Assembly (NCBI GenBank): GCA_040285825.1
Contig: JAUPSS010000002.1
Location: 3,410,001-3,474,000, forward strand
From: Eukaryota sp. TZLM1-RC
Lineage: Eukaryota; Protista; Metamonada: BaSk clade
Reading direction: 5' to 3'
DNA length: 64,000 nucleotides
Part shown: positions 1 through 64,000 of the stretch, one piece after another
Numbering within the stretch: the first letter of the stretch is position 1
Layout of the letters: each line of letters starts with the position of its first letter
Notes under the pieces: generated by a model
The model's input: the letters and a program-made list of their open reading frames with translations, nothing else
Told to the model about the DNA's origin: nothing
Databases searched by the model: none
Program-made: the position numbers and the translations under genes

Positions 1-2634
1 GATTTGCAAAAGCGGGATTCTTTTTCTTGGCCAAGCCAAGTCTAACATCAAAATCCAAGCTTTCAAAAATCTTTGACAATTTTTGTTGAAGCTTTTTACA
101 GCAAAACTGTAAATTAAATAGAGATCGGTTTGGAATTTCTTGAATTGATTGAGGAAAACATTTGGTCCAAATTTGTGGCGGTAATTTTTCAAGTTCACAA
201 GCTAACTCATACAAATAGGGACTACAATTGGGGACTAACAGATAGAATCATCAGGAAATCTACGAGAAAATTCATAAATAAAATTTTGCCACCACCCAAG
301 AATGCTGATTGACACAAAATTGAAGATTTAGTAAAACCAATACCACCCAAATTTGCTGAAGAAAATAAATGGCTTTTCAACATTCCTGGTTCTACATCCA
401 ATAAATCAGCAAAAAATTCTGTTCTCAATGAATTAAAAGAACGACAAAAATCTAATGCTATGGAAGGAGCACAAGATCTCAAAATGTGGGTTATTCTCCC
501 AGTGTAGCAAATTTTAAGCATGAAAAATTAAATATGCTTTTCTATATCTAAAGAAGAAATTGAATCAAGTTCAATTTTCATTTTTTCCATAATAACTTGC
601 AATTCATTCTGAATTTGAGGCACATTTCCTAACCAACAACCAAGGAACTTAAAAGCATCACTACTATAATTAGTAAAAGGGACAATAGAATCGTTTATCA
701 CGAGGTCTTGAGCAGAAGAGCCAATCAGAAGGCATTTGCTGGCATTAAGATGAAGCCCAATATTTTCATATGAATCGGCAATTTCTTGAGCAACCAATTC
801 TAGTAAATCAAATGAACCAATCAAGGATATATCATCCATATAAGCAACTATTTTTATAGAAGGGTATTTTTGCTTAATGATATTTAAAGTTTTGTGAATA
901 GCTAAACAAAACAATAATGGACCTAAAGGATCACCTTGCTTCACTCCAGAAGATGATTTAAGACCAAATGAATTAAAAATTAAATCTGATTCTTTCCCAT
1001 AAAAATGGTAGAAAAAACTCGATAGCTCAGGAAAATCAGATTTAATAACTTCAAAAATTGCATCTCGCTTTACAGAATTAAAAGCATTTTTAAAGTCGAG
1101 ATTAAAAATAAAATTATTTTCATCTGCATTAAAAAAGGTATCAGAGGCAATAGCAGCAACAGAAGCACCATCAATTGTTTTGATTCCAAATTGATGAGGA
1201 TTCAAAAATGTAGAAGCTTTGTCTTTGACACGATCGAAGACAATTGATGCTAGCAAACGAGAAAGAGATTCATCAACAGCAATTGGGCGTATTCCATCAG
1301 GTTTGATTCCGTTTCCAGGCTTTACTAAAGCAATCAGACGTGCTGCGAGTAATTCAAATGGAGGATTAATTTTCAAAACAATCAATTGTTGAAAATAGTG
1401 GGCTAGATCATCAGCAATTTCGGGAGCACTGGAACACGCTATTTTTAACAGATCAAAAGAAATTCCAGATGGGCCTGCTGCTTTCCCCTTTGGCAATTTT
1501 TGAATAGGTTTAAAAACTTCAATTGCAGTAATAGGATTTTCAATCCAAAAAGGACACACTTCAGGCTTGCTGCACTTGAAATTTTCTTGAGGATGCAACT
1601 TTTGAAGTTTTTCAAGGGTATCAGAGTTTGCATCAGCCAAAGAAGAGGAAAACAAAGACTGCTTTGCGGCACCATAACGACCACGTAAGCACAATTTACG
1701 GCAAATTTTTGATTTTACAATTTTTCTATTTCCAAATTTTTTCTTAAAACAATTTTTGTTTTTTCTAGCAAAATATTTCCAGAAGGATGAAATATTCCAC
1801 TTATTATTTTTCAATTCAGAAGTAAAATTTCTCATTTCCATTGAGAAGGGGATTGTGCTGGCGGGACTTATTTCTACTGGGATCCGGATCGGGGGTCTTA
1901 CGGTATCAACGGCTTTACAATTCGTACAAAACAGAAGTTTTCGACCATTTCTTGAATCTGCAACATCTTTTTTGCAAAATGGACAACAAAAATTACTGTT
2001 TTCAGAAGGGGAAGAAGAGGGAACACTAGAAGCATTTAACTGTTGATCGTCAGAAACATTATTTTCAGCACCTTTCACAACGGCAACAGCTGGAACAGAA
2101 CATTCGAGAATTTGTTGAGCAGATTTTAATTCAAATTCTCTTTTTTGCTTTTCAGGGCACGTTCTCGAATTATGACCACTGGTACCACAAATCGAACATT
2201 TTTTAGAACCTTTTAATGGCATTGGTTTCATTTTTTCAGTTCTTTCAATTTTGTTAATTTGTGAGTTAAAAGTAGAAATAGACTTTTGACTTTTTGCAGT
2301 TTCAGCTGGAGAAAACAAATTTCGAGAAACGGAGTTGTTAATAGAACGTAAGGAACGTAATGGTGGTTTTTGTGTGTTTTTTCTGGTACAATGATCAGTT
2401 TTTGAATGAAAATTTTTTTGAGATGAATTTCGAGCATAGCTTGTATTGTGGGGAGAGTGGGGAAGTGGAGAGGATGAGCTTGATCTGACTGGTAGAATCT
2501 TTGCTTGGGCGTTCCAATCAGTATCAGAGTCACTATCAGCCAAAGGCATCGTTTTGACAGAGAAACAGTACGACTTTGACGCCTTGACAGAAAGTGAAAT
2601 ATGAAAGGGTTGACTAAGGGAGGGAGAAAAAAAA
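1..2634 (-). mobile_element. Family A RLE non-LTR retrotransposon, intact 5' end (T8-CTCCCTCCC), 3' part runs out of window; frameshift near 528
   Basis: ORF from ATG 2549 (MPLADSDSDTDW) with CSICGTSGHNSRTC knuckle and RT motifs GVKQGDPLGP/AYMDD; near-identical to the intact copy at 20655-24139. Confidence 0.93.
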
Positions 2635-2802
2635 TACAATCCTGTTTTGCCAGTAAACACGATTGAAAATTCTTCCAGTGCTTTCCTTTACAACTACAAC
2701 AAAATCTTCAAGGAAAGCCATAGCAGCCTTACCTAGAGATCCAAGCAAAGAAAAAACAAATGGACATAAATTATATTGGGCATGAGAATTTTCATTAACC
2801 GA
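2635..2802 (-). mobile_element. Family B 3' fragment (RLE end)
   Basis: Encodes SVNENSHAQYNLCPFVFSLLG...NRIV, matching the B C-terminus in 10133-11476. Confidence 0.85.
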
Positions 2803-5686
2803 CGCAGGGGTAATTAAATCAGCACGGCGTTTCCCAAAAGTATTTTCATCTTCATTTTCAGATGACAATCTTCGCACAAGTGGTTCACCAAAAGCTTCGA
2901 TGTGATGACTTTTGCACATTGCGTATAGTTGGTCTCTAACAGCATCGTGAACAACTGAGCGATATGTAATATTAAATTTACAATTAAATAAATGATTCAG
3001 ATTAATGAGCTGACCACAACGACAAATCAAATCATTTGGCACACTACATGGCCACAGAAAACATCTCATCCTGAATGCAGTTGTCCATTGATGATCATTT
3101 AATAATAGACCATATACTTTTGGAATCTGGGAAATAAGACAACTTGAGCTACTATCCTTGAGGTCAATTAAAAAGTTTGCAAAAACGGGATTCTTTTCTT
3201 TAGCCAAGCTAAGACGAACAGTGAAATCCAAGTTTTCAAAAACTTTTAATACCTTTTGTAATTTAGCATATGCAAATTTCAAGGAAATCAAACTCCTGGG
3301 TGGAATTTCTTGAATATCAGCAGGAAAGCATTTGGACCATATGTGAGGAAAGATGCATTCAATTTCACTCTGCAAGGACACTAAATAGTCACTAACACAA
3401 CATTCTATTAAATGCTGGTTTTCAGGAAAGCGTTTCAAAAATTCAAAAACGAAATGTTTTCCTCCACCGATGAATGCGGCTTTACACAAATATTTTGATT
3501 TGTGAAAATCCAGGCCTCCCAATTCTGTGCTACAAAAAATATGACTACGTAAAAAAGAAGAATCAATATCGAGCAAATTAGCCAAAAATTTTGTTCTTAA
3601 TTCATTAAAAATTCTGCAAAATTCGAGAGAAATAGATGGTGATGTTGATCGTAAAATATGAGTAAATTTCCCTGAATAACAAATTTTGAGGAAGAAAAAT
3701 TAAGATGTTTTTCAATATTTAAATCTGAAAGAACCATCAATTCTTCTTCAAAATTATCCAAAAGGGAGGAAAGTTGATTTCGAATGTCATCAAAATTGCC
3801 TAAATAACAACCTCAAAAACGAAATCCTGATTCAAAATATTTGATAAAAGGAACACTTTGATCATCAATAATGAGATCAGCAGGCTCTCGACCAATCAAT
3901 AAACATTTGGGAATATTTAGAGAAAGACCAATTTCATAATAGCGCTGTTGAACAATTTCAGCAATTGTTCTCAATGAATCAATTGGACCAATTATTGATA
4001 TGTCATCCATATAAGCGGTTAAATGAACATCTGGAAATTCTTGTTTTAATTCACACATCAAAGGATGGATTGCAAGGCAGAAAAAGAAAGGACCTAATGG
4101 ATCACCTTGTTTGACACCAGATGATGATATTAGATTGAATTCCTCATAAACAAGAGTCGACTGCGAGCCATAAAAATTGTAAAAGAACGACTCAGCTTCT
4201 GGAAAATGAGCTTGAAGCAAGGGCAAGATGGACGACCTCTTCACTGCATTGAAAGCGTTTTTAAAATCTAAATTAAAAATATAATTCGAAGTATTGGAAT
4301 TAAAAAAGACATCAAAAGAGAGTGCTGCAGAAGATGCACCATCAACTGTTTTAATTCCAAATTGGAAAGGACTAAAAAAATCTTTAGCTTTTTTACCAAT
4401 CCTGCCAAACACAGCTGAAGCAAGAATACGAGACAAAGATTCACCAATTGCAATAGGCCTTATTTTTGATTCATTCTTTTTTAAAACAATTAAGCGTGAA
4501 CTTGTCATTTCAGATGGAAGCTTGATTTTTAATGTTAAAATTTTGTTGAAAAAGAAAACCAAATCATCAATACATTCAGGACATTGGTTTATCGTGGATT
4601 TTATCATGTCAAAAGTGATCATTGATGGACCAGGCGCTTTTCCAGATGGTAAGTGGTTAATCAATTTAATTAGTTCATCATTAGTTATGGGATTTTGCTC
4701 CCAATAACTTACATAATTAGGTTTAGGGCACTTAAAATTTTCAACAGGATGGAGACTCTTTAGTTGAGCAATAGTGTTTTCATTACATTCTGCAAGTTCA
4801 GAGGAAAACAGGCATTGCTTAGCGGATCCGTAGCGTCCCTTTAAAGCTAATTTTCGAACAATTTTTTTCTTTCTTAATTACTGAAGGACAATAATTTTTT
4901 ACTGACAATAATTTTTTTATCTTTAAGCAGAAAAATTTCCATATCGGTGTTACATCCCATATGCCTTTTTTTAAATTGGTAGTAAATTTTCGAAAACTAA
5001 TTGAAAAGGGGATGCAAGAAAGAGGACTTACCTGTGATGGAACACGTATTGGAGGCCTCAAGGAATCAACAGCTTTACATGATTCGCAAAAACGTAATGG
5101 TCGGCCAGAAGAATTAATGCCCAAATTTTTTTTAAAATTTAATTTTATTCTAAACCTATAAATCAACATCTAAAAAATCCATCTCTCCCAAAACAAAAAC
5201 ACTAGATGCAACTCTCTCATAGTGAGATCCAAGAGAAAGCAAAGCATCAGAAACCATCTTCAACATCCCCTTAAAAATAGAAAACACAATTCTATTTTGC
5301 CAAAACAATCTGTTGAAATTTCTGCCAGTTCTTCTCATTACAATCAATTCAAAATCATCCAAAAAACGTAAAGCAGTTGGTGCAAATTTTTGGTACAAAA
5401 TATACACTTATTATTCGGAGAATCAATGGATAAATTTACAGGTACTATTGCTGGTATTTCTTGATCATCATTATCATCATTTATGGGTAACGATGAGAGG
5501 GATTGTTTCAAATCAGCAGATGCAGCACGAGCTTTTAATTGTTCTTGTTTTATTTGGGGACATGTTTTAACGTTATGTCCCGGTTGACGACATTTACCAT
5601 AACTCTGAGAAGGAACTTTTCCAGTTTTTAATGGTAATGGTGTTATTTTTTCAGTTATTTCTATTTTGTCAATTGGTGAGTTAAAA
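2803..5686 (-). mobile_element. Family C RLE retrotransposon, degenerate, interrupted by an A 3' fragment
   Basis: ORFs 5344-5748 (knuckle KCRQPGHNVKTC), 4819-5169, 3813-4664 (RT, AYMDD), 2614-3585 (CRC..H..C, HDAVRD, RRAD). Confidence 0.88.
5126..5385 (-). mobile_element. Family A 5'-truncated insertion (~260 bp) with A-tail
   Basis: Encodes ...MDFLDVDL*, followed by the AATAAAATTAAATTTT(A)n tail; CAAATTTTT is duplicated on both sides. Confidence 0.85.
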
Positions 5687-7011
5687 GGATTGTGTGCCAC
5701 TAATGAAGCATTTGTAACAAAAATGAGATTATATTTGAACATCCCCATTAACCAATTATTATCAAAAGAAAAATGTATTTGTTCGAATTCACCTCAACTC
5801 ACTTTGCGTCATGCTCTAAATTGCTCTAAATTGATAACTTATCGTTCTTCATTACATGATGCTGTTAGAGACACTGTTTTCAATATGGCACAAACTGCAA
5901 GGATATCGTGTTATTTATGGCCTTGTAATTTGCCCAATGATTTGTTTTGTAAATGTGGAGCTGGTTTGACATTATCACATTTATTTAATTGCAATAGATA
6001 TATTTCCTATCGTTCTACGTTGCATGATGCAGTCAGAGATCAAATCCATGCAATGTGTAATTCCTATCATATTGAATCTTTTGTAGAACCTTTGTTGAGG
6101 TCTCTTGATATAAATGAAAACGTAAGAGATTCAGAATATGGAAAACGACGTGCTGATGTTGTTGTGCCCTCGTTTGATGATGTCATGAATGTTGTTGATG
6201 TCGTAACAGTGGATGTATGCAAGAAAAATGCCTTGAAAAATGCTCAATCCGAAGTATCCCCCTTGATGACTCCGAATTGTACAAACGGAAAAAGTATGCA
6301 AATCCTTTAAAAGAATTGAAACATGTTCGCCATGTAGATTACCAAATTTGCCCATTTGCTATATCGTTGTATGGTCGTCTTGGAAAAACTGCTTTGAATT
6401 TTATTGATGATTTTGAAAATCTTGTAAAAAAAAGAATGAATAAGCGTTTTGATCGTCGCTTGTGGCTAAATCGTATTGTTTTTACTATTTTCAAATCAAT
6501 TCCTAAAATGATTTCGAAAGCTTTAATGTCTGTCAGTGCACATTATGAAAACATTGCTGCTGTAAGGTTTGATGGTGTGGAAGCTTGTTTTGAAGATATT
6601 GACTTTTAGACTGTGGTTTTGAAAATAAATATTACTTTTCAAAGGATATCGTGTATCAAAGAGCCCCTGCTGAAGGAAACACTTTCTCTGAATAATTTTG
6701 GTTCTGATGATAGAGGTGATGTATACTGTTATTGGATTGATAATTCTGAAGCTATTGTTGACTTTGTCTCATGTAATGTTGCAAACGATACTTTGGTTCA
6801 CAGAAGAAAACTTAATCCTGTGGCTGCTCTGGATTTTAAAGCAAAAGAAAAACATAGAAAATATGATAAAGAAATTGAAGATGCAAATGTCGATAGAAAT
6901 ACACAGCTGGTTTTTATTGCTTTCCCATTTTCGATAAATGGAAGATTATCAGTTGAAGCAGAAACTTTTTTGGATGACTTCCAAAAAATGGTGAAAGAAA
7001 AAACAATGAAA
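5687..7011 (+). mobile_element. Family E 3' region fragment, split by an H insertion
   Basis: GLCATNEAF...RISC continues as RISCIKEP...DDRGDVY after the H insert; matches the E copy at 41040-46258. Confidence 0.85.
5908..6641 (+). mobile_element. Family H 5'-truncated insertion
   Basis: CKC..H..C, HDAVRD, RRADV, ends ACFEDIDF*; 13-bp TSD AAGGATATCGTGT at 5899-5911 and 6642-6654. Confidence 0.9.
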
Positions 7012-7013
7012 TA

Positions 7014-8596
7014 ATCTTAATGCCAGCAAATGCCTTCTGATTGGCTCTTCTGCTCAAGACCTCGTGATAAACGATTCTATTGTCCCTTTTACTAATTATA
7101 GTAGTGATGCTTTTAAGTTCCTTGGTTGTTGGTTAGGAAATGTGCCTCAAATTCAGAATGAATTGCAAGTTATTTTGGAAAAAATGAAAATTGAACTTGA
7201 TTCAATTTCTTCTTTAGATATAGAAAAGCATATTAAATTTTTCATGCTTAAAATTTGCTACACTGGGAGAATAACCCACATTTTGAGATCTTGTGCTCCT
7301 TCCATAGCATTAGATTTTTGTCGTTCTTTTAATTCATTGAGAACAGAATTTTTTGCTGATTTATTGGATGTAGAACCAGGAATGTTGAAAAGCCATTTAT
7401 TTTCTTCAGCAAATTTGGGTGGTATTGGTTTTACTAAATCTTCAATTTTGTGTCAATCAGCATTCTTAGGTGGTGGCAAAAATTTTATTTATGAATTTTC
7501 TCGTAGATTTCCTGATGATTCTCATCTGTTAGTCCCCAATTGTAGTCCCTATTTGTATGAGTTATCTTGTGAACTTGAAAAATTACCGCCACAAATTTGG
7601 ACCAAATGTTTTCCTGAATCAATTCAAGAAATTCCAAACCGATCTCTATTTAATTTACAGTTTTGCTGTGAAAAGCTTCAACAAAAATTGTCAAAGATTT
7701 TTGAAAGCTTGGATTTTGATGTTAGACTTGGCTTGGCCAAGAAAAAGAATCCCGCTTTAGCAAATCTTTTACAAGATATGTGTGACAGTACTTCCTCTGC
7801 CTTAGTAACAACAATTCCACAAGTTTATGGTACTCTCTTATCCGATTCTGCTTGGACTCTGAATATGAGATTTCGTTCCTTTATCTGGCCTGATAATTTA
7901 CCTCATAATTTAATTTGTTTTCGAGAAATTACAACTACTCATTTGTTAAATTGTAAACATTTTATTACTTTTAGAAGCAAGGTTCATGATGCTGTAAGAG
8001 ACCAGTTATATTGTATGTGTAGATCTCATAGAATTGAATCCTTCTTGGAACCTTTGTTGTCAAATCTGTTTGATGCTGAAAATGATTTTCATAAGAATAA
8101 TAGAGGTGATGTCATATTACCTGGATTAGATGGAAGCTTCATTTTATTGGATGTAATGTCTGTTGATCCTTGTAATGCCTCAAATGAAAGGGTTGTTAAT
8201 TCTGAAATTCATAATCCCCTTTCAAATGCTGAAAATTTTAAATTCAAAAAATACAATGAACCTTTGTCCAAATTGGCCAGTCTACAGCATGCAAAATACA
8301 ATTTGTATCCATTTGTATTTTCCCTTTTTGGTTCACTTGCACCAGCTGCTTTACGTTTTTTGGATGATTTTGAATTGATTGTAATGAGAAGAACTGGCAG
8401 AAATTTCAACAGATTGTTTTGGCAAAATAGAATTGTGTTTTCTATTTTTAAGGGGATGTTGAAGATGGTTTCTGATGCTTTGCTTTCTCTTGGATCTCAC
8501 TATGAGAGAGTTGCATCTAGTGTTTTTGTTTTGGGAGAGATGGATTTTTTAGATGTTGATTTATAGGTTTAGAATAAAATTAAATTTTAAAAAAAA
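7014..8596 (+). mobile_element. Family A 3' half (post-RT, CCHC, RLE) with tail
   Basis: ORF 7064-8566 ends MDFLDVDL*, followed by the A-tail. Confidence 0.92.
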
Positions 8597-10080
8597 TTTG
8601 GGCATTAATTCTTCTGGCCGACCATTACGTTTTTGCGAATCATGTAAAGCTGTTGATTCCTTGAGGCCTCCAATACGTGTTCCATCACAGGTAAGTCCTC
8701 TTTCTTGCATCCCCTTTTCAATTAGTTTTCGAAAATTTACTACCAATTTAAAAAAAGGCATATGGGATGTAACACCGATATGGAAATTTTTCTGCTTAAA
8801 GATAAAAAATTATTGTCAGTAAAAAAATTATTGTCCTTCAGTAATTAAGAAAGAAAAAATTGTTCGAAAATTAGCTTTAAAGGGACGCTACGGATCCGCT
8901 AAGCAATGCCTGTTTTCCTCTGAACTTGCAGAATGTAATGAAAACACTATTGCTCAACTAAAGAGTCTCCATCCTGTTGAAAATTTTAAGTGCCCTAAAC
9001 CTAATTATGTAAGTTATTGGGAGCAAAATCCCATAACTAATGATGAACTAATTAAATTGATTAACCACTTACCATCTGGAAAAGCGCCTGGTCCATCAAT
9101 GATCACTTTTGACATGATAAAATCCACGATAAACCAATGTCCTGAATGTATTGATGATTTGGTTTTCTTTTTCAACAAAATTTTAACATTAAAAATCAAG
9201 CTTCCATCTGAAATGACAAGTTCACGCTTAATTGTTTTAAAAAAGAATGAATCAAAAATAAGGCCTATTGCAATTGGTGAATCTTTGTCTCGTATTCTTG
9301 CTTCAGCTGTGTTTGGCAGGATTGGTAAAAAAGCTAAAGATTTTTTTAGTCCTTTCCAATTTGGAATTAAAACAGTTGATGGTGCATCTTCTGCAGCACT
9401 CTCTTTTGATGTCTTTTTTAATTCCAATACTTCGAATTATATTTTTAATTTAGATTTTAAAAACGCTTTCAATGCAGTGAAGAGATCGTCCATCTTGCCC
9501 TTGCTTCAAGCTCATTTTCCAGAAGCTGAGTCGTTCTTTTACAATTTTTATGGCTCGCAGTCGACTCTTGTTTATGAGGAATTCAATCTAATATCATCAT
9601 CTGGTGTCAAACAAGGTGATCCATTAGGTCCTTTCTTTTTCTGCCTTGCAATCCATCCTTTGATGTGTGAATTAAAACAAGAATTTCCAGATGTTCATTT
9701 AACCGCTTATATGGATGACATATCAATAATTGGTCCAATTGATTCATTGAGAACAATTGCTGAAATTGTTCAACAGCGCTATTATGAAATTGGTCTTTCT
9801 CTAAATATTCCCAAATGTTTATTGATTGGTCGAGAGCCTGCTGATCTCATTATTGATGATCAAAGTGTTCCTTTTATCAAATATTTTGAATCAGGATTTC
9901 GTTTTTGAGGTTGTTATTTAGGCAATTTTGATGACATTCGAAATCAACTTTCCTCCCTTTTGGATAATTTTGAAGAAGAATTGATGGTTCTTTCAGATTT
10001 AAATATTGAAAAACATCTTAATTTTTCTTCCTCAAAATTTGTTATTCAGGGAAATTTACTCATATTTTACGATCAACATC

Positions 10081-13000
10081 TTTTTTTTTTAAAATATTTA
10101 TTTTTATTCAACAACAAATATGAAATACACAATTAAAACTCCACATCCTCAAAACCTGCCTCCCCTACATCAAAACAATTAATCGCTAAAGATTCAGAAA
10201 ATTTCCCAAAAGAAGATAGTGAATCAGAAATTAGTGTTACCATTCCCTTAAAAATAGAAAATACAATCCTGTTTTGCCAGTAAACACGATTGAAAATTCT
10301 TCCAGTTCTTTCCTTTACAACTACAACAAAATCCTCAAGGAAAGCCATAGCAGCCTTACCTAGAGATCCAAGCAAAGAAAAAACAAATGGACATAAATTA
10401 TATTGGGCATGAGAATTTTCATTAACCGAGGAAATGGGTTTCGCATATTTAGCAATTTTATATTTTTCGCCTGCAAGAAGAGGATTATTTACATCCGAGT
10501 TAATGAAATGTTCGTTAGAGGAATTACAAGGGTCAATAGACATGGCGTCCAAAATAGTAAAACTACCATTTAAACCAGGAACAACTAGATCACCTCTAGT
10601 CAAACCCATAGAAGCTCTGTTGTAACGCGTACTATCAATATTGGGATCATCAAGAATTAATTTTGATAACAGCGGTTCTAAAAAGGAATCTACACGATAT
10701 GATTTGCACATTACATAAATTTGGTCCCTGACGTTATTATGCACTTTGCTTCTATACGTAATGAAATGTTTACAGTTCAAAAGATGAGTAAACAAAAGAG
10801 GTTTACCACATTTACAAGTTAAATGATTGGGCAAATTGTTTGGCCACAGAAAACAACGAAAACGCATGTTTAAAAGCCATTCATTGTCTTTTAGCAAAAG
10901 TCCATAAACAGAGGGAACTTGAGTTACTAAAGCAGCAGCAGAACTATCACGAATATCCTTTAAACAATTACCGAAAGCGGGATTTTTAGTTTTGGCCAAG
11001 CCAAGTCTTACTTCATAATCCAAGCCTTCATATAATTTAACCAGATGGTGCTGAAGCTTTTTCAAGCAAAAACGTAAATTTGGAAGTGATCGAGTGGGAA
11101 TTTCTTGAACGTTTTGAGGAAAACACTGAATCCAGATATCACTAGGCAAATTTTCTAATTCAAATTGCAGTTGATTCAAGTAAAAATTTGATTCACCATT
11201 GAACAGATGAACATCAAAAGGGAACCTTTGGAAAAATTCAAAAACAAAATTTTTACCACCTCCCAAAAATGCTGCTTTACACAGAATCGAAGATTTGGTG
11301 AATCCAATTCCACCCAAATCTGCTGAACAAAATACATGACTTCGAATTAAAGATTCATTTACTTCTAATAAAGAAGAAAAAAATTTGACTCGAAGTTTGT
11401 TAAAAGATCTGCAAAAATTGAGAGATACCGAAGGGGAGTTGACCTTAAAATATGAGTGAATTTTCCAGAATAACAAATTTTTAAAATAAAAAATTTGATG
11501 TGTTTCTCAATGTCACATTCAGCGATAAAACTAAGATCCTTGTCAAACTTCTCCAATTAATTGTTTAACTGGGAATAAATTTCATCCAAATTGCCAAGCC
11601 AACATCCAAGAAACTTAAAAGCTTGTTGGTCATAATTGATAAAAGGAATCTGAGCTCCACCAATCATCAAAGATTGTTTTTCTCTACCAATCAAGAGACA
11701 TTTAGATGGGTTCAAAGCTAAACCAATTTCTTTGTATTTCGCCGCAATGTCTTCAGAAACCCTAGAAATGCTTTCAAAAGAACCAATAATAGAAATGTCA
11801 TCCAAATAGGCAACAATACGCAAATCAGGGAAATCTTGTTGTGTCATTTTAATAATATTATGAATAGCCAAACAAAACAGCAAAGGGCCAAGAGGATCAC
11901 CTTGTTTCACACCAGAAGAAGATTCAAGGGTAAAGGAGTCAAAAATTAATTCTGATTTTTTTCCATAAAATAAATAAAAATATGCAGAAAGTTCAGGAAA
12001 ATCATGAAGAAGCACATCAAAAATACAATCACGTTTCACAGAATTGAAAGCATTTTTGAAATCCAAATTGAAAATATATTGATGTTGTTGACTATTGAAA
12101 AAAACATCTGAAGTCATTGAAGCAACAGAAGCACCTTCAACAGTTTTTATACCAAATTGGAAAGGCTTCAAATAGTCCCTTGCTTCAGTAGAAATTCTGT
12201 TGAAAATAAGTGAAGAAAGCAATCTGGTTAATGACTCTCCAATAGCAATTGGTCTAACTCCATCAGGCCTGTCACCTTTACCAGGTTTAACTAAAGCAAC
12301 TAAACGGGCAGCAGTCAATTCATGCGGAGGAACATAATTCAAACACATTAAATTTTGAAAATAGGAAGCAAGATCCTCACAAATTTCAGGAGCATTTTTA
12401 CAGGCAGTTTTCAACAAATCAAAGGAAATGCCTGAAGGACCAGCAGCTTTTCCTTTTGGTAATTTAGCAACGGCATTCAATACTTCTTGAGCCTGAAATG
12501 GATTTTCGAGCCAATATTGACAAATAGAAGGCCTACTGGGGCAAAAATTTTCAGTTGGATGGAGGAATTTTAATTTTTCAACAGTTTCGAGATTGTTATC
12601 AGCCAGTTTTCCCGAAAAAATATTTTTTAATCCGCTTCCATATCTACCTCTCAAAAACAATTTTCTTGCCTGAAAAGATGAATTAGCTTTTCCCTGTTTT
12701 GGTTTGTAATTAATTTTCTTCTTATTCTTTTTGGCAAAGAATTTCCAAAATCTTGTTATGTTCCATTTGTTTAATTTCAATTGCGAAGAAAAAGAACGCA
12801 TTTCCATTGACAAAGGAACAGAACTGGCAGGACTCACCTCTACAGGAATTTTAACAGGTGTACGAAGAGAATCACTTGTTTGACAGTCATAACAAAACAA
12901 TAGAGGGCGACCATTAGAAGAATTAGAGAGGAACTTTTTGCAAAAAGGACAACTATGTTTCAAGAAATTATCCGTAGGATCAGGAGCAACAGTTTTTGGT

Positions 13001-13497
13001 AAATGAGTTTGATCAATATTTAAATCATAATTAACATCATCAGCAGAAACATTGGGAACAGGAGGAAGATTTAGTTCGGATGGCGTTTGCAAACTATTAA
13101 CAATAGAAATATTGGTTTTCAGTCTCATTTTTTCGGTAACAATATCAGGACATTTTCTAATGTTATGACCAACCTTGCCACATTTGGAACAAGTATATCT
13201 TCTTTTTTGCACTTTTTCAGGCGTAATATCAGGGGCATCACACAAAGGCAAAAAGTCTTTTTTAAAAATTTTCAAATTTTTTTGAGAAGAATTTCGAGCA
13301 TAGCTTGAAGGGTGGGGAGAGTGGAGAAGTGAAGGGGATGAGCTTGATCTGATGGGTAGAATCTTTGCTTGGGTGTTCCAATCAGTATCAGAGTCACTGT
13401 CAGTCACTGGCATCGTTTTGGCAAAGACACAGTACGACTGTGACTCCGTGACAGAAAGTGAAATATGAGAGGGTTGACTAAGGGAGGGAGAAAAAAA
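10081..13497 (-). mobile_element. Family B full-length RLE retrotransposon (~3.4 kb)
   Basis: 5' T-tract followed by CTCCCTCCC; 3' AATAAAAATAAATATTTT(A)10; TSD AACATC at 10075-10080 and 13498-13503. Confidence 0.94.
10133..13413 (-). pseudogene. Family B RT-RLE ORF with one in-frame stop (11557-11559) and one frameshift (~11435)
   Basis: MPVTDSDSDTDW; CSKCGKVGHNIRKC; GVKQGDPLGP, AYLDD; CKC..H..C; TRGDLVV; KYKIAKY; ends FEDVEF*. Confidence 0.88.
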
Positions 13498-14511
13498 AAC
13501 ATCACCATCTATTTCTCTCGAATTTTGCAGAATTTTTAATGAATTAAGAACAAAATTTTTGGCTAATTTGCTCGATATTGATTCTTCTTTTTTACGTAGT
13601 CATATTTTTTGTAGCACAGAATTGGGAGGCCTGGATTTTCACAAATCAAAATATTTGTGTAAAGCCGCATTCATCGGTGGAGGAAAACATTTCGTTTTTG
13701 AATTTTTGAAACGCTTTCCTGAAAACCAGCATTTAATAGAATGTTGTGTTAGTGACTATTTAGTGTCCTTGCAGAGTGAAATTGAATGCATCTTTCCTCA
13801 CATATGGTCCAAATGCTTTCCTGCTGATATTCAAGAAATTCCACCCAGGAGTTTGATTTCCTTGAAATTTGCATATGCTAAATTACAAAAAAGGTATTAA
13901 AAGTTTTTGAAAACTTGGATTTCACTGTTCGTCTTAGCTTGGCTAAAGAAAAGAATCCCGTTTTTGCAAACTTTTTAATTGACCTCAAGGATAGTAGCTC
14001 AAGTTGTCTTATTTCCCAGATTCCAAAAGTATATGGTCTATTATTAAATGATCATCAATGGACAACTGCATTCAGGATGAGATGTTTTCTGTGGCCATGT
14101 AGTGTGCCAAATGATTTGATTTGTCGTTGTGGTCAGCTCATTAATCTGAATCATTTATTTAATTGTAAATTTAATATTACATATCGCTCAGTTGTTCACG
14201 ATGCTGTTAGAGGCCAACTATACGCAATGTGCAAAAGTCATCACATCGAAGCTTTTGGTGAACCACTTGTGCGAAGATTGTCATCTGAAAATGAAGATGA
14301 AAATACTTTTGGGAAACGCCGTGCTGATTTAATTACCCCTGCGTCGGTTAATGAAAATTCTCATCCCCAATATAATTTATGTCCATTTGTTTTTTCTTTG
14401 CTTGGATCTCTAGGTAAGGCTGCTATGGCTTTCCTTGAAGATTTTGTTGTAGTTGTAAAGGAACGCACTGGAAGAATTTTCAATCGTGTTTACTGGCAAA
14501 ACAGGATTGTA

Positions 14512-17500
14512 TTTTTTTTCTCCCTCCCTTAGTCAACCCTTTCATATTTCACTTTCTGTCAAAGCGTCAAAGTCGTACTGTTTCTCTGTCAAAACGATGC
14601 CTTTGGCTGATAGTGACTCTGATACTGATTGGAACGCCCAAGCAAAGATTCTACCAGTCAGATCAAGCTCATCCACTCCACTTCCCCACTCTCCCCACAA
14701 TACAAGCTATGCTCGAAATTCATCTCAAAAAAATTTTCATTCAAAAACTGATCATTGTACCAGAAAAAACACAGAAAAACCACCATTACGTTCCTTGCGT
14801 TCTGTTGCGCGTTCTATTAACAACTCCGTTTCTCGAAATTTGTTTTCTCCAGCTGAAACTGCAAAAAGTCAAAAGTCTATTTCTACTTTTAACTCACAAA
14901 TTAACAAAATTGAAAGAACTGAAAAAATGAAACCAATGCCATTAAAAGGTTTTAAAAAATGTTCGATTTGTGGTACCAGTGGTCATAATTCGAGAACGTG
15001 CCCTGAAAAGCAAAAAAGAGAATTTGAATTAAAATCTGCTCAACAAATTCTCGAATGTTCTGTTCCAGCTGTTGCCGTTGTGAAAGGTGCTGAAAATAAT
15101 GTTTCTGACGATCAACAGTTAAATGCTTCTAGTGTTCCCTCTTCTTCCCCTTCTGAAAACAGTAATTTTTGTTGTCCATTTTGCAAAAAAGATGTTGCAG
15201 ATTCACGAAATGGTCGAAAACTTCTGTTTTGTACGAATTGTAAAGCCGTTGATACCGTAAGACCCCCGATCCGAATCCCAGTAGAAATAAGTCCCGCCAG
15301 CGTAATCCCCTTCTCAATGGAAATGAGAAATTTTACTTCTGAATTGAAAAATAATAAGTGGAATATTTCATCCTTCTGGAAATATTTTGCTAGAAAAAAC
15401 AAAAATTGTTTTAAGAAAAAATTTGGAAATAGAAAAATTGTAAAATCAAAAATTTGCCGAAAATTGTGCTTACGTGGTCGTTATGGTGCCGCAAAGCAGT
15501 CTTTGTTTTCCTCTTCTTTGGCTGATGCAAACTCTGATACCCTTGAAAAACTTCAAAAGTTGCATCCTCAAGAAAATTTCAAGTGCAGCAAGCCTGAAGT
15601 GTGTCCTTTTTGGATTGAAAATCCTATTACTGCAATTGAAGTTTTTAAACCTATTCAAAAATTGCCAAAGGGGAAAGCAGCAGGCCCATCTGGAATTTCT
15701 TTTGATCTGTTAAAAATAGCGTGTTCCAGTGCTCCCGAAATTGCTGATGATCTAGCCCACTATTTTCAACAATTGATTGTTTTGAAAATTAATCCTCCAT
15801 TTGAATTACTCGCAGCACGTCTGATTGCTTTAGTAAAGCCTGGAAACGGAATCAAACCTGATGGAATAAAATTTTTGAATAAAATTAAATTTAAAAAAAA
15901 CCTGATGGAATACGCCCAATTGCTGTTGGTGAATCTCTTTCTCGTTTGCTGGCATCAATTGTCTTCGATCGTGTCAAAGACAAAGCTTCTACATTTTTAA
16001 ATCCTCATCAATTTGGAATCAAAACAATTGATGGTGCTTCTGTTGCTGCTATTGCCTCTGATACCGATTTTAATGCAGAGGAAAATAATTTTATTTTTAA
16101 TCTCGACTTTAAAAATGCTTTTAATTCTGTAAAGCGAGAAGCAATTTTTGAAGTTATTAAATCTGATTTTCCTGAGCTATCGAGTTTTTTCTACCATTTT
16201 TATGGGAAAGAATCAGATTTAATTTTTAATTCATTTGGTCTTAAATCATCTTCTGGAGTGAAGCAGGGAGATCCTTTAGGCCCATTATTGTTTTGTTTAG
16301 CTATTCACAAAACTTAAATTAAGCAAAAATACCCTTCTATAAAAATAGTTGCTTATATGGATGATATATCCTTGATTGGTTCATTTGATTTACTAGAATT
16401 GGTTGCTCAAGAAATTACCGATTCATATGAAAATATTGGGCTTCATCTTAATGCCAGCAAATGCCTTCTGATTGGCTCTTCTGCTCAAGACCTCGTGATA
16501 AACGATTCTATTGCCCCTTTTACTAATTATAGTAGTGATGCTTTTAAGTTCCTTGGTTGTTGGTTAGGAAATGTGCCTCAAATTCAGAATGAATTGCAAG
16601 TTATTTTGGAAAAAATGAAAATTGAACTTGATTCAATTTCTTCTTTAGATATAGAAAAGCATATTAAATTTTTCTTGCTTAAAATTTGCTACACTGGGAG
16701 AATAACCCACATTTTGAGATCTTGTGCTCCTTCCATAGCACTAGATTTTTGTCGTTCTTTTAATTCATTGAGAACAGAATTTTTGCTGATTTATTGGATG
16801 TGGAACCTGGAATGTTGAAAAATCACTTATTTTCTTCAGCAGATTTGGGTGGTATTGGTTTTACTAAATCTTCAATTTTGTGTCAATCAGCATTCTTAGG
16901 TGGTGGCAAAAATTTTATTTATGAATTTTCTCGTAGATTTCCTGATGATTCTCATCTGTTAGTCCCCAATTGTAGTCCCTATTTGTATGAGTTATCTTGT
17001 GAACTTGAAAAATTACCGCCACAAATTTGGACCAAATGTTTTCCTCAATCAATTCAAGAAATTCCAAACCGATCTCTATTTAATTTACAGTTTTGCTGTG
17101 AAAAGCTTCAACAAAAATTGTCAAAGATTTTTGAAAGCTTGGATTTTGATGTTAGACTTGGCTTGGCCAAGAAAAAGAATCCCGCTTTTGCAAATCTTTT
17201 ACAAGATATGTGTGGCAGTACTTCTTCTGCCTTAGTAACAACAATTCCCCAAGTTTATGGCACTCTCTTAACTGATTCTGCTTGGACTTTGAATATGAGA
17301 TTTCGTTCCTTTATCTGGTCTGATAATTTACCTCATAATTTATTTTGTAAATGTTCTCGAAAAATTACAACTACTTTTGTTGAATTGTAAACATTTTATT
17401 ACTTTTAGAAGCAAGGTTCATGATGCTGTAAGAGACCAGTTATATTGTATGTGTAAATCTCATAGAATTCAATCCTTCTTGGAACCTTTGTTGTCAAGTC

Positions 17501-18011
17501 TGTTTGATGCTGAAGATGATTTTCATATGAATAACCTGGATTAGATGGAAAGTTCATTTTATTGGATGTAATGTCTGTTGATCCTTGTAATGCCTCAAAT
17601 GAAAGGCTAGTTAATTCTGAAATTCATAATCCCCTTTCAAATGCTGAAAATTTTAAATTCAAAAAATACAATGAACCTTTGTCCAAATTGGCCAGTCTAC
17701 AGCATGCAAAATACAATTTGTATCCATTTGTATTTTCCCTTTTTGGTTCACTTGCACCAACTGCTTTACGTTTTTTGGATGATTTTGAAATGATTGTAAA
17801 GAGAAGAACTGGCAGAAATTTCAACAGATTGTTTTGGCAAAATAGAATTGTGTTTTCTATTTTTAAGGGGATGTTGAAGATGGTTTCTGATGCTTTGCTT
17901 TCTCTTGGATCTCACTATGAGAGAGTTGCATCTAGTGTTTTTGTTTTGGGAGAGATGGATTTTTTAGATGTTGATTTATAGGTTTAGAATAAAATTAAAT
18001 TTTAAAAAAAA
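14512..18011 (+). mobile_element. Family A full-length, disrupted copy
   Basis: T8 5' end, ATG at 14597, ORF pieces 14486-16000, 15946-16317, 16357-16818, 16794-17390 and 17562-17981, then the A-tail. Confidence 0.92.
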
Positions 18012-18072
18012 TCTAAATAAAAATTTTTTAAACCAATTTCAAATTCCTTTTCCTTTTCATATTTGGAGATAT

Positions 18073-18420
18073 TTAAGTCCCGGAGTTAAAGCACCGAACA
18101 ATGAAAATACAATAGATAAACTGAAAATACTTCATCCTTATGAAGACCCTATAATGGATCAAAATTTTTACGGCACATACTGGGAAAATTATCCATTGAT
18201 GCCATCAGCAGTTTTTTCGGTTATCAAAAAGAGACCTTGTGGTAAGTCTGCCGGACTTTCTGGTATTACTATTGATCATGTAAAAGCCGCGATTATTTCT
18301 TCAGAAGATTGCCTTGGTTTATTGACCAAATTTTTCAACCAAATATTATCTGGTCAACTCAAATACCCAGAAGAATTAAGAAGTTCTCGTTTGACTGCAC
18401 TTGTCAAAAATTCAAAAATG
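18073..18420 (+). mobile_element. Family E internal fragment (pre-RT)
   Basis: LSPGVKAPNNENT...RLTALVKNSKM matches the E copy at 44160-45420. Confidence 0.82.
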
Positions 18421-18624
18421 TGTGACAGTACTTCCTCTGCCTTAGTAACAACAATTCCACAAGTTTATGGTACTCTCTTATCCGATTCTGCTTGGACTCT
18501 GAATATGAGATTTCGTTCCTTTATCTGGCCTGATAATTTACCTCATAATTTAATTTGTAAATGTTTTCGAGAAATTACAACTACTCATTTGTTAAATTGT
18601 AAACATTTTATTACTTTTAGAAGC
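18418..18624 (+). mobile_element. Family A fragment hosting the D insertion (continues at 25390-25493)
   Basis: MCDSTSS...FITFRS is cut at AGAAGC and resumes as KVHDAVRD at about 25395. Confidence 0.85.
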
Positions 18625-20654
18625 TTTTTTTTTAAAAACTGGAATATTTATTGAGATAAAAATAACCATCTAGAATTCAATATCCTCCAAACAAGCGTCA
18701 CTATTACTGAACCTACTCACAGCATTACGTTCATATTCTACACCAATAGCTAAAAGTGCCTTTGAAATCATTGTTGGAATAGACTTGAAAATGCAAAAAA
18801 CAATTCTATTTAACCAGAAGGTGGAGTTCATTGTTTTACCAGACCTATTCAGTAACACTTTTTTAAAATTTTCCAAAAAGTGCAAGCCTGAAGGTCCAAT
18901 ATTGCCAAAAAGAGAAATTGCAAACGGCACAAACTGATATTTCACATGTTCCACTCTACCTAACTGTGCCAAAGGTTCTTCATATTTTTTATCTTCTTTT
19001 TTTCGGCGTTAGATAACGGCGAGTCAGCGGAATACACTAAACGAGCAGCAGAATTTTTGCAAACATCCACTGAGACAACGTCTACAACATTGAGAACACC
19101 ATCGATCCCTGGAGCTACTAAATCTGCCCTTCTTTTACCAAAGGAATCATCAGTTTGATCTGAAGACAGCTTACGTACTAGTGGCTCAATAAATGCCTCT
19201 ATATTGAAACTTTTGCACATGGCATATAATTGATCACGAACTGAGTCATGAACAAGTGAGCGATAAGTTATGAAATACTTACAGTTTAAAATATGGGAAA
19301 GCGTAACAACACTCTTGCAGCGACAAATTAAATCATTTGGCAATGAGCAAGGCCATAGAAAACATCTCAATCTCATTGCAGTGGTCCATTGGTGATCATT
19401 AAGTATAAGGCCGTAAATGTTGGGAATTTGGGAGATTAAGCAACTTGAGCAACTGTCTTCAAGATCAATCAAAAAGTTTGCAAAAACGGGATTTTTTTCC
19501 TTAGCCAAGCTAAGACGTACAATATAATCCAAGTTTTCTAAAACTTTCAAAATTTTTTCTGCAATTTTGCAAAAGTCAATGGTAAGGAGAGCAAGCTTCT
19601 TGAAGGAAGTTCCACAATATCAGAGGGGAAACATTTAGCCCAAATATTGGGTGAAAGAGTTTCAATTTCCTGTTGCAAAGAAATAAGATAGGAGCTGCCA
19701 CAATTTTCAATGAGATGAATTTTTTCAGGAAAACGATTCACAAATTCATAAATAAAATTCTTTCCACCTCCAATAAAGGCAGCTTTACAAAGGTAGCTTG
19801 ACTTATGAAAATCAACACCACCAAAATTTGTACCACAAAAAATGTGGCTTCGTAACTGAGATGCATCAATTTCCAATAATTTTGCTAAAAAATTAGTTCT
19901 TTGTTCATTAAAAATGCGACAGAACTCCAAGGAAATTGATGGTGATGTTGATCTTAAAATATGAGTAAATTTTCCAGAATAACAGATTTTGAGGAAAAAG
20001 AATTTCAAATGTTTCTCAATATTTAAATTTTCTAATGATTCTAATTCATTTCCAAATTGAGTCAACAGAGTCGAAAGTTGGCTTTTCACTTCATCAATAT
20101 TTCCGAGATAACAACCCAAAAAACGAAAACCAGACTGATCATAATTGATAAAGGGGACATTTACATCATTAATGAAAAAATCAATTGGTTCATGGCCAAT
20201 AATCAAACATTTGGAGATATTCAATGAGAGACCAATATCTTCATAACGCTGTTGAATAAAAGTTGCTATTTGTTTCAGAATTGTAATAGGAGCAATTACA
20301 GAAATGTCATCCATATATGCTACAATATCTATTTCTGGGAATTTTTCTTTCAATTCGCACATTAATGGATGAATTGCCAGACAAAAGAAAAAAGGACCAA
20401 GTGGATCACCTTGTTTAACACCTGAAGACGAAAGCAGGTCAAAATTTTCATAGACCAATGTGGATGATTTTCCATAAAATGAATAGAAAAAAGGCTCAAC
20501 TTCAGGAAAATGCTTTTGCAGCAAAGGTAAAATGGAAGAACGAGATACAGAATTGAAAGCATTCTTAAAATCTAAATTGAAGATGTAATTAGAATCACTA
20601 GAATTAAAAAACACATCCGACGAAAGAGCAGCAGAAGAAGCACCATCAATTGTC

Positions 20655-23600
20655 TTTTTTTTTAAAATTTAATTTTATTCTAAACCTATAAATCAACATC
20701 TAAAAAATCCATCTCTCCCAAAACAAAAACACTAGATGCAACTCTCTCATAGTGAGATCCAAGAGAAAGCAAAGCATCAGAAACCATCTTCAACATCCCC
20801 TTAAAAATAGAAAACACAATTCTATTTTGCCAAAACAATCTGTTGAAATTTCTGCCAGTTCTTCTCTTTACAATCATTTCAAAATCATCCAAAAAACGTA
20901 AAGCAGTTGGTGCAAGTGAACCAAAAAGGGAAAATACAAATGGATACAAATTGTATTTTGCATGCTGTAGACTGGCCAATTTGGACAAAGGTTCATTGTA
21001 TTTTTTGAATTTAAAATTTTCAGCATTTGAAAGGGGATTATGAATTTCAGAATTAACAAGCCTTTCATTTGAGGCATTACAAGGATCAACAGACATTACA
21101 TCCAATAAAATGAAGCTTCCATCTAATCCAGGTAATATGACATCACCTCTATTATTCTTATGAAAATCATTTTCAGCATCAAACAGATTTGACAACAAAG
21201 GTTCCAAGAAGGATTCAATTCTATGAGATTTACACATACAATATAACTGGTCTCTTACAGCATCATGAACCTTGCTTCTAAAAGTAATAAAATGTTTACA
21301 ATTTAACAAATGAGTAGTTGTAATTTCTCGAGAACATTTACAAATTAAATTATGAGGTAAATTATCAGGCCAGATAAAGGAACGAAATTTCATATTCAGA
21401 GTCCAAGCAGAATCGGATAAGAGAGTACCATAAACTTGTGGAATTGTTGTTACTAAGGCAGAAGAAGTACTGTCACACATATCTTGTAAAAGATTTGCTA
21501 AAGCGGGATTCTTTTTCTTGGCCAAGCCAAGTCTAACATCAAAATCCAAGCTTTCAAAAATCTTTGACAATTTTTGTTGAAGCTTTTTACAGCAAAACTG
21601 TAAATTAAATAGAGATCGGTTTGGAATATCTTGAATTGATTGAGGAAAACATTTGGTCCAAATTTGTGGCGGTAATTTTTCAAGTTCACAAGATAACTCA
21701 TACAAATAGGGACTACAATTGGGGACTAACAGATGGGAATCATCAGGAAATCTACGAGAAAATTCATAAATAAAATTTTTGCCACCACCCAAGAATGCTG
21801 ATTGACACAAAATTGAAGATTTAGTAAATCCAATACCCCCCAAATTTGCTGAAGAAAATAAATGGCTTTTCAACATTCCTGGTTCTACATCCAATAAATC
21901 AGCAAAAAATTCTGTTCTCAATGAATTAAAAGAACGACAAAAATCTAATGCTATGGAAGGAGCACAAGATCTCAAAATGTGGGTTATTCTTCCAGTGTAG
22001 CAAATTTTAAGCATGAAAAATTTAATATGCTTTTCTATATCTAAAGAAGAAATTGAATCAAGTTCAATTTTCATTTTTTCCAAAATACCTTGCAATTCAT
22101 TCTGAATTTGAGGCACATTTCCTAACCAACAACCAAGGAACTTAAAAGCATCACTACTATCATTAGTAAAAGGGACAATAGAATCGTTTATCACGAGGTC
22201 TTGAGCAGAAGAGCCAATCAGAAGGCATTTGCTGGCATTAAGATGAAGCCCAATATTTTCATATGAACCGGCAATTTCTTGAGCAACCAATTCTAGTAAA
22301 TCAAATGAACCAATCAAGGATATATCATCCATATAAGCAACTATTTTTATAGAAGGGTATTTTTGCTTAATGATATTTAAAGTTTTGTGAATAGCTAAAC
22401 AAAACAATAATGGGCCTAAAGGATCTCCCTGCTTCACTCCAGAAGATGATTTAAGACCAAATGAATTAAAAATTAAATCTGATTCTTTCCCATAAAAATG
22501 GTAGAAAAAACTCGATAGCTCAGGAAAATCAGATTTAATAACTTCAAAAATTGCTTCTCGCTTTACAGAATTAAAAGCATTTTTAAAGTCGAGATTAAAA
22601 ATAAAATTATTTTCCTCTGCATTAAAAAAGGTATCAGAGGCAATAGCAGCAACAGAAGCACCATCAATTGTTTTGATTCCAAATTGATGAGGATTCAAAA
22701 ATGTATAAGCTTTGTCTTTGACACGATCGAAGACAATTGATGCTAGCAAACGAGAAAGAGATTCACCAACAGCAATTGGGCGTATTCCATCAGGTTTGAT
22801 TCCGTTTCCAGGCTTTACTAAAGCAATCAGACGTGCTGCGAGTAATTCAAATGGAGGATTAATTTTCAAAACAATCAATTGTTGAAAATAGTGGGCTAGA
22901 TCATCAGCAATTTCGGGAGCACTGGAACATGCTATTTTTAAGAGATCAAAAGAAATTCCAGATGGGCCTGCTGCTTTCCCCTTTGGCAATTTCTGAATAG
23001 CTTTAAGAACTTCAATTGCAGTAATAGGATTTTCAATCCAAAAAGGACACACTTCAGGCTTGCTGCACTTGAAATTTTCTTGAGGATGCAACTTTTGAAG
23101 TTTTTCAAGGGTATCAGAGTTTGCATCAGCCAAAGAAGAGGAAAACAAAGACTGCTTTGCGGCACCATAACGACCACGTAAGCACAATTTACGGCAAATT
23201 TTTGATTTTACAATTTTTCTATTTCCAAATTTTTTCTTAAAACAATTTTTGTTTTTTCTAGCAAAATATTTCCAGAAGGATGAAATATTCCACTTATTAT
23301 TTTTCAATTCAGAAGTAAAATTTCTCATTTCCATTGAGAAGGGGATTGTGCTGGCGGGACTTATTTCTACTGGGATCCGGATCGGGGGTCTTACGGTATC
23401 AACGGCTTTACAATTCGTACAAAACAGAAGTTTTCGACCATTTCGTGAATCTGCAACATCTTTTTTGCAAAATGGACAACAAAAATTACTGTTTTCAGAA
23501 GGGGAAGAAGAGGGAACACTAGAAGCATTTAACTGTTGATCGTCAGAAACATTATTTTCAGCACCTTTCACAACGGCAACAGCTGGAACAGAACATTTGA

Positions 23601-24139
23601 GAATTTGTTGAGCAGATTTTAATTCAAATTCTCTTTTTTGTTTCTCAGGGCACGTTCTTGAGTTATGACCACTGATACCACAAATCGAACATTTTTTAGA
23701 ACCTTTTAATGGCAGTTGTTTCATTTTTTCAGTTCTTTCAATTTTGTCAATTTTTGAGTTAAAAGTAGAAATAGACTTTTGACTTTTTGCAGTTTCAGCT
23801 GGAGAAAACAAATTTCGAGAAACGGAGTTGTTAATAGAACGCGCAACAGAACGCAAGGAACGTAATGGTGGTTTTTCTGTGTTTTTTCTGGTACAATGAT
23901 CAGTTTTTGAATGAAAATTTTTTTGAGATGAATTTCGAGCATAGCTTGTATTGTGGGGAGAGTGGGGAAGTGGAGTGGATGAGCTTGATCTGACTGGTAG
24001 AATCTTTGCTTGGGCGTTCCAATCAGTATCAGAGTCACTATCAGCCAAAGCCATCGTTTTGACAGAGAAACAGTACGACTTTGACGCCTTGACAGAAAGT
24101 GAAATATGAAAGGGTTGACTAAGGGAGGGAGAAAAGAAA
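20655..24139 (-). mobile_element. Family A full-length intact element (~3.48 kb)
   Basis: 5' TTTCTTTTCTCCCTCCC, 3' A-tail, TSD ATCAATTGTC(TT) at 20645 and 24140. Confidence 0.96.
20686..24054 (-). CDS. Single-ORF non-LTR retrotransposon protein (1122 aa): zinc knuckle, C4 finger, reverse transcriptase, CCHC, restriction-like endonuclease
   Basis: Uninterrupted ORF with KAAGPSG, IRPIAVGE, LDFKNAFN, GVKQGDPLGP, YMDD, FLG; CKC-x7-H-x3-C, HDAVRD, EP, RGD..LDV, KFKKY. The upstream 78 codons in the ORF track are read-through from flank and 5' UTR. Confidence 0.95.
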   Translation of the reverse strand: MALADSDSDTDWNAQAKILPVRSSSSTPLPHSPHNTSYARNSSQKNFHSKTDHCTRKNTEKPPLRSLRSVARSINNSVSRNLFSPAETAKSQKSISTFNSKIDKIERTEKMKQLPLKGSKKCSICGISGHNSRTCPEKQKREFELKSAQQILKCSVPAVAVVKGAENNVSDDQQLNASSVPSSSPSENSNFCCPFCKKDVADSRNGRKLLFCTNCKAVDTVRPPIRIPVEISPASTIPFSMEMRNFTSELKNNKWNISSFWKYFARKNKNCFKKKFGNRKIVKSKICRKLCLRGRYGAAKQSLFSSSLADANSDTLEKLQKLHPQENFKCSKPEVCPFWIENPITAIEVLKAIQKLPKGKAAGPSGISFDLLKIACSSAPEIADDLAHYFQQLIVLKINPPFELLAARLIALVKPGNGIKPDGIRPIAVGESLSRLLASIVFDRVKDKAYTFLNPHQFGIKTIDGASVAAIASDTFFNAEENNFIFNLDFKNAFNSVKREAIFEVIKSDFPELSSFFYHFYGKESDLIFNSFGLKSSSGVKQGDPLGPLLFCLAIHKTLNIIKQKYPSIKIVAYMDDISLIGSFDLLELVAQEIAGSYENIGLHLNASKCLLIGSSAQDLVINDSIVPFTNDSSDAFKFLGCWLGNVPQIQNELQGILEKMKIELDSISSLDIEKHIKFFMLKICYTGRITHILRSCAPSIALDFCRSFNSLRTEFFADLLDVEPGMLKSHLFSSANLGGIGFTKSSILCQSAFLGGGKNFIYEFSRRFPDDSHLLVPNCSPYLYELSCELEKLPPQIWTKCFPQSIQDIPNRSLFNLQFCCKKLQQKLSKIFESLDFDVRLGLAKKKNPALANLLQDMCDSTSSALVTTIPQVYGTLLSDSAWTLNMKFRSFIWPDNLPHNLICKCSREITTTHLLNCKHFITFRSKVHDAVRDQLYCMCKSHRIESFLEPLLSNLFDAENDFHKNNRGDVILPGLDGSFILLDVMSVDPCNASNERLVNSEIHNPLSNAENFKFKKYNEPLSKLASLQHAKYNLYPFVFSLFGSLAPTALRFLDDFEMIVKRRTGRNFNRLFWQNRIVFSIFKGMLKMVSDALLSLGSHYERVASSVFVLGEMDFLDVDL

Positions 24140-26381
24140 ATCAATTGTCTTGATTCCAAATTGAAACGGACTGAAAAATTCCTTGGCTTTTTTTCCAATT
24201 CTATTGAAAACAAGAGACGCAAGAATTCTTGAAAAAGATTCTCCAATTGCAATTGGACGGATTTTGGATTGACTTTTTTTAAGGGCAATTAAGCGAGCAC
24301 TGGTCATCTCAAAAGGGACTTTAATTTTTAACGTAAGAAGATTGTTGAAAAAAAGAACAAGATCGTCAGCAATTTCAGGACACTGTCCAACAGCTGATTT
24401 GATCATGTCAAAATTCAACAAAGATGGCCCAGGAGCTTTTCCAGTAGGCATTTGCTGAATCAGTTTCAATACCTCAGAAGCATTGACAGGATTTTGCAGC
24501 CAATAATCAACTGAATCTGGTTTAGTACAATGAAAATTTTCTTCCGGATGAAGATGATTCAATTGGAACAATGTGCTTTCATTACATTCAGCTAAAACAG
24601 AAGAAAATAAACATTGTTTTGCAGATCCAAAACGTCCTTTTAAAGCTAATTTTCTCACTAATTTTTCTTTCGAAAAAACATTTTTTTTTAAAATTTGATT
24701 TTTTCGATAAAAGTTTTTTATCTTTTTTCAGAAAAAATTTCCAAATAGGCGTAACATCCCATAATCCTTTACGGAGATTTTCAGTAAAGGCACGAAGAAC
24801 AACAGCAAAAGGTATCGAAGCCAACGGACTAAGCTGAGCAGGAACACGAATGGGACAACGTAGCTGATCAGCAGCAACACAAGAATCACAAAAAAGTAAA
24901 GGTCGACCAGAATCATTGACAGCAACAAGCTTTCGACAAAAAACACATTTTTTTAACATCCTTTTGATCTTCTTTGATAGGAGTGTTATCGGGAATCTCA
25001 CTTAAAAATTCATTTTTAGGATTGTGTGATAACGAAAAATTTAAATCAGCAATTGCAGCACGAGCATTCAGTTTTTCCTTTTGAATAAGCGGACAAGTTG
25101 CAATGTTATGTCCGGATTTTCGACATTTACTACATTTGCGGCGGGGTTTAGAAATATTTTCATTTAAATTTTTTTCCAATGATTTTCTAGCATGGAGTGA
25201 CAGGTGGGCAGAATGAGAATGATTGGTGGTTGAGGAGGTTGGTTTGTCAAGTTCACGTTCGGTACTTTTTGCAGTCCAGTCAGTATCACTGAGAGTGTCT
25301 GACATTAAGACTGGAGGAATTCAATCGAACCGACAATAGGACGTCAAGTTAAGAAAAAGGAGGACGTTGATAGTGAGTGAGAAAAAAAAAGAAGCAAGGT
25401 TCATGATGCTGTAAGAGACCAGTTATATTGTATGTGTAAATCTCATAGAATTGAATCCTTCTTGGAACCTTTGTTGTCAAATCTGTTTGATGCAAATTTC
25501 AAGTGCAGCAAGCCTGAAGTGTGTCCTTTTTGGATTGAAAATCCTATTACTGCAATTGAGGTTCTTAAAGCTATTCAAAAATTACCTAAGGGGAAAGCAG
25601 CAGGCCCATCCGGAATTTCTTTTGATCTCTTAAAAATAGCGTGTTCCAGTGCTCCCGAAATTGCTGATGATCTAGCCCACTATTTTCAACAATTAATTGT
25701 TTTGAAAATAAATCCTCCATTTGAATTGCTCGCAGCACGTCTGATTGCTTTAGTAAAGCCTGGAAACGGAATCAAACCTGATGGAATACGTCCAATTGCT
25801 GTTGGTGAATCTCTTTCTCGTTTTCTGGCATCAATTGTCTTCGATCGTGTCAAAGACAAAGCCTCTACATTTTTGAATCCTCATCAATTTGGAATCAACA
25901 CAATTGATGGTGCTTCTGTTGATGCTATTGCCTCTGATATCTTTTTTAATGCAGAGGAAAATAATTCTATTTTTAATCTCGACTTTAAAAATGCTTTTAA
26001 TTCTGTAAAGCGAGAAGCAATTTTTGAAGTTATTAAATCTGATTTTCCTGAGCTATCGAGTTTTTTCTACCATTTTTATGGTAAAGAATCAGATTTAATT
26101 TTTAATTCATTTGCTCTTAAATCATCTTCTGGTGTGAAGCAAGGTGACCCTTTAGGTCCATTATTGTTTTGTTTAGCTATTCACAAAACTTTAAATATCA
26201 TTAAGCAAAAATACCCTTCTATAAAAATAGTTGCTTATATGGATGATATATCCTTGATTGGTTCATTTGATTTACTAGAATTGGTTGCTCAAGAAATTGC
26301 CGATTCATATGAAAATATTGGGCTTCATCTTAATGCCAGCAAATGCCTTCTGATTGGCTCTTCTGCCCAAGACCTCGTGAT

Positions 26382-29300
26382 AAACGATTCTATTGTCCCT
26401 TTTACTAATTATAGTAGTGATGCTTTTAAGTTCCTTGGTTGTTGGTTAGGAAATGTGCCTCAAATTCAGAATGAATTGCAAGTTATTTTGGAAAAAATGA
26501 AAATTGAACTTGATTCAATTTCTTCTTTAGATATAGAAAAGCATAATAAATTTTTTATGCTTAAAATTTGCTACACTGGGAGAATAACCCACATTTTGAG
26601 ATCTTGTGCTCCTTCCATAGCATTAGATTTTTGTCGTTCTTTTAATTCATTGAGAACAGAATTTTTTGCTGATTTATTGGATGTAGAACCAGGAATGTTG
26701 AAAAGCCATTTATTTTCTTCAGCAAATTTGGGGGGTATTGGATTTACTAAATCTTCAATTTTGTGTCAATCAGCATTCTTGGGTGGTGGCAAAAATTTTA
26801 TTTATGAATTTTCTCGTAGATTTCCTGATGATTCTCATCTGTTAGTCCCCAATTGTAGTCCCTATTTGTATGAGTTATCTTGTGAACTTGAAAAATTACC
26901 GCCACAAATTTGGACCAAATGTTTTCCTCAATCAATTCAAGAAATTCCAAACCGATCTCTATTTAATTTACAGTTTTGCTGTAAAAAAAACGATTCTATT
27001 GTCCCTTTTACTAATTATAGTAGTGATGCTTTTAAGTTCCTTGGTTGTTGGTTAGGAAATGTGCCTCAAATTCAGAATGAATTGCAAGTTATTTTGGAAA
27101 AAATGAAAATTGAACTTGATTCAATTTCTTCTTTAGATATAGAAAAGCATAATAAATTTTTTATGCTTAAAATTTGCTACACTGGGAGAATAACCCACAT
27201 TTTGAGATCTTGTGCTCCTTCCATAGCATTAGATTTTTGTCGTTCTTTTAATTCATTGAGAACAGAATTTTTTGCTGATTTATTGGATGTAGAACCAGGA
27301 ATATTGAAAAGCCATTTATTTTCTTCAGCAAATTTGGGGGGTATTGGATTTACTAAATCTTCAATTTTGTGTCAATCAGCATTCTTGGGTGGTGGCAAAA
27401 ATTTTATTTATGAATTTTCTCGTAGATTTCCTGATGATTCTCATCTGTTAGTCCCCAATTGTAGTCCCTATTTGTATGAGTTATCTTGTGAACTTGAAAA
27501 ATTACCGCCACAAATTTGGACCAAATGTTTTCCTCAATCAATTCAAGAAATTCCAAACCGATCTCTATTTAATTTACAGTTTTGCTGTAAAAAAACGATT
27601 CTATTGTCCCTTTTACTAATTATAGTAGTGATGCTTTTAAGTTCCTTGGTTGTTGGTTAGGAAATGTGCCTCAAATTCAGAATGAATTGCAAGTTATTTT
27701 GGAAAAAATGAAAATTGAACTTGATTCAATTTCTTCTTTAGATATAGAAAAGCATATTAAATTTTTTATGCTTAAAATTTGCTACACTGGGAGAATAACC
27801 CACATTTTGAGATCTTGTGCTCCTTCCATAGCATTAGATTTTTGTCGTTCTTTTAATTCATTGAGAACAGAATTTTTTGCTGATTTATTGGATGTAGAAC
27901 CAGGAATGTTGAAAAGCCATTTATTTTCTTCAGCAAATTTGGGGGTATTGGATTTACTAAATCTTCAATTTTGTGTCAATCAGCATTCTTGGGTGGTGGC
28001 AAAAATTTTATTTATGAATTTTCTCGTAGATTTCCTGATGATTCTCATCTGTTAGTCCCCAATTGTAGTCCCTATTTGTATGAGTTATCTTGTGAACTTG
28101 AAAAATTACCGCCACAAATTTGGACCAAATGTTTTCCTCAATCAATTCAAGAAATTCCAAACCGATCTCTATTTAATTTACAGTTTTGCTGTAAAAAAAA
28201 CGATTCTATTGTCCCTTTTACTAATTATAGTAGTGATGCTTTTAAGTTCCTTGGTTGTTGGTTAGGAAATGTGCCTCAAATTCAGAATGAATTGCAAGTT
28301 ATTTTGGAAAAAATGAAAATTGAACTTGATTCAATTTCTTCTTTAGATATAGAAAAGCATATTAAATTTTTCATGCTTAAAATTTGCTACACTGGGAGAA
28401 TAACCCACATTTTGAGATCTTGTGCTCCTTCCATAGCATTAGATTTTTGTCGTTCTTTTAATTCATTGAGAACAGAATTTTTTGCTGATTTATTGGATGT
28501 AGAACCAGGAATGTTGAAAAGCCATTTATTTTCTTCAGCAAATTTGGGTGGTATTGGTTTTACTAAATCTTCAATTTTGTGTCAATCAGCATTCTTGGGT
28601 GGTGGCAAAAATTTTATTTATGAATTTTCTCGTAGATTTCCTGATGATTCTCATCTGTTAGTCCCCAATTGTAGTCCCTATTTGTATGAGTTATCTTGTG
28701 AACTTGAAAAATTACCGCCACAAATTTGGACCAAATGTTTTCCTCAATCAATTCAAGAAATTCCAAACCGATCTCTATTTAATTTACAGTTTTGCTGTAA
28801 AAAAACGATTCTATTGTCCCTTTTACTAATTATAGTAGTGATGCTTTTAAGTTCCTTGGTTGTTGGTTAGGAAATGTGCCTCAAATTCAGAATGAATTGC
28901 AAGTTATTTTGGAAAAAATGAAAATTGAACTTGATTCAATTTCTTCTTTAGATATAGAAAAGCATATTAAATTTTTCATGCTTAAAATTTGCTACACTGG
29001 GAGAATAACCCACATTTTGAGATCTTGTGCTCCTTCCATAGCATTAGATTTTTGTCGTTCTTTTAATTCATTGAGAACAGAATTTTTTGCTGATTTATTG
29101 GATGTAGAACCAGGAATGTTGAAAAGCCATTTATTTTCTTCAGCAAATTTGGGTGGTATTGGTTTTACTAAATCTTCAATTTTGTGTCAATCAGCATTCT
29201 TGGGTGGTGGCAAAAATTTTATTTATGAATTTTCTCGTAGATTTCCTGATGATTCTCATCTGTTAGTCCCCAATTGTAGTCCCTATTTGTATGAGTTATC

Positions 29301-30718
29301 TTGTGAACTTGAAAAATTACCGCCACAAATTTGGACCAAATGTTTTCCTCAATCAATTCAAGAAATTCCAAACCGATCTCTATTTTATTTACAGTTTTGC
29401 TGTAAAAAAAACGATTCTATTGTCCCTTTTACTAATTATAGTAGTGATGCTTTTAAGTTCCTTGGTTGTTGGTTAGGAAATGTGCCTCAAATTCAGAATG
29501 AATTGCAAGTTATTTTGGAAAAAATGAAAATTGAACTTGATTCAATTTCTTCTTTAGATATAGAAAAGCATATTAAATTTTTCATGCTTAAAATTTGCTA
29601 CACTGGGAGAATAACCCACATTTTGAGATCTTGTGCTCCTTCCATAGCATTAGATTTTTGTCGTTCTTTTAATTCATTGAGAACAGAATTTTTTGCTGAT
29701 TTATTGGATGTAGAACCAGGAATGTTGAAAAGCCATTTATTTTCTTCAGCAAATTTGGGTGGTATTGGTTTTACTAAATCTTCAATTTTGTGTCAATCAG
29801 CATTCTTGGGTGGTGGCAAAAATTTTATTTATGAATTTTCTCGTAGATTTCCTGATGATTCTCATCTGTTAGTCCCCAATTGTAGTCCCTATTTGTATGA
29901 GTTATCTTGTGAACTTGAAAAATTACCGCCACAAATTTGGACCAAATGTTTTCCTCAATCAATTCAAGAAATTCCAAACCGATCTCTATTTAATTTACAG
30001 TTTTGCTGTAAAAAAAACGATTCTATTGTCCCTTTTACTAATTATAGTAGTGATGCTTTTAAGTTCCTTGGTTGTTGGTTAGGAAATGTGCCTCAAATTC
30101 AGAATGAATTGCAAAATCAAGATTTTGTAGAGGAAATCTTGGTTTAATGATAGTCGTCCCATTAGTTATGATTTAATTTAATCAAGTGTGCAAATTCAAT
30201 AAATTAATTAAAGTTATTTTGGAAAAAATGAAAATTGAACTTGATTCAATTTCTTCTTTAGATATAGAAAAGCATATTAAATTTTTCATGCTTAAAATTT
30301 GCTACACTGGGAGAATAACCCACATTTTGAGATCTTGTGCTCCTTCCATAGCATTAGATTTTTGTCGTTCTTTTAATTCATTGAGAACAGAATTTTTTGC
30401 TGATTTATTGGATGTAGAACCAGGAATGTTGAAAAGCCATTTATTTTCTTCAGCAAATTTGGGTGGTATTGGTTTTACTAAATCTTCAATTTTGTGTCAA
30501 TCAGCATTCTTGGGTGGTGGCAAAAATTTTATTTATGAATTTTCTCGTAGATTTCCTGATGATTCTCATCTGTTAGTCCCCAATTGTAGTCCCTATTTGT
30601 ATGAGTTATCTTGTGAACTTGAAAAATTACCGCCACAAATTTGGACCAAATGTTTTCCTCAATCAATTCAAGAAATTCCAAACCGATCTCTATTTAATTT
30701 ACAGTTTTGCTGTAAAAA
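26382..30718 (+). repeat. Tandem array, 7 copies of a 605-606 bp unit from the post-RT region of A
   Basis: CGATTCTATTGTCCC recurs at 26385, 26991, 27596, 28201, 28806, 29412 and 30018; junction GCTGT(A)7-8CGATTC. Confidence 0.95.
30114..30210 (+). mobile_element. Family E ~100-bp 3'-end insertion
   Basis: NQDFVEEILV* plus the E 3' UTR, inserted at GCAA|GTTATTTT of A. Confidence 0.85.
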
Positions 30719-30940
30719 GCTTCAACAAAAATTGTCAAAGATTTTTGAAAGCTTGGATTTTGATGTTAGACTTGGCTTGGCCAAGAAAAAGAATCCCGCT
30801 TTTGCAAATCTTTTACAAGATATGTGTGACAGTACTTCTTCTGCCTTAGTAACAACAATTCCACAAGTTTATGGTACTCTCTTATCTCTTATGATAATTT
30901 ACCTCATAATTTAATTTGTAAATGTTCTCGAGAAATTACA

Positions 30941-31850
30941 TAATATTTGCAGCTCGGCTGTTTTAAATCAAGATCTTCACTCATTGTTATTGGAAAAGGG
31001 TGTTTGTGAAAACAAGGTGTCAGATTCTTCACTTTTTGTAACCATTGTACCACGAAGATTTGGATTGTGTGCTACTAATGAAGCATTTGTAACAAAAATG
31101 AGATTATATTTGAACATCCCCATTAACCAATTATTATCAAAAGAAAAATGTATTTGTTCGAATTCACCTCAACTCACTTTGCGCCATGCTCTAAATTGCT
31201 CTAAATTGATAACTTATCGTTCTTCATTACATGATGCTGTTAGAGACACTGTTTTCAATATGGCACAAACTGCAAGGATATCGTGTATCAAAGAGCCCCT
31301 GCTGAAAGAAACACTTTCTCTGAATAATTTTGGTTCTGATGATAGAGGTGATGTATACTGTGATTGGATTGATAATTCTGAAGCTATTGTTGACTTTGTC
31401 TCATGTAATGTTGCAAACAATACTTTGGTTCACAGAAGAAAAACTTAATCCTGTGGCTGCTCTGGATTTTTAAAGCAAAAGAAAAACATAGAAAATATGA
31501 TAAAGAAATTGAAGATGCAAATATCGATAGAAATACACAGCTGGTTTTTATTGCTTTTCCATTTTCGATAAATGGAAGATTATCAGTTGAAGCAGAAACT
31601 TTTTTGGATGACTTCCAAAAAATGGTGAAAGAAAAAACAATGAAAAGATTTGATATTTTTTTATGGCGTTCACGGATTCAATTTGCCATTATTAATAGAT
31701 TACCGCGGTTTTTCAATCGAATTAGAGAAGCTTTAGCTAGACAGCAAGCAAATCAAGATTTTGTAGAGGAAATCTTGGTTTAATGATAGTCGTCCCATTA
31801 GTTATGATTTAATTTAATCAAGTGTGCAAATTCAATAAATTAATTATTTT
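30941..31850 (+). mobile_element. Family E 5'-truncated insertion
   Basis: CCHC/RLE region plus 3' UTR; TSD AGAAATTACA at 30931-30940 and 31851-31860. Confidence 0.9.
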
Positions 31851-32093
31851 AGAAATTACAACTACTCATTTGTTAAATTGTAAACATTTTATTACTTTTA
31901 GAAGCAAGGTTCATGATGCTGTAAGAGACCAGTTATATTGTATGTGTAAATCTCATAGAATTGAATCCTTCTTGGAACCTCTGTTGTCAAATCTGTTTGA
32001 TGCTGAAAATGATTTTCATAAGAATAATAGAGGTGATGTCATATTACCTGGATTAGATGGAAGCTTCATTTTATTGGATATATATTATGTCTG

Positions 32094-34180
32094 TTTTTTT
32101 TTAAAAATTTAATTTTATTCTAAACCTATAAATCAACATCTAAAAAATCCATCTCTCCCAAAACAAAAACACTAGATGCAACTCTCTCATAGTGAGATCC
32201 AAGAGAAAGCAAAGCATCAGAAACCATCTTCAACATCCCCTTAAAAATAGAAAACACAATTCTATTTTGCCAAAACAATCTGTTGAAATTTCTGCCAGTT
32301 CTTCTCTTTACAATTTTTTCAAAATCATCCAAAAAACGTAAAGCAGTTGGTGCAAGTGAACCAAAAAGGGAAAATACAAATAGATACAAATTGTATTTTG
32401 CATGCTGTAGACTGGCCAATTTGGACAAAGGTTCATTGTATTTTTTGAATTTAAAATTTTCAGCATTTGAAAGGGGATTATGAATTTCAGAATTTACAAG
32501 CCTTTCATTTGAGGCATTACAAGGATCAACAGACATTACATCCAATAAAATGAAGCTTCCATCTAATCCAGGTAATATGACATCACCTCTATTATTCTTA
32601 TGAAAATCATTTTCAGCATCAAACAGATTTGACAACAAAGGTTCCAAGAAGGATTCAATTCTATGAGATTTACACATACAATATAACTGGTCTCTTACAG
32701 CATCATGAACCTTGCTTCTAAAAGTAATAAAATGTTTACAATTCAACAAATGAGTAGTTGTAATTTCTCGAGAACATTTACAAATTAACTTGTGAGGTAA
32801 ATTATCAGGCCAGATAAAGGAACGAAATCTCATATTCAGAGTCCAAGTAGAATCGGATAAGAGAGTACCATAAACTTGTGGAATTGTTGTTACTAAGGCA
32901 GAGGAAGTACTGTCACGCATATCTTGTAAAAGATTTGCAAAAGCGGGATTCTTTTTCTTGGCCAAGCCAAGTCTAACATCAAAATCCAAGCTTTCAAAAA
33001 TCTTTGACAATTTTTGTTGAAGCTTTTTACAGCAAAACTGTAAATTAAATAGAGATCGGTTTGGAATTTCTTGAATTGATTGAGGAAAACATTTGGTCCA
33101 AATTTGTGGCGGTAATTTTTCAAGTTCACAAGATAACTCATACAAATAGGGACTACAATTGGGGACTAACAGATGAGAATCATCAGGAAATCTCCGAGAA
33201 AATTCATAAATAAAATTTTTGCCACCACCCAAGAATGCTGATTGACACAAAATTGAAGATTTAGTAAAACCAATACCACCCAAATTTGCTGAAGAAAATA
33301 AATGGCTTTTCAACACTCCTGGTTCTAGATCCAATAAATCAGCAAAAAATTCTGTTCTCAATGAATTAAAAGAACGACAAAAATCTAATGCTATGGAAGG
33401 AGCACAAGATCTCAAAATGTGGGTTATTCTCCCAGTGTAGCAAATTTTAAGCATGAAAAATTTAATATGCTTTTCTATATCTGAAGAAGAAATTGAATCA
33501 AGTTCAATTTTCATTTTTTCCAAAATAACTTGCAATTCATTCTGAATTTGAGGCACATTTCCTAACCAACAACCAAGGAACTTAAAAGCATCACTACTAT
33601 AATTAGTAAAAGAAGTATCTTCCCTTGATGACTCCGAATTGTACAAACGGAAAAAGTATGCAAATCCTTTAAAAGAATTGAAACATGTTCGCCATGTAGA
33701 TTACCAAATTTGCCCATTTGCTATATCGTTGTATGGTAGTCTTGGAAAAACTGCATTGAATTTTATTGATGATTTTGAAAATGTTGTGAAAAAAAGAATG
33801 AATAAGCGTTTTGATCGTCGCTTGTGGCTAAATCGTATTGTTTTTACTATTTTCAAATCAATTCCTAAAATGATTTCGAAAGCTTTAATGTCTGTCAGTG
33901 CACATTATGAAAACATTGCTGCTGTAAGGTTTGATGGTGTGGAAGCTTGTTTTGAAGATATTGGCTTTTAGGCTGTGGTTTAACAATAAAATAAAATTAA
34001 TTTAAAAAAAAAGTAAAAGGGACAATAGAATCGTTTATCACGAGGTCTTGAGCAGAAGAGCCAATCAGAAGGCATTTGCTGGCATTAAGATGAAGCCCAA
34101 TATTTTCATATGAATCGGCAATTTCTTGAGCAACCAATTCTAGTAAATCAAATGAACCAATCAAGGATATATCATCCATA
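32094..34180 (-). mobile_element. Family A 3' portion with an H insertion
   Basis: ORFs 32126-33646 and 33997-34179 (MDDISL); A-tail at 32094. Confidence 0.9.
33612..34011 (+). mobile_element. Family H 3' fragment insertion
   Basis: KRKKY...FEDIGF*; TSD AGTAAAAG at 33605-33612 and 34012-34019. Confidence 0.88.
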
Positions 34181-36160
34181 TTTTTTTTAAGGAACTGGAA
34201 TATTTATTGAGATAAAAATAACCATCTAGAATTCAATATCCTCCAAACAAGCGTCACTATTACTGAACCTACTCACAGCATTACGTTCATATTCTACACC
34301 AATAGCTAAAAGTGCCTTTGAAATCATTGTTGGAATAGACTTGAAAATGCAAAAAACAATTCTATTTAACCAAAAAGTGGAGTTCATTGTTTTACCAGAC
34401 CTATTCAGTAACACTTTTTTAAAATTTTCCAAAAAGTGCAAGCCTGAAGGTCCAATATTGCCAAAAAGAGAAATTGCAAACGGCACAAACTGATATTTCA
34501 CATGTTCCACTCTACCTAACTGTGCCAAAGGTTCTTCATATTTTTTTATCTTCTTTTTTCGGCGTTAGATAACGGCGAGTCAGCGGAATACACTAAACGA
34601 GCAGCAGAATTTTTGCAAACATCCACTGAGACAACGTCTACAACATTGAGAACACCATCGATCCCTGGAGCTACTAAATCTGCCCTTCTTTTACCAAAGG
34701 AATCATCAGTTTGATCTGAAGACAGCTTACGTACTAGTGGCTCAATAAATGCCTCTATATTGAAACTTTTTGCACATGGCATATAATTGATCACGAACTG
34801 AGTCATGAACAAGTGAGCGATAAGTTATGAAATACTTACAGTTTAAAATATGGGAAAGTGTAACAACACTCTTGCAGCGACAAATTAAATCATTTGGCAA
34901 TGAACAAGGCCATAGAAAACATCTCAATCTCATTGCAGTGGTCCATTGGTGATCATTAAGTAGAAGGCCGTAAATGTTGGGAATTTGGGAGATTAAGCAA
35001 CTTGAGCAACTGTCTTCAAGATCAATCAAAAAGTTTGCAAAAACGGGATTTTTTTCCTTAGCCAAGCTAAGACGTACAATATAATCCAAGTTTTCTAAAA
35101 CTTTCAAAATTTTTTCTGCAATTTTGCAAAAGTCAATGGTAAGGAGAGCAAGCTTCTTGAAGGAAGTTCCACAATATCAGAGGGGAAACATTTAGCCCAA
35201 ATATTGGGTGAAAGAGTTTCAATTTCCTGTTGCAAAGAAATAAGATAGGAGCTGCCACAATTTTCAATGAGATGAATTTTTTCAGGAAAACGATTCACAA
35301 ATTCATAAATAAAATTCTTTCCACCTCCAATAAAAGCAGCTTTACAAAGGTAGCTTGACTTATGAAAATCAACACCACCAAAATTTGTACCACAAAAAAT
35401 GTGGCTTCGTAACTGAGATGCATCAATTTCCAATAATTTTGCTAAAAAATTAGTTCTTTGTTCATTAAAAATGCGACAGAACTCCAAGGAAATTGATGGT
35501 GATGTTGATCTCAAAATATGAGTAAATTTTCCAGAACAACAGATTTCGAGGAAAAAGAATTTCAAATGTTTCTCAATATTTAAATTTTCTATTGATTCCA
35601 ATTCATTTCCAAATTGAGTCAACAGAGTCGAAAGTTGGCTTTTGACTTCATCAATATTTCCGAGATAACAACCCAAAAAACGAAAACCAGACTGATCATA
35701 ATTGATAAAGGGGACATTGACATCATTAATGAAAAAATCAATTGGTTCATGGCCAATAATCAAACATTTGGAGATATTCAATGAGAGACCAATATCTTCA
35801 TAACTCTGTTGAATAAAAGTTGCTATTTGTTTCAGAATTGTAATAGGAGCAATTACAGAAATGTCATCCATATATGCTACAATATCTATTTCTGGGAACT
35901 TTTCTTTCAATTCGCACATTAATGGATGAATTGCCAGACAAAAGAAAAAAGGACCAAGTGGATCACCTTGTTTAACACCTGAAGACGAAAGCAGGTCAAA
36001 ATTTTCATAGACCAATCAAGATCACGTTCGGTACTTTTTGCAGTCCAGTCAGTATCACTGAGAGTGTCTGACATTAAGACTGGAGGAATTCAATCGAACC
36101 GACAATAGGACGTCAAGTTAAGAAAAAAGGAGGACGTTGAAAGTGAGTGAGAAAAAAAAA
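34181..36160 (-). mobile_element. Family D internally deleted copy (5' 140 bp joined to RT-RLE half)
   Basis: 36022-36160 matches the D 5' end including T9; 34181-36016 matches the D 3' half with tail. Confidence 0.87.
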
Positions 36161-36219
36161 CCTCTGATATTGTGGAACTTCCTTCAAGAAGCTTGCTCTC
36201 CTTACCATTGACTTTTGCA

Positions 36220-36737
36220 TTTTTTTTCTCCCTCCATGCTTATCTATGCCTCCAAAGTCAGTTACTTCAAAACCTTCTAGAGGACGCCCTAAGAATTCTG
36301 TGACTACCTGTTCTTTGTGCAAAACTGTTGGTCACACAAAAACAACATGTCCTCGGCGAAAAGTTTTGTCAGATGAAGCTGAATTGGCATCATTATCTTC
36401 ACCTATTGAGTCTATTGAGCCTCCACATGTACTTCATTCGTCTTCAGTCAGTAGTAATACAAAATCATGTTTGTTCTGTTGTTCTCCAGTTTCTGGATTC
36501 AATGTTTCGGGTCGACCTCTTTTGGTTTGTGATTCTTGCACGCCAATTGATCCTTGTAGACCTCCATTTGCAATCCCTCAAATAATTCGTTTCTCCTGCT
36601 CATTCGTCTTCTCTTGCAACAGTTATTCGATCTTTAACCTTCTCTCTTCGAAAGGGCATTTGGAATCCTTCGATTTTTTGGAAATTTTTTCTTTCTAAGG
36701 CTATGTCTTCACACAAGAAATCTAAATATAAGAAGTA
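36220..36737 (+). mobile_element. Family F 5' end fragment
   Basis: T8-CTCCCTCC 5' end; ORF from 36246 MPPKSVT... with CSLCKTVGHTKTTC, CLFC..GRPLLVCDSC and RPP motif. Confidence 0.8.
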
Positions 36738-37005
36738 TCTCGACTTTAAAAATGCTTTTAATTCTGTAAAGCGAGAAGCAATTTTTGAAGTTATTAAATC
36801 TGATTTTCCTGAGCTATCGAGTTTTTTCTACCATTTTTATGGGAAAGAATCAGATTTAATTTTTAATTCATTTGGTTTTAAATCATCTTCTGGAGTGAAG
36901 CAGGGAGATCCTTTAGGCCCATTATTGTTTTGTTTAGCTATTCACAAAACTTTAAATATCATTAAGCAAAAATACCCTTCCATAAAAATAGTTGCTTATA
37001 TGGAT

Positions 37006-39013
37006 GCTGCTCTTTCGTCGGATGTGTTTTTTAATTCTAGTGATTCTAATTACATCTTCAATTTAGATTTTAAGAATGCTTTCAATTCTGTATCTCGTTC
37101 TTCCATTTTACCTTTGCTGCAAAAGCATTTTCCTGAAGTTGAGTCTTTTTTCTATTCATTTTATGGAAAATCATCCACATTGGTCTATGAAAATTTTGAC
37201 CTGCTTTCGTCTTCAGGTGTTAAACAAGGTGATCCACTTGGTCCTTTTTTCTTTTGTCTGGCAATTCATCCATTAATGTGCGAATTGAAAGAAAAGTTCC
37301 CAGAAATAGATATTGTAGCATATATGGATGACATTTCTGTAATTGCTCCTATTACAATTCTGAAACAAATAGCAACTTTTATTCAACAGCGTTATGAAGA
37401 TATTGGTCTCTCATTGAATATCTCCAAATGTTTGATTATTGGCCATGAACCAATTGATTTTTTCATTAATGATGTCAATGTCCCCTTTATCAATTATGAT
37501 CAGTCTGGTTTTCGTTTTTTGGGTTGTTATCTCGGAAATATTGATGAAGTCAAAAGCCAACTTTCGACTCTGTTGACTCAATTTGGAAATGAATTAGAAT
37601 CAATAGAAAATTTAAATATTGAGAAACATTTGAAATTCTTTTTCCTCAAAATCTGTTATTCTGGAAAATTTACTCATATTTTGAGATCAACATCACCATC
37701 AATTTCCTTGGAGTTCTGTCGCATTTTTAATGAACAAAGAACTAATTTTTTAGCAAAATTATTGGAAATTGATGCATCTCAGTTACGAAGCCACATTTTT
37801 TGTGGTACAAATTTTGGTGGTGTTGATTTTCATAAGTCAAGCTACCTTTGTAAAGCTGCTTTTATTGGAGGTGGAAAGAATTTTATTTATGAATTTGTGA
37901 ATCGTTTTCCTGAAAAAATTCATCTCATTGAAAATTGTGGCAGCTCCTATCTTATTTCTTTGCAACAGGAAATTGAAACTCTTTCACCCAATATTTGGGC
38001 TAAATGTTTCCCCTCTGATATTGTGGAACTTCCTTCAAGAAGCTTGCTCTCCTTACCATTGACTTTTGCAAAATTGCAGAAAAAAATTTTGAAAGTTTTA
38101 GAAAACTTGGATTATATTGTACGTCTTAGCTTGGCTAAGGAAAAAAATCCCGTTTTGCAAACTTTTTGATTGATCTTGAAGACAGTTGCTCAAGTTGCTT
38201 AATCTCCCAAATTCCCAACATTTACGGCCTTCTACTTAATGATCACCAATGGACCACTGCAATGAGATTGAGATGTTTTCTATGGCCTTGTTCATTGCCA
38301 AATGATTTAATTTGTCGCTGCAAGAGTGTTGTTACGCTTTCCCATATTTTAAACTGTAAGTATTTCATAACTTATCGCTCACTTGTTCACGACTCAGTTC
38401 GTGATCAATTATATGCCATGTGCAAAAGTTTCAATATAGAGGCATTTATTGAGCCACTAGTACGTAAGCTGTCTTCAGATCAAACTGATGATTCCTTTGG
38501 TAAAAGAAGGGCAGATTTAGTAGCTCCAGGGATCGATGGTGTTCTCAATGTTGTAGACGTTGTCTCAGTGGATGTTTGCAAAAATTCTGCTGCTCGTTTA
38601 GTGTATTCCGCTGACTCGCCGTTATCTAACGCCGAAAAAAAGAAGATAAAAAAATATGAAGAACCTTTGGCACAGTTAGGTAGAGTGGAACATGTGAAAT
38701 ATCAGTTTGTGCCGTTTGCAATTTCTCTTTTTGGCAATATTGGACCTTCAGGCTTGCACTTTTTGGAAAATTTTAAAAAAGTGTTACTGAATAGGTCTGG
38801 TAAAACAATGAACTCCACTTTCTGGTTAAATAGAATTGTTTTTTGCATTTTCAAGTCTATTCCAACAATGATTTCAAAGGCACTTTTAGCTATTGGTGTA
38901 GAATATGAACGTAATGCTGTGAGTAGGTTCAGTTATAGTGACGCTTGTTTGGAGGATATTGAATTCTAGATGGTTATTTTTATCTCAATAAATATTCCAG
39001 TTCCTTAAAAAAA
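37006..39013 (+). mobile_element. Family D 5'-truncated insertion into the YMDD codons of A
   Basis: TSD ATATGGATG at 36998-37006 and 39014-39022; ends LEDIEF* with tail. Confidence 0.9.
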
Positions 39014-39182
39014 ATATGGATGATATATCCTTGATTGGTTCATTTGATTTACTAGAATTGGTTGCTCAAGAAATTGCCGATTCATATGAAAATATTGGGC
39101 TTCATCTTAATGCCAGTAAATGCCTTCTGATTGGCTCTTCTGCTCAAGACCTCGTGATAAACGATTCTATTGTCCCTTTTAC

Positions 39183-39583
39183 TTTTTTTTTAAATTAATT
39201 TTATTTTATTGTTAAACCACAGCCTAAAAGCCAATATCTTCAAAACAAGCTTCCACACCATCAAACCTTACAGCAGCAATGTTTTCATAATGTGCACTGA
39301 CAGACATTAAAGCTTTCGAAATCATTTTAGGAATTGATTTGAAAATAGTAAAAACAATACGATTTAGCCACAAGCGACGATCAAAACGCTTATTCATTCT
39401 TTTTTTCACAAGATTTTCAAAATCATCAATAAAATTCAATGCAGTTTTTCCAAGACTACCATACAACGATATAGCAAATGGGCAAATTTGGTAATCTACA
39501 TGGCGAACATGTTTCAATTCTTTTAAAGGATTTGCATACTTTTTCCGTTTGTACAATTCGGAGTCATCAAGGGAAGATACTTC
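39183..39583 (-). mobile_element. Family H 3' fragment (inverted duplicate of 33612-34011)
   Basis: Same boundaries and TSD (CTTTTACT); ORF 39224-39556. Confidence 0.88.
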
Positions 39584-39669
39584 TTTTACTAATTATAGTA
39601 GTGATGCTTTAAAGTTCCTTGGTTGTTGGTTAGGAAATGTGCCTCAAATTCAGAATGAATTGCAAGTTA

Positions 39670-39807
39670 TTTTCAATCGAATTAGAGAAGCTTTAGCTAG
39701 ACAGCAAGCAAATCAAGATTTTGTAGAGGAAATCTTGGTTTAATGATAGTCGTCCCATTAGTTATGATTTAATTTAATCAAGTGTGCAAATTCAATAAAT
39801 ACGATGA
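39670..39807 (+). mobile_element. Family E 3'-end insertion
   Basis: FNRIREALARQQANQDFVEEILV* plus 3' UTR, flanked by AAGTTATTT. Confidence 0.83.
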
Positions 39808-39815
39808 TAAGTTAT

Positions 39816-40085
39816 TTAATTTAATTTTAATTTATTTTCAAAACCACAGTCTAAAAGTCAATTTCTTCAAAACAAGCTTCCACACCATCAAACCTTACAG
39901 CAGCAATGTTTTCATAATGTGCACTGACAGACATTAAAGCTTTCGAAATCATTTTAGGAATTGATTTGAAAATAGTAAAAACAATACGATTTAGCCACAA
40001 GCAACGATCAAAACGCTTATTCATTCTTTTTTTCACAAGATTTTCAAAATCGTCAATAAAATTCAAAGCAGTTTTTCCAAGACGA
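39816..40085 (-). mobile_element. Family H 3' fragment insertion
   Basis: ORF 39851-40066 ends FEEIDF*; flanked by AAGTTATTT. Confidence 0.85.
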
Positions 40086-41086
40086 AAGTTATATGTTATA
40101 AGTTATTTTGGAAAAAATGAAAATTGAACTTGATTCAATTTCTTCTTTAGATATAGAAAAGCATAATAAATTTTTCATGCTTAAAATTTGCTACACTGGG
40201 AGAATAACCCACATTTTGAGATCTTGTGCTCCTTCCATAGCATTAGATTTTTGTCGTTCTTTTAATTCATTGAGAACAGAATTTTTTGCTGATTTATTGG
40301 ATGTAGAACCAGGAATGTTGAAAAGCCATTTATTTTCTTCAGCAAATTTGGGGGGTATTGGATTTACTAAATCTTCAATTTTGTGTCAATCAGCATTCTT
40401 GGGTGGTGGCAAAAATTTTATTTATGAATTTTCTCGTAGATTTCCTGATGATTCTCATCTGTTAGTCCCCAATTGTAGTCCCTATTTGTATGAGTTATCT
40501 TGTGAACTTGAAAAATTACTGCCACAAATTTGGACCAAATGTTTTCCTCAATCAATCCAAGAAATTCCAAACCGATCTCTATTTAATTTACAGTTTTGCT
40601 GTAAAAAGCTTCAACAAAAATTGTCAAAGATTTTTGAAAGCTTGGATTTTGATGTTAGACTTGGCTTGGCCAAGAAAAAGAATCCCGCTTTTGCAAATCT
40701 TTTACAAGATATGTGTGACAGTACTTCTTTTGCCTTAGTAACAACAATTCCACAAGTTTATGGTACTCTCTTATCCGATTCTGCTTGGACTCTGAATATG
40801 AGATTTCGTTCCTTTATCTGGCCTGATAATTTACCTCATAATTTAATTTGTAAATGTTCTCGAGAAATTACAACTACTCATTTGTTAAATTGTAAACATT
40901 TTATTACTTTTAGAAGCAAGGTTCATGATGCTGTAAGAGACCAGTTATATTGTATGTGTAAATCTCATAGAATTGAATCCTTCTTGGAACCTTTGTTGTC
41001 AAATCTGTTTGATGCTGAAAATGATTTTCATAAGAATAAATAATTTATTGAATTTGCACACTTGATTAAATTAAATTTTAATTTTT

Positions 41087-42026
41087 AAGGCTTGGATTAT
41101 GAAGTAAGACTTGGCTTGGCCAAAACTAAAAATCCCGCTTTCGGTAATTTTTTAAAGGATATTCGTGATAGTTCAGCTGCTGCTTTAGTAACTCAAGTTC
41201 CCTCTGTTTATGGACTTTTGTTAAAAGACAATGAATGGCTTCTAAACATGCGTTTTCGTTGTTTTCTGTGGCCAAACAATTTGCCCAATCATTTAACTTG
41301 TAAATGTGGTAAACCTCTTTTGTTTACTCATCTTTTGAACTGTAAACATTTCATTACGTTTAGAAGCAAAGTGCATAATAACGTCAGGGACCAAATTTAT
41401 GTAATGTGCAAATCATATCGTGTAGATTCCTTTTTAGAACCGCTGTTATCAAAATTAATTCTTGATGATCCCAATATTGATAGTACGCGTTACAACAGAG
41501 CTTCTATGGGTCTGACTAGAGGTGATCTAGTTGTTCCTGGTTTAAATGGTAGTTTTACTATTTTGGACGCCATGTCTATTGACCCTTGTAATTCCTCTAA
41601 CGAACATTTCATTAACTCGGATGTAAATAATCCTCTTCTTGCAGGCGAAAAATATAAAATTGCTAAATATGCGAAACCCATTTCCTCGGTTAATGAAAAT
41701 TCTCATGCCCAATATAATTTATGTCCATTTGTTTTTTCTTTGCTTGGATCTCTAGGTAAGGCTGCTATGGCTTTCCTTGAGGATTTTGTTGTAGTTGTAA
41801 AGGAAAGAACTGGAAGAATTTTCAATCGTGTTTACTGGCAAAACAGGATTGTATTTTCTATTTTTAAGGGAATGGTAACACTAATTTCTGATTCACTATC
41901 TTCTTTTGGGAAATTTTCTGAATCTTTAGCGATTAATTGTTTTGATGTAGGGGAAACAGGTTTTGAGGATGTGGAGTTTTAATTGTGTATTTCATATTTG
42001 TTGTTGAATAAAAATAAATTAATTGA
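41087..42026 (+). mobile_element. Family B 5'-truncated insertion in the E 3' UTR
   Basis: ORF 41092-41982; TSD TGATTAAATTAAAT at 41063-41076 and 42027-42040. Confidence 0.9.
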
Positions 42027-44351
42027 TGATTAAATTAAATCATAACTAATGGGACGACTATCATTAAACCAAGATTTCCTCTACAAAATCTTGATTTGCT
42101 TGCTGTCTAGCTAAAGCTTCTCTAATTCGATTGAAAAACCGCGGTAATCTATTAATAATGGCAAATTGAATCCGTGAACGCCATAAAAAAATATCAAATC
42201 TTTTCATTGTTTTTTCTTTCACCATTTTTTGGAAGTCATCCAAAAAAGTTTCTGCTTCAACTGATAATCTTCCATTTATCGAAAATGGGAAAGCAATAAA
42301 AACCAGCTGTGTATTTCTATCGATATCTGCATCTTCAATTTCTTTATCATATTTTCTATGTTTTTCTTTTGCTTTAAATCCAGAGCAGCCACAGGATTAA
42401 GTTTCTTCTGTGAACCAAAGTATCGTTTGCAACATTACATGAGACAAAGTCAACAATAGCTTCAGAATTATCAATCCAATCACAGTATACATCACCTCTA
42501 TCATCAGAACCAAAATTATTCAGAGAAAGTGTTTCCTTCAGCAGGGGCTCTTTGATACACGATATCCTTGCAGTTTGTGCCATATTGAAAACAGTGTCTC
42601 TAACAGCATCATGTAATGAAGAACGATAAGTTATTAATTTAGAGCAATTTAGAGCATGGCGCAAAGTGAGTTGAGGTGAATTCGAACAAATACATTTTTC
42701 TTTTGATAATAATTGGTTAATGGGGATGTTCAAATATAATCTCATTTTTGTTACAAATGCTTCATTAGTAGCACACAATCCAAATCTTCGTGGTACAATG
42801 GTTACAAAAAGTGAAGAATCTGACACCTTGTTTTCACAAACACCCTTTTCCAATAACAATGAGTGAAGATCTTGATTTAAAACAGCCGAGCTGCAAATAT
42901 TATTATAAAGATCTGTTTCATACATTCCAGTCAATCTTTTCTGTAATGTTCGAAGAGTGTACTTCAAATTTAAAACATTTTTTTCTGGAATATTGTCATT
43001 GAATGATTGGGGAAAACATCGACCCCATTTTTCTACATCAATTCTTGAAATTTCTTCATTTAATGCAAAAACAGTGGAACTTTGCGTTGTCATCAATAAA
43101 TCTTCCCAATCTGCAAATCTTTCGGAGAACTCAAAGATTGCATTTCTGCATCCACCAACAAAAGCACACGAGGTAAGAATAGAAGCCTTCGTCCACCCTA
43201 AACCACCATATTGTGGACTAAGGTAAGCATGATCTGGAATTTGAAACATTTTACATCCCAGTAATTGAGACAGAACTTTTTGCACGTAACTCATTAAACT
43301 TTTTGAGCCAAAGGTCTAGTGACGAGAGGATTTGTAGATCGAAATATATGATTAAAATTGGAACTAAAACACAGTCTTATAATGGTAAATTTGATGTGTT
43401 TTTTTATATCTAAATTCATCATTCGGTCAATTTTGTCAGAAATTGAGTTCAACTTTTCAAACAATTTTTTTGGTAATTTCATCATTATTTCCTAAAAACG
43501 AACCCAAATGACGAATAGCATCAATTGAATATAATTTGGCTTGAATTTCAATATCATCAATTATTGTGGAAACTGGAGAATTCGATAACAAAACACATTT
43601 AAGTAAATTAAGTCGGAGACCAATTTTGGTAAATAATTCTTTAAAACATACAGTTGCTTTTTTTCACAATATTTAATTCACCAATAAGCACAACATCATC
43701 CATATATGCAATCATTTTTAGTGAAGGAAACATCTCTTGAATTTGCAGTAGAATAGGATGAATGGCCAAACAAAACAAAAGAGGTCCTAACGGATCTCCT
43801 TGCTTTACGCCACTTGATGAAATCAAAATGTTGTTTCCAAAATGTAAATTAGAATATGTGCAATATGTTGATTGAAAATATGGTATTAATTCTGGCATAT
43901 ATTGCAATAGAGCACCATGGATACTGCGACGACTTAGCGAATTGAAAGCATTACTAAAATCCAATGACATGCAAACATTGGATTCATTTTGGCGAAATAA
44001 AACATCAGTAGCAAATATCGCTGAAGAGACTCCATCTGTAGTATTTATACCATATTGAAAGGGTAATAAAATTTTTTTTGCTTTCTCGTTAAACCTGCTT
44101 AAGCAACATGCAGAAAAAATATTGTGTAAGCTCTCAGAGACTGCAATAGGACGAACATCCATTTTTGAATTTTTGACAAGTGCAGTCAAACGAGAACTTC
44201 TTAATTCTTCTGGGTATTTGAGTTGACCAGATAATATTTGGTTGAAAAATTTGGTTAATAAACCAAGGCAATCTTCTGAAGAAATAATCGCGGCTTTTAC
44301 ATGATCAATAGTAATACCAGAAAGTCCGGCAGACTTACCACGACAGACTTA

Positions 44352-45246
44352 CTTTCGGTAATTTTTTAAAGGATATTCGTGATAGTTCTGCTGCTGCTTT
44401 AGTAACTCAAGTTCCCTCTGTTTATGGACTTTTGTTAAAAGACAATGAATGGCTTCTAAACATGCGTTTTCGTTGTTTTCTCTGGCCAAACAATTTGCCC
44501 AATCATTTAACTTGTAAATGTGGTAAACCTCTTTTGTTTACTCATCTTTTGAACTGTAAACATTTCATTACGTTTAGAAGCAAAGTGCATAATAACGTCA
44601 GGGACCAAATTTATGTAATGTGCAAATCATATCGTGTAGATTCCTTTTTAGAACCGCTGTTATCAAAATTAATTCTTGATGATCCCAATATTGATAGTAC
44701 GCGTTACAACAGAGCTTATATGGGTCTGACTAGAGGTGATTTAGTTGTTCCTGGTTTAAATGGTAGTTTTACTATTTTGGACGCCATGTCTATTGACCCT
44801 TGTAATTCCTCTAACGAACATTTATTTAACTCGGATGTAAATAATCCTCTTCTTGCAGGCGAAAAATATAAAATTGCTAAATATGCGAAACCCATTTCCT
44901 CGGTTAATGAAAATTCTCATGCCCAATATAATTTATGTCCATTTGTTTTTTCTTTGCTTGGATCTCTAGGTAAGGCTGCTATGGCTTTCCTTGAGGATTT
45001 TGTTGTAGTTGTAAAGGAAAGAACTGGAAGAATTTTCAATCGTGTTTACTGGCAAAACAGGATTGTATTTTCTATTTTTAAGGGAATGGTAACACTAATT
45101 TCTGATTCACTATCTTCTTTTGGGAAATTTTCTGAATCTTTAGCGATTAATTGTTTTGATGTAGGGGAGGCAGGTTTTGAGGATGTGGAGTTTTAATTGT
45201 GTATTTCATATTTGTTGTTGAATAAAAATAAATAGTTCAAAAAAAA
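44352..45246 (+). mobile_element. Family B 5'-truncated insertion
   Basis: ORF 44432-45196; TSD AGACTTACCACGA at 44331-44343 and 45247-45259. Confidence 0.92.
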
Positions 45247-46773
45247 AGACTTACCACGAGGTCTCTTTTTGATAACCGAAAAAACTTCTGATGGCATCAA
45301 TGGATAATTTTCCCAGTATGTGCCGTAAAAATTTTGATCTATAATAGGGTCTTCATAAGGATGAAGTATTTTCAGTTTATCTACTGTATTTTCATTGTTT
45401 GGTGCTTTGACTCCGGGACTTAAAGCTGACAAAGCCTTGGACCATTTGTTGTCAAAGCATTTGTCTTCAAAAATTTTACTTAATTTCTCGGATGACTGAT
45501 TTCTCGGTGCTATATTAGTTAAATCTTCGGAAATATTAACGAAATTTTGTTCAAAAGGAGCACAAAAAGAACTAAAAAATTCCCAAATAATATTGATAGC
45601 ATACTTTCCTTTACATAATTGATCCAAAAATCTTTGAAAAACGAAAGCAAATTCATTGCATTTGGTCGGATGAATTTCTTGAGGTATTCTTATAGGAGGA
45701 TGGTAGTTATCAACTATGCGGCATTTCAAGCAGCGATCAGAAGTTTTTCCTTTTGCATTTTTTCTAAAAGAAATACCACAAGTGTTGCAAGTTTTGTGCT
45801 TCAATCGATTGCTAACTGGTTTTGCAACAACTTGTGGAGCATTATTTATGGGTTCTACCTTAGACTCTTTCCTTCTAATAAATTTTCTTTTACATTTTGT
45901 TTCAGAATTTGCCGCATCATTTTTTTCCAACATTGGGGCATGTTCGAGCATTATGTCCCTGTTGTCGACACTTTGAGCATCTGTAGGAGCGTGGCTTTGT
46001 TTTTGAACAAACTTTTTTTTCATCGTGATTGTCTAAAAATTCTTGATCAGAATTTTTTTTGTCCAAAAATGAAGAGAGAAGAGGTTGAGGAGGAGAGGTG
46101 GAAAGGACGTCTTGAGCATCTTGTTGACTATCGTTCTTTCTTTTGACTCCATTAGAATCAGAAACTGATTCAGACATCAACAAGAAAGAATAGAAGCAAT
46201 GATCTCGGTTCAGCCAGGTTTTAAGTTAAACGGTTATATGTAGAGGAAGAAAAAAAAAGTAATAATAAGAATAATAGAGGTGATGTCATATTACCTGGAT
46301 TAGATGGAAGCTTCATTTTATTGGATGTAATGTCTGTTGATCCTTGTAATGCCTCAAATGAAAGGCTTGTTAATTCTGAAATTCATAATCCCCTTTCAAA
46401 TGCTGAAAATTTTAAATTCAAAAAATACACAATGAACCTTTGTCCAAATTGGCCAGTCTACAGCATGCAAAATACAATTTGTATCCATTTGTATTTTCCC
46501 TTTTTGGTTCACTTGCACCAACTGCTTTACGTTTTTTGGATGATTTTGAAATGATTGTAAAGAGAAGAACTGGCAGAAATTTCAACAGATTGTTTTGGCA
46601 AAATAGAATTGTGTTTTCTATTTTTAAGGGGATGTTGAAGATGGTTTCTGATGCTTTGCTTTCTCTTGGATCTCACTATGAGAGAGTTGCATCTAGTGTT
46701 TTTGTTTTGGGAGAGATGGATTTTTTAGATGTTGATTTATAGGTTTAGAATAAAATTAAATTTTAAAAAAAAA

Positions 46774-47020
46774 TTGGGTACGTATTTTGTTAAATTGTCT
46801 ACAAAAATTGTAAGTAAGGGATGGAGGTAATGATCGCAGTAAATGAGTAATTTTTCCAGCATAACAAATTTTCAAAAGAAAAAAACTTAAGATGTTTTTC
46901 CAATTCAAGAGTCTTTATGACTTCTAGCTCTTTTTTTAATTGAATTTAAATAATTTTCAAGGCTGTCAAGTGTCTTTTCGGCGGAACCTAAATAGCAACC
47001 CAGAAAGCAGAAACTAGTTT
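46774..47020 (-). mobile_element. Family H internal fragment
   Basis: Matches 62100-62345. Confidence 0.8.
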
Positions 47021-47076
47021 CATTATTGGTAATCAGCATGCGGAGGTGGCATTTAATGAAACTTTTATCAAATAGA

Positions 47077-49035
47077 TTTTATTTTTAATCTCGACTTTAA
47101 AAATGCTTTTAATTCTGTAAAGCGAGAAGCAATTTTTGAAGTTATTAAATCTGATTTTCCTGAGCTATCGAGTTTTTTCTACCATTTTTATGGTAAAGAA
47201 TCAGATTTAATTTTTAATTCATTTGCTCTTAAATCATCTTCTGGTGTGAAGCAAGGTGACCCTTTAGGTCCATTATTGTTTTGTTTAGCTATTCACAAAA
47301 CTTTAAATATCATTAAGCAAAAATACCCTTCTATAAAAATAGTTGCTTATATGGATGATATATCCTTGATTGGTTCATTTGATTTACTAGAATTGGTTGC
47401 TCAAGGAATTGCCGATTCATATGAAAATATTGGGCTTCATCTTAATGCCAGTAAATGCCTTCTGATTGGCTCTTCTGCTCAAGACCTCGTGATAAACGAT
47501 TCTATTGTCCCTTTTACTAATTATAGTAGTGATGCTTTTAAGTTCCTTGGTTGTTGGTTAGGAAATGTGCCTCAAATTCAGAATGAATTGCAAGTTATTT
47601 TGGAAAAAATGAAAATTGAACTTGATTCAATTTCTTCTTTAGATATAGAAAAGCATATTAAATTTTTTATGCTTAAAATTTGCTACACTGGGAGAATAAC
47701 CCACATTTTGAGATCTTGTGCTCCTTCCATAGCATTAGATTTTTGTCGTTCTTTTAATTCATTGAGAACAGAATTTTTTTGCTGATTTATTGGATGTAGA
47801 ACCAGGAATGTTGAAAAGCCATTTATTTTCTTCAGCAAATTTGGGGGTATTGGATTTACTAAATCTTCAATTTTGTGTCAATCAGCATTCTTGGGTGGTG
47901 GCAAAAATTTTATTTATGAATTTTCTCGTAGATTTCCTGATGATTCCCATCTGTTAGTCCCCAATTGTAGTCCCTATTTGTATGAGTTATCTTGTGAACT
48001 TGAAAAATTACCGCCACAAATTTGGACCAAATGCTTTCCTCAATCAATTCAAGAAATTCCAAACCGATCTCTATTTAATTTACAGTTTTGCTGTAAAAAG
48101 CTTCAACAAAAATTGTCAAAGATTTTTGAAAGCTTGGATTTTGATGTTAGACTTGGCTTGGCCAAGAAAAAGAATCCCGCTTTTGCAAATCTTTTTACAA
48201 GATATGTGTGACAGTACTTCTTCTGCCTTAGTAACAACAATTCCGCAAGTATATGGTACTCTCTTATCCGATTCTGCTTGGACTCTGAATATGAGATTTC
48301 GTTCCTTTATCTGGCCTGATAATTTACCTCATAATTTAATTTGTAAATGTTCTCGAGAAATTACAACTACTCATTTGTTAAATTGTAAACATTTTATTAC
48401 TTTTAGAAGCAAGGTTCATGATGCTGTAAGAGACCAGTTATATTGTATGTGTAAATCTCATAGAATTGAATCCTTCTTGGAACCTCTGTTGTCAAATCTG
48501 TTTGATGCTGAAAATGATTTTCATAAGAATAATAGAGGTGATGTCATATTACCTGGATTAGATGGAAGCTTTATTTTATTGGATGTAATGTCTGTTGATC
48601 CTTGTAATGCCTCAAATGAAAGGCTTGTTAATTCTGAAATTCATAATCCCCTTTCAAATGCTGAAAATTTTAAATTCAAAAAAATACAATGAACCTTTGT
48701 CCAAATTGGCTAGTCTACAGCATGCAAAAATACAATTTGTATCCATTTGTATTTTCCCTTTTGGTTCACTTGCACCAACTGCTTTACGTTTTTTGGATGA
48801 TTTTGAAATGATTGTAAAGAGAAGAACTGGCAGAAATTTCAACAGATTGTTTTGGCAAAATAGAATTGTGTTTTCTATTTTTAAGGGGATGTTGAAGATG
48901 GTTTCTGATGCTTTGCTTTCTCTTGGATCTCACTATGAGAGAGTTGCATCTAGTGTTTTTGTTTTGGGAGAGATGGATTTTTTAGATGTTGATTTATAGG
49001 TTTAGAATAAAATTAATTTTTTTTTAAAAAAAAAA
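47077..49035 (+). mobile_element. Family A 5'-truncated copy with tail
   Basis: ORF pieces 47246-48999 ending MDFLDVDL*. Confidence 0.9.
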
Positions 49036-51246
49036 TTTATCAAATACGTTGATTACCAGGAAGATGCTATTCGGTTTCTTGGATCTTATTTTGGAAATAG
49101 TGAAAAAGTTAAATCCATTTTGTCAGGTATTTTGGAAAAAATCGAAGAGCAACTTTTGGCTATTCAAGATCTAGAAATTGACAAACATTTAGCGTTTTCG
49201 GTCCTAAATGTGTGTTTTGGATCAAAAATTAATCATCTTCTTCGTTCTTTATCTCCCACAATTTCTCATGATTTTGCACGTCAATTCAATACTTTGAGAA
49301 CAAATTTCCTAGGAAATTTAGTAGAAGTTTGTCCATCTAAAATTCCTTATCATGCATTTTTTAGTCCTAAATTTGGTGGAGTTGGTTTTTCAAAAGCAGA
49401 GTATTTATGCAAAAGTGCTTTTATTGGTGGTATGAAAAATTTTCTTTTTGAATGGAAACTTCGTTTTGATCATATTCCTTTGAATGAATCACATCCTTTA
49501 TTAATTTCTTATTGATTTCTTATTTCTTATTTCTTAATTTCTTATTCTTAATTTTTATTGCTTTTAAAAATTTTCTTTTTGAATGGAAACTTCGTTTTTT
49601 TATTATTTATTTTTATTCAACAACAAATATGAAATACACAATTAAAAACTCCACATCCTCAAAACCTGCCTCCCTACATCAAAACAATTAATCGCTAAAG
49701 ATTCAGAAAATTTCCCAAAAGAAGATAGTGAATCAGAAATTAGTGTTACCATTCCCTTAAAAATAGAAAAATACAATCCTGTTTTTGCCAGTAAACACGA
49801 TTGAAAAATTCTTCCAGTTCTTTCCTTTACAACTACAACAAAATCCTCAAGGAAAGCCATAGCAGCCTTACCTAGAGATCCAAGCAAAGAAAAAAACAAA
49901 TGGACATAAATTATATTGGGCATGAGAATTTTCATTAACCGAGGAAATGGGTTTCGCATATTTAGCAATTTTATATTTTTCGCCTGCAAGAAGAGGATTA
50001 TTTACATCCGAGTTAATGAAATGTTCGTTAGAGGAATTACAAGGGTCAATAGACATGGCGTCCAAAATAGTAAAACTACCATTTAAACCAGGAACAACTA
50101 GATCACCTCTAGTCAGACCCATAGAAGCTCTGTTGTAACGCGTACTATCAATATTGGGATCATCAAGAATTAATTTTGATAACAGCGGTTCTAAAAAGGA
50201 ATCTACACGATATGATTTGCACATTACATAAATTTGGTCCCTGACGTTATTATACACTTTGCTTCTAAACGTAATGAAATGTTTACAGTTCAAAAGATGA
50301 GTAAAAAAAAGAGGTTTACCACATTTACAAGTTAAATGATTGGGCAAATTGTTTGGCCACAGAAAACAACGAAAACGCATGTTTAGAAGCCATTCATTGT
50401 CTTTTAACAAAAGTCCATAAACAGAGGGAACTTGAGTTACTAAAGCAGCAGCATAAATTAAAATTTTTCAAAAAAAAGCAGCAGCTGAACTATCACGAAT
50501 ATCCTTTAAAAAAAACTTCGTTTTGATCATATTCCTTTAAATGAATCACATCCTTTATTAATTTCTCTTGAAAAAATGGTGCAAGAACTACCTGTTGATA
50601 TTTGGAATAGGAGTTTTCCTTCAAGTTTGCCTGCTGTGCCTTCGAGATCTTTCACCAACCTTCATCTTGCTGTTGTGAAATTACAGAAGTCTGTTCTTAT
50701 TGGTTTTGAAGACCTGGATTTTTCTAAACGACTTAGTGTGACTAAGATTAATAATCCCGTCTTTGCTGCCTTTTTATCAGACATTCAGAACTGTACTAGT
50801 TTAATATCTCAGCAACCAAGGCCATTTGGTCTTCACTTAACAAATGAAGCTTGGAAACAAAACATGCGGTTGAGATTAGGGATGTATCCAAGTGGTCTTT
50901 TGGACAATTCTTATTGTATTTGTAACAAAAACCTACTGCCAATTTTCGTCATATTGTGAGCTGTAAGAAATTTCTCCAATATAGGTCAGTTCTTCATAAT
51001 GCCGTTCGTGATGTGACATATGAGATGTTCAAGTGTTACAATTTTAGTTGCAAAGTAGAACCTTTGTTGAAGCATTATAGTGATGATAATCTTTTTAATT
51101 CACGTCGAGGTGATTTAATTGCTCCTTTTGTGGATTCCTCTCAAGTTGTTGTTGATTTCACTACAGTTGATCCCTTTGCTTTTGTTTATCGCGATGATGT
51201 TTTACTTAGTACTAATGGTCATTTAAACAAGGCTGAAGATCGTAAG
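49036..51246 (+). mobile_element. Family G post-RT/RLE fragment (possibly the 3' part of F), split by B
   Basis: IRFLGSY..GSKINHLLRS..FGGVG (49120-49515); 50576-50959; HNAVRD..EP..RRGDL (50956-51267). Confidence 0.78.
49595..50512 (-). mobile_element. Family B 5'-truncated insertion
   Basis: ORF 49868-50410; flanked by duplicated AAACTTCGTTTT. Confidence 0.87.
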
Positions 51247-51424
51247 TTAATTTTATTTTATTGTTAAACCACAGTCTAAAAGTCAATATCTTCAAAACAA
51301 GCTTCCACACCATCAAACCTTACAGCAGCAATGTTTTCATAATGTGCACTGACAGACATTAAAGCTTTCGAAATCATTTTAGGAATTGATTTGAAAATAG
51401 TAAAAACAATACGATTTAGCCACA
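51247..51424 (-). mobile_element. Family H 3' fragment
   Basis: Reverse complement of WLNRIVF...FEDIDF* plus tail. Confidence 0.83.
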
Positions 51425-54400
51425 TTTCTTTTTTTTCTCCCTCCCTTAGTCAACCCTTTCATTTTTCACTTTTTGTCAAGGCGTCAAAGTCGTACTGTTT
51501 CTTTGTCAAAACGATGCCTTTGGCTGATAGTGACTCTGATACTGATTGGAACGCTCAAGCAAAGATTCTACCAGTCAGATCAAGCTCATCCACTCCACTT
51601 CCCCACTCTCCCCACAATACAAGCTATGCTCGAAATTCATCTCAAAAAAATTTTCATTCAAAAACTGATCATTGTACCAGAAAAAATACAGAAAAACCTC
51701 CATTACGTTCCTTGCGTTCTGTTGTGCGTTCTATTAACAACTCCGTTTCTCGAAATTTGTTTTCTCCAGCTGAAACTGCAAAAAGTCAAAAGTCTATTTC
51801 TACTTTTAACTCAAAAATTGACAAAATTGAAAGAACTGAAAAAACGAAACCACTGCCATTAAAAGGTTCTAAAAAATGTTCGATTTGTGGTATCAGTGGT
51901 CATAATTCGAGAACGTGCCCTGAGAAACAAAAAAGAGAATTTGAATTAAAATCTGCTCAACAAATTCTCAAATGTGCTGTTCCAGCTGTTGCCGTTGTGA
52001 AAGGTGCTGAAAATAATGTTTCTGACGATCAACAGTTAAATGCTTCTAGTGTTCCCTCTTCTTCCCCTTCTGAAAACAGTAATTTTTGTTGTCCATTTTG
52101 CAAAAAGATGTTGCAGATTCACGAAATGGTCGAAAACTTCTGTTTTGTACGAATTGTAAAGCCGTTGATACCGTAAGACCCCCGATCCGGATCCCAGTAG
52201 AAATAAGTCCCGCCAGCACAATCCCCTTCTCAATGGAAATGAGAAATTTTACTTCTGAATTGAAAAATAATAAGTGGAATATTTCATCCTTCTGGAAATA
52301 TTTTGCTAGAAAAAACAAAAATTGTTTTAAGAAAAAATTTGGAAATAGAAAAATTGTAAAAATCAAAAATTTGCCGAAAAATTGTGCTTACGTGGTCGTT
52401 ATGGTGCCGCAAAAGCAGTCTTTGTTTTCCTCTTCTTTGGCTGATGTAAACTCTGATACCCTTGAAAAACTCCAAAAGTTGCATCCTCAAGAAAATTTCA
52501 AGTGCAGCAAGCCTGAAGTGTGTCCTTTTGGATTGAAAAATCCTATTGCTGCAATTGAGGTTCTTAAAGCTATTCAAAAATTACCTAAGGGGAAAGCAGC
52601 AGGCCCATCTGGAATTTCTTTTGATCTCTTAAAAATAGCGTGTTCCAGTGCTCCCGAAATTGCTGATGATCTAGCCCACTATTTTCAACAATTAATTGTT
52701 TTGAAAATAAATCCTCCATTTGAATTGCTCGCAGCACGTCTGATTGCTTTAGTAAAGCCTGGAAACGGAATCAAACCTGATGGAATACGCCCAATTGCTG
52801 TTGGTGAATCTCTTTCTCGTTTGCTGGCATCAATTGTCTTCGATCGTGTCAAAGACAAAGCTTCTACATTTTTAAATCCTCATCAATTTGGACTCAAAAC
52901 AATTGATGGTGCTTCTGTTGCTGCTATTGCCTCTGATACCTTTTTTAATGCAGAGGAAAATAATTTTTATTTTTAATCTCGACTTTAAAAATGCTTTTTA
53001 ATTCTGTAAAGCGAGAAGCAATTTTTGAAGTTATTAAATCTGATTTTCCTGAGCTATCGAGTTTTTTTCTACCATTTTTATGGTAAAGAATCAGATTTAA
53101 TTTTTAATTCATTTGCTCTTAAATCATCTTCTGGTGTGAAACAAGGTGACCCTTTAGGTCCATTATTGTTTTGTTTAGCTATTCACAAAACTTTTAAATA
53201 TCATTAAGCAAAAAAATACCCTTCTATAAAAAAATAGTTGCTTATATGGATGATATATCCTTGATTGGTTCATTTGATTTACTAGAATTGGTTGCTCAAG
53301 AAATTGCCGATTCATATGAAAATATTGGGCTTCATCTTAATGCCAGCAAATGCCTTCTGATTGGCTCTTCTGCTCAAGACCTCGTGATAAACGATTCTAT
53401 TGTCCCTTTTACTAATTATAGTAGTGATGCTTTTAAGTTCCTTGGTTGTTGGTTAGGAAATGTGCCTCAAATTCAGAATGAATTGCAAGTTATTTTGGAA
53501 AAAATGAAAATTGAACTTGATTCAATTTCTTCTTTAGATATAGAAAAGCATATTAAATTTTTTATGCTTAAAATTTGCTACACTGGGAGAATAACCCACA
53601 TTTTGAGATCTTGTGCTCCTTCCATAGCATTAGATTTTTGTCGTTCTTTTAATTCATTGAGAACAGAATTTTTTGCTGATTTATTGGATGTAGAACCAGG
53701 AATGTTGAAAAGCCATTTATTTTCTTCAGCAAATTTGGGTGGTATTGGATTTACTAAATCTTCAATTTTGTGTCAATCAGCATTCTTGGGTGGTGGCAAA
53801 AATTTTATTTATGAATTTTCTCGTAGATTTGCTGATGATTCTCATCTGTTAGTCCCCAATTGTAGTCCCTATTTGTATGAGTTATCTTGTGAACTTGAAA
53901 AATTACCGCCACAAATTTGGACCAAATGTTTTCCTCAATCAATTCAAGAAATTCCAAACCGATCTCTATTTAATTTACAGTTTTGCTGTAAAAAAACGAT
54001 TCTATTGTCCCTTTTACTAATTATAGTAGTGATGCTTTTAAGTTCCTTGGTTGTTGGTTAGGAAATGTGCCTCAAATTCAGAATGAATTGCAAGTTATTT
54101 TGGAAAAAATGAAAATTGAACTTGATTCAATTTCTTCTTTAGATATAGAAAAGCATATTAAATTTTTTATGCTTAAAATTTGCTACACTGGGAGAATAAC
54201 CCACATTTTGAGATCTTGTGCTCCTTCCATAGCATTAGATTTTTGTCGTTCTTTTAATTCATTGAGAACAGAATTTTTTGCTGATTTATTGGATGTAGAA
54301 CCAGGAATGTTGAAAAGCCATTCATTTTCTTCAGCAAATTTGGGGGGTATTGGATTTACTAAATCTTCAATTTTGTGTCAATCAGCATTCTTGGGTGGTG

Positions 54401-55532
54401 GCAAAAATTTTATTTATGAATTTTCTCGTAGATTTCCTGATGATTCCCATCTGTTAGTCCCCAATTGTAGTCCCTATTTGTATGAGTTATCTTGTGAACT
54501 TGAAAAATTACCGCCACAAATTTGGACCAAATGTTTTCCTCAATCAATTCAAGAAATTCCAAACCGATCTCTATTTAATTTACAGTTTTGCTGTAAAAAG
54601 CTTCAACAAAAATTGTCAAAGATTTTTGAAAGCTTGGATTTTGATGTTAGACTTGGCTTGGCCAAGAAAAAGAATCCCGCTTTTGCAAATCTTTTTACAA
54701 GATATGTGTGACAGTACTTCTTCTGCCTTAGTAACAACAATTCCGCAAGTATATGGTACTCTCTTATCCGATTCTGCTTGGACTCTGAATATGAGATTTC
54801 GTTCCTTTATCTGGCCTGATAATTTACCTCATAATTTAATTTGTAAATGTTCTCGAGAAATTACAACTACTCATTTGTTAAATTGTAAACATTTTATTAC
54901 TTTTAGAAGCAAGGTTCATGATGCTGTAAGAGACCAGTTATATTGTATGTGTAAATCTCATAGAATTGAATCCTTCTTGGAACCTCTGTTGTCAAATCTG
55001 TTTGATGCTGAAAATGATTTTCATAAGAATAATAGAGGTGATGTCATATTACCTGGATTAGATGGAAGCTTTATTTTATTGGATGTAATGTCTGTTGATC
55101 CTTGTAATGCCTCAAATGAAAGGCTTGTTAATTCTGAAATTCATAATCCCCTTTCAAATGCTGAAAATTTTAAATTCAAAAAAATACAATGAACCTTTGT
55201 CCAAATTGGCCAGTCTACAGCATGCAAAATACAATTTGTATCCATTTGTATTTTCCCTTTTGGTTCACTTGCACCAACTGCTTTACGTTTTTTGGATGAT
55301 TTTGAAATGATTGTAAAGAGAAGAACTGGCAGAAATTTCAACAGATTGTTTTGGCAAAATAGAATTGTGTTTTCTATTTTTAAGGGGATGTTGAAGATGG
55401 TTTCTGATGCTTTGCTTTCTCTTGGATCTCACTATGAGAGAGTTGCATCTAGTGTTTTTGTTTTGGGAGAGATGGATTTTTTAGATGTTGATTTATAGGT
55501 TTAGAATAAAATTAATTTTTTTTAAAAAAAAA
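51425..55532 (+). mobile_element. Family A full-length copy with one extra 606-bp unit
   Basis: TTTCTTTTTTTTCTCCCTCCC 5' end; duplication junction at ~53990; A-tail; many homopolymer frameshifts. Confidence 0.92.
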
Positions 55533-57933
55533 TGCTCGAAATTCATCTCAAAAAAATTTTCATTCAAAAACTGATCATTGTACCAGAAACAACACAGAAA
55601 AATCACCATTACGTTCCTTGCGTTCTGTTGCGCGTTCTATTAACAACCCCGTTTCTCGAAATTTGTTTTCTCCAGCTGAAACTGCAAAAAGTCAAAAGTC
55701 TATTTCTACTTTTAACTCAAAAATTGATAAAATTGAAAGAACTGAAAATATGAAACCACTGCCATTAAAAGGTTCTAAAAAGTGTTCGATTTGTGGTATC
55801 AGTGGTCATAATTCGAGAACGTGCCCTGAGAAGCAAAAAAGAGAATTTGAATTAAAATCTGCTCAACAAATTCTCAAATGTTCTGTTCCAGCTGTTGCCG
55901 TTGTGAAAGGTGCTGACAATGATGTTTCTGACGATCAACAGTTAAATGCTTCTAGTGTTTCCTCTTCTTCCTCTTCTGAAAACAGTAATTTTTGTTGTCC
56001 ATTTTGCAAAAAGATGTTGCAGATTCACGAAATGGTCGAAAACTTCTGTTTTGTACGCATTGTGAAGCCGTTGATACCGTAAGACCCCCGATCCGGATCC
56101 CAGTAGAAATAAGTCCCGCCAGCACAATCCCCTTCTCAATGGAAATGAGAAATTTTACTTCTGAATTGAAGAATAATAAGTGGAATATTTCATCCTTCTG
56201 GAAATATTTTGCTAGAAAAACAAAATTGTTTTAAGAAAAAATTTGGAAATAGAAAAATTGTAAAATCAAAAATTTGCCGAAAATTGTGCTTACGTGGTCG
56301 TTATGGTGCCGCAAAGCAGTCTTTGTTTTCCTCTTCTTTGGCTGATGTAAACTCTGATACCCTTGAAAAACTCCAAAAGTTGCATCCTCAAGAAAATTTC
56401 AAGTGCAGCAAGCCTGAAGTGTGTCCTTTTTGGATTGAAAATCCTATTACTGCAATTGAGGTTCTTAAAGCTATTCAAAAAAATTACCTAAGGGGAAAGC
56501 AGCAGGCCCATCTGGAATTTCTTTTGATCTCTTAAAAATAGCGTGTTCCAGTGCTCCCGAAATTGCTGATGATCTAGCCCACTATTTTCAACAATTAATT
56601 GTTTTGAAAATAAATCCTCCATTTGAATTGCTCGCAGCACGTCTGATTGCTTTAGTAAAGCCTGGAAACGGAATCAAACCTGATGGAATACGCCCAATTG
56701 CTGTTGGTGAATCTCTTTCTCGTTTGCTGGCATCAATTGTCTTCGATCGTGTCAAAGACAAAGCTTCTACTTTTTTAAATCCTCATCAATTTGGAATCAA
56801 AACAATTGATGGTGCTTCTGTTGCTGCTATTGCCTCTGATACCGTTTTTAATGCAGAGGAAAATAATTTTATTTTTAATCTCGACTTTAAAAATGCTTTT
56901 AATTCTGTAAAGCGAGAAGCAATTTTTGAAGTTATTAAATCTGATTTTCCTGAGCTATCGAGTTTTTTCTACCATTTTTATGGGAAAGAATCAGATTTAA
57001 TTTTTAATTCATTTGGTCTTAAATCATTTTCTGGAGTGAAGCAGGGAGATCCTTTAGGCCCATTATTGTTTTGTTTAGCTATTCACAAAACTTAAATTAA
57101 GCAAAAATACCCTTCTATAAAAATAGTTGCTTATATGGATGATATATCCTTGATTGGTTCATTTGATTTACTAGAATTGGTTGCTCAAGAAATTGCCGAT
57201 TCATATGAAAATATTGGGCTTCATCTTAATGCCAGTAAATGCCTTCTGATTGGCTCTTCTGCTCAAGACCTCGTGATAAACGATTCTATTGTCCCTTTTA
57301 CTAATTATAGTAGTGATGCTTTTAAGTTCCTTGGTTGTGGGTTAGGAAATGTGCCTCAAATTCAGAATGAATTGCAAGTTATTTTGGAAAAAATGAAAAT
57401 TGAACTTGATTCAATTTCTTCTTTAGATATAGAAAAGCATATTAAATTTTTTATGCTTAAAATTTGCTACACTGGGAGAATAACCCACATTTTGAGATCT
57501 TGTGCTTCTTCCATAGCATTAGATTTTTTGTCGTTCTTTTAATTCATTGAGAACAGAATTTTTGCTGATTTATTGGATGTAGAACCAGGAATGTTGAAAA
57601 GCCATTTATTTTCTTCAGCAAATTTGGGGGTATTGGATTTACTAAATCTTCAATTTTGTGTCAATCAGCATTCTTGGGTGGTGGCAAAAATTTTATTTAT
57701 GAATTTTCTCGTAGATTTCCTGATGATTCTCATCTGTTAGTCCCCAATTGTAGTCCCTATTTGTATGAGTTATCTTGTGAACTTGAAAAATTACCGCCAC
57801 AAATTTGGACCAAATGTTTTCCTCAATCAATTCAAGAAATTCCAAACCGATCTCTATTTAATTTACAGTTTTGCTGTAAAAAGCTTCAACAAAAATTGTC
57901 AAAGATTTTTGAAAGCTTGGATTTTGATGTTAG
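55532..57933 (+). mobile_element. Family A copy lacking the first ~200 bp, head-to-tail with the previous copy, fused 3' to E
   Basis: ORF pieces 55618-57542 and 57656 onward. Confidence 0.88.
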
Positions 57934-59225
57934 TTGTGCAAAAGTTCTGTCTCAATTACTGGGATGTAAAATGTTTCAAATTCCAGATCATGCTTACCTT
58001 AGTCCACAATATGGTGGTTTAGGGTGGACGAAGGCTTCTATTCTTACCTCGTGTGCTTTTGTTGGTGGATGCAGAAATGCAATCTTTGAGTTCTCCGAAA
58101 GATTTGCAGATTGGGAAGATTTATTGATGACAACGCAAAGTTCCACTGTTTTTGCATTAAATGAAGAAATTTCAAGAATTGATGTAGAAAAATGGGGTCG
58201 ATGTTTTCCCCAATCATTCAATGGCAATATTCCAGAAAAAAATGTTTTAAATTTGAAGTACACTCTTCGAACATTACAGAAAAGATTGACTGGAATGTAT
58301 GAAACAGATCTTTATAATAATATTTGCAGCTCGGCTGTTTTAAATCAAGATCTTCACTCATTGTTATTGGAAAGGGTGTTTGTGAAAACAAGGTGTCAGA
58401 TTCTTCACTTTTGTAACCATTGTACCACGAAGATTTGGATTGTGTGCTACTAATGAAGCATTTGTAACAAAATGAGATTATATTTGAACATCCCCATTAA
58501 CCAATTATTATCAAAAGAAAAATGTATTTGTTCGAATTCACCTCAACTCACTTTGCGCCATGCTCTAAATTGCTCTAAATTAATAACTTATCGTTCTTCA
58601 TTACATGATGCTGTTAGAGACACTGTTTTCAATATGGCACAAACTGCAAGGATATCGTGTATCAAAGAGCCCCTGCTGAAGGAAACACTTTCTCTGAATA
58701 ATTTTGGTTCTGATGATAGAGGTGATGTATACTGTGATTGGATTGATAATTCTGAAGCTATTGTTGACTTTGTCTCATGTAATGTTGCAAACGATACTTT
58801 GGTTCACAGAAGAAAACTTAATCCTGTGGCTGCTCTGGATTTAAAGCAAAAGAAAAACATAGAAAATATGATAAAGAAATTGAAGATGCAGATATCGATA
58901 GAAATACACAGCTGGTTTTTATTGCTTTCCCATTTTCGATAAATGGAAGATTATCAGTTGAAGCAGAAACTTTTTTGGATGACTTCCAAAAAATGGTGAA
59001 AGAAAAAACAATGAAAAGATTTGATATTTTTTTATGGCGTTCACGGATTCAATTTGCCATTATTAATAGACTACCGCGGTTTTTCAATCGAATTAGAGAA
59101 GCTTTAGCTAGACAGCAAGCAAATCAAGATTTTGTAGAGGAAATCTTGGTTTAATGATAGTCGTCCCATTAGTTATGAATTAATTTAATCAAGTGTGCAA
59201 ATTCAATAAATTAATATTTAAAAAC
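57932..59225 (+). mobile_element. Family E 3' third with tail
   Basis: KVLSQLLGCKMF...DFVEEILV* plus 3' UTR. Confidence 0.88.
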
Positions 59226-59255
59226 ATCTGCAAATCAAGATTTTGTAGAGGAAAT

Positions 59256-59938
59256 CTTTTTTTTAAAATTTAATTTTATTCTAAACCTATAAATCAACAT
59301 CTAAAAAATCCATCTCTCCCAAAACAAAAACACTAGATGCAACTCTCTCATAGTGAGATCCAAGAGAAAGCAAAGCATCAGAAACCATCTTCAACATCCC
59401 CTTAAAAATAGAAAACACAATTCTATTTTGCCAAAACAATCTGTTGAAATTTCTGCCAGTTCTTCTCTTTACAATCATTTCAAAATCATCCAAAAAACGT
59501 AAAGCAGCTGGTGCAAGTGAACCAAAAAGGGAAAATACAAATGGATACAAATTGTATTTTGCATGCTGTAGACTGGCCAATTTGGACAAAGGTTCATTGT
59601 ATTTTTTGAATTTAAAATTTTCAGCATTTGAAAGGGGATTATGAATTTCAGAATTAACAACCCTTTCATTTGAGGCATTACAAGGATCAACAGACATTAC
59701 ATCCAATAAAATGAAGCTTCCATCTAATCCAGGTAATATGACATCACCTCTATTATTCTTATGAAAATCATTTTCAGCATCAAACAGATTTGACAACAAA
59801 GGTTCCAAGAAGGATTCAATTCTATGAGATCTACACATACAATATAACTGGTCTCTTACAGCATCATGAACCTTGCTTCTAAAAGTAATAAAATGTTTAC
59901 AATTTAACAAATGAGTAGTTGTAATTTCTCGAGAACAT
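59256..59938 (-). mobile_element. Family A 3' fragment
   Basis: ORF 59287-59910 with tail. Confidence 0.9.
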
Positions 59939-60825
59939 AATATTAATTTTTATTCAACAACAAATATGGAATACACAATTAAAACTCCACATCCTCAAAA
60001 CCTGCCTCCCCTACATCAAAACAATTAATCGCTAAAGATTCAGAAAATTTCCCAACAGAAGATAGTGAATCAGAAATTAGTGTTACCATTCCCTTAAAAA
60101 TAGAAAATACAATCCTGTTTTGCCAGTAAACACGATTGAAAATTCTTCCAGTTCTTTCCTTTACAACTACAACAAAATCCTCAAGGAAAGCCATAGCAGC
60201 CTTACCTAGAGATCCAAGCAAAGAAAAAACAAATGGACATAAATTATATTGGGCATGAGAATTTTCATTAACCGAGGAAATGGGTTTCGCATATTTAGCA
60301 ATTTTATATTTTTCGCCTGCAAGAAGAGGATTATTTACATCCGAGTTAATGAAATGTTCGTTAGAGGAATTACAAGGGTCAATAGACATGGCGTCCAAAA
60401 TAGTAAAACTACCATTTAAACCAGGAACAACTAGATCACCTCTAGTCAGACCCATAGAAGCTCTGTTGTAACGCGTACTATCAATATTGGGATCATCAAG
60501 AATTAATTTTGATAACAGCGGTTCTAAAAAGGAATCTACACGATATGATTTGCACATTACATAAATTTGGTCCCTGACGTTATTATGCACTTTGCTTCTA
60601 AACGTAATGAAATGTTTACAGTTCAAAAGATGAGTAAACAAAAGAGGTTTACCACATTTACAAGTTAAATGATTGGGCAAATTGTTTGGCCACAGAAAAC
60701 AACGAAAACGCATGTTTAGAAGCCATTCATTGTCTTTTAACAAAAGTCCATAAACAGAGGGAACTTGAGTTACTAAAGCAGCAGCAGAACTATCACGAAT
60801 ATCCTTTAAAAAATTACCGAAAGCA
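59939..60825 (-). mobile_element. Family B 5'-truncated insertion
   Basis: ORF 59979-60839; CTCGAGAACAT duplicated at ~59928 and ~60829. Confidence 0.88.
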
Positions 60826-60839
60826 TTCCTCGAGAACAT

Positions 60840-63800
60840 TAAATTTAATTTTAATTTATTTTCAAAACCACAGTCTAAAAGTCAATATCTTCAAAACAAG
60901 CTTCCACACCATCAAACCTTACAGCAGCAATGTTTTCATAATGTGCACTGACAGACATTAAAGCTTTCGAAATCATTTTAGGAATTGATTTGAAAATAGT
61001 AAAAACAATACGATTTAGCCACAAGCGACAATCAAAACGCTTATTCATTCTTTTTTTCACAAGATTTTCAAAATCATCAATAAAATTCAAAGCAGTTTTT
61101 CCAAGACGACCATACAACGATATAGCAAATGGGCAAATTTGGTAATCTACATGGCGAACATGTTTCAATTCTTTTAAAGGATTTGCATACTTTTTCCGTT
61201 TGTACAATTCGGAGTCATCAAGGGGGATACTTCGGATTGAGCATTTTTCAAGGCATTTTTCTTGCAAACATCCACTGTTACGACATCAACAACATTCATG
61301 ACATCATCAAACGAGGGCACAACAACATCAGCACGTCGTTTTCCATATTCTGAATCTCTTACGCTTTCATTTATATCAAGAGACCTCAACAAAGGTTCTA
61401 CAAAAGATTCAATATGATAGGAATTACACATTGCATGGATTTGATCTCTAACTGCATCATGCAACGTAGAACGATAGGAAATATATCTATTACAATTAAA
61501 TAAATGTGATAATGTCAAACCAGCTCCACATTTACAAAAACAAATCATTGGGCAAATTACAAGGCCATAAATAACAACGCATTCTCATAGCAGTGGTCCA
61601 TTGGTCGTCATTCAAAAATAGACCATAAATCTGGGGAATTTGATTTATCAAAACTGCAGATGAACTGTCCTTCAAATCAATCAAAAATTGGCAAAAGCAG
61701 GATTTTCTTTCTTAGCCGTGCTAAGTCGAACAATAAAATCCTTGCTTTCAAAATTTTCAAAAGATGTCGTTGGAGCTTTTTCAACGCAAATTTTAATGAA
61801 TATAAACTTCTGTCTGGAATTTCTTGAATGGATATGGGGAAACATGATTGCCATAAGTCGGGAGATAAACTGGAAATTTCTTGTCTTAAGTTATCCAGGA
61901 ATATGCTATTTGTATTTTCAAGAAGATTTTCGGCAAAGGATATCTTCTAGAGAATTCAAATACAAAATTTTTCCACCACCAATAAATGCAGCTTTGGTCA
62001 AATATTTTGATGAATTGAATCCAACACCGCCAAGTTGAACATCAGAAAAAATATGATTTTTCAAAATTGATGGATCAACAGACATTAAATAAGCCAAAAA
62101 TTGGGTACGTATTTTGTTAAATTGTCTACAAAAATTGTAAGTTAGGGATGGAGGTAATGATCGCAGTAAATGAGTAATTTTTCCAGCATAACAAATTTTC
62201 AAAAGAAAAAACTTAAGACGTTTTTCCAATTCAAGAGTCTTTATGACTTCTAGCTCTTTTTTAATTGAATTTAAATAATTTTCAAGACTGTCAAGTGTCT
62301 TTTCGGCGGAACCTAAATAGCAACCCAGAAAGCAGAAACTAGTTGAAGTATAATCAATATATGGAACTTCGAGGGAATTAATTATTGACTTAACATTTTT
62401 TCTAGAAATACAAAAACATTTTTGAACATTCAAATCAAGACCTATGGATTGGTATAATGTAGCAGCTTCATTAGCAACCCTATTAATTGTACTTTCTGGA
62501 CCAATACAAGAAATGTCATCCATGTAAGCTACCACTTGAAGGTCAGAATTTTTCTTCTTTTAATTTTTTTCAAAATTGGGTGAATTGCAAGACAAAAAAA
62601 GAAAGGACCTAAAGGGTCTCCTTGTTTAACTCCTGATAAAGAATCCAAATTAAAAGAATTAAAAATTAAATCAGATGAATTACCATAAAACCTATAAAAA
62701 AAGGTTTCGAGTTCAGGAAAATTTGATTTGATTTCTTTCCAAATTGAATCTCTTTTCACTGAATTGAAAGCATTTTTGAAATCAAGATTAAAAATGCAAC
62801 TATTTTCGTGATAATTGAAAAACAGATCAGATGTCAAAGCTGCAACTGAAGCTCCATCTATAGTTTTGATTCCATATTGGAATGGAGAAAAGTATTCTTT
62901 AGCTTTTGTTGAAACTCGATTAAAAATTACTGAAGACATCAAGCGATAAATGGCTTCACCAATGGCAATTGGGCGAACTTTTCCATTAGGTTTAGTTAAA
63001 GCCACTAACCGTGATGCACTTAATTCTTTGGGTGGAACAATTTTCATTGTCAAAACATCTTGAAAAAAGGAACATAAATCTTTAATAATAAAGGCATTTT
63101 GGCGGCACACAGATTTCAGCATATCAAAAGTAATTCCAGATGGACCTGGAGCTTTTCCAGATGGAAGACGGAAAATGGCAGTTTCAACTTCTTTTTCAGA
63201 AAGTGGATTTTGTTTCCAAAATTGTGAAGCAGATGGTTTATCCAAATGAAGAAATTCAGCTGGATGCAGATCCACTAATTGATTTACAGTTTCATCAGTC
63301 ACAGGAGCAAGATCAGATGAGAACAGAGCGTTTTTCCCTGAACCATATCTCCCACGTAGCAAAAATTTTCGTACAGTCTTATTCTTGGGTTGTTTCTTTG
63401 GAGTGAAAGCCTTTTGGGGACGAGAACCTGATTTTTGTTCAAGGAAGAATTTCCAAATAGAAAATATATCCCATTCTCCTTTTTTCAAAGCAAGACTGAA
63501 TGTTCTAAACGCAACAGAAAAGGGAATGGAAGCCTTGGGACTGAGAATATTCGGAATCTTACATGGAGGCCGTAATGTATCAAGCGAGGAGCAAACATGG
63601 CATACATATAAATTATTTTTTTAAAATATATCTTTCAGCTTTTTCATTACAAATAGCACAATTATCAATTTGACTTGCTTCAAGGGGAATATCTAACATC
63701 ACTGCATCATTGTCTTCTGCAGTGCACTCATCTTTGGGAGGTAAATTAAATTCTAAATTATTTAATTCAGCGGCAGCGGCGGTTACAGAATAAGAAATAG

Positions 63801-64000
63801 ATGGATTTTGATAATTTTCACATTTTTTAGAATTCTTTTTATGACCAACTTTATGACAGGATGAGCAACGGGGAACATTTTTTGAGAGTTTAGTGTTTTT
63901 TGTGGCACGCTGATCATTTTTTGAATTTGAAATTTTTTGAGAAAAATTTCGAGCATAGCTTGGAGGGTGGGGAGAGTGGAGGAGTGAAGGGGATGAGCTT
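60840..64000 (-). mobile_element. Family H near full-length element (5' end beyond the window)
   Basis: Knuckle CSSCHKVGHKKNSKKC near 63850; RT 62529-63488 and 61918-62535 (AYMDD); RLE 61174-61548; ends FEDIDF*. Confidence 0.9.

Follow-up and report, generated by a model that had tools for sequence, protein, structure and literature searches.

Oligo-T runs at the complete 5' ends of R2-like non-LTR retrotransposons in Skoliomonas litria

The window analysed here is a stretch of 64,000 nucleotides from the genome of Skoliomonas litria (Eukaryota sp. TZLM1-RC), and all positions given without a locus name refer to it. Its G+C content is 33%. It is a dense nest of non-LTR retrotransposons of about 3.3-3.5 kb that belong to several families, the bodies of which share about 65% DNA identity between families. 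The longest ORF (20686-24138, minus strand) has near-identical proteins only in TZLM1-RC, and relatives in TZLM3-RCL and GEM-RC1. A limited literature search found no description of transposons in Skoliomonas. S. litria and its two sister species are free-living anaerobic metamonads, and the paper that reported their genomes included poly(A)-selected RNA-seq and did not analyse retrotransposons (PMC11316075). The assemblies consist of Nanopore reads corrected with Illumina data (PMC11316075), and exact homopolymer lengths inside repeats are therefore uncertain.

The elements, their ends and their target-site duplications (TSDs) are listed in Table 1. In the complete copy of element B the ORF encodes zinc knuckles, a reverse transcriptase (RT), a CCHC knuckle and a restriction-like endonuclease (RLE), and it is interrupted by a frame break.

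Table 1. Retrotransposon features in the window
Feature	Position	Strand	Remarks
Element B, complete 3419-bp insertion	10081-13499	-	T9, pyrimidine leader, ORF, AATAAA, TTTT, A10
5' oligo-T of B	13491-13499	-	T9, then CTCCCTCCCTT
3' tail of B	10081-10090	-	A10
TSD of B	10077-10080 (left), 13500-13503 (right)		CATC
Empty site for B	3641-3644		single CATC without T-run or A-run; flank identity 100/100 and 101/101
Element A, reference copy, 3486 bp	20655-24140	-	intact 1150-aa ORF; nested in D
5' run of A reference copy	24132-24140	-	interrupted, TTTTCTTTT
3' tail of A reference copy	20655-20663	-	A9
TSD of A in D	20646-20654 and 24141-24149		TCAATTGTC
5' run of A copy 14512-18011	14512-14519	+	T8
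5' run of A, inverted-duplicate counterpart of the 14512 copy	2627-2634	-	T8; not independent
5' run of A copy 51429-55532	51425-51436	+	TTTC + T8
Element D	18625-25390	-	3280 bp without the nested A
5' run of D	25382-25390	-	T9
3' tail of D	18625-18633	-	A9
TSD of D in A	18620-18624 and 25391-25395		GAAGC
5' run of second D copy (34181-36160, internal deletion)	36152-36160	-	T9
Element E	41040-46258	-	about 3.35 kb plus two nested B fragments; 3' end AATAAATTAT, no A tail
5' run of E	46250-46258	-	T9
TSD of E in A	41030-41039 and 46265-46274		ATAAGAATAA
5' run of F	36220-36227	+	T8, then CTCCCTCC and ATG
5'-truncated A (from position 1529)	47070-49035	+	TSD TTTATC and microhomology of 5 nt, without T-run; T9A10 variant at the 3' end
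5'-truncated B (from 2523)	44352-45247	+	TSD GACTTACCACGA, 8-nt mixed filler, no T-run
5'-truncated D (from 1272)	37005-39014	+	TSD TATGGA, no T-run
36-bp micro-insertion	15865-15900	+	28 nt of 3' end + A8; TSD CCTGATGG, no T-run
24-bp micro-insertion inside a B copy	50454-50477	+	16 nt of 3' end + A8; TSD 8-9 bp, no T-run

Each element carries a single ORF, in which N-terminal CCHC knuckles are followed by an RVT_1 domain (E between 1e-22 and 5e-31 for A, B, D and other copies). The closest solved structures are R2 proteins. A profile of 13 family members aligned to the R2 structure 9nl3_A (E = 2e-42) across the RT, a CCHC knuckle and a PD-(D/E)xK endonuclease; the C..C..H..C knuckle and the endonuclease motifs RxD, DV..D and K..KY lie C-terminal to the RT and can be read in the translations of A and E. 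No ORF of the window matched Exo_endo_phos, the domain searched for as an APE endonuclease. Because of this alignment over all three parts and the absence of an APE domain, the elements are classed by their predicted proteins as RLE-type (R2-like) non-LTR retrotransposons, and they are probably autonomous; family E, as translated, is autonomous in design. The hallmarks of target-primed reverse transcription are present, namely TSDs, frequent 5' truncation and a defined 3' end. TSDs of 4-18 bp flank 21 insertions, and 14 of these are 5'-truncated. The insertion sites are many unrelated sequences, mostly other elements, and 20 TSDs yielded neither a consensus nor a fixed target.

Two narrower assignments were rejected. 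The elements do not belong to the R2 clade sensu stricto, since they show no specificity for 28S rRNA and their N-terminus carries CCHC knuckles in place of the C2H2/Myb motifs of R2. Nor do they fit an L1-like, poly(A)-dependent class, since they lack an APE domain, their targets share no T-rich consensus, and the tails are mostly A8-10 and absent in E. In addition, an Rfam scan of element B (both strands, E <= 1) returned no ribozyme or other family except a chance snoRNA-like match, and thus gave nothing to suggest a self-cleaving 5' end like that of R2. The order RT, CCHC knuckle and PD-(D/E)xK endonuclease is shared with R2, R4, NeSL, CRE/SLACS, Utopia and Giardia GilM/GilT, as are the lack of an APE domain and target-primed insertion with TSDs. 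On the other hand, RLE elements are mostly site-specific (PMC4640811), whereas the Skoliomonas elements have no fixed target, and an RLE-type element that is not site-specific is itself uncommon. They also differ from the RLE clades in that most of them end in a canonical AATAAA and a short A tail, and in their conserved 5' oligo-T. The kind of element is a known one, and it is the 5' oligo-T that is novel as far as is known. A limited literature search found neither a 5' oligo-T nor any other conserved 5' homopolymer described in non-LTR elements, and we know of no other retrotransposon group with such a run.

The first-pass annotation of the window proposed that every intact 5' end begins with T8-10, and it listed runs in A, B, D, E and F. 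All of these runs were found where they had been placed, each followed by C and a pyrimidine tract. When only 5' ends with distinct flanks were counted, in the window and at five further S. litria loci, the run was present at 17/17 independent full-length ends from at least seven families. Its length varies little, although the strict range of 8-10 has to be widened to T7-T10. The leader that follows is CTCCCTCCCTT in A and B, CTCACTCAC in D and CTTCCTCTAC in E; in F the leader CTCCCTCC is immediately followed by the ATG. The base 3' of the run is always C, and T-C-T spans the junction in seven of nine families. The 5' module common to A and B occurs 11 times, on each occasion behind a T-run and with an invariant junction between the run and the first C. 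A T7 within the element at locus L007 was considered as a 5' run and rejected, as it is coding sequence. The A copy at 51425 directly adjoins a fragment that belongs to another family and lies on the minus strand; an insertion at locus L006 occupies the same site.

The run is inserted DNA and not target sequence. As the annotation had argued from its position inside the TSDs, the run is enclosed by them in seven readable cases, and it is absent from four of four empty sites. For B the empty site lies in the opposite arm of a large inverted segmental duplication, and it defines both ends of the insertion. The family A reference supplies the empty sites of D (reference positions 2862-2867) and E, neither of which has a run. 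At another S. litria locus, a B-like element is flanked by the TSD TTTAGCCACA, and other copies of its host family provide an empty site that again has no run. In E, six filler bases (TATTAC, 46259-46264) separate the TSD from the run, and a second E copy at another locus has the TSD GAAAATCTTGTG plus a TA filler. The position of the TSDs outside the run, together with run-free empty sites, indicates that the run arrives with the element. It is extremely unlikely that it represents target sequence beside which the elements insert, a chance feature or an assembly artefact. The window is AT-rich, homopolymer runs are not over-represented in it as a whole (39 runs of at least 8 nt against 61 expected from a first-order Markov model, that is, fewer than expected), and a host TTTT lies at the junction of the 14512 copy. 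However, such an origin conflicts with the empty sites and the TSDs, the flanks upstream of the runs have no motif in common, and the feature is present in the assemblies of two species. What is non-random about the T-runs is their placement and not their number.

The run accompanies the complete 5' end. The claim that truncated copies mostly lack it agrees with what was found at 5'-truncated insertions with clean TSDs (6-18 bp), 13/14 of which have no T-run at the 5' junction. Carriage is thus far from equal, at 1/14 against 17/17; the difference was significant with the 12 truncated copies first collected (1/12; Fisher P = 3e-7). At the truncated junctions there is either microhomology, of at most 5 nt, or a short filler of mixed sequence that is not T-rich. 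The single exception is a 126-nt truncated E fragment (L001, 12785-12935) within a 14-bp TSD, the 5' junction of which reads AAA + T10. These bases do not occur in the E sequence at that point, and no other 5' sequence is present there.

At the 3' end, most families have AATAAA, a few bases, often T2-11, and then A8-10; the longest A tail seen was A15. A 3' variant of T8-9 followed by A9-10 in one A subfamily recurs in three independent insertions. An A8 at the junctions of a 606-bp tandem repeat was rejected as a tail because microhomology of an A5 with an A3 in the parental sequence accounts for it. Family E ends differently, just past AATAAAT and with short variable tails other than A in at least six copies, while all three of its 5' ends carry T9-10. 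The form T8-10 ... A8-10, which had been put forward for the elements in general, fails in this family.

The same family bears on the idea that the run serves to pair with the 3' A tail, whether for circularisation of the RNA, annealing of cDNA ends to prime the second strand, or head-to-tail jumps. The apparent lengths of the 5' T-run and the 3' A-run are similar in A, B and D, and head-to-tail chimeras do occur, as at the 55532/55533 junction. The equality of lengths may partly reflect the homopolymer limits of a Nanopore assembly, however, and A tails reach 15. Complementarity between the ends is confined to the homopolymers. For duplexes between the outermost 40 nt of each end, the predicted energies were only -3.8 to -5.8 kcal/mol; shuffled controls covered the values of A, B and E, and D surpassed them only slightly. 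Since E also has the run in three copies and never an A tail in at least six 3' ends, this function, although suggested by the first reading of the window, is disfavoured and appears very unlikely. The symmetry of the run lengths could also arise if the run were copied from the poly(A) tail by priming at a top-strand nick, in the manner of twin priming, with a subsequent switch to the cDNA, so that both ends would have the same length. We regard this as highly improbable: it would not apply to E, which has no A tail, and it predicts that truncated copies carry the run equally often, yet 13/14 do not. The sole structure that resembled twin priming, at L005, was rejected because it is a plain nested insertion.

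Related elements in other genomes were also inspected for the run. In Skoliomonas sp. RCL two families have a 5' T-run as well, and in one of them a T8 is located 7 nt upstream of the ATG. At locus L004 of RCL an element has an interrupted, T-rich leader of 26 nt inside a perfect 10-bp TSD (TTTTTACTGA), which suggests that the interruptions came with the element and were not acquired at the site later; no close paralogue was found as a second copy of this family. The contig of a distant relative (L009) starts at T7. A metagenomic relative (L002) has no T-run, and a run of A125 precedes its pyrimidine-rich start. The one locus inspected in GEM-RC1 had no recognisable intact 5' end.

We favour the reading that the T-run is encoded in the element and forms the 5' end of its RNA, which would begin with oligo(U) and continue into a pyrimidine leader headed by C; in our judgement it has about an even chance of being correct. 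Several observations argue for it. The run is tied to full-length copies and missing from 13/14 truncated ones, it meets the first C in the same way in all 11 copies of the A/B module, its lengths are tight, and a templated 3' run of T8-9 was retained through three independent insertions. The interrupted leader within the perfect TSD at L004, and the recurrence of the run in two RCL families and at the contig start of the distant relative, point in the same direction. Against it stand the truncated E copy at L001 with its T10, the run-free relative L002 and the 14 host genes that have no T-run ahead of the ATG. No interruption of the run was common to two independent copies among the 17. Moreover, the universality of the run across leaders that cannot be aligned would be automatic if an enzyme made it.

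That origin, which was absent from the functions proposed by the first-pass annotation, is a serious rival, although we consider it somewhat unlikely. The RNA would start at the conserved C, and at integration the RT, having run off the template, would extend the cDNA by about nine untemplated A's. The run might then be a by-product, or it might re-create a pyrimidine context in front of the start at each new site. Such tailing would account, without selection, for a run in every family whatever its leader and for its absence from the host genes sampled. It would also fit the run of family E in a family without an A tail, the AAA + T10 of the 126-nt fragment inside its 14-bp TSD, the fillers TATTAC and TA between TSD and run in E copies, and the constant C with T-C-T in 7/9 families, as expected for a start at C. 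R2-type enzymes add untemplated bases at the ends of their templates. To our knowledge, however, they add only a few and not a measured set of nine, and the length of the run is very tight for untemplated synthesis. The 13/14 truncated insertions without a run, with mixed fillers that are not T-rich, and the interrupted T-rich leader at L004 are likewise difficult to reconcile with it.

Known enzymes offer a partial parallel. Full-length L1 insertions carry one extra 5' G, and the R2 RT adds a few mixed untemplated bases. In the untemplated addition and end-to-end template jumping of the R2 RT, and in the extra G of L1, additional bases appear at the 5' junction only once the enzyme reaches the end of the RNA, and this is the likeness to the present elements. 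The additions differ in kind, as those of R2 and L1 are a few mixed bases or a single G, whereas every Skoliomonas family has a uniform run of about nine. In its most specific form, the proposal would be that the RT of this clade adds a measured oligo(dA) of about nine residues to every cDNA that it completes. A fresh T-run would thereby be placed directly before a transcript initiated at the conserved C, and with each insertion the enzyme would in effect regenerate the upstream half of its start region. From the sequences, we think this unlikely.

If the run is encoded, as we favour, it would pass through insertion by target-primed reverse transcription, which leaves duplications of 4-18 bp, and would be recopied in each cycle like the remaining sequence, with selection keeping it in every family. 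Its likeliest role, which is speculative, would be to define and protect the 5' end. A polypyrimidine start region of the T-C-T type could direct transcription from the boundary of the element regardless of the DNA upstream. The homopolymer might act as a buffer against imprecise starts or incomplete copying and could be lengthened again by slippage. In R2, the 5' RNA is a binding signal for the element protein, and by analogy the T-run may perhaps also serve as such a signal.

The suggestion of a TOP-like or initiator start had also been made. A motif of the TOP/TCT type, C plus a pyrimidine stretch, is present at the element 5' ends at the level of sequence, and the likeness to the TOP/TCT initiators of animal ribosomal-protein genes lies in this pyrimidine run after T and in T-C-T over the presumed start in 7/9 families, which makes the idea plausible. 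In TOP/TCT promoters, however, the RNA starts at C and the upstream T's are not transcribed, whereas in the Skoliomonas elements the T's lie within the transposed unit. Furthermore, no T-run preceded the ATG in 14 host genes from two species (90-100 nt examined, with ATGs taken from unverified gene models), so the T-run is not a general core-promoter feature, and in this respect the elements differ from TOP/TCT genes. Highly expressed host genes have C/T-rich leaders that resemble the element leader. The Drosophila LINEs jockey, Doc, F and I are similar in that divergent families have a common short motif at the exact 5' end, in their case because an internal sequence has to fix the start. Their motifs are Inr and DPE, which the host also uses, whereas the motif of Skoliomonas is a homopolymer that the host genes sampled do not show.

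Non-LTR elements must rebuild an exact 5' end, and with it the ability to be transcribed, at each new site, and no other step of their cycle is understood as poorly as the attachment of the 5' end. In Skoliomonas, a deep-branching and barely studied eukaryote, an entire clade of elements marks its 5' end with a mobile homopolymer. If the RNA begins with oligo(U), the start would be unusual and might buffer the end. If the run is added by an enzyme, this would be a new biochemical activity for an R2-like RT and for a eukaryotic retrotransposon enzyme; R2-like RTs are now being engineered for gene insertion. Such tailing, if true, would also represent a new answer to the inability of LINEs to carry an upstream promoter.

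In an A subfamily represented by three independent insertions, the element closes on TTAA-T8-9-A9-10 in place of AAATTTT-A8. T-then-A ends of a similar kind are T11A9 in the sister species Skoliomonas sp. RCL, T7A8-9 in family X and T5A8 in a metagenomic relative. Family E has the same protein design as the other families; an A tail was found in none of its copies, within the window or at the outside loci L010 and L011. Its 3' ends carry AATAAAT, followed shortly by a short A/T-rich tail that varies between copies.

One full-length A copy ends in T8A9, and immediately downstream of it lies another A copy, beginning at position 199. Such a head-to-tail chimera would be expected if the enzyme had jumped from its template onto the 3' end of another RNA. 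A B/A fusion of similar kind was also found. Two metagenomic loci, L002 and L009, hold distant relatives with protein identity of 23-26%. In L002, A125 stands immediately 5' of an element whose start is rich in pyrimidines, an arrangement that would be consistent with a head-to-tail array. The L009 contig ends in a (GAC)n tail. Two micro-insertions consist of 28 and 16 nt of element 3' end, respectively, plus A8, each with a duplication of 8-9 bp; here reverse transcription stopped almost immediately.

Positions of the features in the window and at outside loci
Feature	Window	Outside locus
A subfamily TTAA-T8-9-A9-10 ends	49017-49035; 55516-55532	L011 16727-16743
Family E copies	41040-46258; 30940-31850; 57936-59213; 39670-39800	L010; L011
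Full-length A copy of the chimera	51429-55532	
A/A junction	55524-55533	
B/A fusion	59938/59939	
A125		L002 1-125
Micro-insertions (28 nt; 16 nt)	15865-15900; 50454-50477	
Shared site TTTAGCCACA	51243-51436	L006 9741-9925
606-bp tandem array	26383-30114 and 53994	
Duplicated A copy		L001 7649-11672
Inverted duplication, arms	1-5385; 8337-18011	
Second palindromic structure	about 33823-39372	
First 226 bp of A and B	13274-13499; 23915-24140; others	

Two different elements, an A and a 2.5-kb B-like one, lie at the same position (TTTAGCCACA) in a minus-strand fragment of another family, and their left flanks are unrelated. The site could be a common hot spot or a copied composite.

Family A positions 1952-2557 form the 606-bp unit of an in-frame tandem array, whose junction is accounted for by microhomology (A5 versus A3 run) and was found again, identical, in a second copy. 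In L001, an A copy and ~260 bp of flank are duplicated in tandem. The 5' runs of these two copies are unequal (T7 and T9), so that either the runs change fast or the assembled run lengths are uncertain. The window also holds a large inverted segmental duplication with a spacer of ~3 kb. Around the B site there is no difference between its arms except that B is carried by only one of them, so the other supplies the empty site. Another palindromic structure was noted.

The first 226 bp of families A and B are ~90% identical, versus ~66% in their bodies, a sequence pattern which suggests that the 5' module has been swapped between the two families.
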